Shown piece by piece: positions 1 through 64,000 of a stretch of 64,000 nucleotides of DNA. The stretch comes from Trichoplax adhaerens (taxonomy: Eukaryota; Animalia; Placozoa): contig NW_002060943.1 of the NCBI RefSeq assembly GCF_000150275.1, positions 4,918,008 to 4,982,007 on the forward strand. Reading direction: 5' to 3'. Every line of letters starts with the position of its first letter. The first letter of the stretch is position 1. A model generated the notes under the pieces. It was not told the origin of the DNA, did no database searches, and worked only from the letters and a program-made list of their open reading frames with translations. The position numbers were made by a program, and so were the translations under genes.

Positions 1-1714
1 GGATAAAACATACCATGCGCAGCTATAGTTACGACTGTGACTAAATTTCTACTTAATTATACACCATGTACCTCAAATCTCATATTTAACTACATCTATA
101 ATTCAATAACTATTCTATAATGCAGCTAATCACATTTAAGACAAGGTATTATCTGAAACAATTATTTACTACTAGTTATCAGTCCAATTTCATATTCCAA
201 ATCGAGACTAACCATCAACCAGCGAATCAATCTTAATCTACATTTGGTCACGCAGAAAATTTCGAAAGTATCATTTATGTATTACTCTTGAATCACCATA
301 GTCCGTTAGAGGTTCCTTGGCAGGCACAAATGTTATAGCCTTATGCCTTAATTTATAAATTTATCTATTATTAAGATATGTTATATTAGTTCGATGTTAT
401 CGATTATAGTCTCTAATATAAAAGAAAAGTTGTTGAATCGGTATATACATAGGGAAAACAAACTTTTGGAAAGACATGCTATTAATGGGTATCATTTAAA
501 ATTATAATTATTGAGTCGGCGTAACATGATTACTTTATTTATTATTAAAGCGAAAGTAGCATTCTTTTTGTTTGTTAAAAATCTTTAATTCCTAGAATTT
601 TATTGAAATGATATGATTGGACCCAATGCATAGCAATGACAATAAGGTTGTAATCACATAGATGCTATAGAAGTAACGCGATTACATATAGAGCATGCAT
701 ATTTAGCTATAGACAAATATAATTTCAAATAGGGGGAATATGTATCATAACTAAATATATAATTACAATAAACTAGTAGTAATGTAGTATAATAGCAGAT
801 AGCCTGCACAAGAAAGCTTGTTTGATCCTTGCATAAAGTTAGTTACCCTTAGCAACAGGCCATATCGATAAAACAACTCTGTGCTATGATCTTCGATATA
901 AATTTACTGTACAAGTTTAAAATATGAGTACACCTATTACCGAATATCATTACTTAGTTAAGACTTAGTAAGGTATTTAATATTGCGTTCATAAGTCTGA
1001 TATACTGTATTGTCGTCAGCTATTAATTAAAATTTTATAAATCCTTTTTCCCTTCAAATTGAATATCTTTCTAAGTAGTAGCTCTTAGCAAATATGATTT
1101 AACTTTTTCAAATTCAATATCTTTGCAAGCCAAGATTAGCAAAATATCAATATAATTGCCAGGCTATGTATGATAACATAGCTTTTATTATCATTACCGA
1201 CCAGATCTTTGTGATATTGCGTCAAAAAATCGTCATGAGTACTCTTCTTGCTATATAGCTACAAGACTTATTCGATATTTATAGAAAGAATATGGTCCAG
1301 TAATATTTTTTAGTGAATTGAAGCATAAGATCGTGATCTAGATTACCTTGGTATCAGGTTACATATATAATCACTTCTACGGGAACAATGAGTATTTCAG
1401 TAGCAAAAAGAAATATTTATAAATCACACTATTGCCTTATACTTAAGGAATATGAATAATTAGCTGCTATGAAAACGACCAATTAGCTGTAATACTAGAC
1501 ATGGATAAATTGTTCTTAATGTTTCTGAATTAAAAGTTGCTAAGTAAGTAGTTTTTGATTTACCTGCAACTTTTAGTACTGAATTGAATGACATTGAAAG
1601 CACTACTAAGGATACTTAGTTATGCATGTTCATACAGAGATAGCTAAATTAGCTGCAATAATAGACTCGATAAAATTTTATTGTAGTTTAATTTAAGGAA
1701 ATATTGATAGCCAG

Positions 1715-2270
1715 TGTGATATATACCAATTACGAAATTCCAAATTTTAGAAAAATAAGGGCTTTATTGAATCTTATACAAAGATTAACTAGACACAGCT
1801 CTACTCTAGTCGAATACCACTACTAAAGACTTCTAGAACGAACTAACTGAATAATCTAAAGTTGTATACTTTTATACTTTTCGTAGTATTCGCAGCTACA
1901 ATCCGCATGGCAACCTTTTACCTTATATTACACATAGTTAAATTATTCTTAGAAAGACTATTCTACTGCGGACCATCATTAATCCAATATGGATACGACT
2001 ACAGTACTTACGTAGATATTATTCACACCAGCCAAAGTGCAATGAATTAACCATATCCTAATATATGATTTACAGTTCTATTCTTACCTATAGCCTTATT
2101 AGTAACTCAACACCCTACTGTATATAATCATCTGTACTCTAGTATAGAGTCTCTACCACTACAGTCTATAGTTATAGCTACCAAATATCTCTTAGGATAA
2201 ATATCTACCGTACACTATACTGTACTAAACATGGCTAATAGTCTACAATCACAATACTAGTTACATTACA
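1715..2270 (-). mobile_element. Solo LTR, family A
   Basis: TGT...ACA ends, perfect 5-bp TSD GCCAG; near-identical to four other copies; TATA/Inr/AATAAA on the minus strand. Confidence 0.9.
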
Positions 2271-5200
2271 GCCAGGTATTTTATTTTCATGACTTGGTGA
2301 GGTTATGACGGCATTAAATCGGGTTGCATTAAATATCATGGCATTTATAGATTCATTATAAACAACTATGTAGCGACTTGTAATAGCTTGCACTATTACG
2401 CTAGGCCAAGTTTATGTCTGAAGTAGCATAAGTCTAATTACAGTGCGTACTCCAGTTGATCGTATAATCATATGTCGGTTAATTTATTGGACTTTGGTAC
2501 ATCTTAGTATTAGTTAGCGTTAATACAACTTAACGTCACTTCTCTACGTGACTTCAGCTAATAACAGTGGTAAAACAGTTTTGAATGTGTAATAGCAATA
2601 TGCAATAAAATGCTATCTGATATAGAATAGTCAGTTGTGCTTGATAAATTTTGGATGATGGCTGATATACTGAAGCAGTGTATTTGTTTCATTCCTGTTA
2701 TATGCATAAAAGGCCCGTAGCTGACACCTTTATACTTGTAGAGCTGTCCTTTAAGTAATATATGAGCTAATACAACCCTTAACACCTAGACGGAACATTG
2801 TAAAGGTACGCGTATATTTGATTTTATTTAATATAAGTTATATGGAATTTTTGCTCTAAAGTTGAAGTTGATTATTCCGTTTATTGTAGCCATTTTTACT
2901 ATGTTTAAGAAAATGAAAGTGAATTCTTCTGAGATAGACGGACTGATAATCGAACATTACTTCTAAAATTTAAAGCGGTATTGACTATGTGTCGCATTTG
3001 GACTTCGCTCGAATCTAAAAGCTCAACGCTTGAGTTAACAAATTGAGAATTATAGAGCTAACCATTCATGATAGCTTGTTGTTATATCAATAATTATTTA
3101 GTCGTAATATAAGATCTTGTCTTAAATCGTAGTTTTATGACTTGGTTACTGCTAGTCTAAGCTCTTAATCGAATATACGTAAAGTACGTGTATAGCAAAT
3201 TTAGTGCAAATTATCTTTGAAGTATTCTAGGTTATACTATTATAAATTCTGGTAGAAAGTTTGCTAGATCTCTACCTAAAAGGGGCAGCTAACATGGGTA
3301 AAACTTTAGTCTATGTTCGTATCAGAAGCTTTTCTTTTATTATAATTATAGATAAAAATAGCATTGATCAAGCAGATTGCGAGTACGTTATCTTCTTTTC
3401 ATATCTAGAATTAGAAACTTTAATACGTTTATCTTTATAGTTCCATAGAGATAGTCAGTAGCTAAAATTCTACGATTTTATAAAGTTTATTTCTATAGCC
3501 ACTCTAATCATTTATTACATATTTTAAAAGAAGTCCTACATTTTCACCGAGATGCAGTAAGACGAGGTCGAGAATTTTGTTGTATAAAGTTAATTTTAGT
3601 TCAGACAGAGGTCCAGTTGTCAAGTATTATAAAGTACGATTCTCGACATTACCATGCGAGATATCGATAAATAAATTATCTCAAACTTCGCCATAAGGAA
3701 ATTTATTGCTTTTACTTTTTGAATTAAGTTGCTGTTTTTCAAATATGTGTTGCTAACAAATAGATATTAAAATTAGAAATAATGCAGCTCTTAAAATACT
3801 TGAAAGAGTAGCCATTGATATTTTATAGTAGCTCAAATACCTTTAAAACGATTAATTACCATTGTAACTACTGTGATGATGTAACTGTAGCAGCTATGGA
3901 TAATAGGCTTTATCGCGTTACTTTTATCTCATCGAACTTTTGAAATAAACAGCTGTTAAGGCTTAATAAATTATATGCGAAAGTGTTTTTTGCTATGGTA
4001 TTCAGGATGTCAGACCTAATCTCACATATTGAACTCAGTGCGTTAAATAATAAGATTTTGTTATTTGGTATATTGCCAACGCATTGCCTTCAAATAACGA
4101 ACAAATCTTTGTAGAACCTTGATTATATTGATACTTGGGTTTAGACATCACTCAAATGAGTAGTTTTTGTTATTCAATTTTAGCTATTATAAAGAATCAG
4201 ATCATAAAAATTAGGAACTTAGCTAAGCAGAAATATTTTTGTTTTTTAATAACTAATTCAACAGTAACAATCCCACAACTACGTTTATCCAATGTCTTAG
4301 AGTCTAATTTGTCCAAGATATACTATGGTTTAAAACGTAAGTTATCAATGGCAGAAACGAATAATAAGGTACCTTATTTTATTCATTAAGAAGAGAATGA
4401 TTTATTAAACAATTTTGAAGCTTTAAATAGATTCTTCCTACATCGTGCTGTAAATGATCGAGTAATAGTCTCCTACTATTACTGTAGATTCACTTACGTA
4501 ACCCAAAATTTAAATTAGCAAAATAGAGTAATTCCCTAATGTGATACACGAAGGTCAACGCCGAATAAATAGCCTTAAATAACAACGTTTATTGATACGT
4601 CCGTCTGTCAGAGAAGATTTCCAATTTCTTCTTCTCTTAAGAACAATTGAAAATGACTAAGATAAACTGGACAATACCACTTTGACAAATCTGCACACAA
4701 ATTACTTGTATACAAACCGTATCAATAAATGCTTCCATTCTATAGTAGACATACTAATTCGAGACTTTTGATTAAGCATGTCAAATAATCCGACAAACCT
4801 TCCTAATCCAAAATTAAATTATTGATCAGTGCAGCGTTAGAGTTTTATGATAAAAGTATATTTAGGTAATGTATCACAAGCGGGATATCCTACTGGTTAT
4901 AGCTAAAGCTAACATGACAATGGACTCATCGTAACCTTAAATAAATATCTCTTCGCAGCCCTCATGCTTCATCTAATTCTTCTATAATTCATTAGAATTA
5001 ATAAAATTTGAGTAGTTAACCTCACGTCAATATAAATGAGATACCAGAATCAATTGCTAGTTGTATCGTGCAAATATCTTTTACATTTTTAATTATATGG
5101 TTACACCTTGATACCATTTTAAGTAACTTTAGTTTAGGTCTCTAGCTTCTCAAATTTTATTACTTCTGTATAGACATTCTGTGTGATATTCTTGGATTTG

Positions 5201-8200
5201 GATTAAACATTGCCCGTATAAATTCTGAGAGTTCATGAAGCTCAAGCAAGACCTCTACAAGGGCATTTAAATTTGATAATCCCTGAATTTTCAAATAATT
5301 ATCTTACATGGATAATATTAACATTTCATTTTCTTATAATCTTAAAACGCTTACCTACTGCTAGCGAATTAAATATTTTCACAAAATTCTACTATTTTTC
5401 AACTATGATTCTATACAGCAAAGTTTGAAAGTTCTGTAGTGATTTATTACAGTATGAAAATACGATTAACGTGCAACAGCTTTCATAACCTAAAGTTGTT
5501 TAAGTATATTATGTTGTGATCGTCCTTGGAAGAATGCTAGCTTTAATAATAAGATCTAAAATTTTTTAGAACTCCATTACCCTATGGTTATTTATAGGTA
5601 TGAATTTGAACCTTTTGCATACGATAAATACGCAGCCGTATTCAATTATTGGAATATTACATGCGAAGTTAAGAATAAAATTTAATTCATTTTCACTGGC
5701 CAAAGAACAACAGTATTTTCTGAAGATTGTTTAATAATAATGCAGCGATCTGAATCTAGAACACTCCCAGATATCTCATAAACTCTTCAAACAAATGTAG
5801 ATCTTACCATGATCATTCATGATAATAAAAGCCATGGTTTATATTTCTAAATTCTAAGTGATAAATTGCTTACATGGCTTCTAGTATCGTAAATTATGAA
5901 GTCCAAAAGGGTTATTCTACGAGATTAGATGAGATAGCATAGTTCTTAATTGATATGCCCAGGAATTGCTAGCTAACGCAACATTGATATTTATGAATTA
6001 CTTATCCAGGATAGTAAATAAGCTGTTATAATTTTAGAAGGATTTATAACTATGACCTCACGACATAAATCTGATAATTTTAGAGATCTGCCGTATTGAT
6101 ATATTTAATCAGGTACGACTAGATGATGCCGCTAGGATAATTTCATGTTTACCACACTGCTCATAATTATACCATGACTAAGGAGCAATAGAACTAACTC
6201 ACTATACAAATAAAGACATCACTTCTAACGGTAATAATCCTGAGATTTATATTAAAGCAATAGGAGCAAAGAGTACGTTATCTTGATTAATATAAGTTTT
6301 ATACCGAATTAAGTAGTGCTATAAGCAAAACTATGAGGCAAAATATGATTCGTATTATCTGTAATAGACAAGCGTAACTTTACCAAAAATTTTAGTAACA
6401 ACAGTGAAACGAATTATAGTACAGTATATTCAGATACGCTACTAAGTGTAGCCATGAGTCTTTTAGGTCATAAATGATTCGAAATCAATCATTCAAAGTA
6501 ATTGCAATTTTAGAATTGATACTGATTCAGTTAGTAGCCCAAGAGCAGGAGTTTTGATCTTGTGATATGATAAACTTTTCTAAATTCAAGACGTGGCGGA
6601 TGCATCCAAAATTCATATTGCCGCTACTTACGCTTGCAACTTGTGTCTATTTTGTTAATTACTAAGTAGTTATATTTAATCGGAAAGTTAATTTATGAGT
6701 TAGCTGCCGCATCTTATCTTATACTTACTCGTACATTGACAATTACTTGCAATTTTGGGTAACACCGCCGATTATGAAAACCCATATGCAATTGCTACTT
6801 ATATAGCATACGTATTTGCGAAATATGTATTGTTAGGAATAGTCGATACAGTGTTAATGTCATCAAGATATGAAATAGATCGAAAATAATTCGTAACTTA
6901 AAGATTACCGTCAAATATTGAACTGTAGATCGGTACGCAATCGATCTTCTATAGGCTTCATACGGCCTTAGTTAGATGCCTTAAGTTAAAATTTAATGAT
7001 AAATACTTTTGCCTACCCTTTTGCATTAATGTAGACAATAGTGTGCTTTTTTTAATGCTATCTAAGTGATATTAATTGTTGTCTACGTATGTCAGCTTTA
7101 AATTAATTCTTATAACGATTAAATTTAAGTTGTTATAGTCTGATCATTGTTATGCATGAAGATTTAGCTATAATTCTACCGTAGCTTATTCTTACATATT
7201 GACGCTGTTTTCAGCCTTTCGCGCTACGAGCAACTGTAGACTGCTGCTTTTAATAGCTTACAATACTTATATTTTTTTCCCACTGATCAAAGTCATTTGC
7301 TAGCACCTGAACTAATATAGCATCAATGGTTTTTAATTCTAAACTTTAACTTTCTGTATGTTTTCTGCTTCGGGAACTGTAAGTTCCGCTATTTCTTCTA
7401 CGTATCTCAACTGTTATAGATTTGAGTGTTGGACTTCTCAGCCCACTTCATGATAGATTGCCCGTTGTTTTATGGTAGATACCTCAATATTATACAGCTT
7501 ATTATCTAAAATAAATAATCCTTTTCTACAGTACCCATTTTTATAATCTCTAAATGATATTTATGCTACTTAACCTCTCAAAAATTATCAAACCATTCAT
7601 TACAGTCAGTAGGGAAGCGAGTGTAAATTAGAAGCGCGTACTCACAGAAGAGTATTAGTACTTTAAAATTTCGTAACTGATACTAAACCAAACTAAACAC
7701 CCTTAAAAAGCTGTAGACATTTTACTTAACTCTCTCCTCGCAAAAATCCAACTTGTTTACAGTGAGATTTGGCTATTATGAAGTTATATTGTAATGCAAT
7801 TATAAGATATCTATAAAATTCTTATGTTAGAAAATTCTGTGTAGCGTACAAGATAAAATTAAAACAGCAACACCACAAGTATAGCGACATTAGTCCTTGA
7901 CATTATTTGTAAACATCAATTTCTTGTAGTTGAGAGCTATAATGCAATAGTATTATATGGTTATTCCGTAAATTTAAAAATAAATGATTTTTTCTGCTTG
8001 ACGTCTATCGTTATGAAATAATTTCCCAAATTTACAAATGAATTGCAGAGGATTAATGTTGTTAATTTTTATAATGAACTATATAAAGTCAAACTGTAAC
8101 ATTCTTAAGTAATTTATTCAAGGCTGCATTTTATGAACATGTGTACACCAATTGCAATATGAAGGTAGAAAATTGTTGTGTTCAATTTATCAACCGCTTT

Positions 8201-11200
8201 TTCATAATACCGACCAGGTTTACATTTACTAAGAAAATTGATAAAGACTAACAAACACTAAAATAGAGTTTTCGTTTCCATTCTTTATATATTATTATAA
8301 CATTTAATTTACTGTACTTATTTTTAGCTAAAATTATTACTAATTTAGATAAATCAGCAGGGCCTATAGAATGTAGTAAAATAATTTAGATACCTGAAAT
8401 TTTTCAATAAATTAGTGTATGTCTCGCTTTTCATTCTCAGGTTTCTGCCTTTACAAGTGCAATGTTTGATGGACCATAAAAATACTCAGCGATAACCACT
8501 GAAGAATGAACCATAGCAGAAAAGTACTAAAGGATGATTTTTAAACATCAATTCAAACTTAAAGAAATCAATCAGCGTCTGTCAAGGTTTTTAAATTGAT
8601 GAAAGTTTGATTTTCTCTCGATGAACGCTGATAATCCGATGAAATTACAAAATTTGATTTATATTTATACAGTCGTAATAAATTATACAGCTAACTAATT
8701 CTAGCTAAAAATATATCGACACAGCGCGCTCTTAATAGGGATATGTTGCAAAATATAAACATTTTATCGCACATATATCTAGTTCTTACTCAGTTAGCGT
8801 CGATCAAGTTGATCGTAATCAGTAAAGATTATTTTAGCTATTAAGAATTTAGTGCCCTCATGATGTTTCAGTTCTATATATTAACCGAAAGTTATCGAAG
8901 AAAAATATATTACAATACATTTTACTACGTCAGTATAAATCTGGTTTAGTGCAATTAAGACCTAAAAGGGCTTCATATACTTTTGAGAATAAAGTGTTAA
9001 TGGATATCGATAATAGTGTCAATTTTTATCTACTAAGTTTCAAATAAAGGTTATTTCCACAATTTAATACTAGTTCCATGAACGTAGGAAAGAATCGTGA
9101 TTAATTTTAATCTAACCTTAAGTATGCTTCTATGGCTATTTTTACGAAACAGGGAAAACCAATATCGATCCTAGGCATTCGATGAAGTCAACATGGACCT
9201 AGAATTCTTCAACGATTACTACCATGCTCAAAGGAAATTAAGAACATTACTGAATCCTATCCAGTTATTCCTTAAATAGTATAGAATGAAATACGTGACA
9301 ATATTATCATTACATGGGAAAATTAAAGAACAATAAACTCGGTGAGAAATGCTATTTCAATATCTTTTTGTGTTGCCATATATTCATTACAACAGTAAAA
9401 ACTAAATTAGTAAATTAAAACTAAAAATATAAAGAAAGAAACACTTTCGGCTGTTATTGTTTTAAATAATACCCTATTAATTAATAAGCGGACCCTATTT
9501 TACAACATCATAAATTATCTTTCTTTTGTAGTAATCTTGACGTAATCTGATTTTGCAGCAGTAGACTAGCGGAAGATATTTCATCTCTAGGCATTTAAAG
9601 AAAGACAGAACATTTGATTATTCCATGATTTACATAAAAATGATAAAATTGTGAATAATAACGGCGTTGTTACATATCCAAAGTAAATGAAAAAATTCTT
9701 TCAGAGCGTTAATTATATGCATAAGAATTTACCAAATAGAAATATGTTGTAATGGTTATTTTTCATACCTTATCTTGAAAGAGACAAAGGTTTATATGAT
9801 CACAATCAAATCCATAAAAATAATGTTCAATAATTAACCACCGGTTCTTCCTATATAAAAATATATCATCGTGAATTGTTAAAGTATCTTCCCAACGGCT
9901 GGATAGTACAAATAATTTTTGTTTCGGATACGTTCAAAGTTTTCATTTTTCTAATGCTAATTTTTAGATAATCTATGAAATATCTAAAAATATAATTCTA
10001 ATGCTAAAATATTCGATATTGGACGATGTGAAGTATTAAACAATGGCAAGTTAGTTTTATAGGGATGATTAAATTAAATCAAATTTTAATAGCGAATACC
10101 ATCTATTTCGTAACTACGATAACTCTTTCCTTTTAATCTATTTTAATATTTAAAATAAAAATCTGTGCACAGCTGTTTTCCATTAGCTCTATCCCATCAT
10201 TAACTTTAAATTTTAATAAATTTATTAAATCTTATAGGCTAAGTAAGAACAATGCCGAATAGGCACAGGATAAATTAATCTTTTGATAATGATTTTGCTT
10301 GATTAATTTTAGTCTTTAATTTTAAATTTGCCCTAGCCTCCTTTCTAGCCTTCGATTTGTCAATTTGACCATCCACGGCTAGGCTGGAATTAGACTAATA
10401 TCGAAATAAAAGTAAATTTCAAGAGAGATTTAATGTCTATTCTGAAATTAATATCATTGTAATACCAAAATTAAGCACTATTCTCGTTCCAAAATAGAAA
10501 ATGATGCCATTGATACCAGAAATGATACATGTTTTTGTAAAGAAGTTTAGTCTGTCCAGCTACAACAAATCTATTATAGTAGATTATCGTTTAAATTTTA
10601 ATACGACAGTACTCGAGATATTGTAAGAATAAAACATTATTTTGTAGTAGATAAAATTAAATTCCTTTTACCACTACAATGAAATTTGACTACTGCCTCA
10701 CTATCCCATCATATTTGCAACAGCTCAAACGGTAAGAATCAAACTTGTAATTTAAACAAAATTAAATTTTTACAAAAATTTCATTATACGCTCAAAATTT
10801 TATTCTATTGATCAGAATTTTGTTGCATTGAAATTTGGGATTACTTCTCGTATAATATCCACGTAAGATGAATGTTGTCAATGTCTGAATATTCTAAATC
10901 TGCGACAAAAATGTAGTATTTCAATTAGAGTAATGACTAAAAAATAAGACAATATAATTTCTCTGTCCCTAGCAATTCTATACAGCTTATTCGATTGTAG
11001 GATAATCTCCAATAGATTTAAAATGATATCCTAAGTTTTTGATCTGCAGAAATAACTCAATTTAACAAGTTATTTCCATCCATTTTTGAGAATTTATCAA
11101 TCATCAAGAATGTAGATTTGAAATGTAACGCAAAAATATCCTTATTTACAGTTATTACAATCAAGTGTTAATATTTATCATTTATTGCAAACCAACTACT

Positions 11201-12628
11201 GTATTATAACGATTGAAGTCATAACTGTACATTAGCGAGCACTATTGGACTGATATTCTTCATTTAGATAAAATTTTGATGTAATAACATCATACATGCA
11301 TGAAATTGGGAAATGATTGAGCCATACAGCTTTTATGATGCTACTTTGTCTAACAATAGATTTCCTTGTTTTAATGGCCGACCATATTACTATGATGTCA
11401 CGGTGCTAACTCACCGTACCAAAATAGTACATGCTTTGCGGCTACAATGATATTGTAAGCCGAGGAGATTACGTAACCAGATATAGATTGTAGACGGTAC
11501 GATTTAAATTGTGATGTGTTAAAGGTCATTTATATCTATAGTTGGATTAGTAGTATTCTAAGAGGTGTGTAAAAAAGCTGTAGATAAAATCTATTTAAAC
11601 GATTGGACAAATTAATAACAGTTAGTTCTTAGTTCCTAAGGTTAGAAGTATAACGGAAATCGAAGGCGTACGAATTATTGCGAGATCGTAGATTCGATCA
11701 CAACGTTATCTTGTCACACGGGAGTTTGTGACATATGAATATAAACTTATATAAAATATTTAAATAACATCAACTAGATACTAGCAATAATAAGGATGAA
11801 ATAAATATGTATCTAGTAAATAAAATACCGTACGGAATCATCAATTCTAATGATCATTGGCCTTTGCCATGTTGCTAATATTTTTTCTACCGAAAGCTAG
11901 AACGCATGTTATGAGAATTTATATTATTTAGGAAGTAAAATTGCTCACCCGCATCTTTTGGCATAATAATTGTAGTAAAGCGGTATTTTACTGTAATTAT
12001 AAAGGAGTATGAAGAAAATAATTCTAATCACTAGTTGTTGTCGGCTTAGTTAATCGTAGCATTGCACATCTCGTTAGAAATCGGAGGAATGAAGCCTAGA
12101 ATGAGATAGTTTATAGACTAGTACACCAGTAATTATAAATACGTAAATACACCTTTGCCTTACTACAGGCGTGATATTGCTTTAGTAACTGCACACAGTA
12201 GATTATAGAACTTATAAATTAGGACACACATATTTTTTAAGATCGTTCAATCATATCGTAGATAGTTGATTGAATTTTTGTTATTGTTTATTTTTTATGA
12301 TCAAATCCATCAGGCTAAAGTTCTAATTTAGGGAAATCAAGACAATTTTTTCTGTTAAGGAATAAATAGCCAAAATAATTTATTCTGCCTAGTTTTACTT
12401 AAAGTTATAGGCTATATCGAATTTAATAATTGCCTGAATTCTGATCATTGTATGGCTAAATAATTCGAAAGCCTATGATTGCACTTGCAAAGTTTACTGA
12501 TAATATTGCATTCTTATAGAAATACTGATACAGAAAGCCTATGATCTGTTACTGAAGTTTCAAAAGTTCCAATAATGATATAACATACAATGTATAGCAG
12601 AATACTTAGTGGTTGGTATTATAATATA

Positions 12629-12661
12629 CTAGTATAAATTCACGTCCCTTTGCTGACGGGT
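12629..12661 (-). mobile_element. Helitron-like 3' terminus
   Basis: Minus strand CCCGTC-agcaaagg-GACGTG hairpin, 8-nt spacer, then CTAG|T; related sequence at 48226-48301. Confidence 0.45.
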
Positions 12662-14121
12662 TACGATAATGTACTTATTTGTTAATAATTAACAGATAGT
12701 ATTACCATTCGACATAATATATATCCCAGTAATAGCCAGGCACTACTTTATTCACAGCAATGCTTGTAGAATACTACTTTTCAATAATGACTTGATGGAT
12801 GAAATGCTATATTAAGATTAGTAAATGGTCCAAAGCACATTATGATAACTAATGTACGGTGATGGACATACCAAGTTAAGATTAGCAGGTACTGTAAAAG
12901 ATATCTACAGTGCGGTACAATGTCCTTAGTACTGTGGTCAATTTTATACCAATCATTATGATGTGTCTAACGATAGCTTGAGTATGCAAGCAAAGCTTGC
13001 TCTGTCGAAAGCAGCCGTTATAAGAAAATATAACAATCAAAATGGCTGTGTAGAAAACTCTGTAAAGATTCTATGTTTATTCAATTTTCATCAGAGTATT
13101 ACATCGAATCAAAATTTAAAGGCCCAGTGGCCACCCTTAACGATATAACGAATACTATTTTAATAATCAGTACTCTACAGAAATTACTACCTTAGAGCTA
13201 TTCGTTTTACATGAAGAAATCTTGAGGTAAAAAGTACTGTAAGAATCTTATACTGACCTATTGAAATGAACCCATAATCAAAGTCATCTAACAGTAGTAT
13301 AAAAACACCCCCGCGCTGATCGTTTCAAGGGATGGTAGGTGGAATTATACCCTGACAACATAAGCGGTAGACAGCTCGATCCCAGACTGTATTCTCTTGC
13401 AAATGTAGTATCTTTGATGCTATGATGCTTCTAGGAACTGGTACTGCCATCTTATATTTATCGTTGGTACTATATTACTTTATATAAAGCCCATTTTTCT
13501 ACACCTATGTTACAAGTTGAGTGTGATAAATTCAGATTATTTATCATCATATTGCAGTCTGTTATGGTCATCCATACTCTAGCTGAATACAATCGATTTT
13601 ACGGCTTCTACTACAACACATTTATCGTTAATATCTTTTCATTCTACGATACTACCCAGTTTTATAATAGCAGATCTTAATAAAAATAGAATAAGTTTTT
13701 AGTATTTTATTTCCAACATTAAGTGCTTCTATTAATTTCCCTACAGAACTTAGAATGAATAGAGAAAGAATTGTAATTTTACATACTGACACGAATGCGA
13801 GATTACTATCATCACATTATCAGTACAATTTTGTATCTATACTGATCTATCACTTATTCGTAGAGGCAGGCATACAATTTTTATCATAACTTGGTCGAAA
13901 GAAAATTTAAGGGAATAATAATTCAATTAAGCTGATAAATACAACTAAAAGCTAATTAAGTACGGTAAAGATTGTGTATAAATGTCGTATATCAGCTAAC
14001 TGAAGTTTTATAATGGTTCATCTCATCGTTAGGATTTATATCGGCAATATGGTTGCTGGTAAAGATTAAAAATTCTAATCCTAATTCTATATATGCGTAT
14101 CCGTATTGACAATTATAATTC

Positions 14122-14127
14122 TTTATT
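14122..14127 (-). terminator. Candidate polyadenylation signal of the LGR gene
   Basis: AATAAA on the minus strand ~190 nt after the stop codon. Common by chance in AT-rich DNA. Confidence 0.35.
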
Positions 14128-14313
14128 TAGGTCGTCAAGTAATTAAGAGTCTTACCTTATTTATAGGAATGTCGTAAACGAGCACTATTACTTATTCTAA
14201 AAGATCAAGATGGCATTCAATCGAAGTATTAAACTATCATACTAGCAATTGTGATCCTATAAAACGGAGTTTATGCACTGTAAGGTAGTTGACAATTATG
14301 GTTAAATAGACGT

Positions 14314-15619
14314 CTAACTTAAGCTGAACAGTATATTTGATGATGGAGAAAGTTGCGTTGACTTTTTCTTTTTATCGCTTCCCGACTTCTTAATGCCGAC
14401 TTTATTAAGTCGGTTACTTACGCTATTGTTGCCTGTTAATATTTCACTGTCACTTGGTCCCAATGGCGGCGCGATAGAAGTTCTGGAAAAAGTGACAGCT
14501 ACGTCTACGCGTTGAGAATGCTCGGGCTGCACTTTTGCACCCGCAGTATCCAGTTCTCGATCAACTTGAAATTCAGGAAGCGGTTTGGATGATCGATATC
14601 TATTTGATTGTGAGTATTCATTTGTATCAGTTTTTGTACTAAATTTAAAGCGAAAGTGTTGCAGAACTTTCTTGGTTGATAATGTGTAAAGAAATGGGTT
14701 AATGCAAGAGTTCATCGGCATAACCAGAATAGCAATAAAAGGAAGTGCATGGATATCAATCTCATTTCCGAAAACGCCACTTATTAATAGGACATAAAAT
14801 GGCATCCAAGTGGCTAAATCAGTTGTTAAAATAACTAGCATTCGGATAGCAACACGCTTTTCATAATTAAAGTCTGATTTCTTTTTCACTTTCAATCTTG
14901 CTTTTCGTAGCGATGCTAAAGTTAGACCGTACATAATTAGAATAGCTATCCAAATCAGAAATGACATTCCTAAAACTACAAATATCCAATTTGCAAAGTA
15001 TGGGTTATTGATATTACTAGGCATACATACACTACTGTATTCATAAAATCGATTGTCAGATTGTTGGTTAATACTTGCTATGGCTGGTATTCCAACACAT
15101 ACAATACACAAGCTCCAGGATGTAATCATAGTTATAGTAGCACATTTCTTGGTAATTTTAAACTTTGGCATAACAAAAACGATATTGATAAAACGATCCA
15201 CTGTAATGATTAACATTATGACTACTGACATGACACTAGAAATTGCAGTTAAGAAACAAGCTAAAGCACACATTGGACTTTGCAGCCAGTATTCTAAATT
15301 ACTGGCATAGCGATTGTGTAGTATGCCATCTGCAAAACCAATAATGAGCAAGTAAATACCCATGAGGAGATCAGCAGATGCTAAGTTATTTACTAAGAGC
15401 TTGGGTACAGGATTACGGCACTGCTCTAAGGTTTTGTTCACATAAAGTGTCAAGATGTTGCCAATAATGATCATACATGATGTACACCACACAAAAATGC
15501 GTAAAGAAACATGGGCTAGGACATCATTACAGGTTGATAATTGCTCTTGATTATTAATGGGGGAGCAGTCTAGGACTGTAGTTGGAGCTACACAGCATAA
15601 AAATTCACGCGTTGAGTGC
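14314..15619 (-). CDS. Terminal exon of the LGR gene: hinge, 7TM domain and C-tail
   Basis: The ORF-track 441-aa ORF, whose true start is the acceptor ttctatag|G at 15619 (phase 2). Motifs FLCC..DCSP..STCNDVL, IIGN, NLASADLLMGIYL, WLQSPMC, ITVDRF, VCMP, TTDLATWMPF and PMNSCINPFLYT match RXFP/GRL101-type LGR 7TM domains. Confidence 0.95.
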
Positions 15620-18600
15620 CTATAGAATGGATCAAACAATAAAATGCATATTGATATTAAATATAATTTTCTATTTCTCAGTACTTTTAATGTAACAAAG
15701 ATTTGCTACTGAATAGAAATATTTTTGCTAATATTTCAGTCAAGACTTATAACATGAATTAAAAGGTCTTGCTTATATTAGCAAAAGAAAGCTATTTTAC
15801 TAAAAGGAATCAAATGAAGGCTTTTAAGTGAAACTCAAAGACTTTATTGGTTTAAAATTATCACAGGTATATTTTGTATGTCGCAGAGGGATACAAGTTG
15901 CAGTTAAAATGCGATTTATTTTAATATAATAATTTCAGGATTCTACGGTAAATTCTATCTCATTATAGGTGACTAATTGCTGGTTTAATTTGGAATAATT
16001 TGGAGTGATTAAGTTGATAATCTGGATCCACTAACTGCTCTTGCAGCATATAAAAGGTGGTGTAGCTCAGTAGTAAAGGGGCAGTGAAATAAAAAGGTAA
16101 AGGTTGGGATATTCCTAAAATCGTGAACAATCTCCTTTATTTTGATTCTTTGGTTGGTTAAGCCAGTAGTTCCTCCCTTTTTAAGTTTTCTAAGTAATTT
16201 TGTGAGATTATTATTAACAATTTCAGCTAACTCGTGTTTTCCCTAAACTTAAGTTGAAATTTAATGTTGTTAGGTTAAGTTTAAGTTGACCGTTGATTCT
16301 TTAACTTAGGATTATCCAAAATATCATACTTTAATGGCATCTCATGTCTTGTTAGTATCCCATCATGTAATACTATTCTACACATGCAAGTGGCTAAAAA
16401 CGTAATAACAGGCAATGAAAACTTTCATCTTAGCTATTTAATTAGTAGCATTATCGAATAATTTTGCTAACGATAATCATTCCCATCACCGACATATTTT
16501 AGTTTACTATAAATAATATCGTTTAGTTTCATTGTTACTCAATCAAACTTACAAAGTATATAGGCTAGTTAATCCATTAAAAATATCTTGATTAAATTCC
16601 ACTAGTAAATTTCTCTCTAAATGCCTAAAGTAATCGATAAAGGTCCAGTACAGATTATTTCTTACGTATATAACAAATCTTAATGAATGACGGTATACAA
16701 TGTATAAAATTTCAAATATGATTCTCACACTTCGAATTAAAAGTATTACTAGATAATAGCTTACAGTTCCTTCAGGTTACTCAGAATTGAAAAGCAGTTT
16801 GCGTCCAGCTTTCGAATATTATTATCTGATAAGTATCTGTAAAATGGTAAGGACTATTTAAATTTTCATGTTAATCCAATCCATTATAGAACTTTACTTC
16901 TACTATAGAAATCGTCTATTTAAAGTATTTTGAGAAAATTATATTCCTAAGTTCGAATTTTTAATATGAATAGCGCCCTAAAACATTACATTTACTGCAA
17001 TCTTATCGATCATACGTACAAAGTTTCGAGGTAAAAAAATCCCGTAAATGTTTTACCACAGACATCACTCATGAAGTTATTTCCCATATATCTAGAAACA
17101 AAAGCAGCAAATTTATGCTAAACTAATACAATAATTTTTTAATTCAATATACGTTACTCTTTCATTCATGGAACATTTTTTATCGAAAATTGTAGTATAA
17201 GCTAATTAGTAAGTACGGCATTCTAAGAATAGAATGTTGATACTAAGCTTAATCAGATTAGTTATTTATCATTATACCGTTATAAAACAGCTTTACAAAA
17301 TAACTTTACATGTGATCAATAAGTCATTTCTCAAAACCACGTATCCGGGAATAATGTCTACTCTATCTGAAACTTTTTCTCTACTATCAGAAAAAATAAA
17401 GACTTGGGCTCCTCGTATTGCACGCTAACCACTAAATTTAATGGCTAACTATGTTATACGGTATGCCTTGTTCATATACTCTTCTACAATAGTTCAGACA
17501 TCTCAGTTAGTAATATTAATTAGGAAGCCTTCCGATGAATCAGAAGCTAACTTTACCTACTACTAACTAATGAAGACAACAGTATATATATAAGAACATA
17601 GGCATCTAATGACTAACACAAAATAGTCAGATTACAATATATAATTGTTACGGAGCAAAGCACCGTACTTGCTAATTAAATAGATTTTGTCAGTATTTAG
17701 CTAATACATCATATTGGTAAGCATAATTGAAATTAAGAATATTAATGTCTAGATTGCTAGACGACAAAAGGCATAATTGTATTTGCAATTAATTAGTAGA
17801 ACCTATATACAGTAGATATTAATAATGGCGATACGTTAGCACCCGCTACGTACGCGCGATTATCATGCATTTATCGTGCAATTATCGCGCATTTATCGTG
17901 TGATTATCGCGCATTTATCGTGCGATTATCGCGCATTTATCGTGTGACTATCGCGCACTTATCGTGCGATTATCGCGTATACAAATCATGTAAATCTTAT
18001 ATTGTGAAGTTACTATGTGTGCACCATAAATTTAGTGGAATGGTATAAAAGGACGAGCGAATGCTCAGTTCCTGAGTTCCTTATTAGATCGTGTACGAGA
18101 AGGTACTCGGCTACTCTACTAATAAAAACTATACTAATCTTTTAGAACAGTCTTATCCCTGTGTGACCGAAAGTAGTAAAGAACTACCATACAGTAGATC
18201 TCCAGGTGTAGTGGAGCAAGGCATAAGTAATCTATTAGTTTAGTGTAGTAGTTCGCAACATAAGTTTGTGACAATCCTATCATGGAACACTTTTCAAGAT
18301 AATATAAAACCTTCTATACTCTAATCTCAACTATACAGCATATAATACTGCAATAGATACAAAGCCTTAAATTTAATGAATAAAATACAAGGTAGTTATC
18401 ATAAACTATTCAATAGTGAGGATTTTAGGGCACTATTGTGTATACATATGGCCTAAATTATTCAGATTCTTTAATGAACTTACAGTATTCTAGCTTTGGC
18501 ATATCCACTTCTTGTGTCTTTGTTAATTGCAGTGATCTTGTTGTGATCCAAATAGCTATGATGCAACAAAAATATGAGTAAATATATTTAGGAAATTTGC

Positions 18601-21600
18601 TTTAATGCATTCATGCAATTAAAACTAAAAAATTTAAATCCTATTACAGTTCTTAGTCCTTCAAGTTTACGTTATACCTACATTGCCTGTAAAGACAAAA
18701 GATCTGAAAAGTAATAGGCATTAATCTCCATTATTTGGTTATAGCTCAGATATCTGTCAACGTATCAGTAGATAAAGGGTTAATTTTTGATCTTTCTTTA
18801 ATTAACTTAATAGCTAATTAGTAAAAATTGAGATTCTTATTTCTTGGTCAAACATACAAGCTCCTTAATGATATGCTCTGTGCAACAAACATACTATGAT
18901 CCAAATGGGACAAATTATTGTTACGCAAATCTCTGTTATTATAAAACATAAATTCATCTTTGTTAGAACTAAGGAGTCGATATGTATGTTACATAAGGCA
19001 TTCTATCTATTTTATAAGTTAATATGGAATAATTTAAGTTTATTGCATTTTTTCTTCTTACAATGACTTTAATTCTTTCAATGGCTGGATAAATTCTTTT
19101 ACATTGCTCGATAGCAGGTTATTTCGACTTAAATTTCTAATTTAATTAAAGCCAATATTTTAGAAAGAATATCTCATTAAATGTCTGAAATATAAGCATT
19201 CTAAAATAGATTACACATTTACAGTACTTCTATAGTCATACTCCTTTAATATTGTAGATTAACGAATCATTTTTCAGCCTTGATAAAGTAATATCAAGTA
19301 GAGCATTTTTTGTAAAATTCTACTTTATTACATGAAATTAGTTCATCTAACATTACTATCTACCTTCAGTCTAAGAATTTCTGACTTATTATTTTAAAAT
19401 CTACAATTTACATTCTTACAATCAAAGTTTGAACTTCAATTATCTTTATACAATCCTATAATTTTTATCTTAAGATAACTTGGAGCTGCATTACTGCAAT
19501 ATTTAGTTGTTTAATTACTTATGAAGCTGAATTATGAACTACTATAATATAAAGTAGAGATACAACTTAAAATACAAATACTTTTTGGCCTTTGTTATAT
19601 ATTTAGATGATAACAGCACTTCTGAGAATTTACGTTAGACTACTGGTACTAAGATTATGAAATTATATTTTATTATAGGTATGACATAATTTTGCTGTAT
19701 GTTCTAATAAATATGAATATACTTATTCTACTTGTAAAATCATAAGTCAACTAAACCACAAGCTAAGCAATCTTCGAAATGTATAAATACAATTAGCTGA
19801 TTGATCAATAAACAATTCCTGATTAATGGTATTCTAAGCTGCTACGAGCATAATAGCCTTCAATACAACATTAGAAATTTTTTCCATTTATACAAAGTAG
19901 CAAGTATTATGTTATTATTCTTACAATCTTTCCAAGCTAATCTCTTTTGAGAAAACATCCGCTTCTAACAGTAGTATTTGATTGCCGGCAAGATTACTAG
20001 TAACCCAGAAAAATGTAGTATTAATTCATAAGATTTTTCAGACTTAGAAATTCAATATACTTCATGTAATTACATCAAATATTGAAATTAGATGCTTAGG
20101 TAAGCTTTACGAATATGTAAATCTGATAAATTACGAAATATATTGGTATTCATGACAAAAGTAAATATTTGTTATGATATCTTACAGATTTTTCAGCGTG
20201 GATAAAGGTGGTAATCTTATATGATTAGATTGCAGGTCGCCTGCAATATCCAGGCTATTGTAACTTATATCTCTTAAAGAAAATAAAAATTTAGAACATT
20301 AATAGAAAGCTAGCAGTTTAAATTATATTAAGACAGAGGAATAAAATGTCTCATGTTCTTGAAATATAAACGAAACATATCCTCATAATTAAAGTCTGTT
20401 CATTCATCAATGCTCATTTACAATGTCTTAAGAAGTGGCAATTTCTCCATGCAATTAGTGGCATTTTGACCTAAGTTGCTATTGCCAAGATTCCTAATTA
20501 AAAATCGATCAATGTTATTTAGGATAATGATCACTTGCTCTCCTAGCAATACATTTCTGAATATAAATGAGTCAAATTACACTCGTAATCGCACATCGAT
20601 TACCATAAACTCACATGATAAATAAGTCAATCAACGGCTCTACCACGGCACATTGTATGTGGTGCATATTGTTGCCCACTAAGTTACTTTATTGGAAGAA
20701 AGGGTATCATAGATTAAAAATAATTGACTGTCTTAATAAACATTATGAACTGTACCAGCAAATCGTGAATCTTATAATTTGAAATTGAAGCTCATTTTTA
20801 AATAAAAGTGCTGCTATAAGGCATCAATGTGTTTAGAAATTTTATGCGTACGAGAGCGACATAAGTTATTAATGCTAAATCTAGGAAAAGTCGCCATTCG
20901 AAAATTTTCATTTTATTAATATAAATATGTATCCAATGCTATAACTAAGAAGCTTTATTTCAAAGCTGAGACTTCATATGTAACATAATGTAAGACAGCC
21001 GGTTTACACATCTATTAGTATTATGAACATTGAATTAGAAATGACGATAACGATAGTAACTTATCTGCATGTAGAAAATTTCTATTTAAATGGAGTCTTT
21101 CTTAAATGAAGTATCGACTATGAATAGTTCTAATTTTTTATTTTTCGACTGCATGACTTATTTTATTGAACAATGTCTATTGCAGTATTATTAATAAATC
21201 CTGCTGTATCTCGAGCTGTGAGAATTATATAAATTGTAGCATGTCTTTGAATACACTTTTTAGATAAGTAAGAGCAAGCAAGAAAATCATTTGCGCAACG
21301 CACTATCGTCCAACCGTGTTTAAAATAGATGAATTCACGCATTATTAACTTTCTACTTTGTAAATTTTAAGCAATTGCATTACTTACAGCTCTTCTAGTA
21401 TCTCTAAGCCTTGAAAAGCGTCAACTTGGACATCGCTAATGTTATTATGACTAATGTCTCTGGTTTTATAGGAAAGAAACAAAGAAAAGGATCAAGAGAT
21501 AAAAATGAAATATGAGAAAAGAGATCGATTATAAAACTAAAGATTAAATTGAAACAATATTTGCATTATTAAAATAAAATCATGATTAGTTTTTACGTTT

Positions 21601-24600
21601 ATAATGTGTCGTATCTAGCCACAACTGTAAGATATAGTATTTACATGGAGTGCTGATGTTGCATCCATATACGAAGATATAGCGAATAGCCTTACTTAGA
21701 TGTTATACCTGATATGTCTTAACAACACAAAATGTGTCATGATTACTTGTATATAGATATATTATGATATAAGAATGGTATTGTAATGCTAATTATGGTT
21801 ACTATAAGTTATTAGATTAATTCCATACTGAATTCCGTTGACAATACTACGAACCGTCGTATTGATTTTGTTTTTGTTATTGATTAACCTCTAACGCTAT
21901 ATAAGTAGATTCGCTATCCCTCTCAACTAAATCCTAAATTTTAAGATCTGTGATTTGTTGTACGACTATTATTACTCAGTTTAAAATAACAATTGTTATT
22001 TGAAATATTATTAAGAAAGAAGACTTCATTACAGATGGTTATCGTGATTTTATACATACAAGATTTTAAGAGATGTCAAGTTCTTAAAGCGACAACCCTT
22101 TAATGTTGCCAAGTAATTTTGGGCTAAATTTCTATTAAATGGATAAAACTGGGTTAAAATATCAATTTTCAATTTACTTGATATAACTATGATAACATTT
22201 TCATGAGTAAAATATAACATATATCTTATTAGCTAATAATAGCTAAACTTAGATACTTACAGAGTTCTTACAGTTCGAAGATCATCAAAATAATGATTCC
22301 CTATTTCTATCATCTTATTACGGCTGAGGTCTCTTAGATAATTAAATCATTAGAATTAGCTTAAAATAATTTAAGATGGCATAGTTGTTAATCTTTACTG
22401 TAAAAGTAAAGCATAAGAAGTTTATCTCACAGTTTAGTAAGTTTAACTAAATCCTTTGCGAATCCGAAAGCCAGGGAACGTAATTTATTGCTGCTTAAAT
22501 CCCTAAGTATTTAATGATGTGTTTGTATGTTACACCTAACGACAATTCTCATAAAGCTTAATCGGTACCATAAAATGATTTAAAAAAATCCGCTATAATA
22601 TGATAAAGAGTGCAATATAATGGATATAAATGCAAAGAAAAATCTGAAACGGTTAGCTATTGGACTAAGCTGATCAATATGAATAAATATTATTGATACA
22701 AAATATGGTATTAATTATGTAGTAAAAAAATATATATAACATAGGATATTCTGGATAATATCTCAAGAGTTTGCTAAGACTAAACGAAATTATGCAATAT
22801 CCTGGTCTATAACTAATACCACATTTCATAATGTTAGAAGATTTGAACGTATATTTATCTTCTGTATGGCTAATATAAGGTAGTATTGTTATTTGTTTTT
22901 AAGCGATAAGCTATGCGACAATAATGATACTGCTATAATTCTAGCTACTTTATGTGAAATGCAATGTGGCGAATAATTTAGATAAAATTCTGATTTCTGA
23001 TCTTCTAATCTTATTAATCATTTATTATTTCGCCATCAAAACGATTTTTTGTTTTATCATTATGTATAGTTATTCATGATGAAGATGCAGCAATGCAACT
23101 ATTACTTACAATATTTCTAAGGTTCTTAAACCTGAAAATGAACCTTCATGGATTGTTTCAATTTCATTTTTAGACAGATATCTAGGTAACAACATTGAGA
23201 TATACTAAGCAAGCTATTTCAATCTATTTCTATAACACCAAATTAATTCTATATTGCCAAACACAGAAAAGGCATACTTCAAGAGTAATCGTAAATAAGA
23301 TATATGCGATAATATTTAAGATATGATAATTTAAGCTAAGAATTTCTGGAAAAGACTTACAATTTTTTAAGATTTCCTTGCCTATAAAACTGATTGTCTT
23401 CAATATATTTGATTTTATTTTCAGTCAGATTACTACAAATAATGAAGAAGGAAAATTTCTCCATATGCTTGTTACTAATTAACACTTCATTAGAGTTTCA
23501 TAACAAAATAACAATGCCCTTACAGTATTTTTAAAGCTGCCAAATGCTTCAAAGCCCTATTTGGAATAGAGACAATTTCTGAAGAGTTTAAATGACTAAA
23601 CAAGCAAATATCCGGAGTTAATTTGGATCTAATTAAATGTCTAATGAGTTTTGTCATGCTAAAAAAGTTATGTTTATTGTTATTAATCTTACATCTCTAG
23701 TAGGTGAACCAAATTTAAGAAAATTTCGTCTTGTATATTTTTCATATCATTTCCACTAATGTCTCTGCAATAAGTTAGATATTTACAAGCAAATTTTGAT
23801 GATCAGATGACTTCTATTACGGAAATCATTTAAGAGCAGAACAGTTTTGAAAAAAATGCGTTTTAAGTTTTTATTCAATCAGTCATTTAACTATAATCCG
23901 GTATCGCTGGATGATACTTACATCATTTCCAACCGTTGCAATGCAATAAACGTGTTAGAGTTAATTTCGTTAATTTTATTACCTTTAAGCAAGCTAGAAT
24001 AATTAAATTTTATCATTCATTAGAAACTTGATTAAGATATAGTGTTTTCGTGAGCCCGAATGGAATAGGGCCAATGGCCTTTAGAACGATCGTAAATCAA
24101 CAATTTACTTTATTTATAAGTGAAAATATAAATTTGTCAAATTTCATCGAAATTGGCTAGTAGATTTGCTCAAGATTTGCAAATTTGACCTAAAACATGA
24201 TCGCAATGGATCTTCATCGTACATAAAGATATATTCTAGTGTACTCTAGTACTTTTAAAGGTTATAATATACGGTGAATAAGGGCAATATTGTATCAGCT
24301 AATCGCACTAGGTACATAAAATAATTGTTTAGGTTACTACAAAGCATTTCTAATGACTGTCTTTGGAAAATTTATTATGCCACTTCCAAATACTGTTAAA
24401 TATTAAGCAATTAAGCGATTTACAGCAGTAATAATTTTATTATAATCTATAGTAACTACATTTAATTCTATTCTTCTAAAAATAAGTAAATATTATATCT
24501 CAAGGAAATCTTATTATTACTTACAGGTGCGTTAAATGCGGTAAACTAACAAAATAATCCCGTATTTTCTTGAGTGAATTAAAGGCCAAATTACTAAATC

Positions 24601-27600
24601 GGAAATGATAATTAATTATAGATCTTGAAGACGTAGATTTTATGGCCAAAAAATAATCTAGTATATGCAATGGCACTCTTACAGTTGCTTAAGACTTAGT
24701 AATCCGTATAACATTTTCTCATTTATAATGTCAATACGATTTCGTTGAAGATTCCTAAGAATAAGATGCTATTTTTCAAATTTTACCAATAACTGATCAA
24801 AATATTCAATACATAATAATTAATGACTAATCAACTTTCAAAAAGTGCCACTCTGAAAACCGATCCTTCTACAAATGCAACCTCGAATATTATTGATACA
24901 AGCTGTAAATCCTACAGGTTCTTACAACTCTAGAAGATGCGATGAGGAGTAAAGAAAATAGTCTTCTATGTTCGTTATGTTGTTATCGTTGAGATTACTA
25001 TGTTTAGAATAAAAGTCAAAAATTTAATTCCAGTTGAACTTGACGAACTACCAAATTATATTCACTAGAACATCTAAGATCATCAATTAAAAGCACGTAA
25101 TTTCCGGTGGTCGGAAGTAAATTTTCATTCAGAATATTTTGCATAATTAAAATGAAAACATCAGATACTAAAAGATCCCTAATTGGACAATACAACTCAG
25201 CATTTTGGTGTGGCAAATTAATATTCTTAATGTCTTCTTGCGCCTTTATATCACATTATCAAATGGCGTTATATTACTTCGAATTCAAAATAATGTAACA
25301 CAGCCATAATAAAAAATAACGAAGCCAAATAGATCTTTATTCGTAACCTACTAGATTTAAGTATTGACTAAATATCTAATGGAAGTTGCAGTTTAACAAT
25401 TGTAGTTTCATCATAGTTAAAGTACTAGGTTATCTTACATTTTTCTTAAGAATTTTAGAGGCGAAAATTGATATCTAGTCAATGTTGTCAATCTATTTCG
25501 AGATAGATCGCTAAAATTAAAAATGTAAGAAAATTTAGAAGATAAACATTTTAGTTGCAATTCGTGAATCTAATTTTACAATATTTAGTAATTACACGTA
25601 AGATCTTACAGAAATTGAAGCCTGCCTAAACCTTGAAAACATTTTTCTTGGATGGCAAAAATTCGATTTCGAGACAAATCCCTAATCATTTCGATTTAAA
25701 ATATGGATATATTAAATAAGTTAACCTGAATCGCTAGCAAATAATAGAAATTTTTTGCTTACTCTACTTGCACAGTATTCGTTTATAAAATATAATTATC
25801 AACGACATTTTTAAGCTATTTTATGCTTTGCTTTAGGTGAATGTGTGAATTTTGAAAGGACAGTTATGCTCAATTATAGTATGTCTGTAACATTATGATC
25901 TTATATAGAAGATGCCTAGTATAGTAATATCCTAATATACGAATACTTATCATATACCGTTTAAGTACTGTATTGTATTACATTCATAATGTACGACATC
26001 ATGACTACATATAGACGACATGCTATACATATAAAGACATTATCTCAATCCCATCTAAAACCTATAAATACCCTTGTACGCTAACTCGTTAGTCAGTTCC
26101 TACATTCCTGCTATCTCAAATACCTTATCTATAACAACCATATCATTGTTAGCCTGTAACTTGTATCTCAATAAAATCCTTTATACCTTCTATCATCGTC
26201 TACCTTAAAATACTTTACGCTACTTAAAGAAGATATCATTACATGTCTAGATAAATAGATATTCGCAAAATCAATAGTTTACTCACAGATTATTTAGATT
26301 TTGCATCCCTGTAAAAGCATTAGCTTGCAATTCTTGAATATTATTTCTAGTTAAATTTCTATTTGATTTGACAGATAATGTTAATGTTTGTAGTCAAGTA
26401 TTTTTTAAATGGTCAAATATTTAATGAACTGCACGCTAAACAGATTTAATATATGTGTAATTACAATTTAAGCATTGAATGCATTCTGTTAAAGGCACCA
26501 ACTTCTATGTTTTGGATCTTGTTTTGAGCTAATGACCTAAATAAATTTAATGCGTTATTTAAAGTGCAAATAAGAACTGATTTCGACACAGTAATTACTG
26601 TAGCTAATTTTTCGCATACAATTCCGTTAAATTGAGTAAAGATGAAAATTGATTCTCGTGCATTCTAGTCAAAAGATTTCCTTGCAAATACCTTTAAAAC
26701 AATAAAAACAGCATTTAAATATAAAAGTGAATAAATTTTGAGAGAAAATATGTTCTATGGTGCAAAGATACTTTACTCTATGCCTACAGCGTTAATATTC
26801 TCTAGTTCACTCACAAATATTTCAAGTCTTCTAATTTGCTGAAGGATTCTACGTCTAAGCTAGCCAGTCGATTAGCTGAGAAATCCCTATGTTATATCAT
26901 TATCATAATAACAGGTCTATGTAAGGGGATTATTCCGTATCGATTTTCTTAATTCAATGGTAAACAACTAATAATGTCGTAAAGGTCATACAATGTCTGT
27001 AGTTTCGTTAAACCAACAAATTGATGTGCTTTTAACTTGGCGATTATGTTTCCGCAGATAGACCTAATCAATACCATAATTTAAATTAAAGCTACTAATT
27101 TGTCATATTAAATTATAAAAAAATTTAGCATTAACGGCTCAGTTGTGTCTTGCTTCTTACACTTGTGTAACAACTTACAAGGATTTCAAGCTATGCAATG
27201 CTACAAATGCTGAAGGATCTATCGTTGAGATTATATTTCCGCATAAATTGCTATAATTCCGGGTATAACAGTCATAATTTAAAAAATATGATTGATAGAA
27301 TTCAGGATTGATACAGCTTTTGAAATATTAAGAAGGATAGATTACTGCTAAATAAGCTATTGGTTATCGCTATAGTGTCCTCGTAGTTCTGAAAGTGCAT
27401 TTTATTAGCGCTTAGAAAAAGTTTGCTCTACTGAGCTTATTCTTTAGAAGAAGTGTCATTATATCGGATATTGATAATGTTCTACGCTTAAACGTTACGT
27501 CCATTTATACTTACAGAGTATCTAATTTCGATAAGCCGATGAATGCAGTGTATTCGATATGTTCTAGCTGATTTTGATGCAAATATCTGTATGCGAAGGA

Positions 27601-30600
27601 ATTAAACGTAGAAGCATATCACTTATGTCTATAGAAAATACCCAGCACGTAGCATCTATTTTAAATAACCAACCCTACAAATAATATATCGTATATATGT
27701 TCTAGCAAGCTTAATTATCCTTACAATGATTTCAATTCAGTCAAATGAATAAAGGATAATGCGGAAATATTTCTTAAAATATTCCTGGATATGTCCCTAT
27801 CCGAAATTTACAACGGTTAGAATGCTAAATCGTACTAAGTAAATTCATAACGATTTTCAACGAATTTAAGTTCATCTTACAAAATTTTCAATCTTTCCAA
27901 GTGCATCAAATTGTCTTTCGTTATATTTTCTAATAGATTTCCTGATATGCGCCTAACATTTTCCCAAAGAAATACAATATTAAATTTTTGGGAAATAAAT
28001 AATCAAATGCAATCACATTATTAATTATTTTCGAAAAGTTAAACTTCTAAAAACTAAAAACTAAACCATTTTCTACCTTAAAATCTCATCAATATTGCCT
28101 AATATACAATTAATGCACGGTTGCAAAGGTACTTATAATAGTATAATATTACTACTTAAAATTCTTTTAGAGCAATATATTTGCGGCAATTACTAATAGG
28201 ATATATGAAGCCATTGCTAAGAATATTTCAAGCCCATTATGTCAATTATATATATATCATTTGCAGTCGCAATTGAATTTAGTCAACTGCTATAATTGTA
28301 GCGATATAACATTTCATACAATTCTTCAAGATTATGCATGGATTGAAATGCGTCTGGATAAATTTTCTGTATTCGATTATTGGCCATGATTCTATCCAAG
28401 TAATGTAATGCATGAATGATAAATTTTTCCAAAAAATATGATTTAAATAAAGCAATGTCAATACTGTAGCAAAATAATCGTATCAGTGTTTAAATAGGTA
28501 GATAATTGTAATAAATAGAATATTAAATTAATAGACCTTACAGCGTTTTTAATACGGTTAGGTTACCGAAGACTTCTTTCTGAATCTTATAGATGCTATT
28601 AAATGCCAGATTACTTGTAGTTTGAAGTAAATAATAAAGTTCAGTAATATGATATATATGAACGTATATAAAAATAAAGTCATAGAACTCGGTATTCAAA
28701 GTTAAATACTTAAAAATTTGCTCATGCGTTCGACTCCGTGTGATATATACCAATCACGAAATTCCAAATTTTAGAAAAATAAGGGCTTTATTGAATCTTA
28801 TACAAAGATTAACTACACAGCTCTACTCTAGCCGAATACTACTTCTAAAGACTTCTACAACGAACTAACTGAATAATCTAAAGTTGCATGCTTTTATACT
28901 TCCCGTAGCATTCGCAGCTACAATCCGCATGGCAACCTTTTACCTTATTTTACACATAGTTAAATTATTCTTAGTAAGACTATTCTACTACGGACCATCA
29001 TTAATCCAATATGGATACGACTACAGTACTTACGTAGACATTATTCACACCAGCCAAAGTACAATGAATTAACCATATCCTAATATATGATTTACAGTTC
29101 TATTTTTACCTATAGCCATATTAGGAACTCAACAGCTTACTGTATATAGTCATCTGTACTCTAGCATAGCGTCTCTACCACTACAGTCTATAGTTACAGC
29201 TACCAAATATCTCTTAGGATAAATATCTACCGTACATTGTACTACACATGGATAACAGTCTACAATCACAATACTAAGTTACGTTACACTCCGCTTACAG
29301 TTTTATTAAACTTGATAGTTTAGAAAAAGCTTCTGGCTCCAGAAATGTAATATGATTGTCATAAAGAGATCTAAAATATTTAGATAAATATAATAAGCAC
29401 ACTTAGGCATGCGATAGACTGCATAATTTGATCTACTTGTATTACATACCATTGACAAATGTATATCACCTATATAAACTACAAGTAAATTACTATATCA
29501 TACAAGTCTATTAGCTTCTGTAAATGTTCAAATTGATGAAAGTGGATACTTATTAAAGAGTTTCTAGCTATAAGCCTTTTATAATGACCAACCAATCGAT
29601 ATTTATAGTGGACATTGATTATATCGAAAAAGAATAGCAGCATAATATTACTAAATTTGAAAACAAATTTTAAGTGCTGATATCCGATGAAAGGATTACC
29701 ACAAAAAATACTTACACCGATTTCAGTTCGGTTAAATTAGTAAAGGTATGCACGTGAAAATCAGTTATATTGTTAGCATACAAGTTGCTGTAAAAGTGTA
29801 ATTAAAAACATCTTATTGTTATGTAGCGAAATTAAAAACTAATAATTGGTAGTCCTTTAAAGTATTGAAAATTTACTATGAATTTAGTAAGCTAATCTAA
29901 ACTTACATAACTTGAATCCGAGGTGATCGATGAAAACATTCCGAACATACATAGGCAATCCGATTATAACTTAAATCTCTACGGAAAAAATATCTCCTTA
30001 ATTAGCATTTTACAATATATTGGATAGGAGTAACTTTAAAATTTCATTCCTAACATGCTAATAAGCTGAGTTAATCCATCAAAAGAATGATCATATAGGC
30101 TTTCAATGATATTATTAGATAAGTTCCTATAGAAGAGGAATGGTAAGTTTCTTATAATTCATATCTTATTGCAATAGTAAACATAATACAAAATATTACA
30201 GAAAACTTACAAAATTTTTAAGCGATTTAAAGATAAGAATTCATATGGCTTAATTTCCACTATCTTGTTATAAGTCAACTTTCTAATTGATTCAGCAATA
30301 ATCATTATCATACACACAAAAAGCAGCATTATGAGGTTATCTAAGTCCATTAAATAAATATTTACAAATTCTGCAAGGATTTTAAACCATTTAAAGCTTT
30401 TTCTTGCATGTCGGTTATAATATTATTTGATAAGTCTCTATAAAGAATATAAAGTGTGATAATAAATTAATTTCTTTGTATGAAATATGATTATTACGGC
30501 GTCTTTACTTGACTTCGTTATGGTAATTATTGGAGGAAAGCAATAATATCAGAAAAGTGATATTTCTACAAATTTAAGTTCTTACAATATTTCTAGCTTT

Positions 30601-33600
30601 TCCAGAACATTAAACGTAAAATTTGAAATCTGTAATATTTTATTCTTTGATAAATTTCTACAATCAGTATTGAGTAGTTAGTAAAGCAAGCTGTAATTTT
30701 TAAAATCAAATAATTATTTTACTTCATACATACAGCTGTATAAGGGCAGCGAAGCCAAGAAATGTAGATTCACTAACTTCATTGATAATGTTAATCGAAA
30801 AATCTCTACAATAAGCATAAATTCATGAGCTGAAATACGTCCATTAACTTTTATAGAACACATTACGAATATTTGGTTGATGGCATAAAAATAAATTTAA
30901 AGTTTTAAATCTTTATTTACAGTAATGACAACAAGTTCGTTGCAGTAAGATTACTGAAAATTTCTAAAAATAAAATGCGGTAAAATCGTTCAATTACTTT
31001 AGCTACTGTATTAATTCCGCTTTACTCTAGGCAATGTTGATGAAGTAACATTAATATTAATTCATTCCCTTAAATCACCATTTTCTAAGTTTAATCATAT
31101 CTGAAGAAAACTTCTAGAATTAAAGCTAAAGAGAAAATAAGTGGCAATTTTATTTAAAACTTAAAAAATTTTACAGTTATGATCTTACAGTATTCGTATG
31201 TTGTTTTGTTTTCTTCTCGTAGAACCAAGGTTGATTTCAGAGATAAGATTATGGCTAACATTCCTAGATGAGATTGGGTTAGACGCGAAGTGATCGTCAC
31301 AATTTTCGATCAAATTCACATGTAATGGTCAAAAAAATTTATTCATTTGACCACAAGTATCAATAATTTACAGCTACTATAAGATTGTAATAATTTTAGT
31401 GGAATTATTTAGATTCTTACAATGCGAATAAGTTCGGTAAGAGGTCAAGCAAACTGCTATTTAAGGATCGGAGGCTGTTATCGCTAAGGTCTCTAATAAA
31501 TGCCGTTAACAAGAGATATCATATTTGATTCATAATAATGTTAAATATGTTAAACTTATGGCATATTTACAAATATCCAAGTCCTCTTGTTTCAAATAGA
31601 AAGTTCTCAGGAATAACTTTGATATGATTACTACTCAAATTTCTGAAATGTGATCACGAGACTTTTAATTTCTTATCAAGTTATTGTCAAGCTTTTACTA
31701 AATATAGACATTATAAAACTTTTACGTACATAGTTTTCCAGTAGGAATTTCTGATGATCGGAAATTTCACTAGGTTATTACCGTCACAATGTAAGTGATT
31801 TCCGTTAGATGTACAGAATTTCGAATAATACGATATTACTATAAGGTAATGATCGTATTTGTTAGTGTTTTATTTTACAAGCAATAATTAGTTGGTTTTA
31901 CGTGTTTAAATTTTGATAAACTTTCAATTTACTTATTTCATTAAGCAAAGCCGATACGAAGCTACATCTTTGATTAATCATAGTGTAATACCCAAAGAAT
32001 AACACCAAGTATTTAATTATTTAATTCTGTCAGCTAAACCTATTAAAATATTCCTTATAATATTAGTTATTACCGAAATTAGTACCATTACTAGAGAAAG
32101 ATGCATTTGATTTGAAATAATCCATCTCGCTGCAGCTCATGATTCCAGTTAATCTTACCGAACTTAAATTTTCGCATTCTAAATGGAATTAGAATCTCCT
32201 CTTTAATATCAATTATTTGTTAAATTCAGGTATGCTGCGAAAAATATCTTATTAGAGTACGATCATACATCGTATAAATATATCACAAACCAGCTCTTTG
32301 ACAAGATAACGAAAATATTAAATCTACAATTCTTCTCCTAAACTATGCGTCAGGGCAATAAAATTCGCTTAAGAAACACTTATTAACACTTACTCTTAAT
32401 TCTACAGATTCGTAGTGGTTTATACACTTTTTAATCTATGTTAAATAGTATAAAGCTATCAGGCTAAATGTCGCGAACTTCTCTATGGCGAGATTACACT
32501 GTGATAAACTACTTCTCACCCGGTGTTATAGAGCCGTGTACGAAGCATGGACTAGCTATTCCATTCTCTGATAATGAATGTTGCACGTCTGCATAGGGTA
32601 AATAATAGTTTATGATAGAAATTAATCCTAATTTGCTATAATAAATATAATCACAATACGAAATTCCATAATATAGAAAAATTAAAATTAAAATTCGATA
32701 TAGCTACCGCAATACGCTTCGTCTGAACCGTCAGAACAGTCATTTTTACAGTTGCACCATTTACTAGTAGAAATAAAATTGTTTGAAAATATGCCACATG
32801 GATACTTGTAATTGTTATCATCATTTTCCTTTATTTGGCATTTAGCAACTGAAATCCAATAAAATGATCAGTTTTATTAATAATTAATAGTTTAATAATG
32901 GCCATTAACGGCGTTACTCTATACTTAATTGTAATTCCATCATACACCTTAAAACTATAATAGAAGTAAACGAAACGTTTGAATTTCAGAATGACAGCGT
33001 AAATAGTGAGATTTAGGAATAATAATCTCGGAAAATAAGGATTAAGAACATACTATTCAATAATAGTGTAACTACTTCAATGTAATACCTAACTGGTTTA
33101 CAATATAAAGATTGTGAGCAGTGTCACTTAAGTTTTCAGAACTCAATATGAGAACAAAATTCTATGTCTAGAATTGCCTTCTACGAAGCTGAGATTAAGA
33201 TACCTGAATCATAGACATTATTTATATTTATCTATTGCAATTAATTGGTTTTTATTTGACACTGTTTTCAAGGGATACATAGTTTACTCCTATGCAATAT
33301 TCTAACACCAATAGCTTATCTTATAGTTTCTCTATACTATCACGCGACCAACAAAAAGAAGAAATGTATGTTTTATTTCTAAGCTGATTAAGTAATCAAA
33401 TCAGTTTATCAGCTAAATTAAACAGCAGAAAAAGTGAAGACAACTTGGAAAAGAAGTTTAGCTATATTTTTAGAAGGATATATTTATGTAGAGTGATTTA
33501 ATGTGCCCGCATTGTTAGTGTATCACATTAATACGACCCTAAAAACCTAGATATAGGAATCTAGCCGAGATAAATCGATAATACGGTAGTGGCCAAACAT

Positions 33601-35575
33601 TTTCTAATCTTTTAATAGTTGCAAATATTTTCTGCATATTACAACATGTCGCGGTACGCCGTTACTAATTAAGCAACTGTTGATTAGTGAATGCTTATGA
33701 ATAGATAAGATAACGTTATGTGCTATGTTTAATGCGCTTGTAGCTGATAATAGGATGGTAGAAATGAGATAGAAATATAAGTTGTTAACAGTTAATTTAC
33801 TGCAGGTTTGTAAGGTGTGTTAATATCTAAAAATTGAGCAGTATATGGACGAAGGTTAAGCGTCTTAACACCTGATAGCTTGTAACTATCTAAGTCTGAG
33901 AATATTGACATGTATATTTAGTAATGGTATTATACTAATTAATGTAACTTGTAAAGTATGAATTCTCACCCTTTAATATTGGAATTCACTGTAGAAACCT
34001 ATTTAAGCGCGTGTGTTTGTAGAATAAAGTTAGTAATTGCTCAAGAAACGGCAAGACTCATATCGTGAAGAATAGTGTAATAATTAGTCAGTTGTCTGTG
34101 GAGATCAGCTGAGAAATCGAGTTCTCAAATACTTCTCTCATAGAAACTGAAAGTACTGGGAGAAATAGCCCAAGTTTTAAGTAACTACACTAGAGTTCTT
34201 TACTTTCCTTAGCCACAAATGAGGGTTGAGACACAACAATACTTACTCTCGCCTGCATTGCAATACATAAAAACTTATCCTACATACTACACATACAAGT
34301 ATGGCGATATCTATAGCAATTAAAGCCTTCACTTAAGTACGGGCTGTGCCAGGTCCATATGAATTTAGATTTGGACATCATTAAGTAAATGGATTTTATT
34401 CTATATATGCCAGTTAAGAATTCTTATCTACTTAACTAAGTTTAGCTTAAAATGCCATCTAATGCATTATAACTGTTAAAATTTGATAACAAATTAAAGC
34501 TTCCATTTCAAATACTTTATTAATTTCGATTCATAAATATTAGTGATTAGAAAAATTAATCGATTGTTATGAAATTATGTTACAATTTAGAAAATTAAAG
34601 TCATCGAATTAGTATGTAATGAATATCATTCAGATACTATATAACGTGGAATTGAGTATAGGTCATGTCTAGCAAATAGTAGCGTTAGGCTTTTAAAATT
34701 AAAATAAGCGTTACAACATGTATTAATCTTCTTATTGACAAATTGTTTACATAGTACTCAAGGCATTAAAAATTACAGGAAATAAAGATGATGAGCGATT
34801 TTTGAGAACTGTTATAGGAAATAGGAATATTTTCTAGTAAACTATATACTAATGACGAAACTTATTTGCTAAAGATATAGGGAAGATATTACCTTTTATA
34901 TACTACACTGCGAACTGCTATATTTTAAAAATATATCTTATTGGTCTTTAAAATAAGTTTTTAATTTTAAAATCAAGCTTGTATTGTCTATCAAATCGAC
35001 TTAGACATATTAATAAATTAGATTTTTTCTAATATGTCTACTTAATTATATACTATATCAGAACGAAAAGAAAAATAGCGTTTTTTACATATTGAAAGAC
35101 TCATTCTTTCTACTCTTTAAAGATTAACATAGGTTCAACTGTGCATTCCGTTATCGCTATCGCATTTATAATTGATAATTTCATTCAGCCTTTAATAATT
35201 TTCTATCTATTACTGCTAATAGCTAATATATCTGGGTATAGTCAAATCTTTGTAAGCTGGAAGCTAAGATTTTGTAAATACTCTGCTTTTAATTATTTGC
35301 TACAAAGAGACCGAATTTACGCTGCCGTCGTTCTCATGTAGAGATATATCCATATGTGAATTATCCTTTATGTTATACTCTTGCTTAATTTAAGTACGAT
35401 ACTATAGCATAAAATATTGTGTGATAGTTTACTTCAATTTATAACAGATTCTCATTGCAATAAATATAAACAAGTTCATACTGATTACTTTAAGGCTAAA
35501 AGGCTATCATAGTTACTTACCTTGAAGTAGAAGAAAAAGACAGACAGAACCAAACTTTAGAATGTAAGAATTCAT
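14314..35575 (-). CDS. Multi-exon LDLa-LRR GPCR (LGR type C, RXFP/GRL101-like) with 48 single-LRR exons; 54 exons, ~1753 aa
   Basis: Hand-spliced, all GT-AG, frame open throughout. 5' exons: 35521-35575, 32708-32848, 32520-32588, 32074-32178, 31730-31838. LRR exons: 31571-31642, 31421-31492, 31189-31263, 30734-30805, 30586-30657, 30366-30437, 30211-30282, 30055-30126, 29907-29978, 29716-29787, 29504-29575, 29299-29370, 28542-28613, 28320-28391, 27881-27952, 27725-27796, 27515-27586, 27179-27250, 26992-27063, 26815-26886, 26620-26691, 26465-26536, 26287-26358, 25610-25681, 25439-25510, 24926-24997, 24683-24754, 24525-24593, 23922-23993, 23693-23764, 23524-23595, 23361-23432, 23110-23181, 22431-22502, 22261-22332, 22060-22131, 21388-21459, 20615-20686, 20422-20493, 20186-20272, 19925-19996, 19062-19136, 18858-18932, 18682-18753, 18484-18555, 17020-17091, 16765-16836, 16553-16624. 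Last exon 14314-15619. Summed length 5262 nt, divisible by 3. Confidence 0.88.
16553..31642 (-). CDS. Array of 48 phase-2 single-LRR exons (typical 24-aa extracellular LRR)
   Basis: Each exon reads xL/IxxNxI/LxxI/LxxxxFxxLxxLxxL, e.g. DISHNNISDVQVDAFQGLEILEEL (21388-21459) and NLTRNNIQELQANAFTGMQNLNNL (26287-26358), bounded by AG and GT. 43 exons are 72 nt, three 75 nt, one 69 nt, one 87 nt. Confidence 0.92.
17646..18273 (+). mobile_element. Solo LTR, family C, nested in family B
   Basis: TGTTAC...GTGACA; 5 extra nt (ATAAT/ATCCT) at the insertion site; TATAAAA 18044-50, TCAGTT 18065-70, AATAAA 18121-26. Confidence 0.78.
17860..17977. repeat. CpG-rich minisatellite (11-bp unit, 22-bp higher-order unit)
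   Basis: 11 units of TATCGYGYRWT-like sequence, alternating TATCGCGCATT and TATCGTGYGAT. Confidence 0.95.
25886..26243 (+). mobile_element. Solo LTR, family D (4-bp TSD, Ty3/gypsy-like), LGR intron
   Basis: TGTAA...TTACA, TSD TGTC; TATAAAT 26063-69, TCAGTT 26093-98, AATAAA 26170-75. Single copy in the window. Confidence 0.75.
28739..29288 (-). mobile_element. Solo LTR, family A, in an LGR intron (same sense as the gene)
   Basis: TSD CTCCG (28734-38 / 29289-93); inserted 10 nt into the intron after exon 29299-29370. Confidence 0.9.
31730..32588 (-). CDS. Exons 3-5 of the LGR gene: Cys-containing linker and LRR N-terminal cap
   Basis: 32520-32588 DVQHSLSENGIASPCFVHGSITP; 32074-32178 ECENLSSVRLTGIMSCSEMDYFKSNASFSSNGTNF; 31730-31838 VISYYSKFCTSNGNHLHCDGNNLVKFPII (C-x8-C-xxxxLxxFP, LRRNT-like). 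Phases 1-1, 1-1 and 1-2 join correctly. Confidence 0.8.
32708..32848 (-). CDS. Exon 2 of the LGR gene: LDLa module
   Basis: VAKCQIKENDDNNYKYPCGIFSNNFISTSKWCNCKNDCSDGSDEAYC, with the LDLa signature DCxDGSDExxC; phase 1-1 exon as is typical for LDLa modules. Confidence 0.9.
33647..34233 (+). mobile_element. Solo LTR, family E, LGR intron 1
   Basis: TGTC...GACA ends, perfect TSD CAACA; TATTTAA at 34000, AATAAA 34023-28. Single copy in the window. Confidence 0.7.
35521..35575 (-). CDS. Exon 1 of the LGR gene: start codon and signal peptide
   Basis: acaATG MNSYILKFGSVCLFLLLQ followed by a consensus donor AAG|gtaagt, phase 1, in frame with exon 2 (...LLLQVAKC-Q). Confidence 0.75.
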
Positions 35576-38500
35576 TGTGATATCCTTTCATAAAATATTT
35601 GGATTTCTTATATACAAAAAGAAAAAATAAGTAATTGCTATATCAGCGATAGCAGGATTTCATACATTAATGAAGAAACTTGGATATTGCTAGCGATTAA
35701 ATAACGTTAGGATAACGCTTATGTAGTCTAGTTTTATTCTGAAATTATTTTAACTCCATACCTAGCAGAAGGAACATCAAACGCAATAAAATATACAATT
35801 ATTTTTGAAATTACTTACTTAAAAATACAGTTTTGAACTTTGATAAATTTAAAGTTATTTCAACCCTTAAATAAAATTCTACGTAAGTTAAAAAGCTACG
35901 AAAAATAATTTCTTATTAAAGAATCAGATTTCAGTTTTCGGCATTCTTAGAATTTAAAACTGCAAAGGTTTAATAGTTGCCAACTAACTGACAATGTGAC
36001 AACAAAGTTTTCAGCAATTATTTTAGTTTATTATGTAAATCGACTGCTATGTCATATTTGGGCATATGCATAACCAAGAATCGAAGATGAATATATTGTT
36101 TATTTTGCCGTTGTCTCGGTCTTGTTATTTTAGACTGCGGTATTTTCAATAACTGCAAGATCTAACTAATTTGTTAGTCAAGAAAAACTAATGTTTGAAG
36201 ATCTACCGTAATTGTTAGTAATCTCATAATTTTTCTGCTTCAAGAATTTCTAAGAACAATATAAGATAAATTTTATATTTAAGGTATGTTTTTAAAATCC
36301 ATTGTTATTTTATTTTTAACAGTTAAATTAAATCTACTGCGTCATTAAAGATTGATATCGTGTATAATACAGCCATTTAATTAATTATTAACAATAGCTA
36401 TTCCATTAATGAATTATAATCTAAAAGCTAGTAAACTTCTAGGCTCAAAAGTGAAGATCAAATTTAATTTGTTATGAAAGCTGCACATCAGAAACCAAAT
36501 AATTGTAAATAAATATTATTGGTTCAAGTTATACATATCTCTCAAAACCAATAATTCGGTAAGAGTTGGTTATGATTTCAGTATCAATTCTAAATAATTT
36601 TCGAATCAACATAGATCAAATTATCACAAACTGACTGGTTGAAATAGTTTCTACTAGATTCTGCTGGTAATAAACCCCTAATTTGAGCGAATAGACTGCT
36701 AGATTATTCCTAGAGCAAACATTCACTCATTTAATATTGCTATAGAAGCATTTGCCAAATAAAAAATTTATATTTAAATCTTCCCTCATCTGACTGTAGC
36801 TCACGTGATACGAGTATCCTCGAACTGCTATTCAAAAAAGTTTCGTTAGCAGACAGTGATGCTTTCAGTCGGTAAATAATTCTTCTAATGCGGCCGTCTT
36901 CTACTACTGTATTTCATAATTTAGTTATAAAACTAAAGATCATTCTTTTACATATCTTAGAAATGGATATCGCTACTACTAAACGAAATCAGTTCGCTTC
37001 TTTCATCGCGCCGTCTTGAATAATCATAAATTGGCAAACATTTTTGCCATCAATCAAAGTTGCTAGCGTCTGTAATTCAGTCATAAGGAAAGATTAAATG
37101 GTATACCTATTCAAGGGCTACTTCTACTGTATTATCTTATTTGTAAAATTCGTGCTTTAATAGCGTATACAATGAAGTTGTTATAAATCTAGTTTTGTCA
37201 TCAATGGCTATAAATATGTGTTATGATATGACTAATATAATTTATGTAGTGTGTTTAGAACTGATGGGTGTTATTATTTCTAGTAATTACATCTCAAGTT
37301 TTGTGTGCATTAATTGATTTTGCAGGATTGTTCAGTACATAGGTAATCTACTGTATTCCAAGGATACTACTGTACTATTTAACAATTTTTTTGAACAAAA
37401 AAATGACTTTAGATCATATTTTATACTAAAATATTCCATATCTGAAGATACAGTTATTAATGATATTAATTTTAAAATCTATAGCAGATCTTACAAGCTA
37501 ATATTTTAATTACTGCAAGATTATAAAGTTAAAGAAACTTAGCGTAATGAGTTTTATGGTCGAATCTTGGTGGAAAGTAATAATACAGAATACTAGATAA
37601 TAGATTATCGAGTCAAGAAATGCTTAATGTTGTAAACTTTATCAGTAGCAGAGTATTACGACCCTAAATCCGCGTCTAAAAGAATTTTGCTTTGTTTAAG
37701 GATTTATTATAACTGACATTATTAAATTGGCAGGAATACATTTAAATTTTACTATAATTAATAACATGATCCTACTTCAGTTATCGCTGGTCATAATCTC
37801 AGAAGCGATTAATTAGAACATTTAATCTTAACAATGTTCACTACTTTATTTACAAACACGTTAAATCTGTGTGTATGTACCAGGCCATTCGCATTAAAAT
37901 AAGTTTCGAAGCTATTTAAGATTTCATGCTAAGAAATTATCTTCTAATAGACCAAAAATTGTTCTAAGGCCTGCTGTGTGATCAATTATGAAATAGCCTT
38001 ATTCACTTTGCCCTTATAATTACACTATCACCGTAGCATAAAAATATTTAAAAAAGGATAAGTACAAAAAATGGCATTGACTAAAAGACTAACTGCTTTT
38101 TACTTCTTCTTTAAAGTTAAAAATGAGAATTTCTTCTCATTCGCTGAGCTTTGTAGCATTTTACTTGCGGAATGAACACAGTCATGTAATTAGTCACCAA
38201 AAGCATACCTAGTCATTCCCATTATAGCGAAGCTGAAAATCTGAAGCAATATTGCTATACATGTCGACCCCATTAAGGTTTCATTAAGGTTTACGATTTT
38301 GTGTCGTTGAAACTTCGAACACTTTATATCGCGTGACGATTAACAGGAAACGAAAATAAATCTTATTCATATCATTGTCAATAAAATTTCCACATTAATA
38401 TCAATAAAATATACATATTAACGTCAATATAGTAACCATGCTAAATTTTATGGTGTCGTACTGATCATAAATTTATTTAAAACTACAATAGCTCTAAATG

Positions 38501-41263
38501 TACGTTATAGAAAATCTAGAGTATATACGCGTACATAATTAGCTCTCAAGAATTTGATCGCTAGCTACCTTGCTATTTAGTAGTTTTTAAGACATTAATC
38601 TATATAATTTTTCAGTAAATGGTGGTAATTAATAAATCTAATGCTTATATAATTTGAACGTACAAATTAAATCAAGATTCATCTCAGTATTAATTCATGG
38701 CAGCTCAGTGACATACAATAATAGATACTCTGATATTAATTCTATTCTGTAATAGCAGCAGTCAAAACTCAACTGTCAAAAATGTCTTATTAAGCGATAC
38801 ACTTAAAGCGTGCCCTCTGTATGACCCTCTTTAATAAATAAATTTATCAATTTGTGTAGAGTCTAATTTTGATTTTGACGAAAGATATGTAACGAATCAG
38901 TTAATTTAACAAGGCTCAGTAAAAATAAGTATCTTAACTTAGGCTACAATAATGAATATTCATAGTTAACTGTAGATTTATAATATCTAACTATTCAATC
39001 TAAGACAAAGAAAACTGAATTTCCTTGTTAACAGTCAAACAGCAAACAACATAATCAATAATTTCTATGCTTAAACTCTTTTAATTAAATAACTTAGCAA
39101 ATTTTAAGGCGAAAAATATTAATTACATTTTATTACTTCAAGAACCAAATGCTTAATCAATTAATCAATAAAGAACCAAACGGAAGAGAAAAGTATCTAC
39201 TAACTTATTGATAACTTAATAGATAACTATACTTTATACAATTAAGCTGATGGTCTAGAGACTATTGAAGCAAATGCATCTTACTAGGATTTCATTCTAC
39301 TCCTTCAAAAGTTAATGAAACTGACTGACGTTAACGGTTGATAGTCTGAGGATCCTTAAAAATTCCCTACGAAATGCTCTAAATTATTTAACACTGCCTT
39401 GATTGAGATAGCATTGGTTTCATCTCTGCTCTGCTGTTGTGATAGATGTATGGCTTTATCTTCAAATGATTAGCTCCATCGTCTGGTAATATGGATATAA
39501 TCTATATAAAAATATCTTAAGGTATGTAATCCGCTATCAGCCTTGCGAACTATTAGTAGAAATAGTACAGTGAGCGTATTATAATCATGCCGTATAAGAT
39601 TTTGTGCTATTCACTAGAAATTTGGGGTACTCACTATACAAGAGTAACTGCTACAAGAACAGATAATTTCAGAAACACTGCTAGACAATTACTAAGTACT
39701 GTTATTCTTTATAGCGGGTCATCAGAAATTGCACCAAAGTGGATTAGTGCGACCAATTAGTTATATAGCATTATTGGGATGATATCATACAAAATTTATT
39801 ACAACTTTACTAGGCCATACCTTCTTCAGTAGTGAAGTAGTTAATTTGATAGATTGTTTATTGCATAAGTATAAATAACTCCAATTCGAACGAAACAATT
39901 AGGAAACATAATGATTTAAGAAAATTTAAGTGCATTTGGCTACTATCAGTACATTCAACTCCTGACTTAATTTTTAAATTCAAAAAAGGTTGCCGCAGAT
40001 TGTGTTTATCAAATATTGGGTTTAGGAGCTGTAACGACTTCCGTAACTGAGGAAAACCAATGATGGCCGTAATTGAGAGAAATCAATGATCTTACTGTAC
40101 TATACTATTTTATATGGTAAGTATAGCCAATTAAATTGAAATCATTAAATCAGTACATATATATAAAATAACAGTACTGGTAAACATTTCTGCGCATTAA
40201 AACTAAGTAAGAAATAGAAAACAGGATCAAATAGTTATACTGAATTTTTATAGTTACTAATTAAAAGATAAGTGGTAACTTACCAAAAGATCGATATTTT
40301 CGATTTATTTCTTATTTTGCGCTAGCCAGTTTCAGCTCACCAAAAATTTTGCCTCAAATCTATCCAGCGCGTTTAAGAACATACAAATAGTCTATACTCA
40401 TATTCCAAAATTTTTTAAGCAAACTAAATTTTATCCTATATCCCACTTCAAATACAGTAGTACCAATGCTAACAGAATTAAAACCTGACGTCTACGAGTT
40501 TAGCTGACGATTAAAAATCTCTAATGTGTCAATAATAATATATAGACGTACCTAATATTGAATCGTAAGAATAAAGGATTCCTTTTTAATTATCATAACA
40601 ATGATGCTACTGTAATGCACGATTAATTCATTTCATTTGTCAATACCGAAAATTGATTTAAAAGTGCCCTAGTAAAGATTTAAAGTTATCGATTTGATGA
40701 GATCTAATCCATTGCAATACTGGTTAATAAAATGAAAGGCAATTAAATACAACTCAAGAACATGTTCCATTTATATGATATGATGTCGATCTTATAATGA
40801 ATTCTAGAATTTTCTAATTTCAAATTTTTATGCAAAAGATTGAATCAAACCATTTTTTAATCACACCAAATATTTTAGATCAGGCTGTATAGTATTTACA
40901 ATAACGTGAATATCACAACTTTTCAAATGTCGATCATTTATACTTCTTTCGCAAGATGCTACATTTGCTGCAAATTGCATGCTCTGGTGTTTATTAGCTT
41001 CCTAAGAAGTAATTTGAGCCGAAGAAAAGTTGCTCATCATTTTATAATTTTAAATTATGAATAAAGCATGCATCCTTCGCTATAACTTATTATTTATCAT
41101 TTCAGGCGATTGTTATGGTACTGCGTTACCGGTTAATTGATTATCGATACTTGAAAAATAATCTAGATATATACGGTCATGTTTAGATTTGCTAAGCTTG
41201 TACTAGTAAATTGTTTAGTAGTAGAATCGTGATGTATAATTGTTGCAAGTTAATTTACAGAAG

Positions 41264-41893
41264 TATCGCAAAACAGCTTTGCAACAAGATAACGCAATGT
41301 ACGATCAATAAGTCAATTCCTTGAACCACGTATCAAGGAACGATATCTGCACTATCACAAACACTTTTGCTCTACTAGCAGTCTACACAAAGACTTAGAC
41401 GCCTCGTATTTTACGTTAAACTCTAAGTTTACGAATTCACTTTATTACATGATATATTGCATTTATATACTATTCCTCAATTTATCATGAGTCATAGTTA
41501 GTACAATTAACCTCGGAATCATTTACTGAATTAGATATTAATTTTAGCTACTGCTCCCTTAATGCAGACAACAGTATTTACGAACATAGACATCTGATGA
41601 CTAATACAGAATAGTCAGATTACGATATATCCTATCACGGAACATTTCCATGATAATTTACAATCTACCATAAGTAAATTACAATCACAATGATTCGAAC
41701 TGTAAGTAGATGATTTGCATTCCCTATTACAGCTATTAATTTCAGTATGTGTATAAGTGTCACTGTCATAAAGAGTCAGTGCTATATTAAAACACAGTAT
41801 ATCCAAATTAGAAGTTAACTAAATAAGGATAGTCTAACAGAATTATCCTAACATAGATATTTCTACTGTAATACAGTATTTAACGCTGTAACA
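41264..41893. mobile_element. Solo LTR-like repeat, family B
   Basis: AAAACAGCTTTGCAACAAGATAAC... through ...CTGTAACA shared with the 58217 and 60289 copies; TSD not recognisable. Confidence 0.8.
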
Positions 41894-42550
41894 ATCATTA
41901 ACTGTATTATAACAATAATAAAGCTGTAAATAAACTATGACATCATTAATACTCGTATTACGCATATCACACCTTTATAAAATATTATATGAATATTGGC
42001 CGTATAGTAAATCGCTTAACTTTGCATTTCCGTTGCTAACTAAGAAAAAAAATGCTACAGGTACAAATTTAATTTAAACTTTAATAGCAAATCTGCAAGA
42101 CAAATTACTGAAGCATTCAAAAAGTGTACAAGTTCATCTGCTACTGCCATTACCGTAACTACCATTACCGGTATTTTTCTCTAAACAACTAACAGTAGAT
42201 TAAGTAATACCACTCATATAACTTTCCTAGAGGCTACATTTTGCACAAATGATCCCTGATATTGATTATTCATACATACATACTTCATTTTTAACAAATT
42301 GATACCTTTTCTTAATAAGAAATACTGTAATGAATTCTACGAAATTTAGTTTACTGGTCCATGAACGATAGACTAATTTTAAAATATTGAAGTATATAGC
42401 ATTAAACACATGCTCATAAAAGTTAAAGTAATTAATTAAAATTAAGGCTTCTTAAGCTGCATCTAAATTAAACACGCTATAATTAACCATTAGAAGAATT
42501 ATTTTAATAAATTGTATGTATTATTAAGAAACGAACTACCGATTTGATAT

Positions 42551-43100
42551 TGTAATGTATCTAGTATTGTGATTGTAGACCGTTAGCCATGTTTAGTATA
42601 ATGTACGGTAGATATTATCCTAAGATATATTTGGTAGCTGTAACTATAGACTGTAGTGGTAGAGACTCTATGCTAGGGTACAGATGGCTATATACAGTAA
42701 GGTGTTGAGTTACTAATATGGCTATAGGTAAAAATAGAACTGTAAATCATATATTAGGATATGGTTAATTCATTGTACTTTGGCTGATGTAAATAATGTC
42801 TACGTAAGTACTGTAGTCGTATCCATATTGCATTAATGATGGTCCGCAGTAGAATAGTCTTACTAAGAATAATTTAACTATGTGTAAAATAAGGTAAAAG
42901 GTTGCCATGCGGATTGTAGCTGCGAATGCTACGAAAAGTATAAAAGCATGCAACTTTGGATCATTCAGTTAGTTCGCTGTAGAAGTCTTTAGTAGTAGTA
43001 TTCGGCTAAAGTAGAGCTGTGTGTAGTTGATCTTTGTATAAGATTCAATAAAGCCCTTATTTTTCTAAAATTTGGAATTTCGTGATCGGTATATATCACA
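42551..43100 (+). mobile_element. Solo LTR, family A
   Basis: TGTAATG...TATCACA, TSD GATAT. Confidence 0.9.
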
Positions 43101-43621
43101 GATATCTTCAAATTTATAAAAATCACGCAACAGAAGATAATTGCAAACTATAAATAAACTGAAGTCAACAGAAGTTCCGGTTTCCCATTCTTCGACGTCG
43201 ATATGTTAAAAAGGAAATATCTTACTTTTATCTGTAATACGTGACACCTTTAGAAATTGAAATAATTCAAAAATTTATGAATCAACGTATTAATTAGACT
43301 TAATCATTACCAAAGAAAACAGTCGTGAAAATGCTACCTTAAAAAGTATGTAACAATAAAGATCTTAAAATTAAGAATCAGAAATTAATAATATTTTGTA
43401 CAAAAATATTCTATTATTAAGCATTAATAATAAAATTTTGAATGAAACTAATGTAATATTAGAATATATATTGTAATAAAATTATTATGATGTTCAAGTA
43501 TTGCCCTATAGCAATGTTTTATGTAATTCTGCTATATTGAAGAGCAGCAATTGAATTCAAGCTGGTAGAGGTCAAGAAATGTGCCAGTTCAACTATAAGG
43601 CTCCCATGCAGTATATTACGT

Positions 43622-44171
43622 TGTAATGTAACTAGTATTGTGATTGTAGACTGCTAGCCATGTTTAGTATAATATACGGTAGATATTATCCTAAGATATA
43701 TTTGGTAGCTGTAACTATAGACTGTAGTGGTAGAGACTCTATGCTAGGGTACAGATGGCTATATACAGTAAGGTGTTGAGTTACTAATATGGCTATAGGT
43801 AAAAATAGAACTGTAAATCATATATTAGGATATGGTTAATTCATTGTACTTTGGCTGATGTAAATAATGTCTACGTAAGTACTGTAGTCGTATCCATATT
43901 ACATTAATGATGGTCCGCAGTAGAATAGTCTTACTAAGAATAATTTAACTATGTGTAAAATAAGGTAAAAGGTTGCCATGCGGATTGTAGCTGCGAATGC
44001 TACGAAAAGTATAAAAGCATGCAACTTTAGATTATTCAGTTAGTTCGTTGTAGAAGTCTTTAGAAGTAGTATTCGGCTAAAGTAGAGCTGTGTGTAGTTG
44101 ATCTTTGTATAAGATTCAATAAAGCCCTTATTTTTCTAAAATTTGGAATTTCGTGATTGGTATATATCACA
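43622..44171 (+). mobile_element. Solo LTR, family A
   Basis: TSD TACGT; TATAAAA 44010-16, Inr-like TCAGTT 44036-41, AATAAA 44118-23 (U3-R-U5 order). Confidence 0.9.
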
Positions 44172-46281
44172 TACGTAATTTTTATTGCGATACACTTTTA
44201 AGGGCTTAAATATCACGAATACCTTAAGAATTAATAAAGAAGCAATTTATGTGCAAGTAAATAGCAATGAAGATGTTAAAATACTGATTATTTAATTATT
44301 TAATTATATAGGATCTAGTCACAATTTATGAATACATTTGCATTATATTTATTATTTAAGTGGTGTAAAATATTACTATACCTATTGGAAGCTCTATTGG
44401 AGATGAATACAATCACAATCACAACGAGGTTAGAGTAATTCCTTTCACATAAAGAAACTTTAAGACAAAATGGGCCGTAAGACTCTTATACTATCCTATA
44501 GAAATGAATCCATAACTAAAGGCATCGAAGAGTAGTATAAATACCTCGGTGCCCGCTTATTTGAAGGGAAGGCAGATGGTATGTACAGGATCGACTCATG
44601 CTAATTGCAGAACAATTGGATGACCGGTATTGCGCGTAATAATAAAACAAATAACAGACTAATTAGCAAATATTTGAGAAAATGTGAGAATTCGTTCATC
44701 GACCCGGATTCGTATATGACTGCTTTTGAAATAGTGGAAAACGCAAAGTCTATACTTCATTATGTTACAAAATATTGTAACTGATATCAGAGTAAAGTTA
44801 TGTAATAACATTACATTAAGTTAAAAGTTGAAAAACTACCTAGAAATGTACGCCGTAATATTACCCCAGGAGCACGTAGGTAAAGAAATTATTATGCCAA
44901 AAGTAGAATTGTTTCCTTTCAATACAATATTGAACTCATTGATTTCCTTATTCATAAGGTGACTTAAGAATTTGGAAGACAAATTTCGCGAAATTCAAGC
45001 TCGATTTATTTGTTAACCGAGAATGATGATATTCGTCTAGATTTTTTCTCTGCTGATATACTTAAAAATAAATTGGCCCGTTTAACAATATAAAGATATC
45101 TTATAGAAGCAAGTAACACGAACAGTTAATCTTGATAAATGGGGCTTAAAAAAGTCTTTTTTGAAAATTTGACTTCAATAAATAATGGTAACCCTGAGTT
45201 AATTTGTTTTTCACGGAAAGCATGTACGAATACAAGTCATCATATTGCCATAATAACCCACCCTTATAACTAGATAGCTAGGTATCTGTAAGGTCAAATT
45301 CCTTTTAACAATAAAATTAGTCTAGGAGTCAAGAGTCAAATTTGGAACTACTAACTACTTTATTTCTCGAAAGATCCTCGCTTTATAGACTATTGTCTAT
45401 ACAAAAGCAAGTTAATATCTTTATCACTAGATAGAGAAGACCTCTTCTCTATCTATCACTAACCTTAATTGTGACTTTATAGCACTAATAAGCACGAAAC
45501 GGATACTTGAGCATTACTCGAATTTTCCAAAGTTTCTCGTTTAAATCAGCATTCGAGATCACAATATCAAGCACTTAGTCATATCCATAATAAAAATCAG
45601 CCAATGCCGGTATCTACAGAATTTAATGTTAATAGCTTACATCTCCAATTAATTTGAACCTGCATATTTGAGATACATATCCTGCAATAAAATGGTTTTA
45701 ACTGGAAATTTTTGCTAAGTAAATAACTTTAAATTTGGCTTATTAAAATAAAACAAATTTCTAATGTAGTACAATATTCTTGATTACTCTTATAATTTTA
45801 AGAGTAACTTATTTTATAGGTAAGTCCGTCGAAAAAAATGTCTTTCTTCCACTCCTAAAAATAGTTAAAAATTGCTGATTCAGTACTGCAGATAGTCGAT
45901 TTAAACTCTGGAGCAATGATCCAATATAAGTTATATAAAACACAATCTAATTCTCCATTACAATCTTCGACTTAAAAAGTTAAAGACCAAATTAGTAGAT
46001 TAATCATAAACAAACTATATTCGCGTACAAGTGCACCTTTTCACCACATTATCTATCATTTCAAATCATTTTATTAAGAGCGGCCGATCTCCGGTTTTCT
46101 ATATCACATGGTGATTTACTTCAATTTCCTATTACACTTTCAAAAACATATTACTACTATAATGAGCCTAATTTACTATTATCCTATATTAAAGGTGCTC
46201 ATGGAAATTTCTCTAATTTTCTAAATTGTAAGGTTTGTAATCAATCATACAAATAGAATGATAATGTAGCAAATGTCAGGG

Positions 46282-46417
46282 CGTGACAGTGTTATGTACT
46301 GTATTAGAGTAGAAATATCTATGTTAGGATAATTCTGTTAGCATATCCTTATTTAGTTAACTTCTAATATAGATATACTGTATTTTAATATAGCACTGAC
46401 TTTTTATGACAGTGACA
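46282..46417. mobile_element. Truncated family B terminus, inverted relative to the other copies
   Basis: Reverse complement of the last ~135 bp of the 41264 and 58217 copies. Confidence 0.8.
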
Positions 46418-47633
46418 ACTTCCGTAATCAGAATCGTAATCGACTGGTCTAGACAATAAGTTAAGTCTTTAACTTAGAATAAAATCACAAATCTAACTTA
46501 TAAACCGAATTATTAAGCGCTTAAATAGTTATTTTAACGGTATAAACGATTTAACTACATTAATACCTCGCAGAGCTACGATAACTATTTATAGGTGATA
46601 TTTCACTTAAAGCATTTCATTCAGGATTTCTCTATACCCTAGTCTAGTCCTATTAAATACAGAATTAATATGGAAATGTCTTCGATTATCGTTATTTCTT
46701 ATCTAACACATTTAGGATAAGATTTTAATTTAGAATATTCAAATTTTACAAGTGGGGTTTATAGTAAATCGGCAGATAACAATAGTATCAGCTAAACCAA
46801 TTCCCAATATCTATATTTGCAATCTATCTCTAAATTTAGGGATTACTATCTAAACGGAACAATATCTATCCAGTTAAGGTTACAGCGTTATAGCGAAAAC
46901 ACTTATATGACTGATCTTGGTCTTACTGCAGGTATTCACAGTATATTTAGTAATGAAATAACCTAAGAAGCTGAATGACATTCGTCATACCCTAATATAG
47001 TCTAAATCTACATATTTACACATAAGAAATACTTCCAGCAATTTAGTACTGTGACATTGTTATACTATACTGTAAATTGAATGATTTCTTAATAAAGTTT
47101 GGGTTCAGATTTAGCAGTGAGAGTGTATAAAAGCCCTGTTACAATCCCTATTCTGAAAAAATTCGCAATAAATCGCTTCGATTGTTGGTGGTTGAAAACA
47201 GTTTATGGCCTAAATTTATCGTTGGGTGTTGGAGTGACGGTGTTGCTGTTATGCTAAGATTGAGTGAATTACTAGATTGGTGATATACAGTAAGGTAAGT
47301 CGTAGTGATAATCAGCTTACCAATTAATGGACTCACTAAACCTAACTTGGTCCTATAGTATTTTAACAATACACTACAAGACTACAAGGTATCGGGCTTA
47401 CTTGCATTTCTAGCCGCTCACGCTTAGGTAATTCCTTTGATCGTTTCTAGTATTTTTATTTCGTACAATATGTAGTGTAACAAATTACTGATACCGGATC
47501 TTACCGTTATTAAGAACATAGATGTTTAGATTAAGATTATTTATGAGTGATAGGTTAAAAATATTTACTGATAGAAAAGCTATCGGTATGCAAGGAATAT
47601 CTTGGTTTGAAAAGTCTCTCCTAGTATGGTATA

Positions 47634-48185
47634 TGTGATATATACCAATCACGAAATTCCAAATTTTAGAAAAATAAGGGCTTTATTGAATCTTATACAA
47701 AGATCAACTACACACAGCTCTACTTTAGCCGAATACTACTACTAAAGACTTCTACAACGAACTAACTGAATAATCTAAAGTTGCATGCTTTTATACTTTC
47801 CGTAGCATTCGCAGCTACAATCCGCATGGCAACCTTTTACCTTATTTTACACATAGTTAAATTATTCTTAGTAAGACTATTCTACTGCGGACCATCATTA
47901 ATCCAATATGGATACGACTACAGTACTTACGTAGACATTATTCACACCAGCCAAAGTACAATGAATTAACCATATCCTAATATATGATTTACAGTTCTAT
48001 TTTTACCTGTAGCCATATTAGTAACTCAACAGCTTACTGTATATAGTCATCTGTACTCTAGCATAGAGTCTCTACCACTACAGTCTATAGTTACAGCTAC
48101 CAAATATCTCTTAGGGTAAATATCTACCGTACATTATACTACACATGGCTAACAGTCTACAATCACAATACTAAGTTACATTACA
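47634..48185 (-). mobile_element. Solo LTR, family A
   Basis: TGTGATATA...TTACA, TSD GTATA. Confidence 0.9.
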
Positions 48186-48225
48186 GTATAATAATAATAT
48201 TGTTGTTGTGTACAAGTTAGATTTA

Positions 48226-48301
48226 CTAGTACAAACTCCCGTCACTATGCTGGCGGTTTACATTGTTATAATATTACGAATTCCCGTAGCTTTGCTGACG
48301 G
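48226..48301 (-). mobile_element. Helitron-like 3' terminus with a duplicated hairpin
   Basis: Minus strand CCGCCA-gcatag-TGACGG hairpin, ~9-nt spacer, then CTAG|T; second hairpin copy at 48283-48301. Confidence 0.45.
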
Positions 48302-51300
48302 ATTATGTTCTTATAATATTAAACTTCTAGAATATTATTTTACAACAATTCCTTTTCTACTGTTACTTAAAGATTTTTCGATAGACTACCATAAAGATGT
48401 AAGCATTTAAAAATTGTCTAAAACAAGTATAACGTAGCCTTACATTTCATTATTAAAAATTTTTTAATCTTATATAGGATACAAGAAAGATAAATTTAAA
48501 ATGTCCAGCTATTTCGTTACACTTATTTAACTTAAATTTTTATATACTCAATACATCAAGAAAAGTGACTTCCTTAAATTCAACAAGAATTTACAGCCAT
48601 TTGGTAAAACTTCTAGCAAATATTTCCAATTCTAAATTTATTAACTTTTATTCCACAAACAAAAAATAATTAAACAGAAGACATTGCAATATAATGCTGC
48701 GCTTATTGTAAATTTCTATTAAAAATATATCTGCTTTCACTATCCATTAGCCGTTCAAAAGATAACCACTAACATATGGTCTTTACTGTATATAGGCTAA
48801 TCAATTTAAGAGTTTAACTGTGCATTAACCGATTATAATAACATGGTTTATAATTAGATTGTGATATCAAGATAATAATAAACCAATAATTATTGACATA
48901 CTGCCTTCCTAGATACAGATGTTATGGTCGTTAATGCAGCTCTATTTCATGTCAACAAAATTAGCTCAAGCTAATACAGTCATGGTAACGATATAAATAC
49001 ATATCTATATCATATTAAAGTAACAATTTAATAACACGTATTTTTAAATTGAAACTGAAATTCCAATATTTCTTTAGTCTACCGTAAATGGATAGCATTC
49101 GAGACTATTAGGAAATATCTGACTTTTATCCAGTTCAACCAACCATCCCTGACATTAGATTATCTCAGTTTTAATTCTATTCTGTAAAAGAGTTCAGAAA
49201 TTTGCCTGTTGCTTGTGAAATAAGCAATCTACCTGAAAATTGACTAAGTAAAGATTCCAAAGTCATGAAAGAATCACGACTTTTGTAGCCATACTGTGAT
49301 AAGGGTAAAGATAATATCCAAAGCATTTTGGCATTACACTAATGATATCAATACGTAAAAGTACTCCATGCATAATAGAAGACTCTACAATAAACATCAT
49401 ACAGCAGAATGTAATGGGCAACTTTTATTGCCTTGAGATTTTAAAGATTTGATGTCATCATTTTGCAAGTTTTAATTTAATATATCACGCGTAGATGTAA
49501 TAAATAGAGCAGTTTACTTTACGTTAAGGGATGCTGAGTTATAGAAATTAATGTTAAGATTTGTTTATCTGCCAATTTATCGAATTTATCTGGCTAGAAA
49601 AAGTTAGATGCTATGGATAGGAAATACGACACAAAATAATTCAAAATCGATATATACCATACGGTAGCAACGAGTAACAAGATTAAAACAAAGCAAAAAC
49701 TCTTTCACCTTCCTAACATAATTTCCTTAACTTCAACTAGCTTTTTATACTTTTAATTTTATGAAGTAATACGCAAGTACAAATAGCTAATTCAAATCCA
49801 TTATACTCCATAAAAGTACTGTATATCATTCCTGATAGTTGGTTGATACTAAAGTCGGTCATGTCATCTGCAACCAAGATCATAGAATAAACAGAACAAG
49901 GGAAATTGAGTATATCACCTTATATTTACAATGTTTAACCAGTTAAAAGTAGATATGTACTGTATGCCTTCAATGTAACTTTTTGGCTGAAAATTTTTTA
50001 AAATCGTCGGATAAACTTTTATATTGTTTCTCATCATCAAAATAGTAGATTTAAATTAATTAAATAATCAATTTACGAAATTACCATTAACATACAGTAA
50101 GTAAATTGCATTTCTTAGAAAAAATTCGGCCGGGCGAAAGCTAATAAGCCGGCTAATAAAAAGCAAGCATGATACTTTAGGTCTAATAAAACCAAGTAAT
50201 TGGATTTAATTTTTACTATTTAAGATACGCATTCCGTTAAATTCATAAATTTTTAATTTTGGTCAAGACTACATTCCTTATAGCTTTAAATTTAAAAGTA
50301 CTTACTTAAAATAACTCTTGAAGAAGAGTTCTTATTATAATAGCATCATGTATACCATTTTCGAAATAATTTTTTGCAGCACATGTTGTGAGGTTTGATG
50401 TGAGTTTCATTTATATCGCTACTTAATAACTACGCCTCATATTTTCTACGCTACTATATAGTTCATTTGGATTCTGAAATAGAATCTTTGATTACAGTCT
50501 ATAGCTATGAGCTAGCAAATATTTATGCAGATAAACATAGAAAGCTACTCTATCGCACATCATACTAAATATAAGTAATAATCTATAATTCAATACAGGT
50601 ACTGAGTTATATTACATTAGTTTCCTATAATCACTAATTTACACTACACTTACATATTTTCTTATTACCGGTCGACTCTATTAACCGTTAATTCATTTCA
50701 AATTGCCTACTGACCTCAATTCCAATCATACTAATAATCAGAGCCAGAATATCTGATACTGAGACGATGGATTTTATTGCAGACTACATACATTAATTTA
50801 CTACCAAGATACCAATGTACAATCATATAATTGGCAATCATTTATCTGAGTTTCTTATTAAGAATATTGTCGTATATTGGTCATCAAACCTAGATGGATT
50901 TGAGTAATCTGTCCGCAGGTCCTAATTTTATTACATCAATCGAAGTAAGGTATTCTTTGGCTGTTAGCAACGAAATAATCTGATAATTAGACAAAGTGTT
51001 TATATACAAACACAAATAGAAGCTTTTATATGTTCCGTTACCTAGAAACTGATACTAAATAAAGTATAACTATAATAAGTGCAGACCTTACCTTCGCATA
51101 ATTAATTGCTTCTGTATGCAAAATGATCAAAGAAGTTATATTGTAGTTTTTCATGTCCTTTGAAGTCTCCAATTACGTGGTTTTTTTAGCTATTAAGGAA
51201 TCTTAAAATTATAGCACAAATACAGTCAAGCATATTCGGTATCCTGTAATTGGAAACAGTATCCTTATCATTTAGGGCTAACCGGAGACATAGCTTTGAC

Positions 51301-54300
51301 ATTGAAGGCCTAGTAAAAACGTATCTAGCCTCAGTAAGATAGATGGCACACTTATACGATCAGTTTCAATTACTAGGCCTCTACACTAACTGACAGAGTG
51401 ACAAGATATATCCTTAGTAAGTATGCAGTGGTTTAACGAAAAGTGTACGTGACCATTCGGAGCAATTGCAGAAATCGGAGCTTGATTATTGCATCAACAC
51501 TGAACTAGATGCATTGCAATTAGTAAGATAGGAAACTTTCCAGTGATAGTTGTTGAAATGAATTAATTAGCTCTAGTAAATGCATCGATGAGTTCAGAAT
51601 CTCCGTCATTGTAATGGAAGTAAATTGGGCGTCATAGAAGCGGCGCCACCTGATTACAAATTATTTAAATTTGGGGGAAAGACGCCAAAGCTATATAATT
51701 TGTGTTTCAATCTTTTAACAATGAGTAATCGTATATCTCAGTAAACAATCTGAATTAGAGAATATAACCTTAAAAGAGTTAAAGACCTTATCATTGTCTG
51801 TCTAATATCTATACTATAGAGAAAAATTTCACGGCAATAATTTGGCAAGTAATTTACCAATTCTTTTGTTATAAGTAGTAATCAATTTTAGCATATCCGC
51901 GTCGTGATTATATTCGAAACAATATCTACTCGAACTATCGTATTGACAATTGTTATATTAACTTATAGATGCATTAATTTTAATGATTCATTAAACATAA
52001 TCCATTCTCAAACGTTAACCTAGTGGAAAGAGCAACGGTAAATATTTACGAAATGAGACTGTTTACTGCGGACAACTTGTTGGTTTCAAACACATAGATT
52101 AATATATAGTCCATGTAATTTCATACAAACGGTAAATATTTATCTGATATATCTTATTCATCAACAACACACTTATTAAGTAATTAATGGGTTGATTGAC
52201 GGCATAATCAAACAATAAAAAATAAATATAATATTCACGTAATTACAAATGAAGGTCCCATCAATTAGCAATGCTAAATTTTTCTTTAGTAATTTACCAA
52301 CTCTACTTCATCAATTTCAATCTTACTGCTTCACATCAGCAAGGAAATAAGAATAACATTTCCTGATCTCCCAAAATGTATGAATATTCACTTCTGCTAG
52401 TCCCTATAAATATTACCGACCGCTTTTCTGGTTTCACTAGCATGGCAATAATATACTGTATAATTTCTATAGAAGGACATCATTAAAGCTCAGTTATTTT
52501 TTATCATTTTCAATAACTTAGCTAAAAAATGATGTAAGTTCCATTATATGTAAATACTGAGTGTCAAAGGCATATTCTCCAATATGAGATACGTTTGCAA
52601 AAGGGCAATAATAAATGGTCTAGTGATAAAATCAAGTAATTTAACTATACAATTTACTCAGATGCAACTGATTAGGTCCTTACTTTAGAGGATATTCATC
52701 TTCAATTTTAAAAAGGTTATCACCACTAATTACGATTGCATCAATACGAAATCGACGATAATTAACGAATATTTAAACTTAAATTGATACATTTGGAATC
52801 TTTCATTCTTTACTTATTCAATAAGTTACTCAGATACTAATGCATCACTTCAACAAGAAAAATTTCTATTAAATAGACATTCTGTACTTCATATTGACCC
52901 CATGAAGATCTTCAGAGGTAAAGTGATTATCCGTTCTAATACATATAATCCTTATATGACAACACATAACAGCTAAACATATTGATAACAAAAATGTCAC
53001 TGCTAGTATCTCAACTACGTTATTAGTGATGCATAACTAATTTTTAACAGCGATGATATTAGTGATTTATTTTAAGCTATTATAGGGCCAAGAGTAGTAA
53101 TAGTACTCCAATTAATAAGTTTAAAACCTGGAATAACTTTTCATTTGAAGTTTAGAAAGAAATATTCCATAAGCTTAAGGTATATTTCTCACTTTAGTAA
53201 CTCTTTTTTCCATCTAAAGACCCGTTATGTGTGCACAATTACGTATGTAAAAGTAATTCATTGACGAACTAAATAAGATATTATCAATGTCAATAAATCC
53301 GTTAAAAGAAGCATTATCATAAAATACAGTACAATAATATTCATTCTTAATCTAGTGATCGCAGTCTCTTAGCCACGGTGGCAAACAAATTTTATTTACT
53401 ATAATTAAGATTATAAACTCGATTAATTATTGCACCGTCATGCACAATTTACCAATCGTAATACAAACGGATAAAATAACAACACTTATTTACGCCAATA
53501 TACATATTTTCGCCATCAGCAATAGCAACAGTGATAGTAAGTAATATTTACGGGGTAATGAATAATTCTATCGATATTGAATTTTCAATATTACAAAAGT
53601 AGAATTGGGATAACATACAATTACTGCATTTAAAATTCAATTATCAGAGTATATTGGCGTCATCAGTACTATGACTAGTTATAACTAATAGAATTCAATT
53701 AAGATCAAAGCATGCATCTACAGCTTTATATACTTATATTTATAATCGAATTAGACTACATTGCTATGTCATAGTGATAAATTTACTTCATACTTTGATT
53801 ATGTAGGTCTCATCGCTTGCCCTACACCATTTTCTGAACACATAGGTATAACAGCCGGACGGTGACCACCTACGATTTGAAAGAGCATTTCGTTTTAAGA
53901 CATAGCTACTTTAACTAAGCACTGTATTTGGTATTATTCATCTAAATCAATTCCAATGCTAACATGGTATGATAGAAATATATCTCAAATTATCAGTTCA
54001 AAATATCTAAGCCTGAGTCATGCGAGATAGGACTCTGCATAAGCTTTGTCAATTGTATAAAATAAAAATTCGATCTTAGTCTTAATATCAATTTTGTTGC
54101 TTATATACTTTAACACTATGATCTATCTGTTTATATAGTTGAATGGGATATGAAAGCTAGTCTGCTTGTAATAAAACTGTACCCTGTTTTATACTATTTG
54201 GCGTAAGCTTTGTATTGGAATTTGGCTAACTTTGAAGATAAAGCATACCGGAGGTTAAGCCGCGCACCGAAGTTACCTAATGAACCAGTTAAAATAAAAA

Positions 54301-55794
54301 GTACTTTATTTACTCTCGTACCGTAGATCCAGTCGTAATAAGAAATATAAAAATCGCATTTACTGACATATTGATCAATTCGATTACTCAAAGATTAAAA
54401 AATATAGATTGCGCTACACAATTTCCTTATTTTCTCTACCAAATCAAGCCTGCTAATTAAATTATTAATCTGATATCTTAGTTACTAACTGTTTCGAATA
54501 ATTAACCACTGATAAACCATCTCCTTTTAAGAGCACTTTATATCAACATCAACACCTTTACGGCGCCAGTTAGTTAACATGACCCCGTAATTATTAAAAC
54601 AATATTTGTAAAAATTCTTTAGTAATACTTAAGCTAAGAAACTAAATGAAAGGGTTATATAAATGATAGGGCAAGCATAGGCGCTAAAAACATGTTATTG
54701 ATGAATAAAGTGAGTAAGTTAGTATGTCCAATGTAATTAATGTTCATTATTAGGAAATTAGAAATAGTATATGACGGGATACTTCTGATAAATATTTAAT
54801 GTCCAAGGAGAATACTATTGGACAAATTAATGTACATACAAGTAATCAAAAACAAATGTATCAATTTTTACATAGCTTTTGAATCCAACTAGGTGAATCT
54901 ACAACGCAAAAATTGAATTACAACGCGCGTCATAAATATAATAGACCAGTGATAACATGAACATTGCTTGCATGATTTAGTAATGGGTATTTAATCCAGC
55001 GTATAATAATCTACAAACAATAGTCTTACTAAGGAGAAAATTGAGATCGATAACAAAATGAATGGTATAGCAAGTTCGCTTGTGATTAGTAATTCTTTTA
55101 GCTATCACTTTCAGCTGCGAAACTAGCAAAATAATGTACTGTATCTCAATGAATTACTTCCTATTTGTATGACCAGCAAACGAATTCATCGATCCATGAA
55201 GAATATGTACAAGAACATGGGTACTTTTTATTTTATTTTCGGTCAATTCCAGGTTATTAAGACAGTCATTGATAGACAATAATTATGTGGGCTAAAAATG
55301 CGTAGTCTTATTATGAATCAATTGTATTATATTGAAAAAATTCATTGCTAATTTATGATTCAGACTTTACGTCTACGTTCATACCATATAGTCCTTATTT
55401 TTAAATTAATTATTCATATGATGACGATCAAAATATGCAGAATATAATTTTGTTAACCATTTTAGGAATTAGCATTCAGAGACATTTATATCTGTATTTA
55501 TTAAATCCTCAAATGAGTCCATTGTATCTTAATTATCCTAACTATAGGTCAGTAAGCAATAGAGCTAAAAACAGAAATTCCTTATAATGAGTCATACCAC
55601 CTCCAAATTCAATAAATAACTTCGTTTATTTCTACCTATGCTCATATAAAGAAGTAAGTAAATTGATTACTAGATAGAGAGAAGAGTTAATTTATTCCTC
55701 TTAAATTCAATTCGTTGATTAAGACGTTGAGTTAAATTGCCTTTCAATTTATCAAAACCAAAAGAAAATATATTCTTTATAAGAAACTACCGCC

Positions 55795-56796
55795 ATGAAT
55801 GCTCCCGTCGTTAATACATCTAACACAACAAATAATGTATGGTACTACTTTTCTAGAACATTTTATTCTTCATCAGTATTGGCGATTGGTACCACTATTG
55901 GATTTACTGGTTTACTAACAAATTCAATCTTGCTTGTTACAATCTTGATGGTTAGAAAATTAAGAAAGTCAAGTAGAACCCTTACAAGCTTATCTTTATG
56001 TGGCATCCTGTTTGCAGCTGTTTTTATTTTACCTATACATCTATTACCACCACAACAATCTATGGCATACCTCGTTAACTACGACTTACTAGGTGCACGC
56101 TGTGGTGTATTGCTATTAATAAATATCAATTTACACCAGTGTGTACTAGGAATAGAACGATGGTTGGCTGTGGCCTCGCCATTACGCTATCGCAGATATA
56201 GAAAGAGCAAATTAGTGAATTTTACTTGCATACTCTTATGGGTTACTTCTTTAATATTAACACATTTACCACTAGCCTTTCGTTGCATTATGACCACAAC
56301 TGCTTCTATTTCAGCCTTAGCTGCATCTAATGAATTGCGAGTAAAAGCTAGACGAATTGAAAAAATAAGCTTTCAAGTTATTCTATCAAGCACTTACCTA
56401 ATGCTTTTAATTATTATGGTCTCGTCTTATTGCTCTACTCTAGCCAGTGTCAACTCTTCTCGCAGGAAAAACTTGTTCGTATGTTCTAAACCGAAACCGA
56501 AACATATGTCTTCCGCTAAAGCTATCCGTCAAATGACTATTGTAACTGGCACTTTTTTAATACTTTGTTCGCCTGCATTAACTATTATTATGTCTCCAAT
56601 GCTAGGTAGTACCCATATTTCAAATTATACTTTCACTGTTATTTCATTTTACTTCCTGGTTTCTTATCCCTCTGCCTACCCTATTTTGTATTGTTATTAC
56701 GGTAGAAATATTAAGAAAGAACTTCAAACAGCGGCAATGACCCGTAGCATTCGATCATTTAACGATAGTAAAATTCGCGATAGAACAACATCCTAA
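55795..56796 (+). CDS. Intronless class A (rhodopsin-like) orphan GPCR, 333 aa
   Basis: Strong Kozak context accgccATG; N-terminal sequons NTS/NTT; 7 hydrophobic segments; TM1 GLLTNS, TM3 IERWLAVASPLRY, TM4 W, TM6 FLILCSP, TM7 YPILY followed by helix 8 (NIKKEL); AATAAA at 56935-56940. Confidence 0.93.
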   Translation: MNAPVVNTSNTTNNVWYYFSRTFYSSSVLAIGTTIGFTGLLTNSILLVTILMVRKLRKSSRTLTSLSLCGILFAAVFILPIHLLPPQQSMAYLVNYDLLGARCGVLLLININLHQCVLGIERWLAVASPLRYRRYRKSKLVNFTCILLWVTSLILTHLPLAFRCIMTTTASISALAASNELRVKARRIEKISFQVILSSTYLMLLIIMVSSYCSTLASVNSSRRKNLFVCSKPKPKHMSSAKAIRQMTIVTGTFLILCSPALTIIMSPMLGSTHISNYTFTVISFYFLVSYPSAYPILYCYYGRNIKKELQTAAMTRSIRSFNDSKIRDRTTS

Positions 56797-58216
56797 ATTT
56801 CAATTAAAATATGTACTGAAACGAATTACATAATATAAGACAAAACATGTAAATCTCATCCATGATTAACATTGTTTATCATTGTTGATGTCTTGTATAT
56901 AGATAATCCAATATTTTTTGTATATCAAACTGCAAATAAAAAAATCAATTACAAAACCATTTTAATTTTTCTGCTTCAGTAATTGAACTTAATGCCAAAA
57001 TATTTGAATATAATTATATTTCTAAACAAAGTTTCAACAACCATTCAGCAAAAACTCATTGCGCTTCCAGTTATACCTAATGCAAATACTAGATTAGATA
57101 CACGCATGCAAAGATAGTATTAGTTTAATTTTTACATTACAAATACAGCATGATATTGCTGATTTTCTAAAGTACTTTAATACGTTAAATGCATAAATTT
57201 ATGTAAATTACTACAATGAGTGTACATACCCTGTACGAAAGATAGCTGACTGACAGCGTCGATTATCAAGATCGCATTTTAATATGTCGGTATTGTTGTA
57301 TCGAAAGCATCATATCAAGAATGACTCAATTTATCAAAGCAAGCTACATTTAATCTTTAAGACCATAAGATTAGATAATATATATGTAATGTATATAAAT
57401 TAGTTGTAATAATATTATCTGCATCCTAAAATTGTTATTTAAGCAATAGACAGCTATAACCTGCTAAAATCATTTTACTGTGAATTACTAGTAAGTCAAA
57501 TGCATCGATCACAACACCGTTCTATCATCATATCAAGCTAATTAATAAATTTACCTGGATTACAGAGCATACAACTTAATACGTAAACATGAACGATATA
57601 ATATAAATAGCAATTGAATTCCTTGTGAAGAAAAAACATATTTACAACTATTAGGCTTTCAGACTTACCGGCATATTAGTGATAACAAGGATATATTTCG
57701 ACGTAATCCCTGTCTCACAATGATTTTAGTCCAATTTTATCTTCATTTAAATTATGATTGTCTTCTACTAATACCGAATTATCACATAACAAATTAATTA
57801 ATTAATCTAGATTGTATCTATGTTTAGCTATTAGTCAATACAAGATGAATTTTATTACAGTAGCGGTATACATTAGCAATTTAATTCTTTAATAAAATCG
57901 GAAACGAAGATCAATACCTTGCCAATAAAGCGATCTTTCATTCTATTCAGCAGGCTTGAATTTAATTAAAGAACCTTTATTTCTATTTATTTACTTGTGT
58001 TATTTAAATTAATGTAACTTAGCATGTAGTTATTTCACTGAGTAGCCGTACCATTTTAAAACTACTGAAACTGTTGATAATTTTAAACATTATCTTTATC
58101 ATGGAAAGAAATAAATAAACAGACGACGCCTATATTAAATTCTGGTAACAGTCTTTAAAACATACCGATATTGCCTATTCGTTTGTGCTTTGTACAAGCC
58201 TTTCAATTTATAAACA

Positions 58217-58844
58217 AGTCTTAAAACAGCTTTGCAACAAGATAACGTAATGTACGATCAATAAGTCAATTCCTTGAACCACGCATCTAGGAACGATATC
58301 TGCACTATCACAAACACTTTTGCTCTACTAGTAGACTACACAAAGACTTAGACGCTTCGTATTTTACGTTAAACTCTAACTTTATGAATCCACTTTATTA
58401 CACGATATACTGCATTTATATACTATTCCTCAATAGTTTATGAGCATAGTTAATACAATTAACATTAGAATCATTTACTGAATTAGATATTAATTTTAGC
58501 TACTGCTCCCTTAATGCAGACAACAGCATTTACGAACATAGACATCTGATGACTAATACAGAATAGTCAGATTACGATATGTCCTATCACGGAACATTTC
58601 TACGATAATTTACAATTTATCATAACTAAGTTACAATCACAATGAGTCGAACTGTAAGTAGATGATTTGCATTCCCTATTATAACTATTAATTCAGTATG
58701 TGTACATGTGTCATTATCATAAAAAGTCAGTGCTACATTAAAACACAGTATATCCAAATTAGAAGTTAACTAATTAAGGATAGTCTAACAGAATTATCCT
58801 AACATAGATATTTCTACTCTAATGCAGTATACAACACTGTCACA
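58217..58844. mobile_element. Solo LTR-like repeat, family B
   Basis: Highly similar to 41264-41893; ends TGTCACA; near-TSD AAACA/GAACA. Confidence 0.82.
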
Positions 58845-60288
58845 GAACATAATATACAAATATCACCAGCTGGAAAAAAACCGTTGCTAAGCATATTGAG
58901 GTAGTAGCTTTTGGAATAAATAATTTTTAACAGCTTTCAATTTTAAAGGTCTAGGAAGTAGCGTAGCTCCAAGCTATTACATCAAACTTCAACTAAGAAC
59001 AAACCATCATATAAGCCTAAAGCATTCCGTAAATCATTTACAAAAGTAGCTTTAACAAATTAGACTATAAAGTAAAATAATTTTTGCAAGACAGATTATA
59101 TTTATATATATTTATTTAATCCTTACAATATCAAATCGCTAAGTAAATCTGTTATTACAAAAGCCCTCTTAAAACTCAAACTGTTGCTCCTTTCATAAAA
59201 TCAACAGCATTCAATATGACATTTTACTATGTTTAATAGGCTACTGACCAGTATGGTTACGATAGCTCTAGCATTTACTAATTGTAACTACAGGAAAAAA
59301 GTGTATAGCCGTAATTTACGAAGTTAATATCAGAAGATCTTCAACTGTAGTGTAGTATGCCGTATTTGTAGAAGCATCATGCTATTAATTCAGCAATAGT
59401 TCAGAAATAGAACTTCTAATGAAGATACGCACATACATGCATACATATGACTGTAATCAGAAATACTACATTTATAGAAAACTAGTATCGAAATACTAAA
59501 TCGCAGTAGACATCATTAAAAAAAAGATAGCCTAAGCTATAGATCAAAGCGTACAAATTTCACCTGCATAATGTATGCATGCGATCAGGTTTCATAGCGG
59601 ATGATAAATATCGAATGTCATTTACACGTTTGCTGTCGTTGAATATTTTAGCATTTTAGAAAGCTGAATAGCTTTACATTATTTATGCATTGCTACACAA
59701 TTAACACTAGGCCAAATAAGTAGACATTAGCGCACTTAGAATTTCTTATAGCAATTTTAATGAGATATAAACCTCAAAACGCTCTTTAGCATTTAAGGCA
59801 ACAGTATTGCAAACTGGGATGTTATCGAACATCAATTTATATAATTTTTAAAGCTCTATGAACTTATTCGTAATTTTCAAAGTCAATATAACACATGCAA
59901 GCACCACAGAAATTGTAGGATCATACCAGATACTGTAAATAAAATTACGCCATGAGGATATGTAATCGTTTACGATTTTTCACCAGTAATGGTATCCTGC
60001 GATTTTATCATCTATGAAAACCGTAAGAATTTCGGAACCGAATTTAATCTATTATTTTTCTTTTCTAACCAAGGCTTTGAAAGTCAAGATTACAAGTAAA
60101 ACAATTGGTCCCTCTGAAAATATGCGTAATAATTGCTAAAACATGGAATTGCACATACTTAGAAGCCAAGTAATCTACAATTCCGGAATTAATAATGTTG
60201 AAGACAGTCTACTACTCAAATTAAACTGCTACAGTTTATTTGTAGAGCATAACTCCTCACATTTATACCAAAAGTTAGCATTTATGTC

Positions 60289-60920
60289 TGTTAAAAAACG
60301 GCTTTGCAACAAGATAACGTAATGCACGATCAGTCGAATCCCTGAACCACGTATCAGTGAGCAGTATCTACTCTTTCAGGAACTCTTTTCCTATACTAGT
60401 AGACCACAAAAAGACTTAGACGCCTCATACCTTACAATAAACGCTGATCATAAGAACTAACTTTATTATACGATTTATCGCATTTACATACTCTTTTACA
60501 ATAGCAAAGACATCCTAGTCAGTAATATTAACGTTGAAACCAGATAATGAATCAAAAGCTAATTTTGTCTACTGCTACCTAATGAATACAACAGTATTTA
60601 CGAACATAGACATCGAATTACTAATACAGAATTGTCAGATTACAATATGTCCTATCACGGAACATTTCTACGATAATCTACAATCTACCATAAGTAAATT
60701 ACAATCACAGTGATTTGAATTGTAAGAAGATAATTCTCAATTCCCTAATTAAACTACTAATTTCAGTAGGCTGTATATATCACCATAAAAGCTAGTGCTA
60801 TATATAAATATCACATATCTACATTAGAAACTCTTCATAAAAGGGTATATCAACAAAATTATCCTAACATAGATGTTTCTACTATAATTTCGATATTACA
60901 GTGTGTATAGCACTGTAACA
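60289..60920. mobile_element. Solo LTR-like repeat, family B (divergent copy)
   Basis: TGTT...AACA ends, near-TSD ATGTC/ACGTC; alignable by eye with the copies at 41264 and 58217. Confidence 0.8.
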
Positions 60921-63900
60921 ACGTCTTCTACAATTGATAGAAGCAATCGGTTACAGAAATTTTATAATTTGGAAGCATAAAACATCCTACGGGTATGTTG
61001 TTTATCAATCAGATACAACTGAATAAACTCCACAGATGTCAAATACTTAGTAACACACACTTTAGCATAAATACTAACGTTTAAGTGTAAATTTCGTACC
61101 TAAAGATAGCTCTTGAGCTAGGCTATATAAGAATCTGTATTTTAAAAGTACTATTTAGCTTGATTGCGTGTGATATACTGTTCCCTACGTATCTCAGTGT
61201 TGTTTTTATTGATAGTGCCGCAATTAGATTTAAGATTGCATTTAAATATAATATTTCCCTAGCCTATTGAAGTTCATTTATAGTCTGCTTTAAACCAGAC
61301 ATCGAAACTCTGGAGTGCTCTAGAGCTGTTTTATGAACATCTATTACCTGATTTCAAGTTTAAGCTAGTTTTTTATAGGCGAAGAAACATTGCAGTCAAG
61401 CTATCTAGAAGTTATTAGCAAAGATATCCATCAAGAATGTAACAGCGTCGACTTTACTAAGCCTGAATACTTGAAAATTAATTCACCGATACTTGAGAGA
61501 AGATAATTCCGTTTTAAATATCTGTATTAAGCAATACTTTAATGCCCTTAAATATATAAAATTTCATTACTCTCTCTTATCGCAAAATAGCCCTTATAAA
61601 GTCGTATAAATGCATTGCCTTCTGGTTGGTTTCAGTAATCTACTGTAGTTTGATCATTTGATGATCTTAATGCATACTACATAAATTATACGCTGAGACT
61701 AGATTTAATGGAGATTCAATTTGTAATGTATCGCATAAGCTGTTGCCTTTAATTGAATAATGAGCTCAAACTCAGACTTAGATTTACGTGGTTTCCAACA
61801 AATGTAAAACTGTAATAAAAGAGATATCCGATACACATTTTAGAAATAAAGCTCTAGCTGTCATACACTATGGGAGATATTGAGCTTCATATAAAATTAA
61901 AGTAGACTTGAGCCGTCTATTGAAAAAATTTTTATACTCGTTCTATCAATACGTTTAGAATAGCAATTGGAATGCGTTAGTTTAAGTGGATACTAACTTT
62001 TTATATAATTATTTATTTACGAAATAGGTCGTAATATTCTCACGACGAAAGATTGGTGTTCTATGGCTAATGAAGCATCGTTTATAAAATGAAAGGAATC
62101 ATGGCAATACAAGATTGTTACACTTTGTTGTCTATCGTAACAATAATTTAATAGTCCAGTAGGGCTTGAGTACTGAACAATCACGAGTCCAATATAGCTT
62201 AAGTACCGAACTAACTTTATTATGCGTTAGGAGCCGTTATGTATAAGAGACAATTACCAGTAATGTGCAATAACGGACATACCATGAATGTTAACGACAA
62301 TCTTATCTTATTCATAATAAGATAACAACTTATTTTCTTAGATATGCTATCTAGGACTTAATCGTCATCATTACAGAACAACTGCAGAAATATACTGAAT
62401 AAACAGGCTTATTCAATATGATAGATCTTATCGATACTATGTCTACAACGACTGTATTATTTCGTAACAAAGATGCAGCGCAATAGAAAAGTTTCTTAGC
62501 TTAAAAATTATCCAGTAACAAAACACCAATCAAAACTTTCAGTTCCGTTCTCAGCGTTTAAATATTGATCGCACATTTATGTATTATTAATCGCTGCATT
62601 AAATTTTCTTTCATAGTTATCAAGATAAAATGCAATTAATGGCATGATAGTATCCAGCAAGGCGATTTACTACGATAAAAGCAAATAACAGAAAAGACTA
62701 AGAATATAAGCAGGTAGGTAACTTATACAAGCTAATAACAGCCAACACTTCATCCTATCTCGATAGGTTCTACTCTTTAACTAAATCACACTGGATTGCA
62801 CCGTATCAAATATCAGCAGCGGCATCTCATCCATTAAGTACATTTTTCATCTCCTACAAAGTAGATAAAATAATTTCTGAGCTTTAAATCACATTTAGTG
62901 ATATAATACACTCCCAATTTCAGAACCATCCTAACTCAAACATCGAAAAACTGTAATTAAAATACTTTTCTGCCTTATAGTATCATAGCAACATCCCATA
63001 TACTATATGTTATATCTGCAATTACCATCATTTGTAATATAAAATAATTGTTAATTCACACTGCAATCAAACTTAAACTACCTCCAAGAAACATAGCAAT
63101 TTCTCTTATTTAAATTAATCATTAACTTCTTGCTATTCTGAAAAAAATTAATGTAATACACAAGCTAGCACCTCCTCGATACCATTACGTTCCCGAATTT
63201 ATTACGATCATTTAAAATTTAAATCCAGATAATCGTATATTTGATCTCCCAACTAATAAAACGACATATCATGAAGACAGCAATTTTTGTACATATATAA
63301 TAGCAGATAGTATTTAAACGTACCCTTGATGTCTACCGTAATCATTGTAAGGAGTTGATAGCTGCTGAATAGACAGGTTTTTTTGATAAAAGCACTGTAG
63401 AATATTAAGTAATATCCCATAATTTAACGTGTCATTGGATTATATTATGGCTTATATGAGTGAATAGGTTGACGGAAAAGACAAACAGAATTTAAATATA
63501 ATATCAATAAGAAACTGCAACTACATGCTGGATACTCATTGATGCAGAACAACTCGACTAATAATGCAACTTTTATCGTTTAATGCCCCTTTCATCCAGG
63601 AAGACGATCGATAAAAACAAAGTAAAGTGTTTTGAGTTTCATAATATTTACTATTGTAAAACCCATCAGGATCTTGGCTTACTTTTTGCTCCTCATCCAT
63701 AAATGAATAGTTACTATTAATAATTTATACACCAAAATATTACTGAACTTATATCCTTAATAGAAAACGAATCAATATCTATAAGAAACTGCGTTCATAA
63801 TATTAATCGTATAAACACATTTAGTGCGAATATTTTTCTTAAGTATTCCAATTATTTTGCTTAAAATCTCCCATGTTGTCAGTTAAGCAATTCAGTAAAG

Positions 63901-64000
63901 TTTTTGAAACTATATTTGTTAATGATAAACTCAAAATTAAAGAAACGTTATGTAATAGCTTCCACTATTACGCTAGGTCCTAAGTTTATGTCTTACGTAG

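Follow-up and report, generated by a model that had tools for sequence, protein, structure and literature searches.

In the genes for glycoprotein hormone receptors, each LRR is encoded by one small exon and the 7TM domain by one large exon, a layout shared by the gene described here, and one LRR per exon in constant phase is the ordinary structure of LGR ectodomain genes. Across LGR types A to C, the number of LRRs ranges from 7 to 18, with 7 to 9 in type C, and 46 LGRs have been identified in Trichoplax adhaerens, 41 of which are placozoan specific and present "unusually high" numbers of LRRs, the example given having 34 (Hauser et al. 2022, PMC9545775).

In the window analyzed in this study, a 64-kb stretch of the T. 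adhaerens genome, the minus strand carries what is probably one protein-coding gene for an LGR of about 1,700 residues, a member of the extensive LRR-rich branch of the LGRs that has expanded in placozoans. Its elements, listed from the 5' end of the gene, are as follows:

35521..35575, minus strand: candidate first coding exon, with an ATG and an 18-residue signal-peptide-like hydrophobic stretch, ending in phase 1 at a gtaagt donor
32708..32848, minus strand: LDLa-like exon of 141 bp, phase 1-1, with six Cys and the DCSDGSDE calcium-cage motif
32520..32588, minus strand: optional linker exon of 69 bp, phase 1-1, with a cag acceptor, a gtgaga donor and an open frame
31730..31838, minus strand: N-cap exon, phase 1 in and phase 2 out, with two Cys ahead of a first half-repeat of the L..FP type
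16553..31642, minus strand: LRR exon array, 3,477 nt coding for 1,159 aa
LRR exons 1 to 12, minus strand, high coordinates (72 bp unless a length is given in brackets): 31642, 31492, 31263 (75), 30805, 30657, 30437, 30282, 30126, 29978, 29787, 29575, 29370
LRR exons 13 to 24, minus strand, high coordinates (all 72 bp): 28613, 28391, 27952, 27796, 27586, 27250, 27063, 26886, 26691, 26536, 26358, 25681
LRR exons 25 to 36, minus strand, high coordinates (72 bp unless a length is given in brackets): 25510, 24997, 24754, 24593 (69), 23993, 23764, 23595, 23432, 23181, 22502, 22332, 22131
LRR exons 37 to 48, minus strand, high coordinates (72 bp unless a length is given in brackets): 21459, 20686, 20493, 20272 (87), 19996, 19136 (75), 18932 (75), 18753, 18555, 17091, 16836, 16624
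20186..20493, minus strand: repeats 39 and 40, both irregular, encoded by a degenerate exon of 72 bp and by the 87-bp exon
14314..15619, minus strand: last exon, with a four-Cys hinge, seven transmembrane helices, the tail and the stop codon (Pfam 7tm_1, E=3.7e-28)

The exons join in frame over 5,085 nt, or 1,695 aa, as summed from the coordinates, and the frame is kept when the optional 69-bp exon is included (1,718 aa); searches were run on single exons, and frames and lengths were computed from coordinates. The original prediction had described a giant LDLa-LRR GPCR gene of about 1,750 residues, with one signal peptide, one LDLa, one N-cap, 48 LRR exons and one 7TM domain in a single frame. 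We confirmed this observation, since all of the elements, the signal peptide and the LDLa as candidates, could be located and their phases are compatible, even though the length is somewhat smaller; the interpretation attached to it is partly supported, as detailed below. At the genomic level, the LRR array is in the same reading frame as the 7TM exon, which is the only exon of LGR type in the 64-kb window. As had also been predicted, no second 7TM domain and no convincing second signal peptide occur in the array; the search for the latter returned only hydrophobic ATG read-throughs of the sort that chance gives in AT-rich DNA. Judging from the sequence, all of the exons would be joined in one mRNA.

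The array consists of 48 intact one-LRR exons, all of phase 2-2, 43 of which are 72 bp long. When 72-bp AG..GT exons with an LRR pattern and an open offset-1 frame were sought, 42 were retrieved, all of them on the minus strand between positions 16553 and 31642, with none on the plus strand and none elsewhere in the 64 kb, and the gaps are filled by six atypical in-phase LRR exons (three have 75 bp, and the others have 69, 72 and 87 bp), which brings the number to the 48 originally counted. Shuffles of the 15.1-kb stretch yielded a mean of 0.06 such exons and a maximum of one, so that about none is expected by chance. The AG acceptor and the GT donor are present at every one of the 48 exons (96 of 96 flanking splice dinucleotides intact), and at each of the 47 junctions between LRR exons, the codon split by the intron specifies L, I, V or M, restoring the conserved Leu/Ile. 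The consensus, L-[ND]-L-S-x-N-x-I-x-x-I-x-x-x-x-F-x-G-L-x-x-L-x-x, is that of the "typical" 24-residue LRRs; roughly the first 37 repeats are regular, and several of the final 11 or so are not, among which repeats 39 and 40 likely introduce a kink or a break in the solenoid. The repeats are ancient and show constraint as coding sequence, since no pair of exons exceeds 58% DNA identity (mean pairwise identity, 42%) and the second codon positions are conserved (57%) with the third near random (32.5%). Recent tandem duplication was considered and excluded together with misassembly, given the low maximum identity, the absence of lag periodicity in the array and the absence of repeats shared among the introns; the last of these comparisons argues against the assembly error that had been named as a possible flaw of the original prediction.

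The public gene model of the locus, TRIADDRAFT_51798 (XP_002108651), is a prediction of 2008 and not a cDNA. It is truncated with respect to the locus, since its 643 aa comprise 8 of the 48 LRR exons and the 7TM domain, about a third of the inferred gene product. It starts inside the array with an intron read-through lacking a signal peptide, and it contains exon 40 while omitting exons 38 and 39. We also noticed that it joins nonadjacent LRR exons in frame. The full-length product is absent from the public protein collections, where the 643-aa model is the sole exact match, no longer protein with this 7TM domain was found among 1.84 billion representatives, and a literature search with the identifiers of the locus retrieved no paper. 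The gene model is corrected here from 643 to about 1,700 residues.

Arrays of this kind are widespread. The T. adhaerens genome contains at least 60 LGR-type 7TM exons, and the genomic paralogues are 35 to 43% identical in the 7TM domain (E down to 2e-89); some of the 7TM copies elsewhere in the genome are broken, with stops inside several of the matches. The same LRR micro-exon arrays occur at all 20 of the paralogue loci surveyed over 10 kb each, and as many as 34 exons were counted within that distance, the array still continuing at the edge and the full repeat counts lying beyond that range. In Trichoplax sp. H2, a paralogue has at least 39 LRR exons, and its annotation divides the array between two genes, of 191 and 1,270 aa; since another LRR exon is located in the interval separating them, the split points to an annotation artifact. 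In a more distant placozoan, with a 7TM domain 54% identical, LRR exons 44 to 48 are retained one to one and in the same order, with 46% identity. Two of the exons kept in that species are left out of the public model or would not be predicted by it. Long non-placozoan homologues (1,700 to 2,900 aa) were also considered as precedents for giant LRR arrays and were rejected, being multi-LDLa, CUB or lectin proteins with about 10 LRRs.

It follows that the 48 LRRs of the original prediction are real but do not single out a lone giant receptor, kindred arrays being widespread among the paralogues and already published. That homologues with many LRRs are common and described, which the original prediction had named as grounds for refuting it, turns out to be largely the case, with 34 repeats in the published example and at least 39 in the H2 paralogue. 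The gene is a real, new and larger member of the published LRR-rich LGR class, and with it the known range of LRR numbers in placozoan LGRs extends to 48 or more, compared with 34 for the example in PMC9545775. Supplementary Table 2 of that paper mostly gives TriadITZ identifiers without sequences, and XP_002108651 is absent from the few XP numbers that it contains. Moreover, the annotations of 2008 and of Trichoplax sp. H2 both break such arrays, and family-wide domain counts and phylogenies derived from those models are probably biased.

The phase of the LRR exons bears on how the gene is used. Since symmetric exons allow any subset to be skipped without loss of frame, the dominant mRNA could be shorter, and the locus could correspond to one gene whose 48 exons are used combinatorially, with the 48-LRR mRNA rare or absent; all the exons are of phase 2-2 with lengths that are multiples of 3, the junction codon gives L, I, V or M for any pair joined, and the public model does combine a nonadjacent subset in frame. 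We consider this unlikely, because a one-LRR-per-exon architecture need not mean that skipping is regulated, the public model is a prediction, each exon is individually conserved as coding, and idiosyncratic exons keep their order in the distant species, which fits constitutive use.

Two or more transcription units, namely, an upstream one for a secreted LDLa-LRR protein and a downstream one for a shorter LGR starting within the array, would account for the position at which the public annotation begins and for the similar division of the H2 array, and several long introns (600 to 1,392 bp) could house a promoter. However, within the array we found neither an N-cap or a C-cap nor a Cys-rich module or a convincing signal-peptide exon, every LRR exon ends in a consensus donor and none in a stop, the public model begins by reading through an intron, and the H2 division has the explanation given above, all of which makes this arrangement very improbable. 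A decaying or nonfunctional locus, in which the array was kept by chance or belongs to a recently dead paralogue of a fast-turnover family, is hardly credible, as the broken 7TM copies elsewhere in the genome and one possible relic LRR start in an intron (21096-21046) are outweighed by the absence of stops from the 48 exons and the 435-codon last exon despite 30% GC, by the intact splice dinucleotides and by the conservation of the orthologue in a distant placozoan.

In the single-gene reading, which we prefer, the 5' end is the least certain part of the model, because of a 2.7-kb first intron and an LDLa match below threshold. Between positions 32850 and 40000, the putative signal-peptide exon ranks second among the hydrophobic ATG exons that have a phase-1 GT donor, and it is the nearest of them upstream of the LDLa-like exon. 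It begins at position 35575, the start coordinate of the original prediction. The LDLa-like exon has the six Cys and the DCSDGSDE motif, but the score against Pfam PF00057 (E=0.0016, 19 bits) falls under the 24.1-bit cut-off, with the match confined to profile positions 15 to 37, the C-terminal half, and the N-terminal half is noncanonical with shifted Cys spacing. This LDLa-like motif is the single instance across the window and 21 paralogue or orthologue loci. Neither the optional linker exon nor, at an E of ≤0.01, the N-cap exon has a Pfam match; the latter was recognized by its sequence pattern and because it immediately precedes LRR exon 1.

The last exon, whose phase-2 acceptor lies at 15620/15619, corresponds to residues 208 to 643 of XP_002108651 with 100% identity. 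It presents the DRF, TDxxxWxP and NPFLY motifs and a Ser/Lys-rich C-terminal tail of about 110 residues, and the four Cys of the hinge between the last LRR and TM1 are kept in the orthologue (P0002). No TIR domain was matched in the Pfam-profile search, and the array ends in the 7TM exon. Thus, with an LGR-like rhodopsin-family 7TM domain, an in-frame LRR array and a Cys hinge, the protein has the features that define an LGR.

As for its place within the LGRs, the top matches among solved structures are TSHR, RXFP1, FSHR and LHCGR; the alignment with TSHR and RXFP1 covers the hinge and all helices, and in the case of TSHR it begins with the Cys-x-Pro...Cys-[EN]-Asp segment of the hinge and runs through helix 8. 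The best non-placozoan matches are GRL101-like or relaxin-receptor-like (RXFP2-like) proteins (1e-40 to 1e-46), those named GRL101-like coming from Lineus (173 bits), Ruditapes, Palaemon, Acropora, Mercenaria, Cherax and Mya. The original label, an RXFP/GRL101-type 7TM domain, agrees with these names, but among solved structures the score of TSHR (122.6 bits) is a little higher than that of RXFP1 (114.8 bits), and a maximum-likelihood tree of 25 7TM domains, built without type B or human RXFP sequences, neither settles the deep forks nor places the protein inside or outside type C; the label is better read as a statement of similarity than of phylogeny. In the same tree, the protein falls in a clade with two placozoan orthologues (support, 99/97), and FSHR lies on a long separate branch. 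The 48 LRR exons depart from the 7 to 10 or so LRRs of type C, and the single LDLa-like motif in the window departs from the multiple LDLa modules of GRL101 (type C2), with which the 7TM domain nonetheless shares its closest similarity outside Placozoa. The traits of the placozoan LRR-rich LGRs, a 7TM domain nearest to other T. adhaerens LGRs and many LRRs, are both present.

The predicted order of the protein is signal peptide, degenerate LDLa-like module, N-cap, about 48 LRRs, four-Cys hinge, class A 7TM domain, whose activation motifs are intact, and Ser/Lys-rich tail. A protein or other macromolecular ligand may bind the LRR solenoid, the hinge would pass the resulting change to the 7TM bundle, as in the glycoprotein hormone and relaxin receptors, and the signal would then be taken up by a heterotrimeric G protein, by arrestin or by both. 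The original proposals of a superhelical or multi-lobed sensor and of a microbial ligand are conjectural. An AF2 model was made for the ectodomain of a paralogue with 34 LRRs (P0013, residues 1 to 880), standing in for this protein, and it shows LRR blocks interrupted by irregular stretches, so that a multi-lobed ectodomain would be compatible with it, although the model bears on the shape and not on the ligand. Its best Foldseek matches are the TLR13, TLR8 and TOL-1 ectodomains, joined by those of TLR7 and TLR9 (E=5.5e-21 to 1e-16), with TM-scores of only 0.4 to 0.5.

Trichoplax has been reported to lack true Toll-like receptors (PMC6321704). It is possible to hypothesize, though we regard it as quite unlikely, that the expanded family of GPCRs with 30 to 50 LRRs, this gene among them, is the main surface pattern-recognition system of this animal, reading microbial, algal or self surface molecules with LRR solenoids of TLR size or larger and signaling via G proteins or arrestins, and that the skipping of one-repeat exons might add diversity. 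The question raised is why an animal with few cell types keeps dozens of GPCRs with ectodomains of TLR size or larger, and for which ligands.

Among known systems, Tadh-LGR6 to -46 (e.g., Tadh-LGR15, with 34 LRRs; PMC9545775) share with this gene the species, the LRR-rich ectodomain, the short hinge and the class A 7TM domain, whereas the protein described here has 48 repeats against that high example and, in addition, an N-terminal LDLa-like module. RXFP1 and RXFP2 (type C) have an LDLa, LRRs and a 7TM domain in the order in which the LDLa-like module, LRRs and 7TM domain follow each other here, the last aligning over its full length (E=4.6e-32), but they present about 10 LRRs, and the LDLa of our protein is below threshold, with noncanonical Cys spacing. 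In RXFP1, the LDLa and linker act as a tethered agonist; since the LDLa-like module lies about 1,200 residues from the 7TM domain here, the same role is not obviously possible. Lymnaea stagnalis GRL101 and the GRL101-like proteins (type C2), the best non-placozoan 7TM matches, have many LDLa modules (six Pfam LDLa stretches in the matches), CUB or C-lectin domains and about 8 to 10 LRRs, in contrast to a single LDLa-like module and 48 LRRs. TSHR is the best solved-structure match (2e-34), and the hinge segment aligns with the TSHR segment holding FNPCEDIMGY; however, the long type A hinge is missing, and TSHR, FSHR and LHCGR have 9 to 11 repeats compared to 48. Finally, the ectodomains of TLR13, TLR8, TLR7, TLR9 and Caenorhabditis elegans TOL-1 are built of the same class of "typical" 24-residue LRRs, but in place of the TIR domain and single-pass helix of Toll-like receptors, this receptor has a 7TM domain.

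Both strands of the whole window were scanned for LRR exons, defined as 72-bp stretches bounded by AG and GT with an open offset-1 frame and an LRR start pattern. The scan matched 42 exons on the minus strand, every one of them inside 16553-31642, and none on the plus strand or in the rest of the 64 kb, while the shuffled 16553-31642 stretch gave a mean of 0.06 exons. In the wider gaps between these exons, we could recognize six additional in-phase LRR exons of unusual form or length, which gives the same number, 48, as the original prediction. All 48 present an AG acceptor, a GT donor (mostly gtaag, gtatg or gtgag) and phase 2-2, and the codon split at each of the 47 LRR-LRR junctions encodes L, I, V or M, corresponding to the hydrophobic position conserved across the repeats. 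The consensus, L-[ND]-L-S-x-N-x-I-x-x-I-x-x-x-x-F-x-G-L-x-x-L, is that of a "typical" 24-residue LRR. LRR exon 48, whose donor follows 16553, is in phase with the acceptor at 15620/15619, and the junction restores a Leu. The predicted coding sequence sums to 5,085 nt, that is, 1,695 amino acids, or 1,718 if the 69-bp exon at 32588-32520 is included; the window DNA has a G+C content of ~30% and contains no N. In genome coordinates, it corresponds to G000:C1414:4918008-4982007, within a scaffold of 13.26 Mb.

Elements of the predicted gene other than the 42 scanned exons
35575-35521, minus strand: candidate first coding exon, with ATG, hydrophobic core and gtaagt donor, phase 1
32848-32708, minus strand: LDLa-like exon, phase 1-1
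32588-32520, minus strand: possible linker exon, 69 bp, phase 1-1
31838-31730, minus strand: N-cap exon by pattern (an L..FP half-repeat preceded by two Cys), entered in phase 1 and left in phase 2
31263-31189, minus strand: atypical LRR exon, 75 bp, in phase
24593-24525, minus strand: atypical LRR exon, 69 bp, in phase
20493-20422, minus strand: atypical LRR exon, 72 bp, degenerate, in phase
20272-20186, minus strand: atypical LRR exon, 87 bp, in phase
19136-19062, minus strand: atypical LRR exon, 75 bp, in phase
18932-18858, minus strand: atypical LRR exon, 75 bp, in phase
14314-15639, minus strand: 7TM open frame, 441 codons, 100% identical to XP_002108651 residues 208-643

The 7TM exon matches Pfam 7tm_1 (E=3.7e-28), and its alignment with TSHR starts at the Cys-x-Pro...Cys-Asn-Asp segment of the hinge and extends through NPFLY, with a DRF motif also present. 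No Pfam match was obtained for the N-cap and linker exons. As for the single LDLa module originally proposed, the exon encodes a DCSDGSDE motif and six Cys, but the Pfam match (19 bits) is below the 24.1-bit cut-off and covers only the C-terminal half, and the Cys spacing is shifted, so that "LDLa-like" is the more appropriate term.

The introns of the array usually measure 76 to 190 bp, with several others of ~600-700 bp. In the intron that separates exons 37 and 38 (701 bp), a short open stretch starting with LHLNRNFL (21046-21096, minus strand) may be the relic of a lost LRR exon. The longest intron (1,392 bp, exons 45/46), whose equivalent in the distant orthologue is only ~85 bp, houses a CpG-rich tandem repeat (17842-18002; 11-bp period, ~15 units). 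The 43 72-bp repeats within 16553-31642 (minus strand) include 18 N-x-S/T sequons, many deriving from a recurrent N-L-S repeat start, where glycans would sit on or beside the beta-strand face.

The public model of the locus (XP_002108651/TRIADDRAFT_51798, 643 aa) begins with intron read-through and joins exons 37, 40, 41, 42, and 45-48, eight LRR exons, to the 7TM exon. Since no longer protein with this 7TM was found among 1.84 billion representatives or, within the searchable length range, in a 90%-identity collection, describing the array as hidden in micro-exons is fair for the NCBI/JGI model.

Pairwise DNA identity between the 72-bp exons averages 42%, with a maximum of 58% (28% by chance), and no lag periodicity was found. 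Second codon positions are 57% identical versus 32.5% at third positions, which points to a long-lasting coding constraint on the structural motif. Misassembly or recent duplication is unlikely, because no repeats common to the introns were found, the sole repeat being the 11-bp microsatellite. In a distant placozoan orthologue recovered on two Logan contigs (7TM identity, 54%), five 72-bp LRR exons upstream of the 7TM correspond to exons 44-48 in the same order, with 46% identity, and four of the five, including the odd repeat 45, best match their positional partner.

LGR-type 7TM domains encoded by a single exon number at least 60 in the T. adhaerens genome. A survey of paralogue LRR counts, suggested with the original prediction, covered 10 kb upstream of the 7TM at 20 loci and revealed arrays of the same design in all 20, with 5 to 34 micro-exons each (23 over the same distance in the gene under study). 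Since the farthest LRR exon lies within ~1 kb of the 10-kb edge in most loci, these arrays probably extend further. A paralogue of Trichoplax sp. H2 (NOWV01000255.1; locus L023, positions 2768-22361) has at least 39 LRR micro-exons, which the annotation divides between a 191-aa LRR gene and a downstream 1,270-aa "GRL101-like, partial" gene; one more LRR exon sits between them, and the two models look like one gene. Moreover, 46 LGRs have been reported in T. adhaerens, 41 of which are placozoan specific, have a hinge of their own and carry LRRs in "unusually high number", for example 34 in Tadh-LGR15 (Hauser et al. 2022, PMC9545775). Given the survey, the H2 paralogue and that report, this kind of receptor is already known; the present locus adds a corrected model, a higher repeat count (48 versus 34 in that example), and an LDLa-like head. 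Of the paralogous 7TM exons, the closest (G000:C1414:4887325-4888380, minus strand, 43% identity) is located ~30 kb before the window start. Since it lies 45 kb downstream of this gene, on the same strand, and 22 LRR exons were counted over its first 10 kb, the two giant LGR genes form a tandem pair. An unrelated intronless rhodopsin-family GPCR frame (55795-56796, plus strand, 333 aa, Pfam 7tm_1 E=1.5e-13) lies in the opposite orientation, ~20 kb past the LGR gene's 5' end.

As a proxy for ectodomain shape, we considered the AF2 model of the H2 paralogue (residues 1-880 of the 1,270-aa protein, P0013; pLDDT 82, pTM 0.68). It features regular LRR blocks with irregular stretches at residues ~300-420 and 660-720, and its best fold matches, a likeness belonging to the paralogue model, are the TLR13, TLR8 and TOL-1 ectodomains (TM-scores 0.4-0.5). 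In the gene under study, repeats 1-37 are mostly regular and several among 38-45 are irregular. Given these irregular repeats and the interrupted blocks of the paralogue model, a plausible shape is a long curved solenoid on the N-terminal side, with a broken part towards the C terminus. Ligand binding would take place on the LRR solenoid, the change would be passed on by the short disulfide-bonded hinge, and signalling would come from the class-A 7TM. A tethered LDLa agonist such as that of RXFP1 is doubtful here, because the LDLa-like module is degenerate and ~1,200 residues away.

Among solved structures, the 7TM scores comparably with TSHR (122.6 bits) and RXFP1 (114.8 bits), and far lower with LGR4 (45.6 bits). 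Its closest relatives in a large library are placozoan (38-56% identity), followed by proteins named GRL101-like or relaxin receptor 2-like at NCBI. In the maximum likelihood tree, it clusters firmly with two orthologues (99/97), whereas the deeper forks have no firm order; thus, "GRL101-type" is to be read as a statement of similarity. The RXFP/GRL101-type assignment originally made holds in this sense, but TSHR scores like RXFP1, and the 48 LRRs set the locus apart from type-C LGRs. The GRL101-like and relaxin receptor 2-like relatives outside Placozoa, for their part, combine many LDLa, CUB, and lectin modules with ~10 LRRs.
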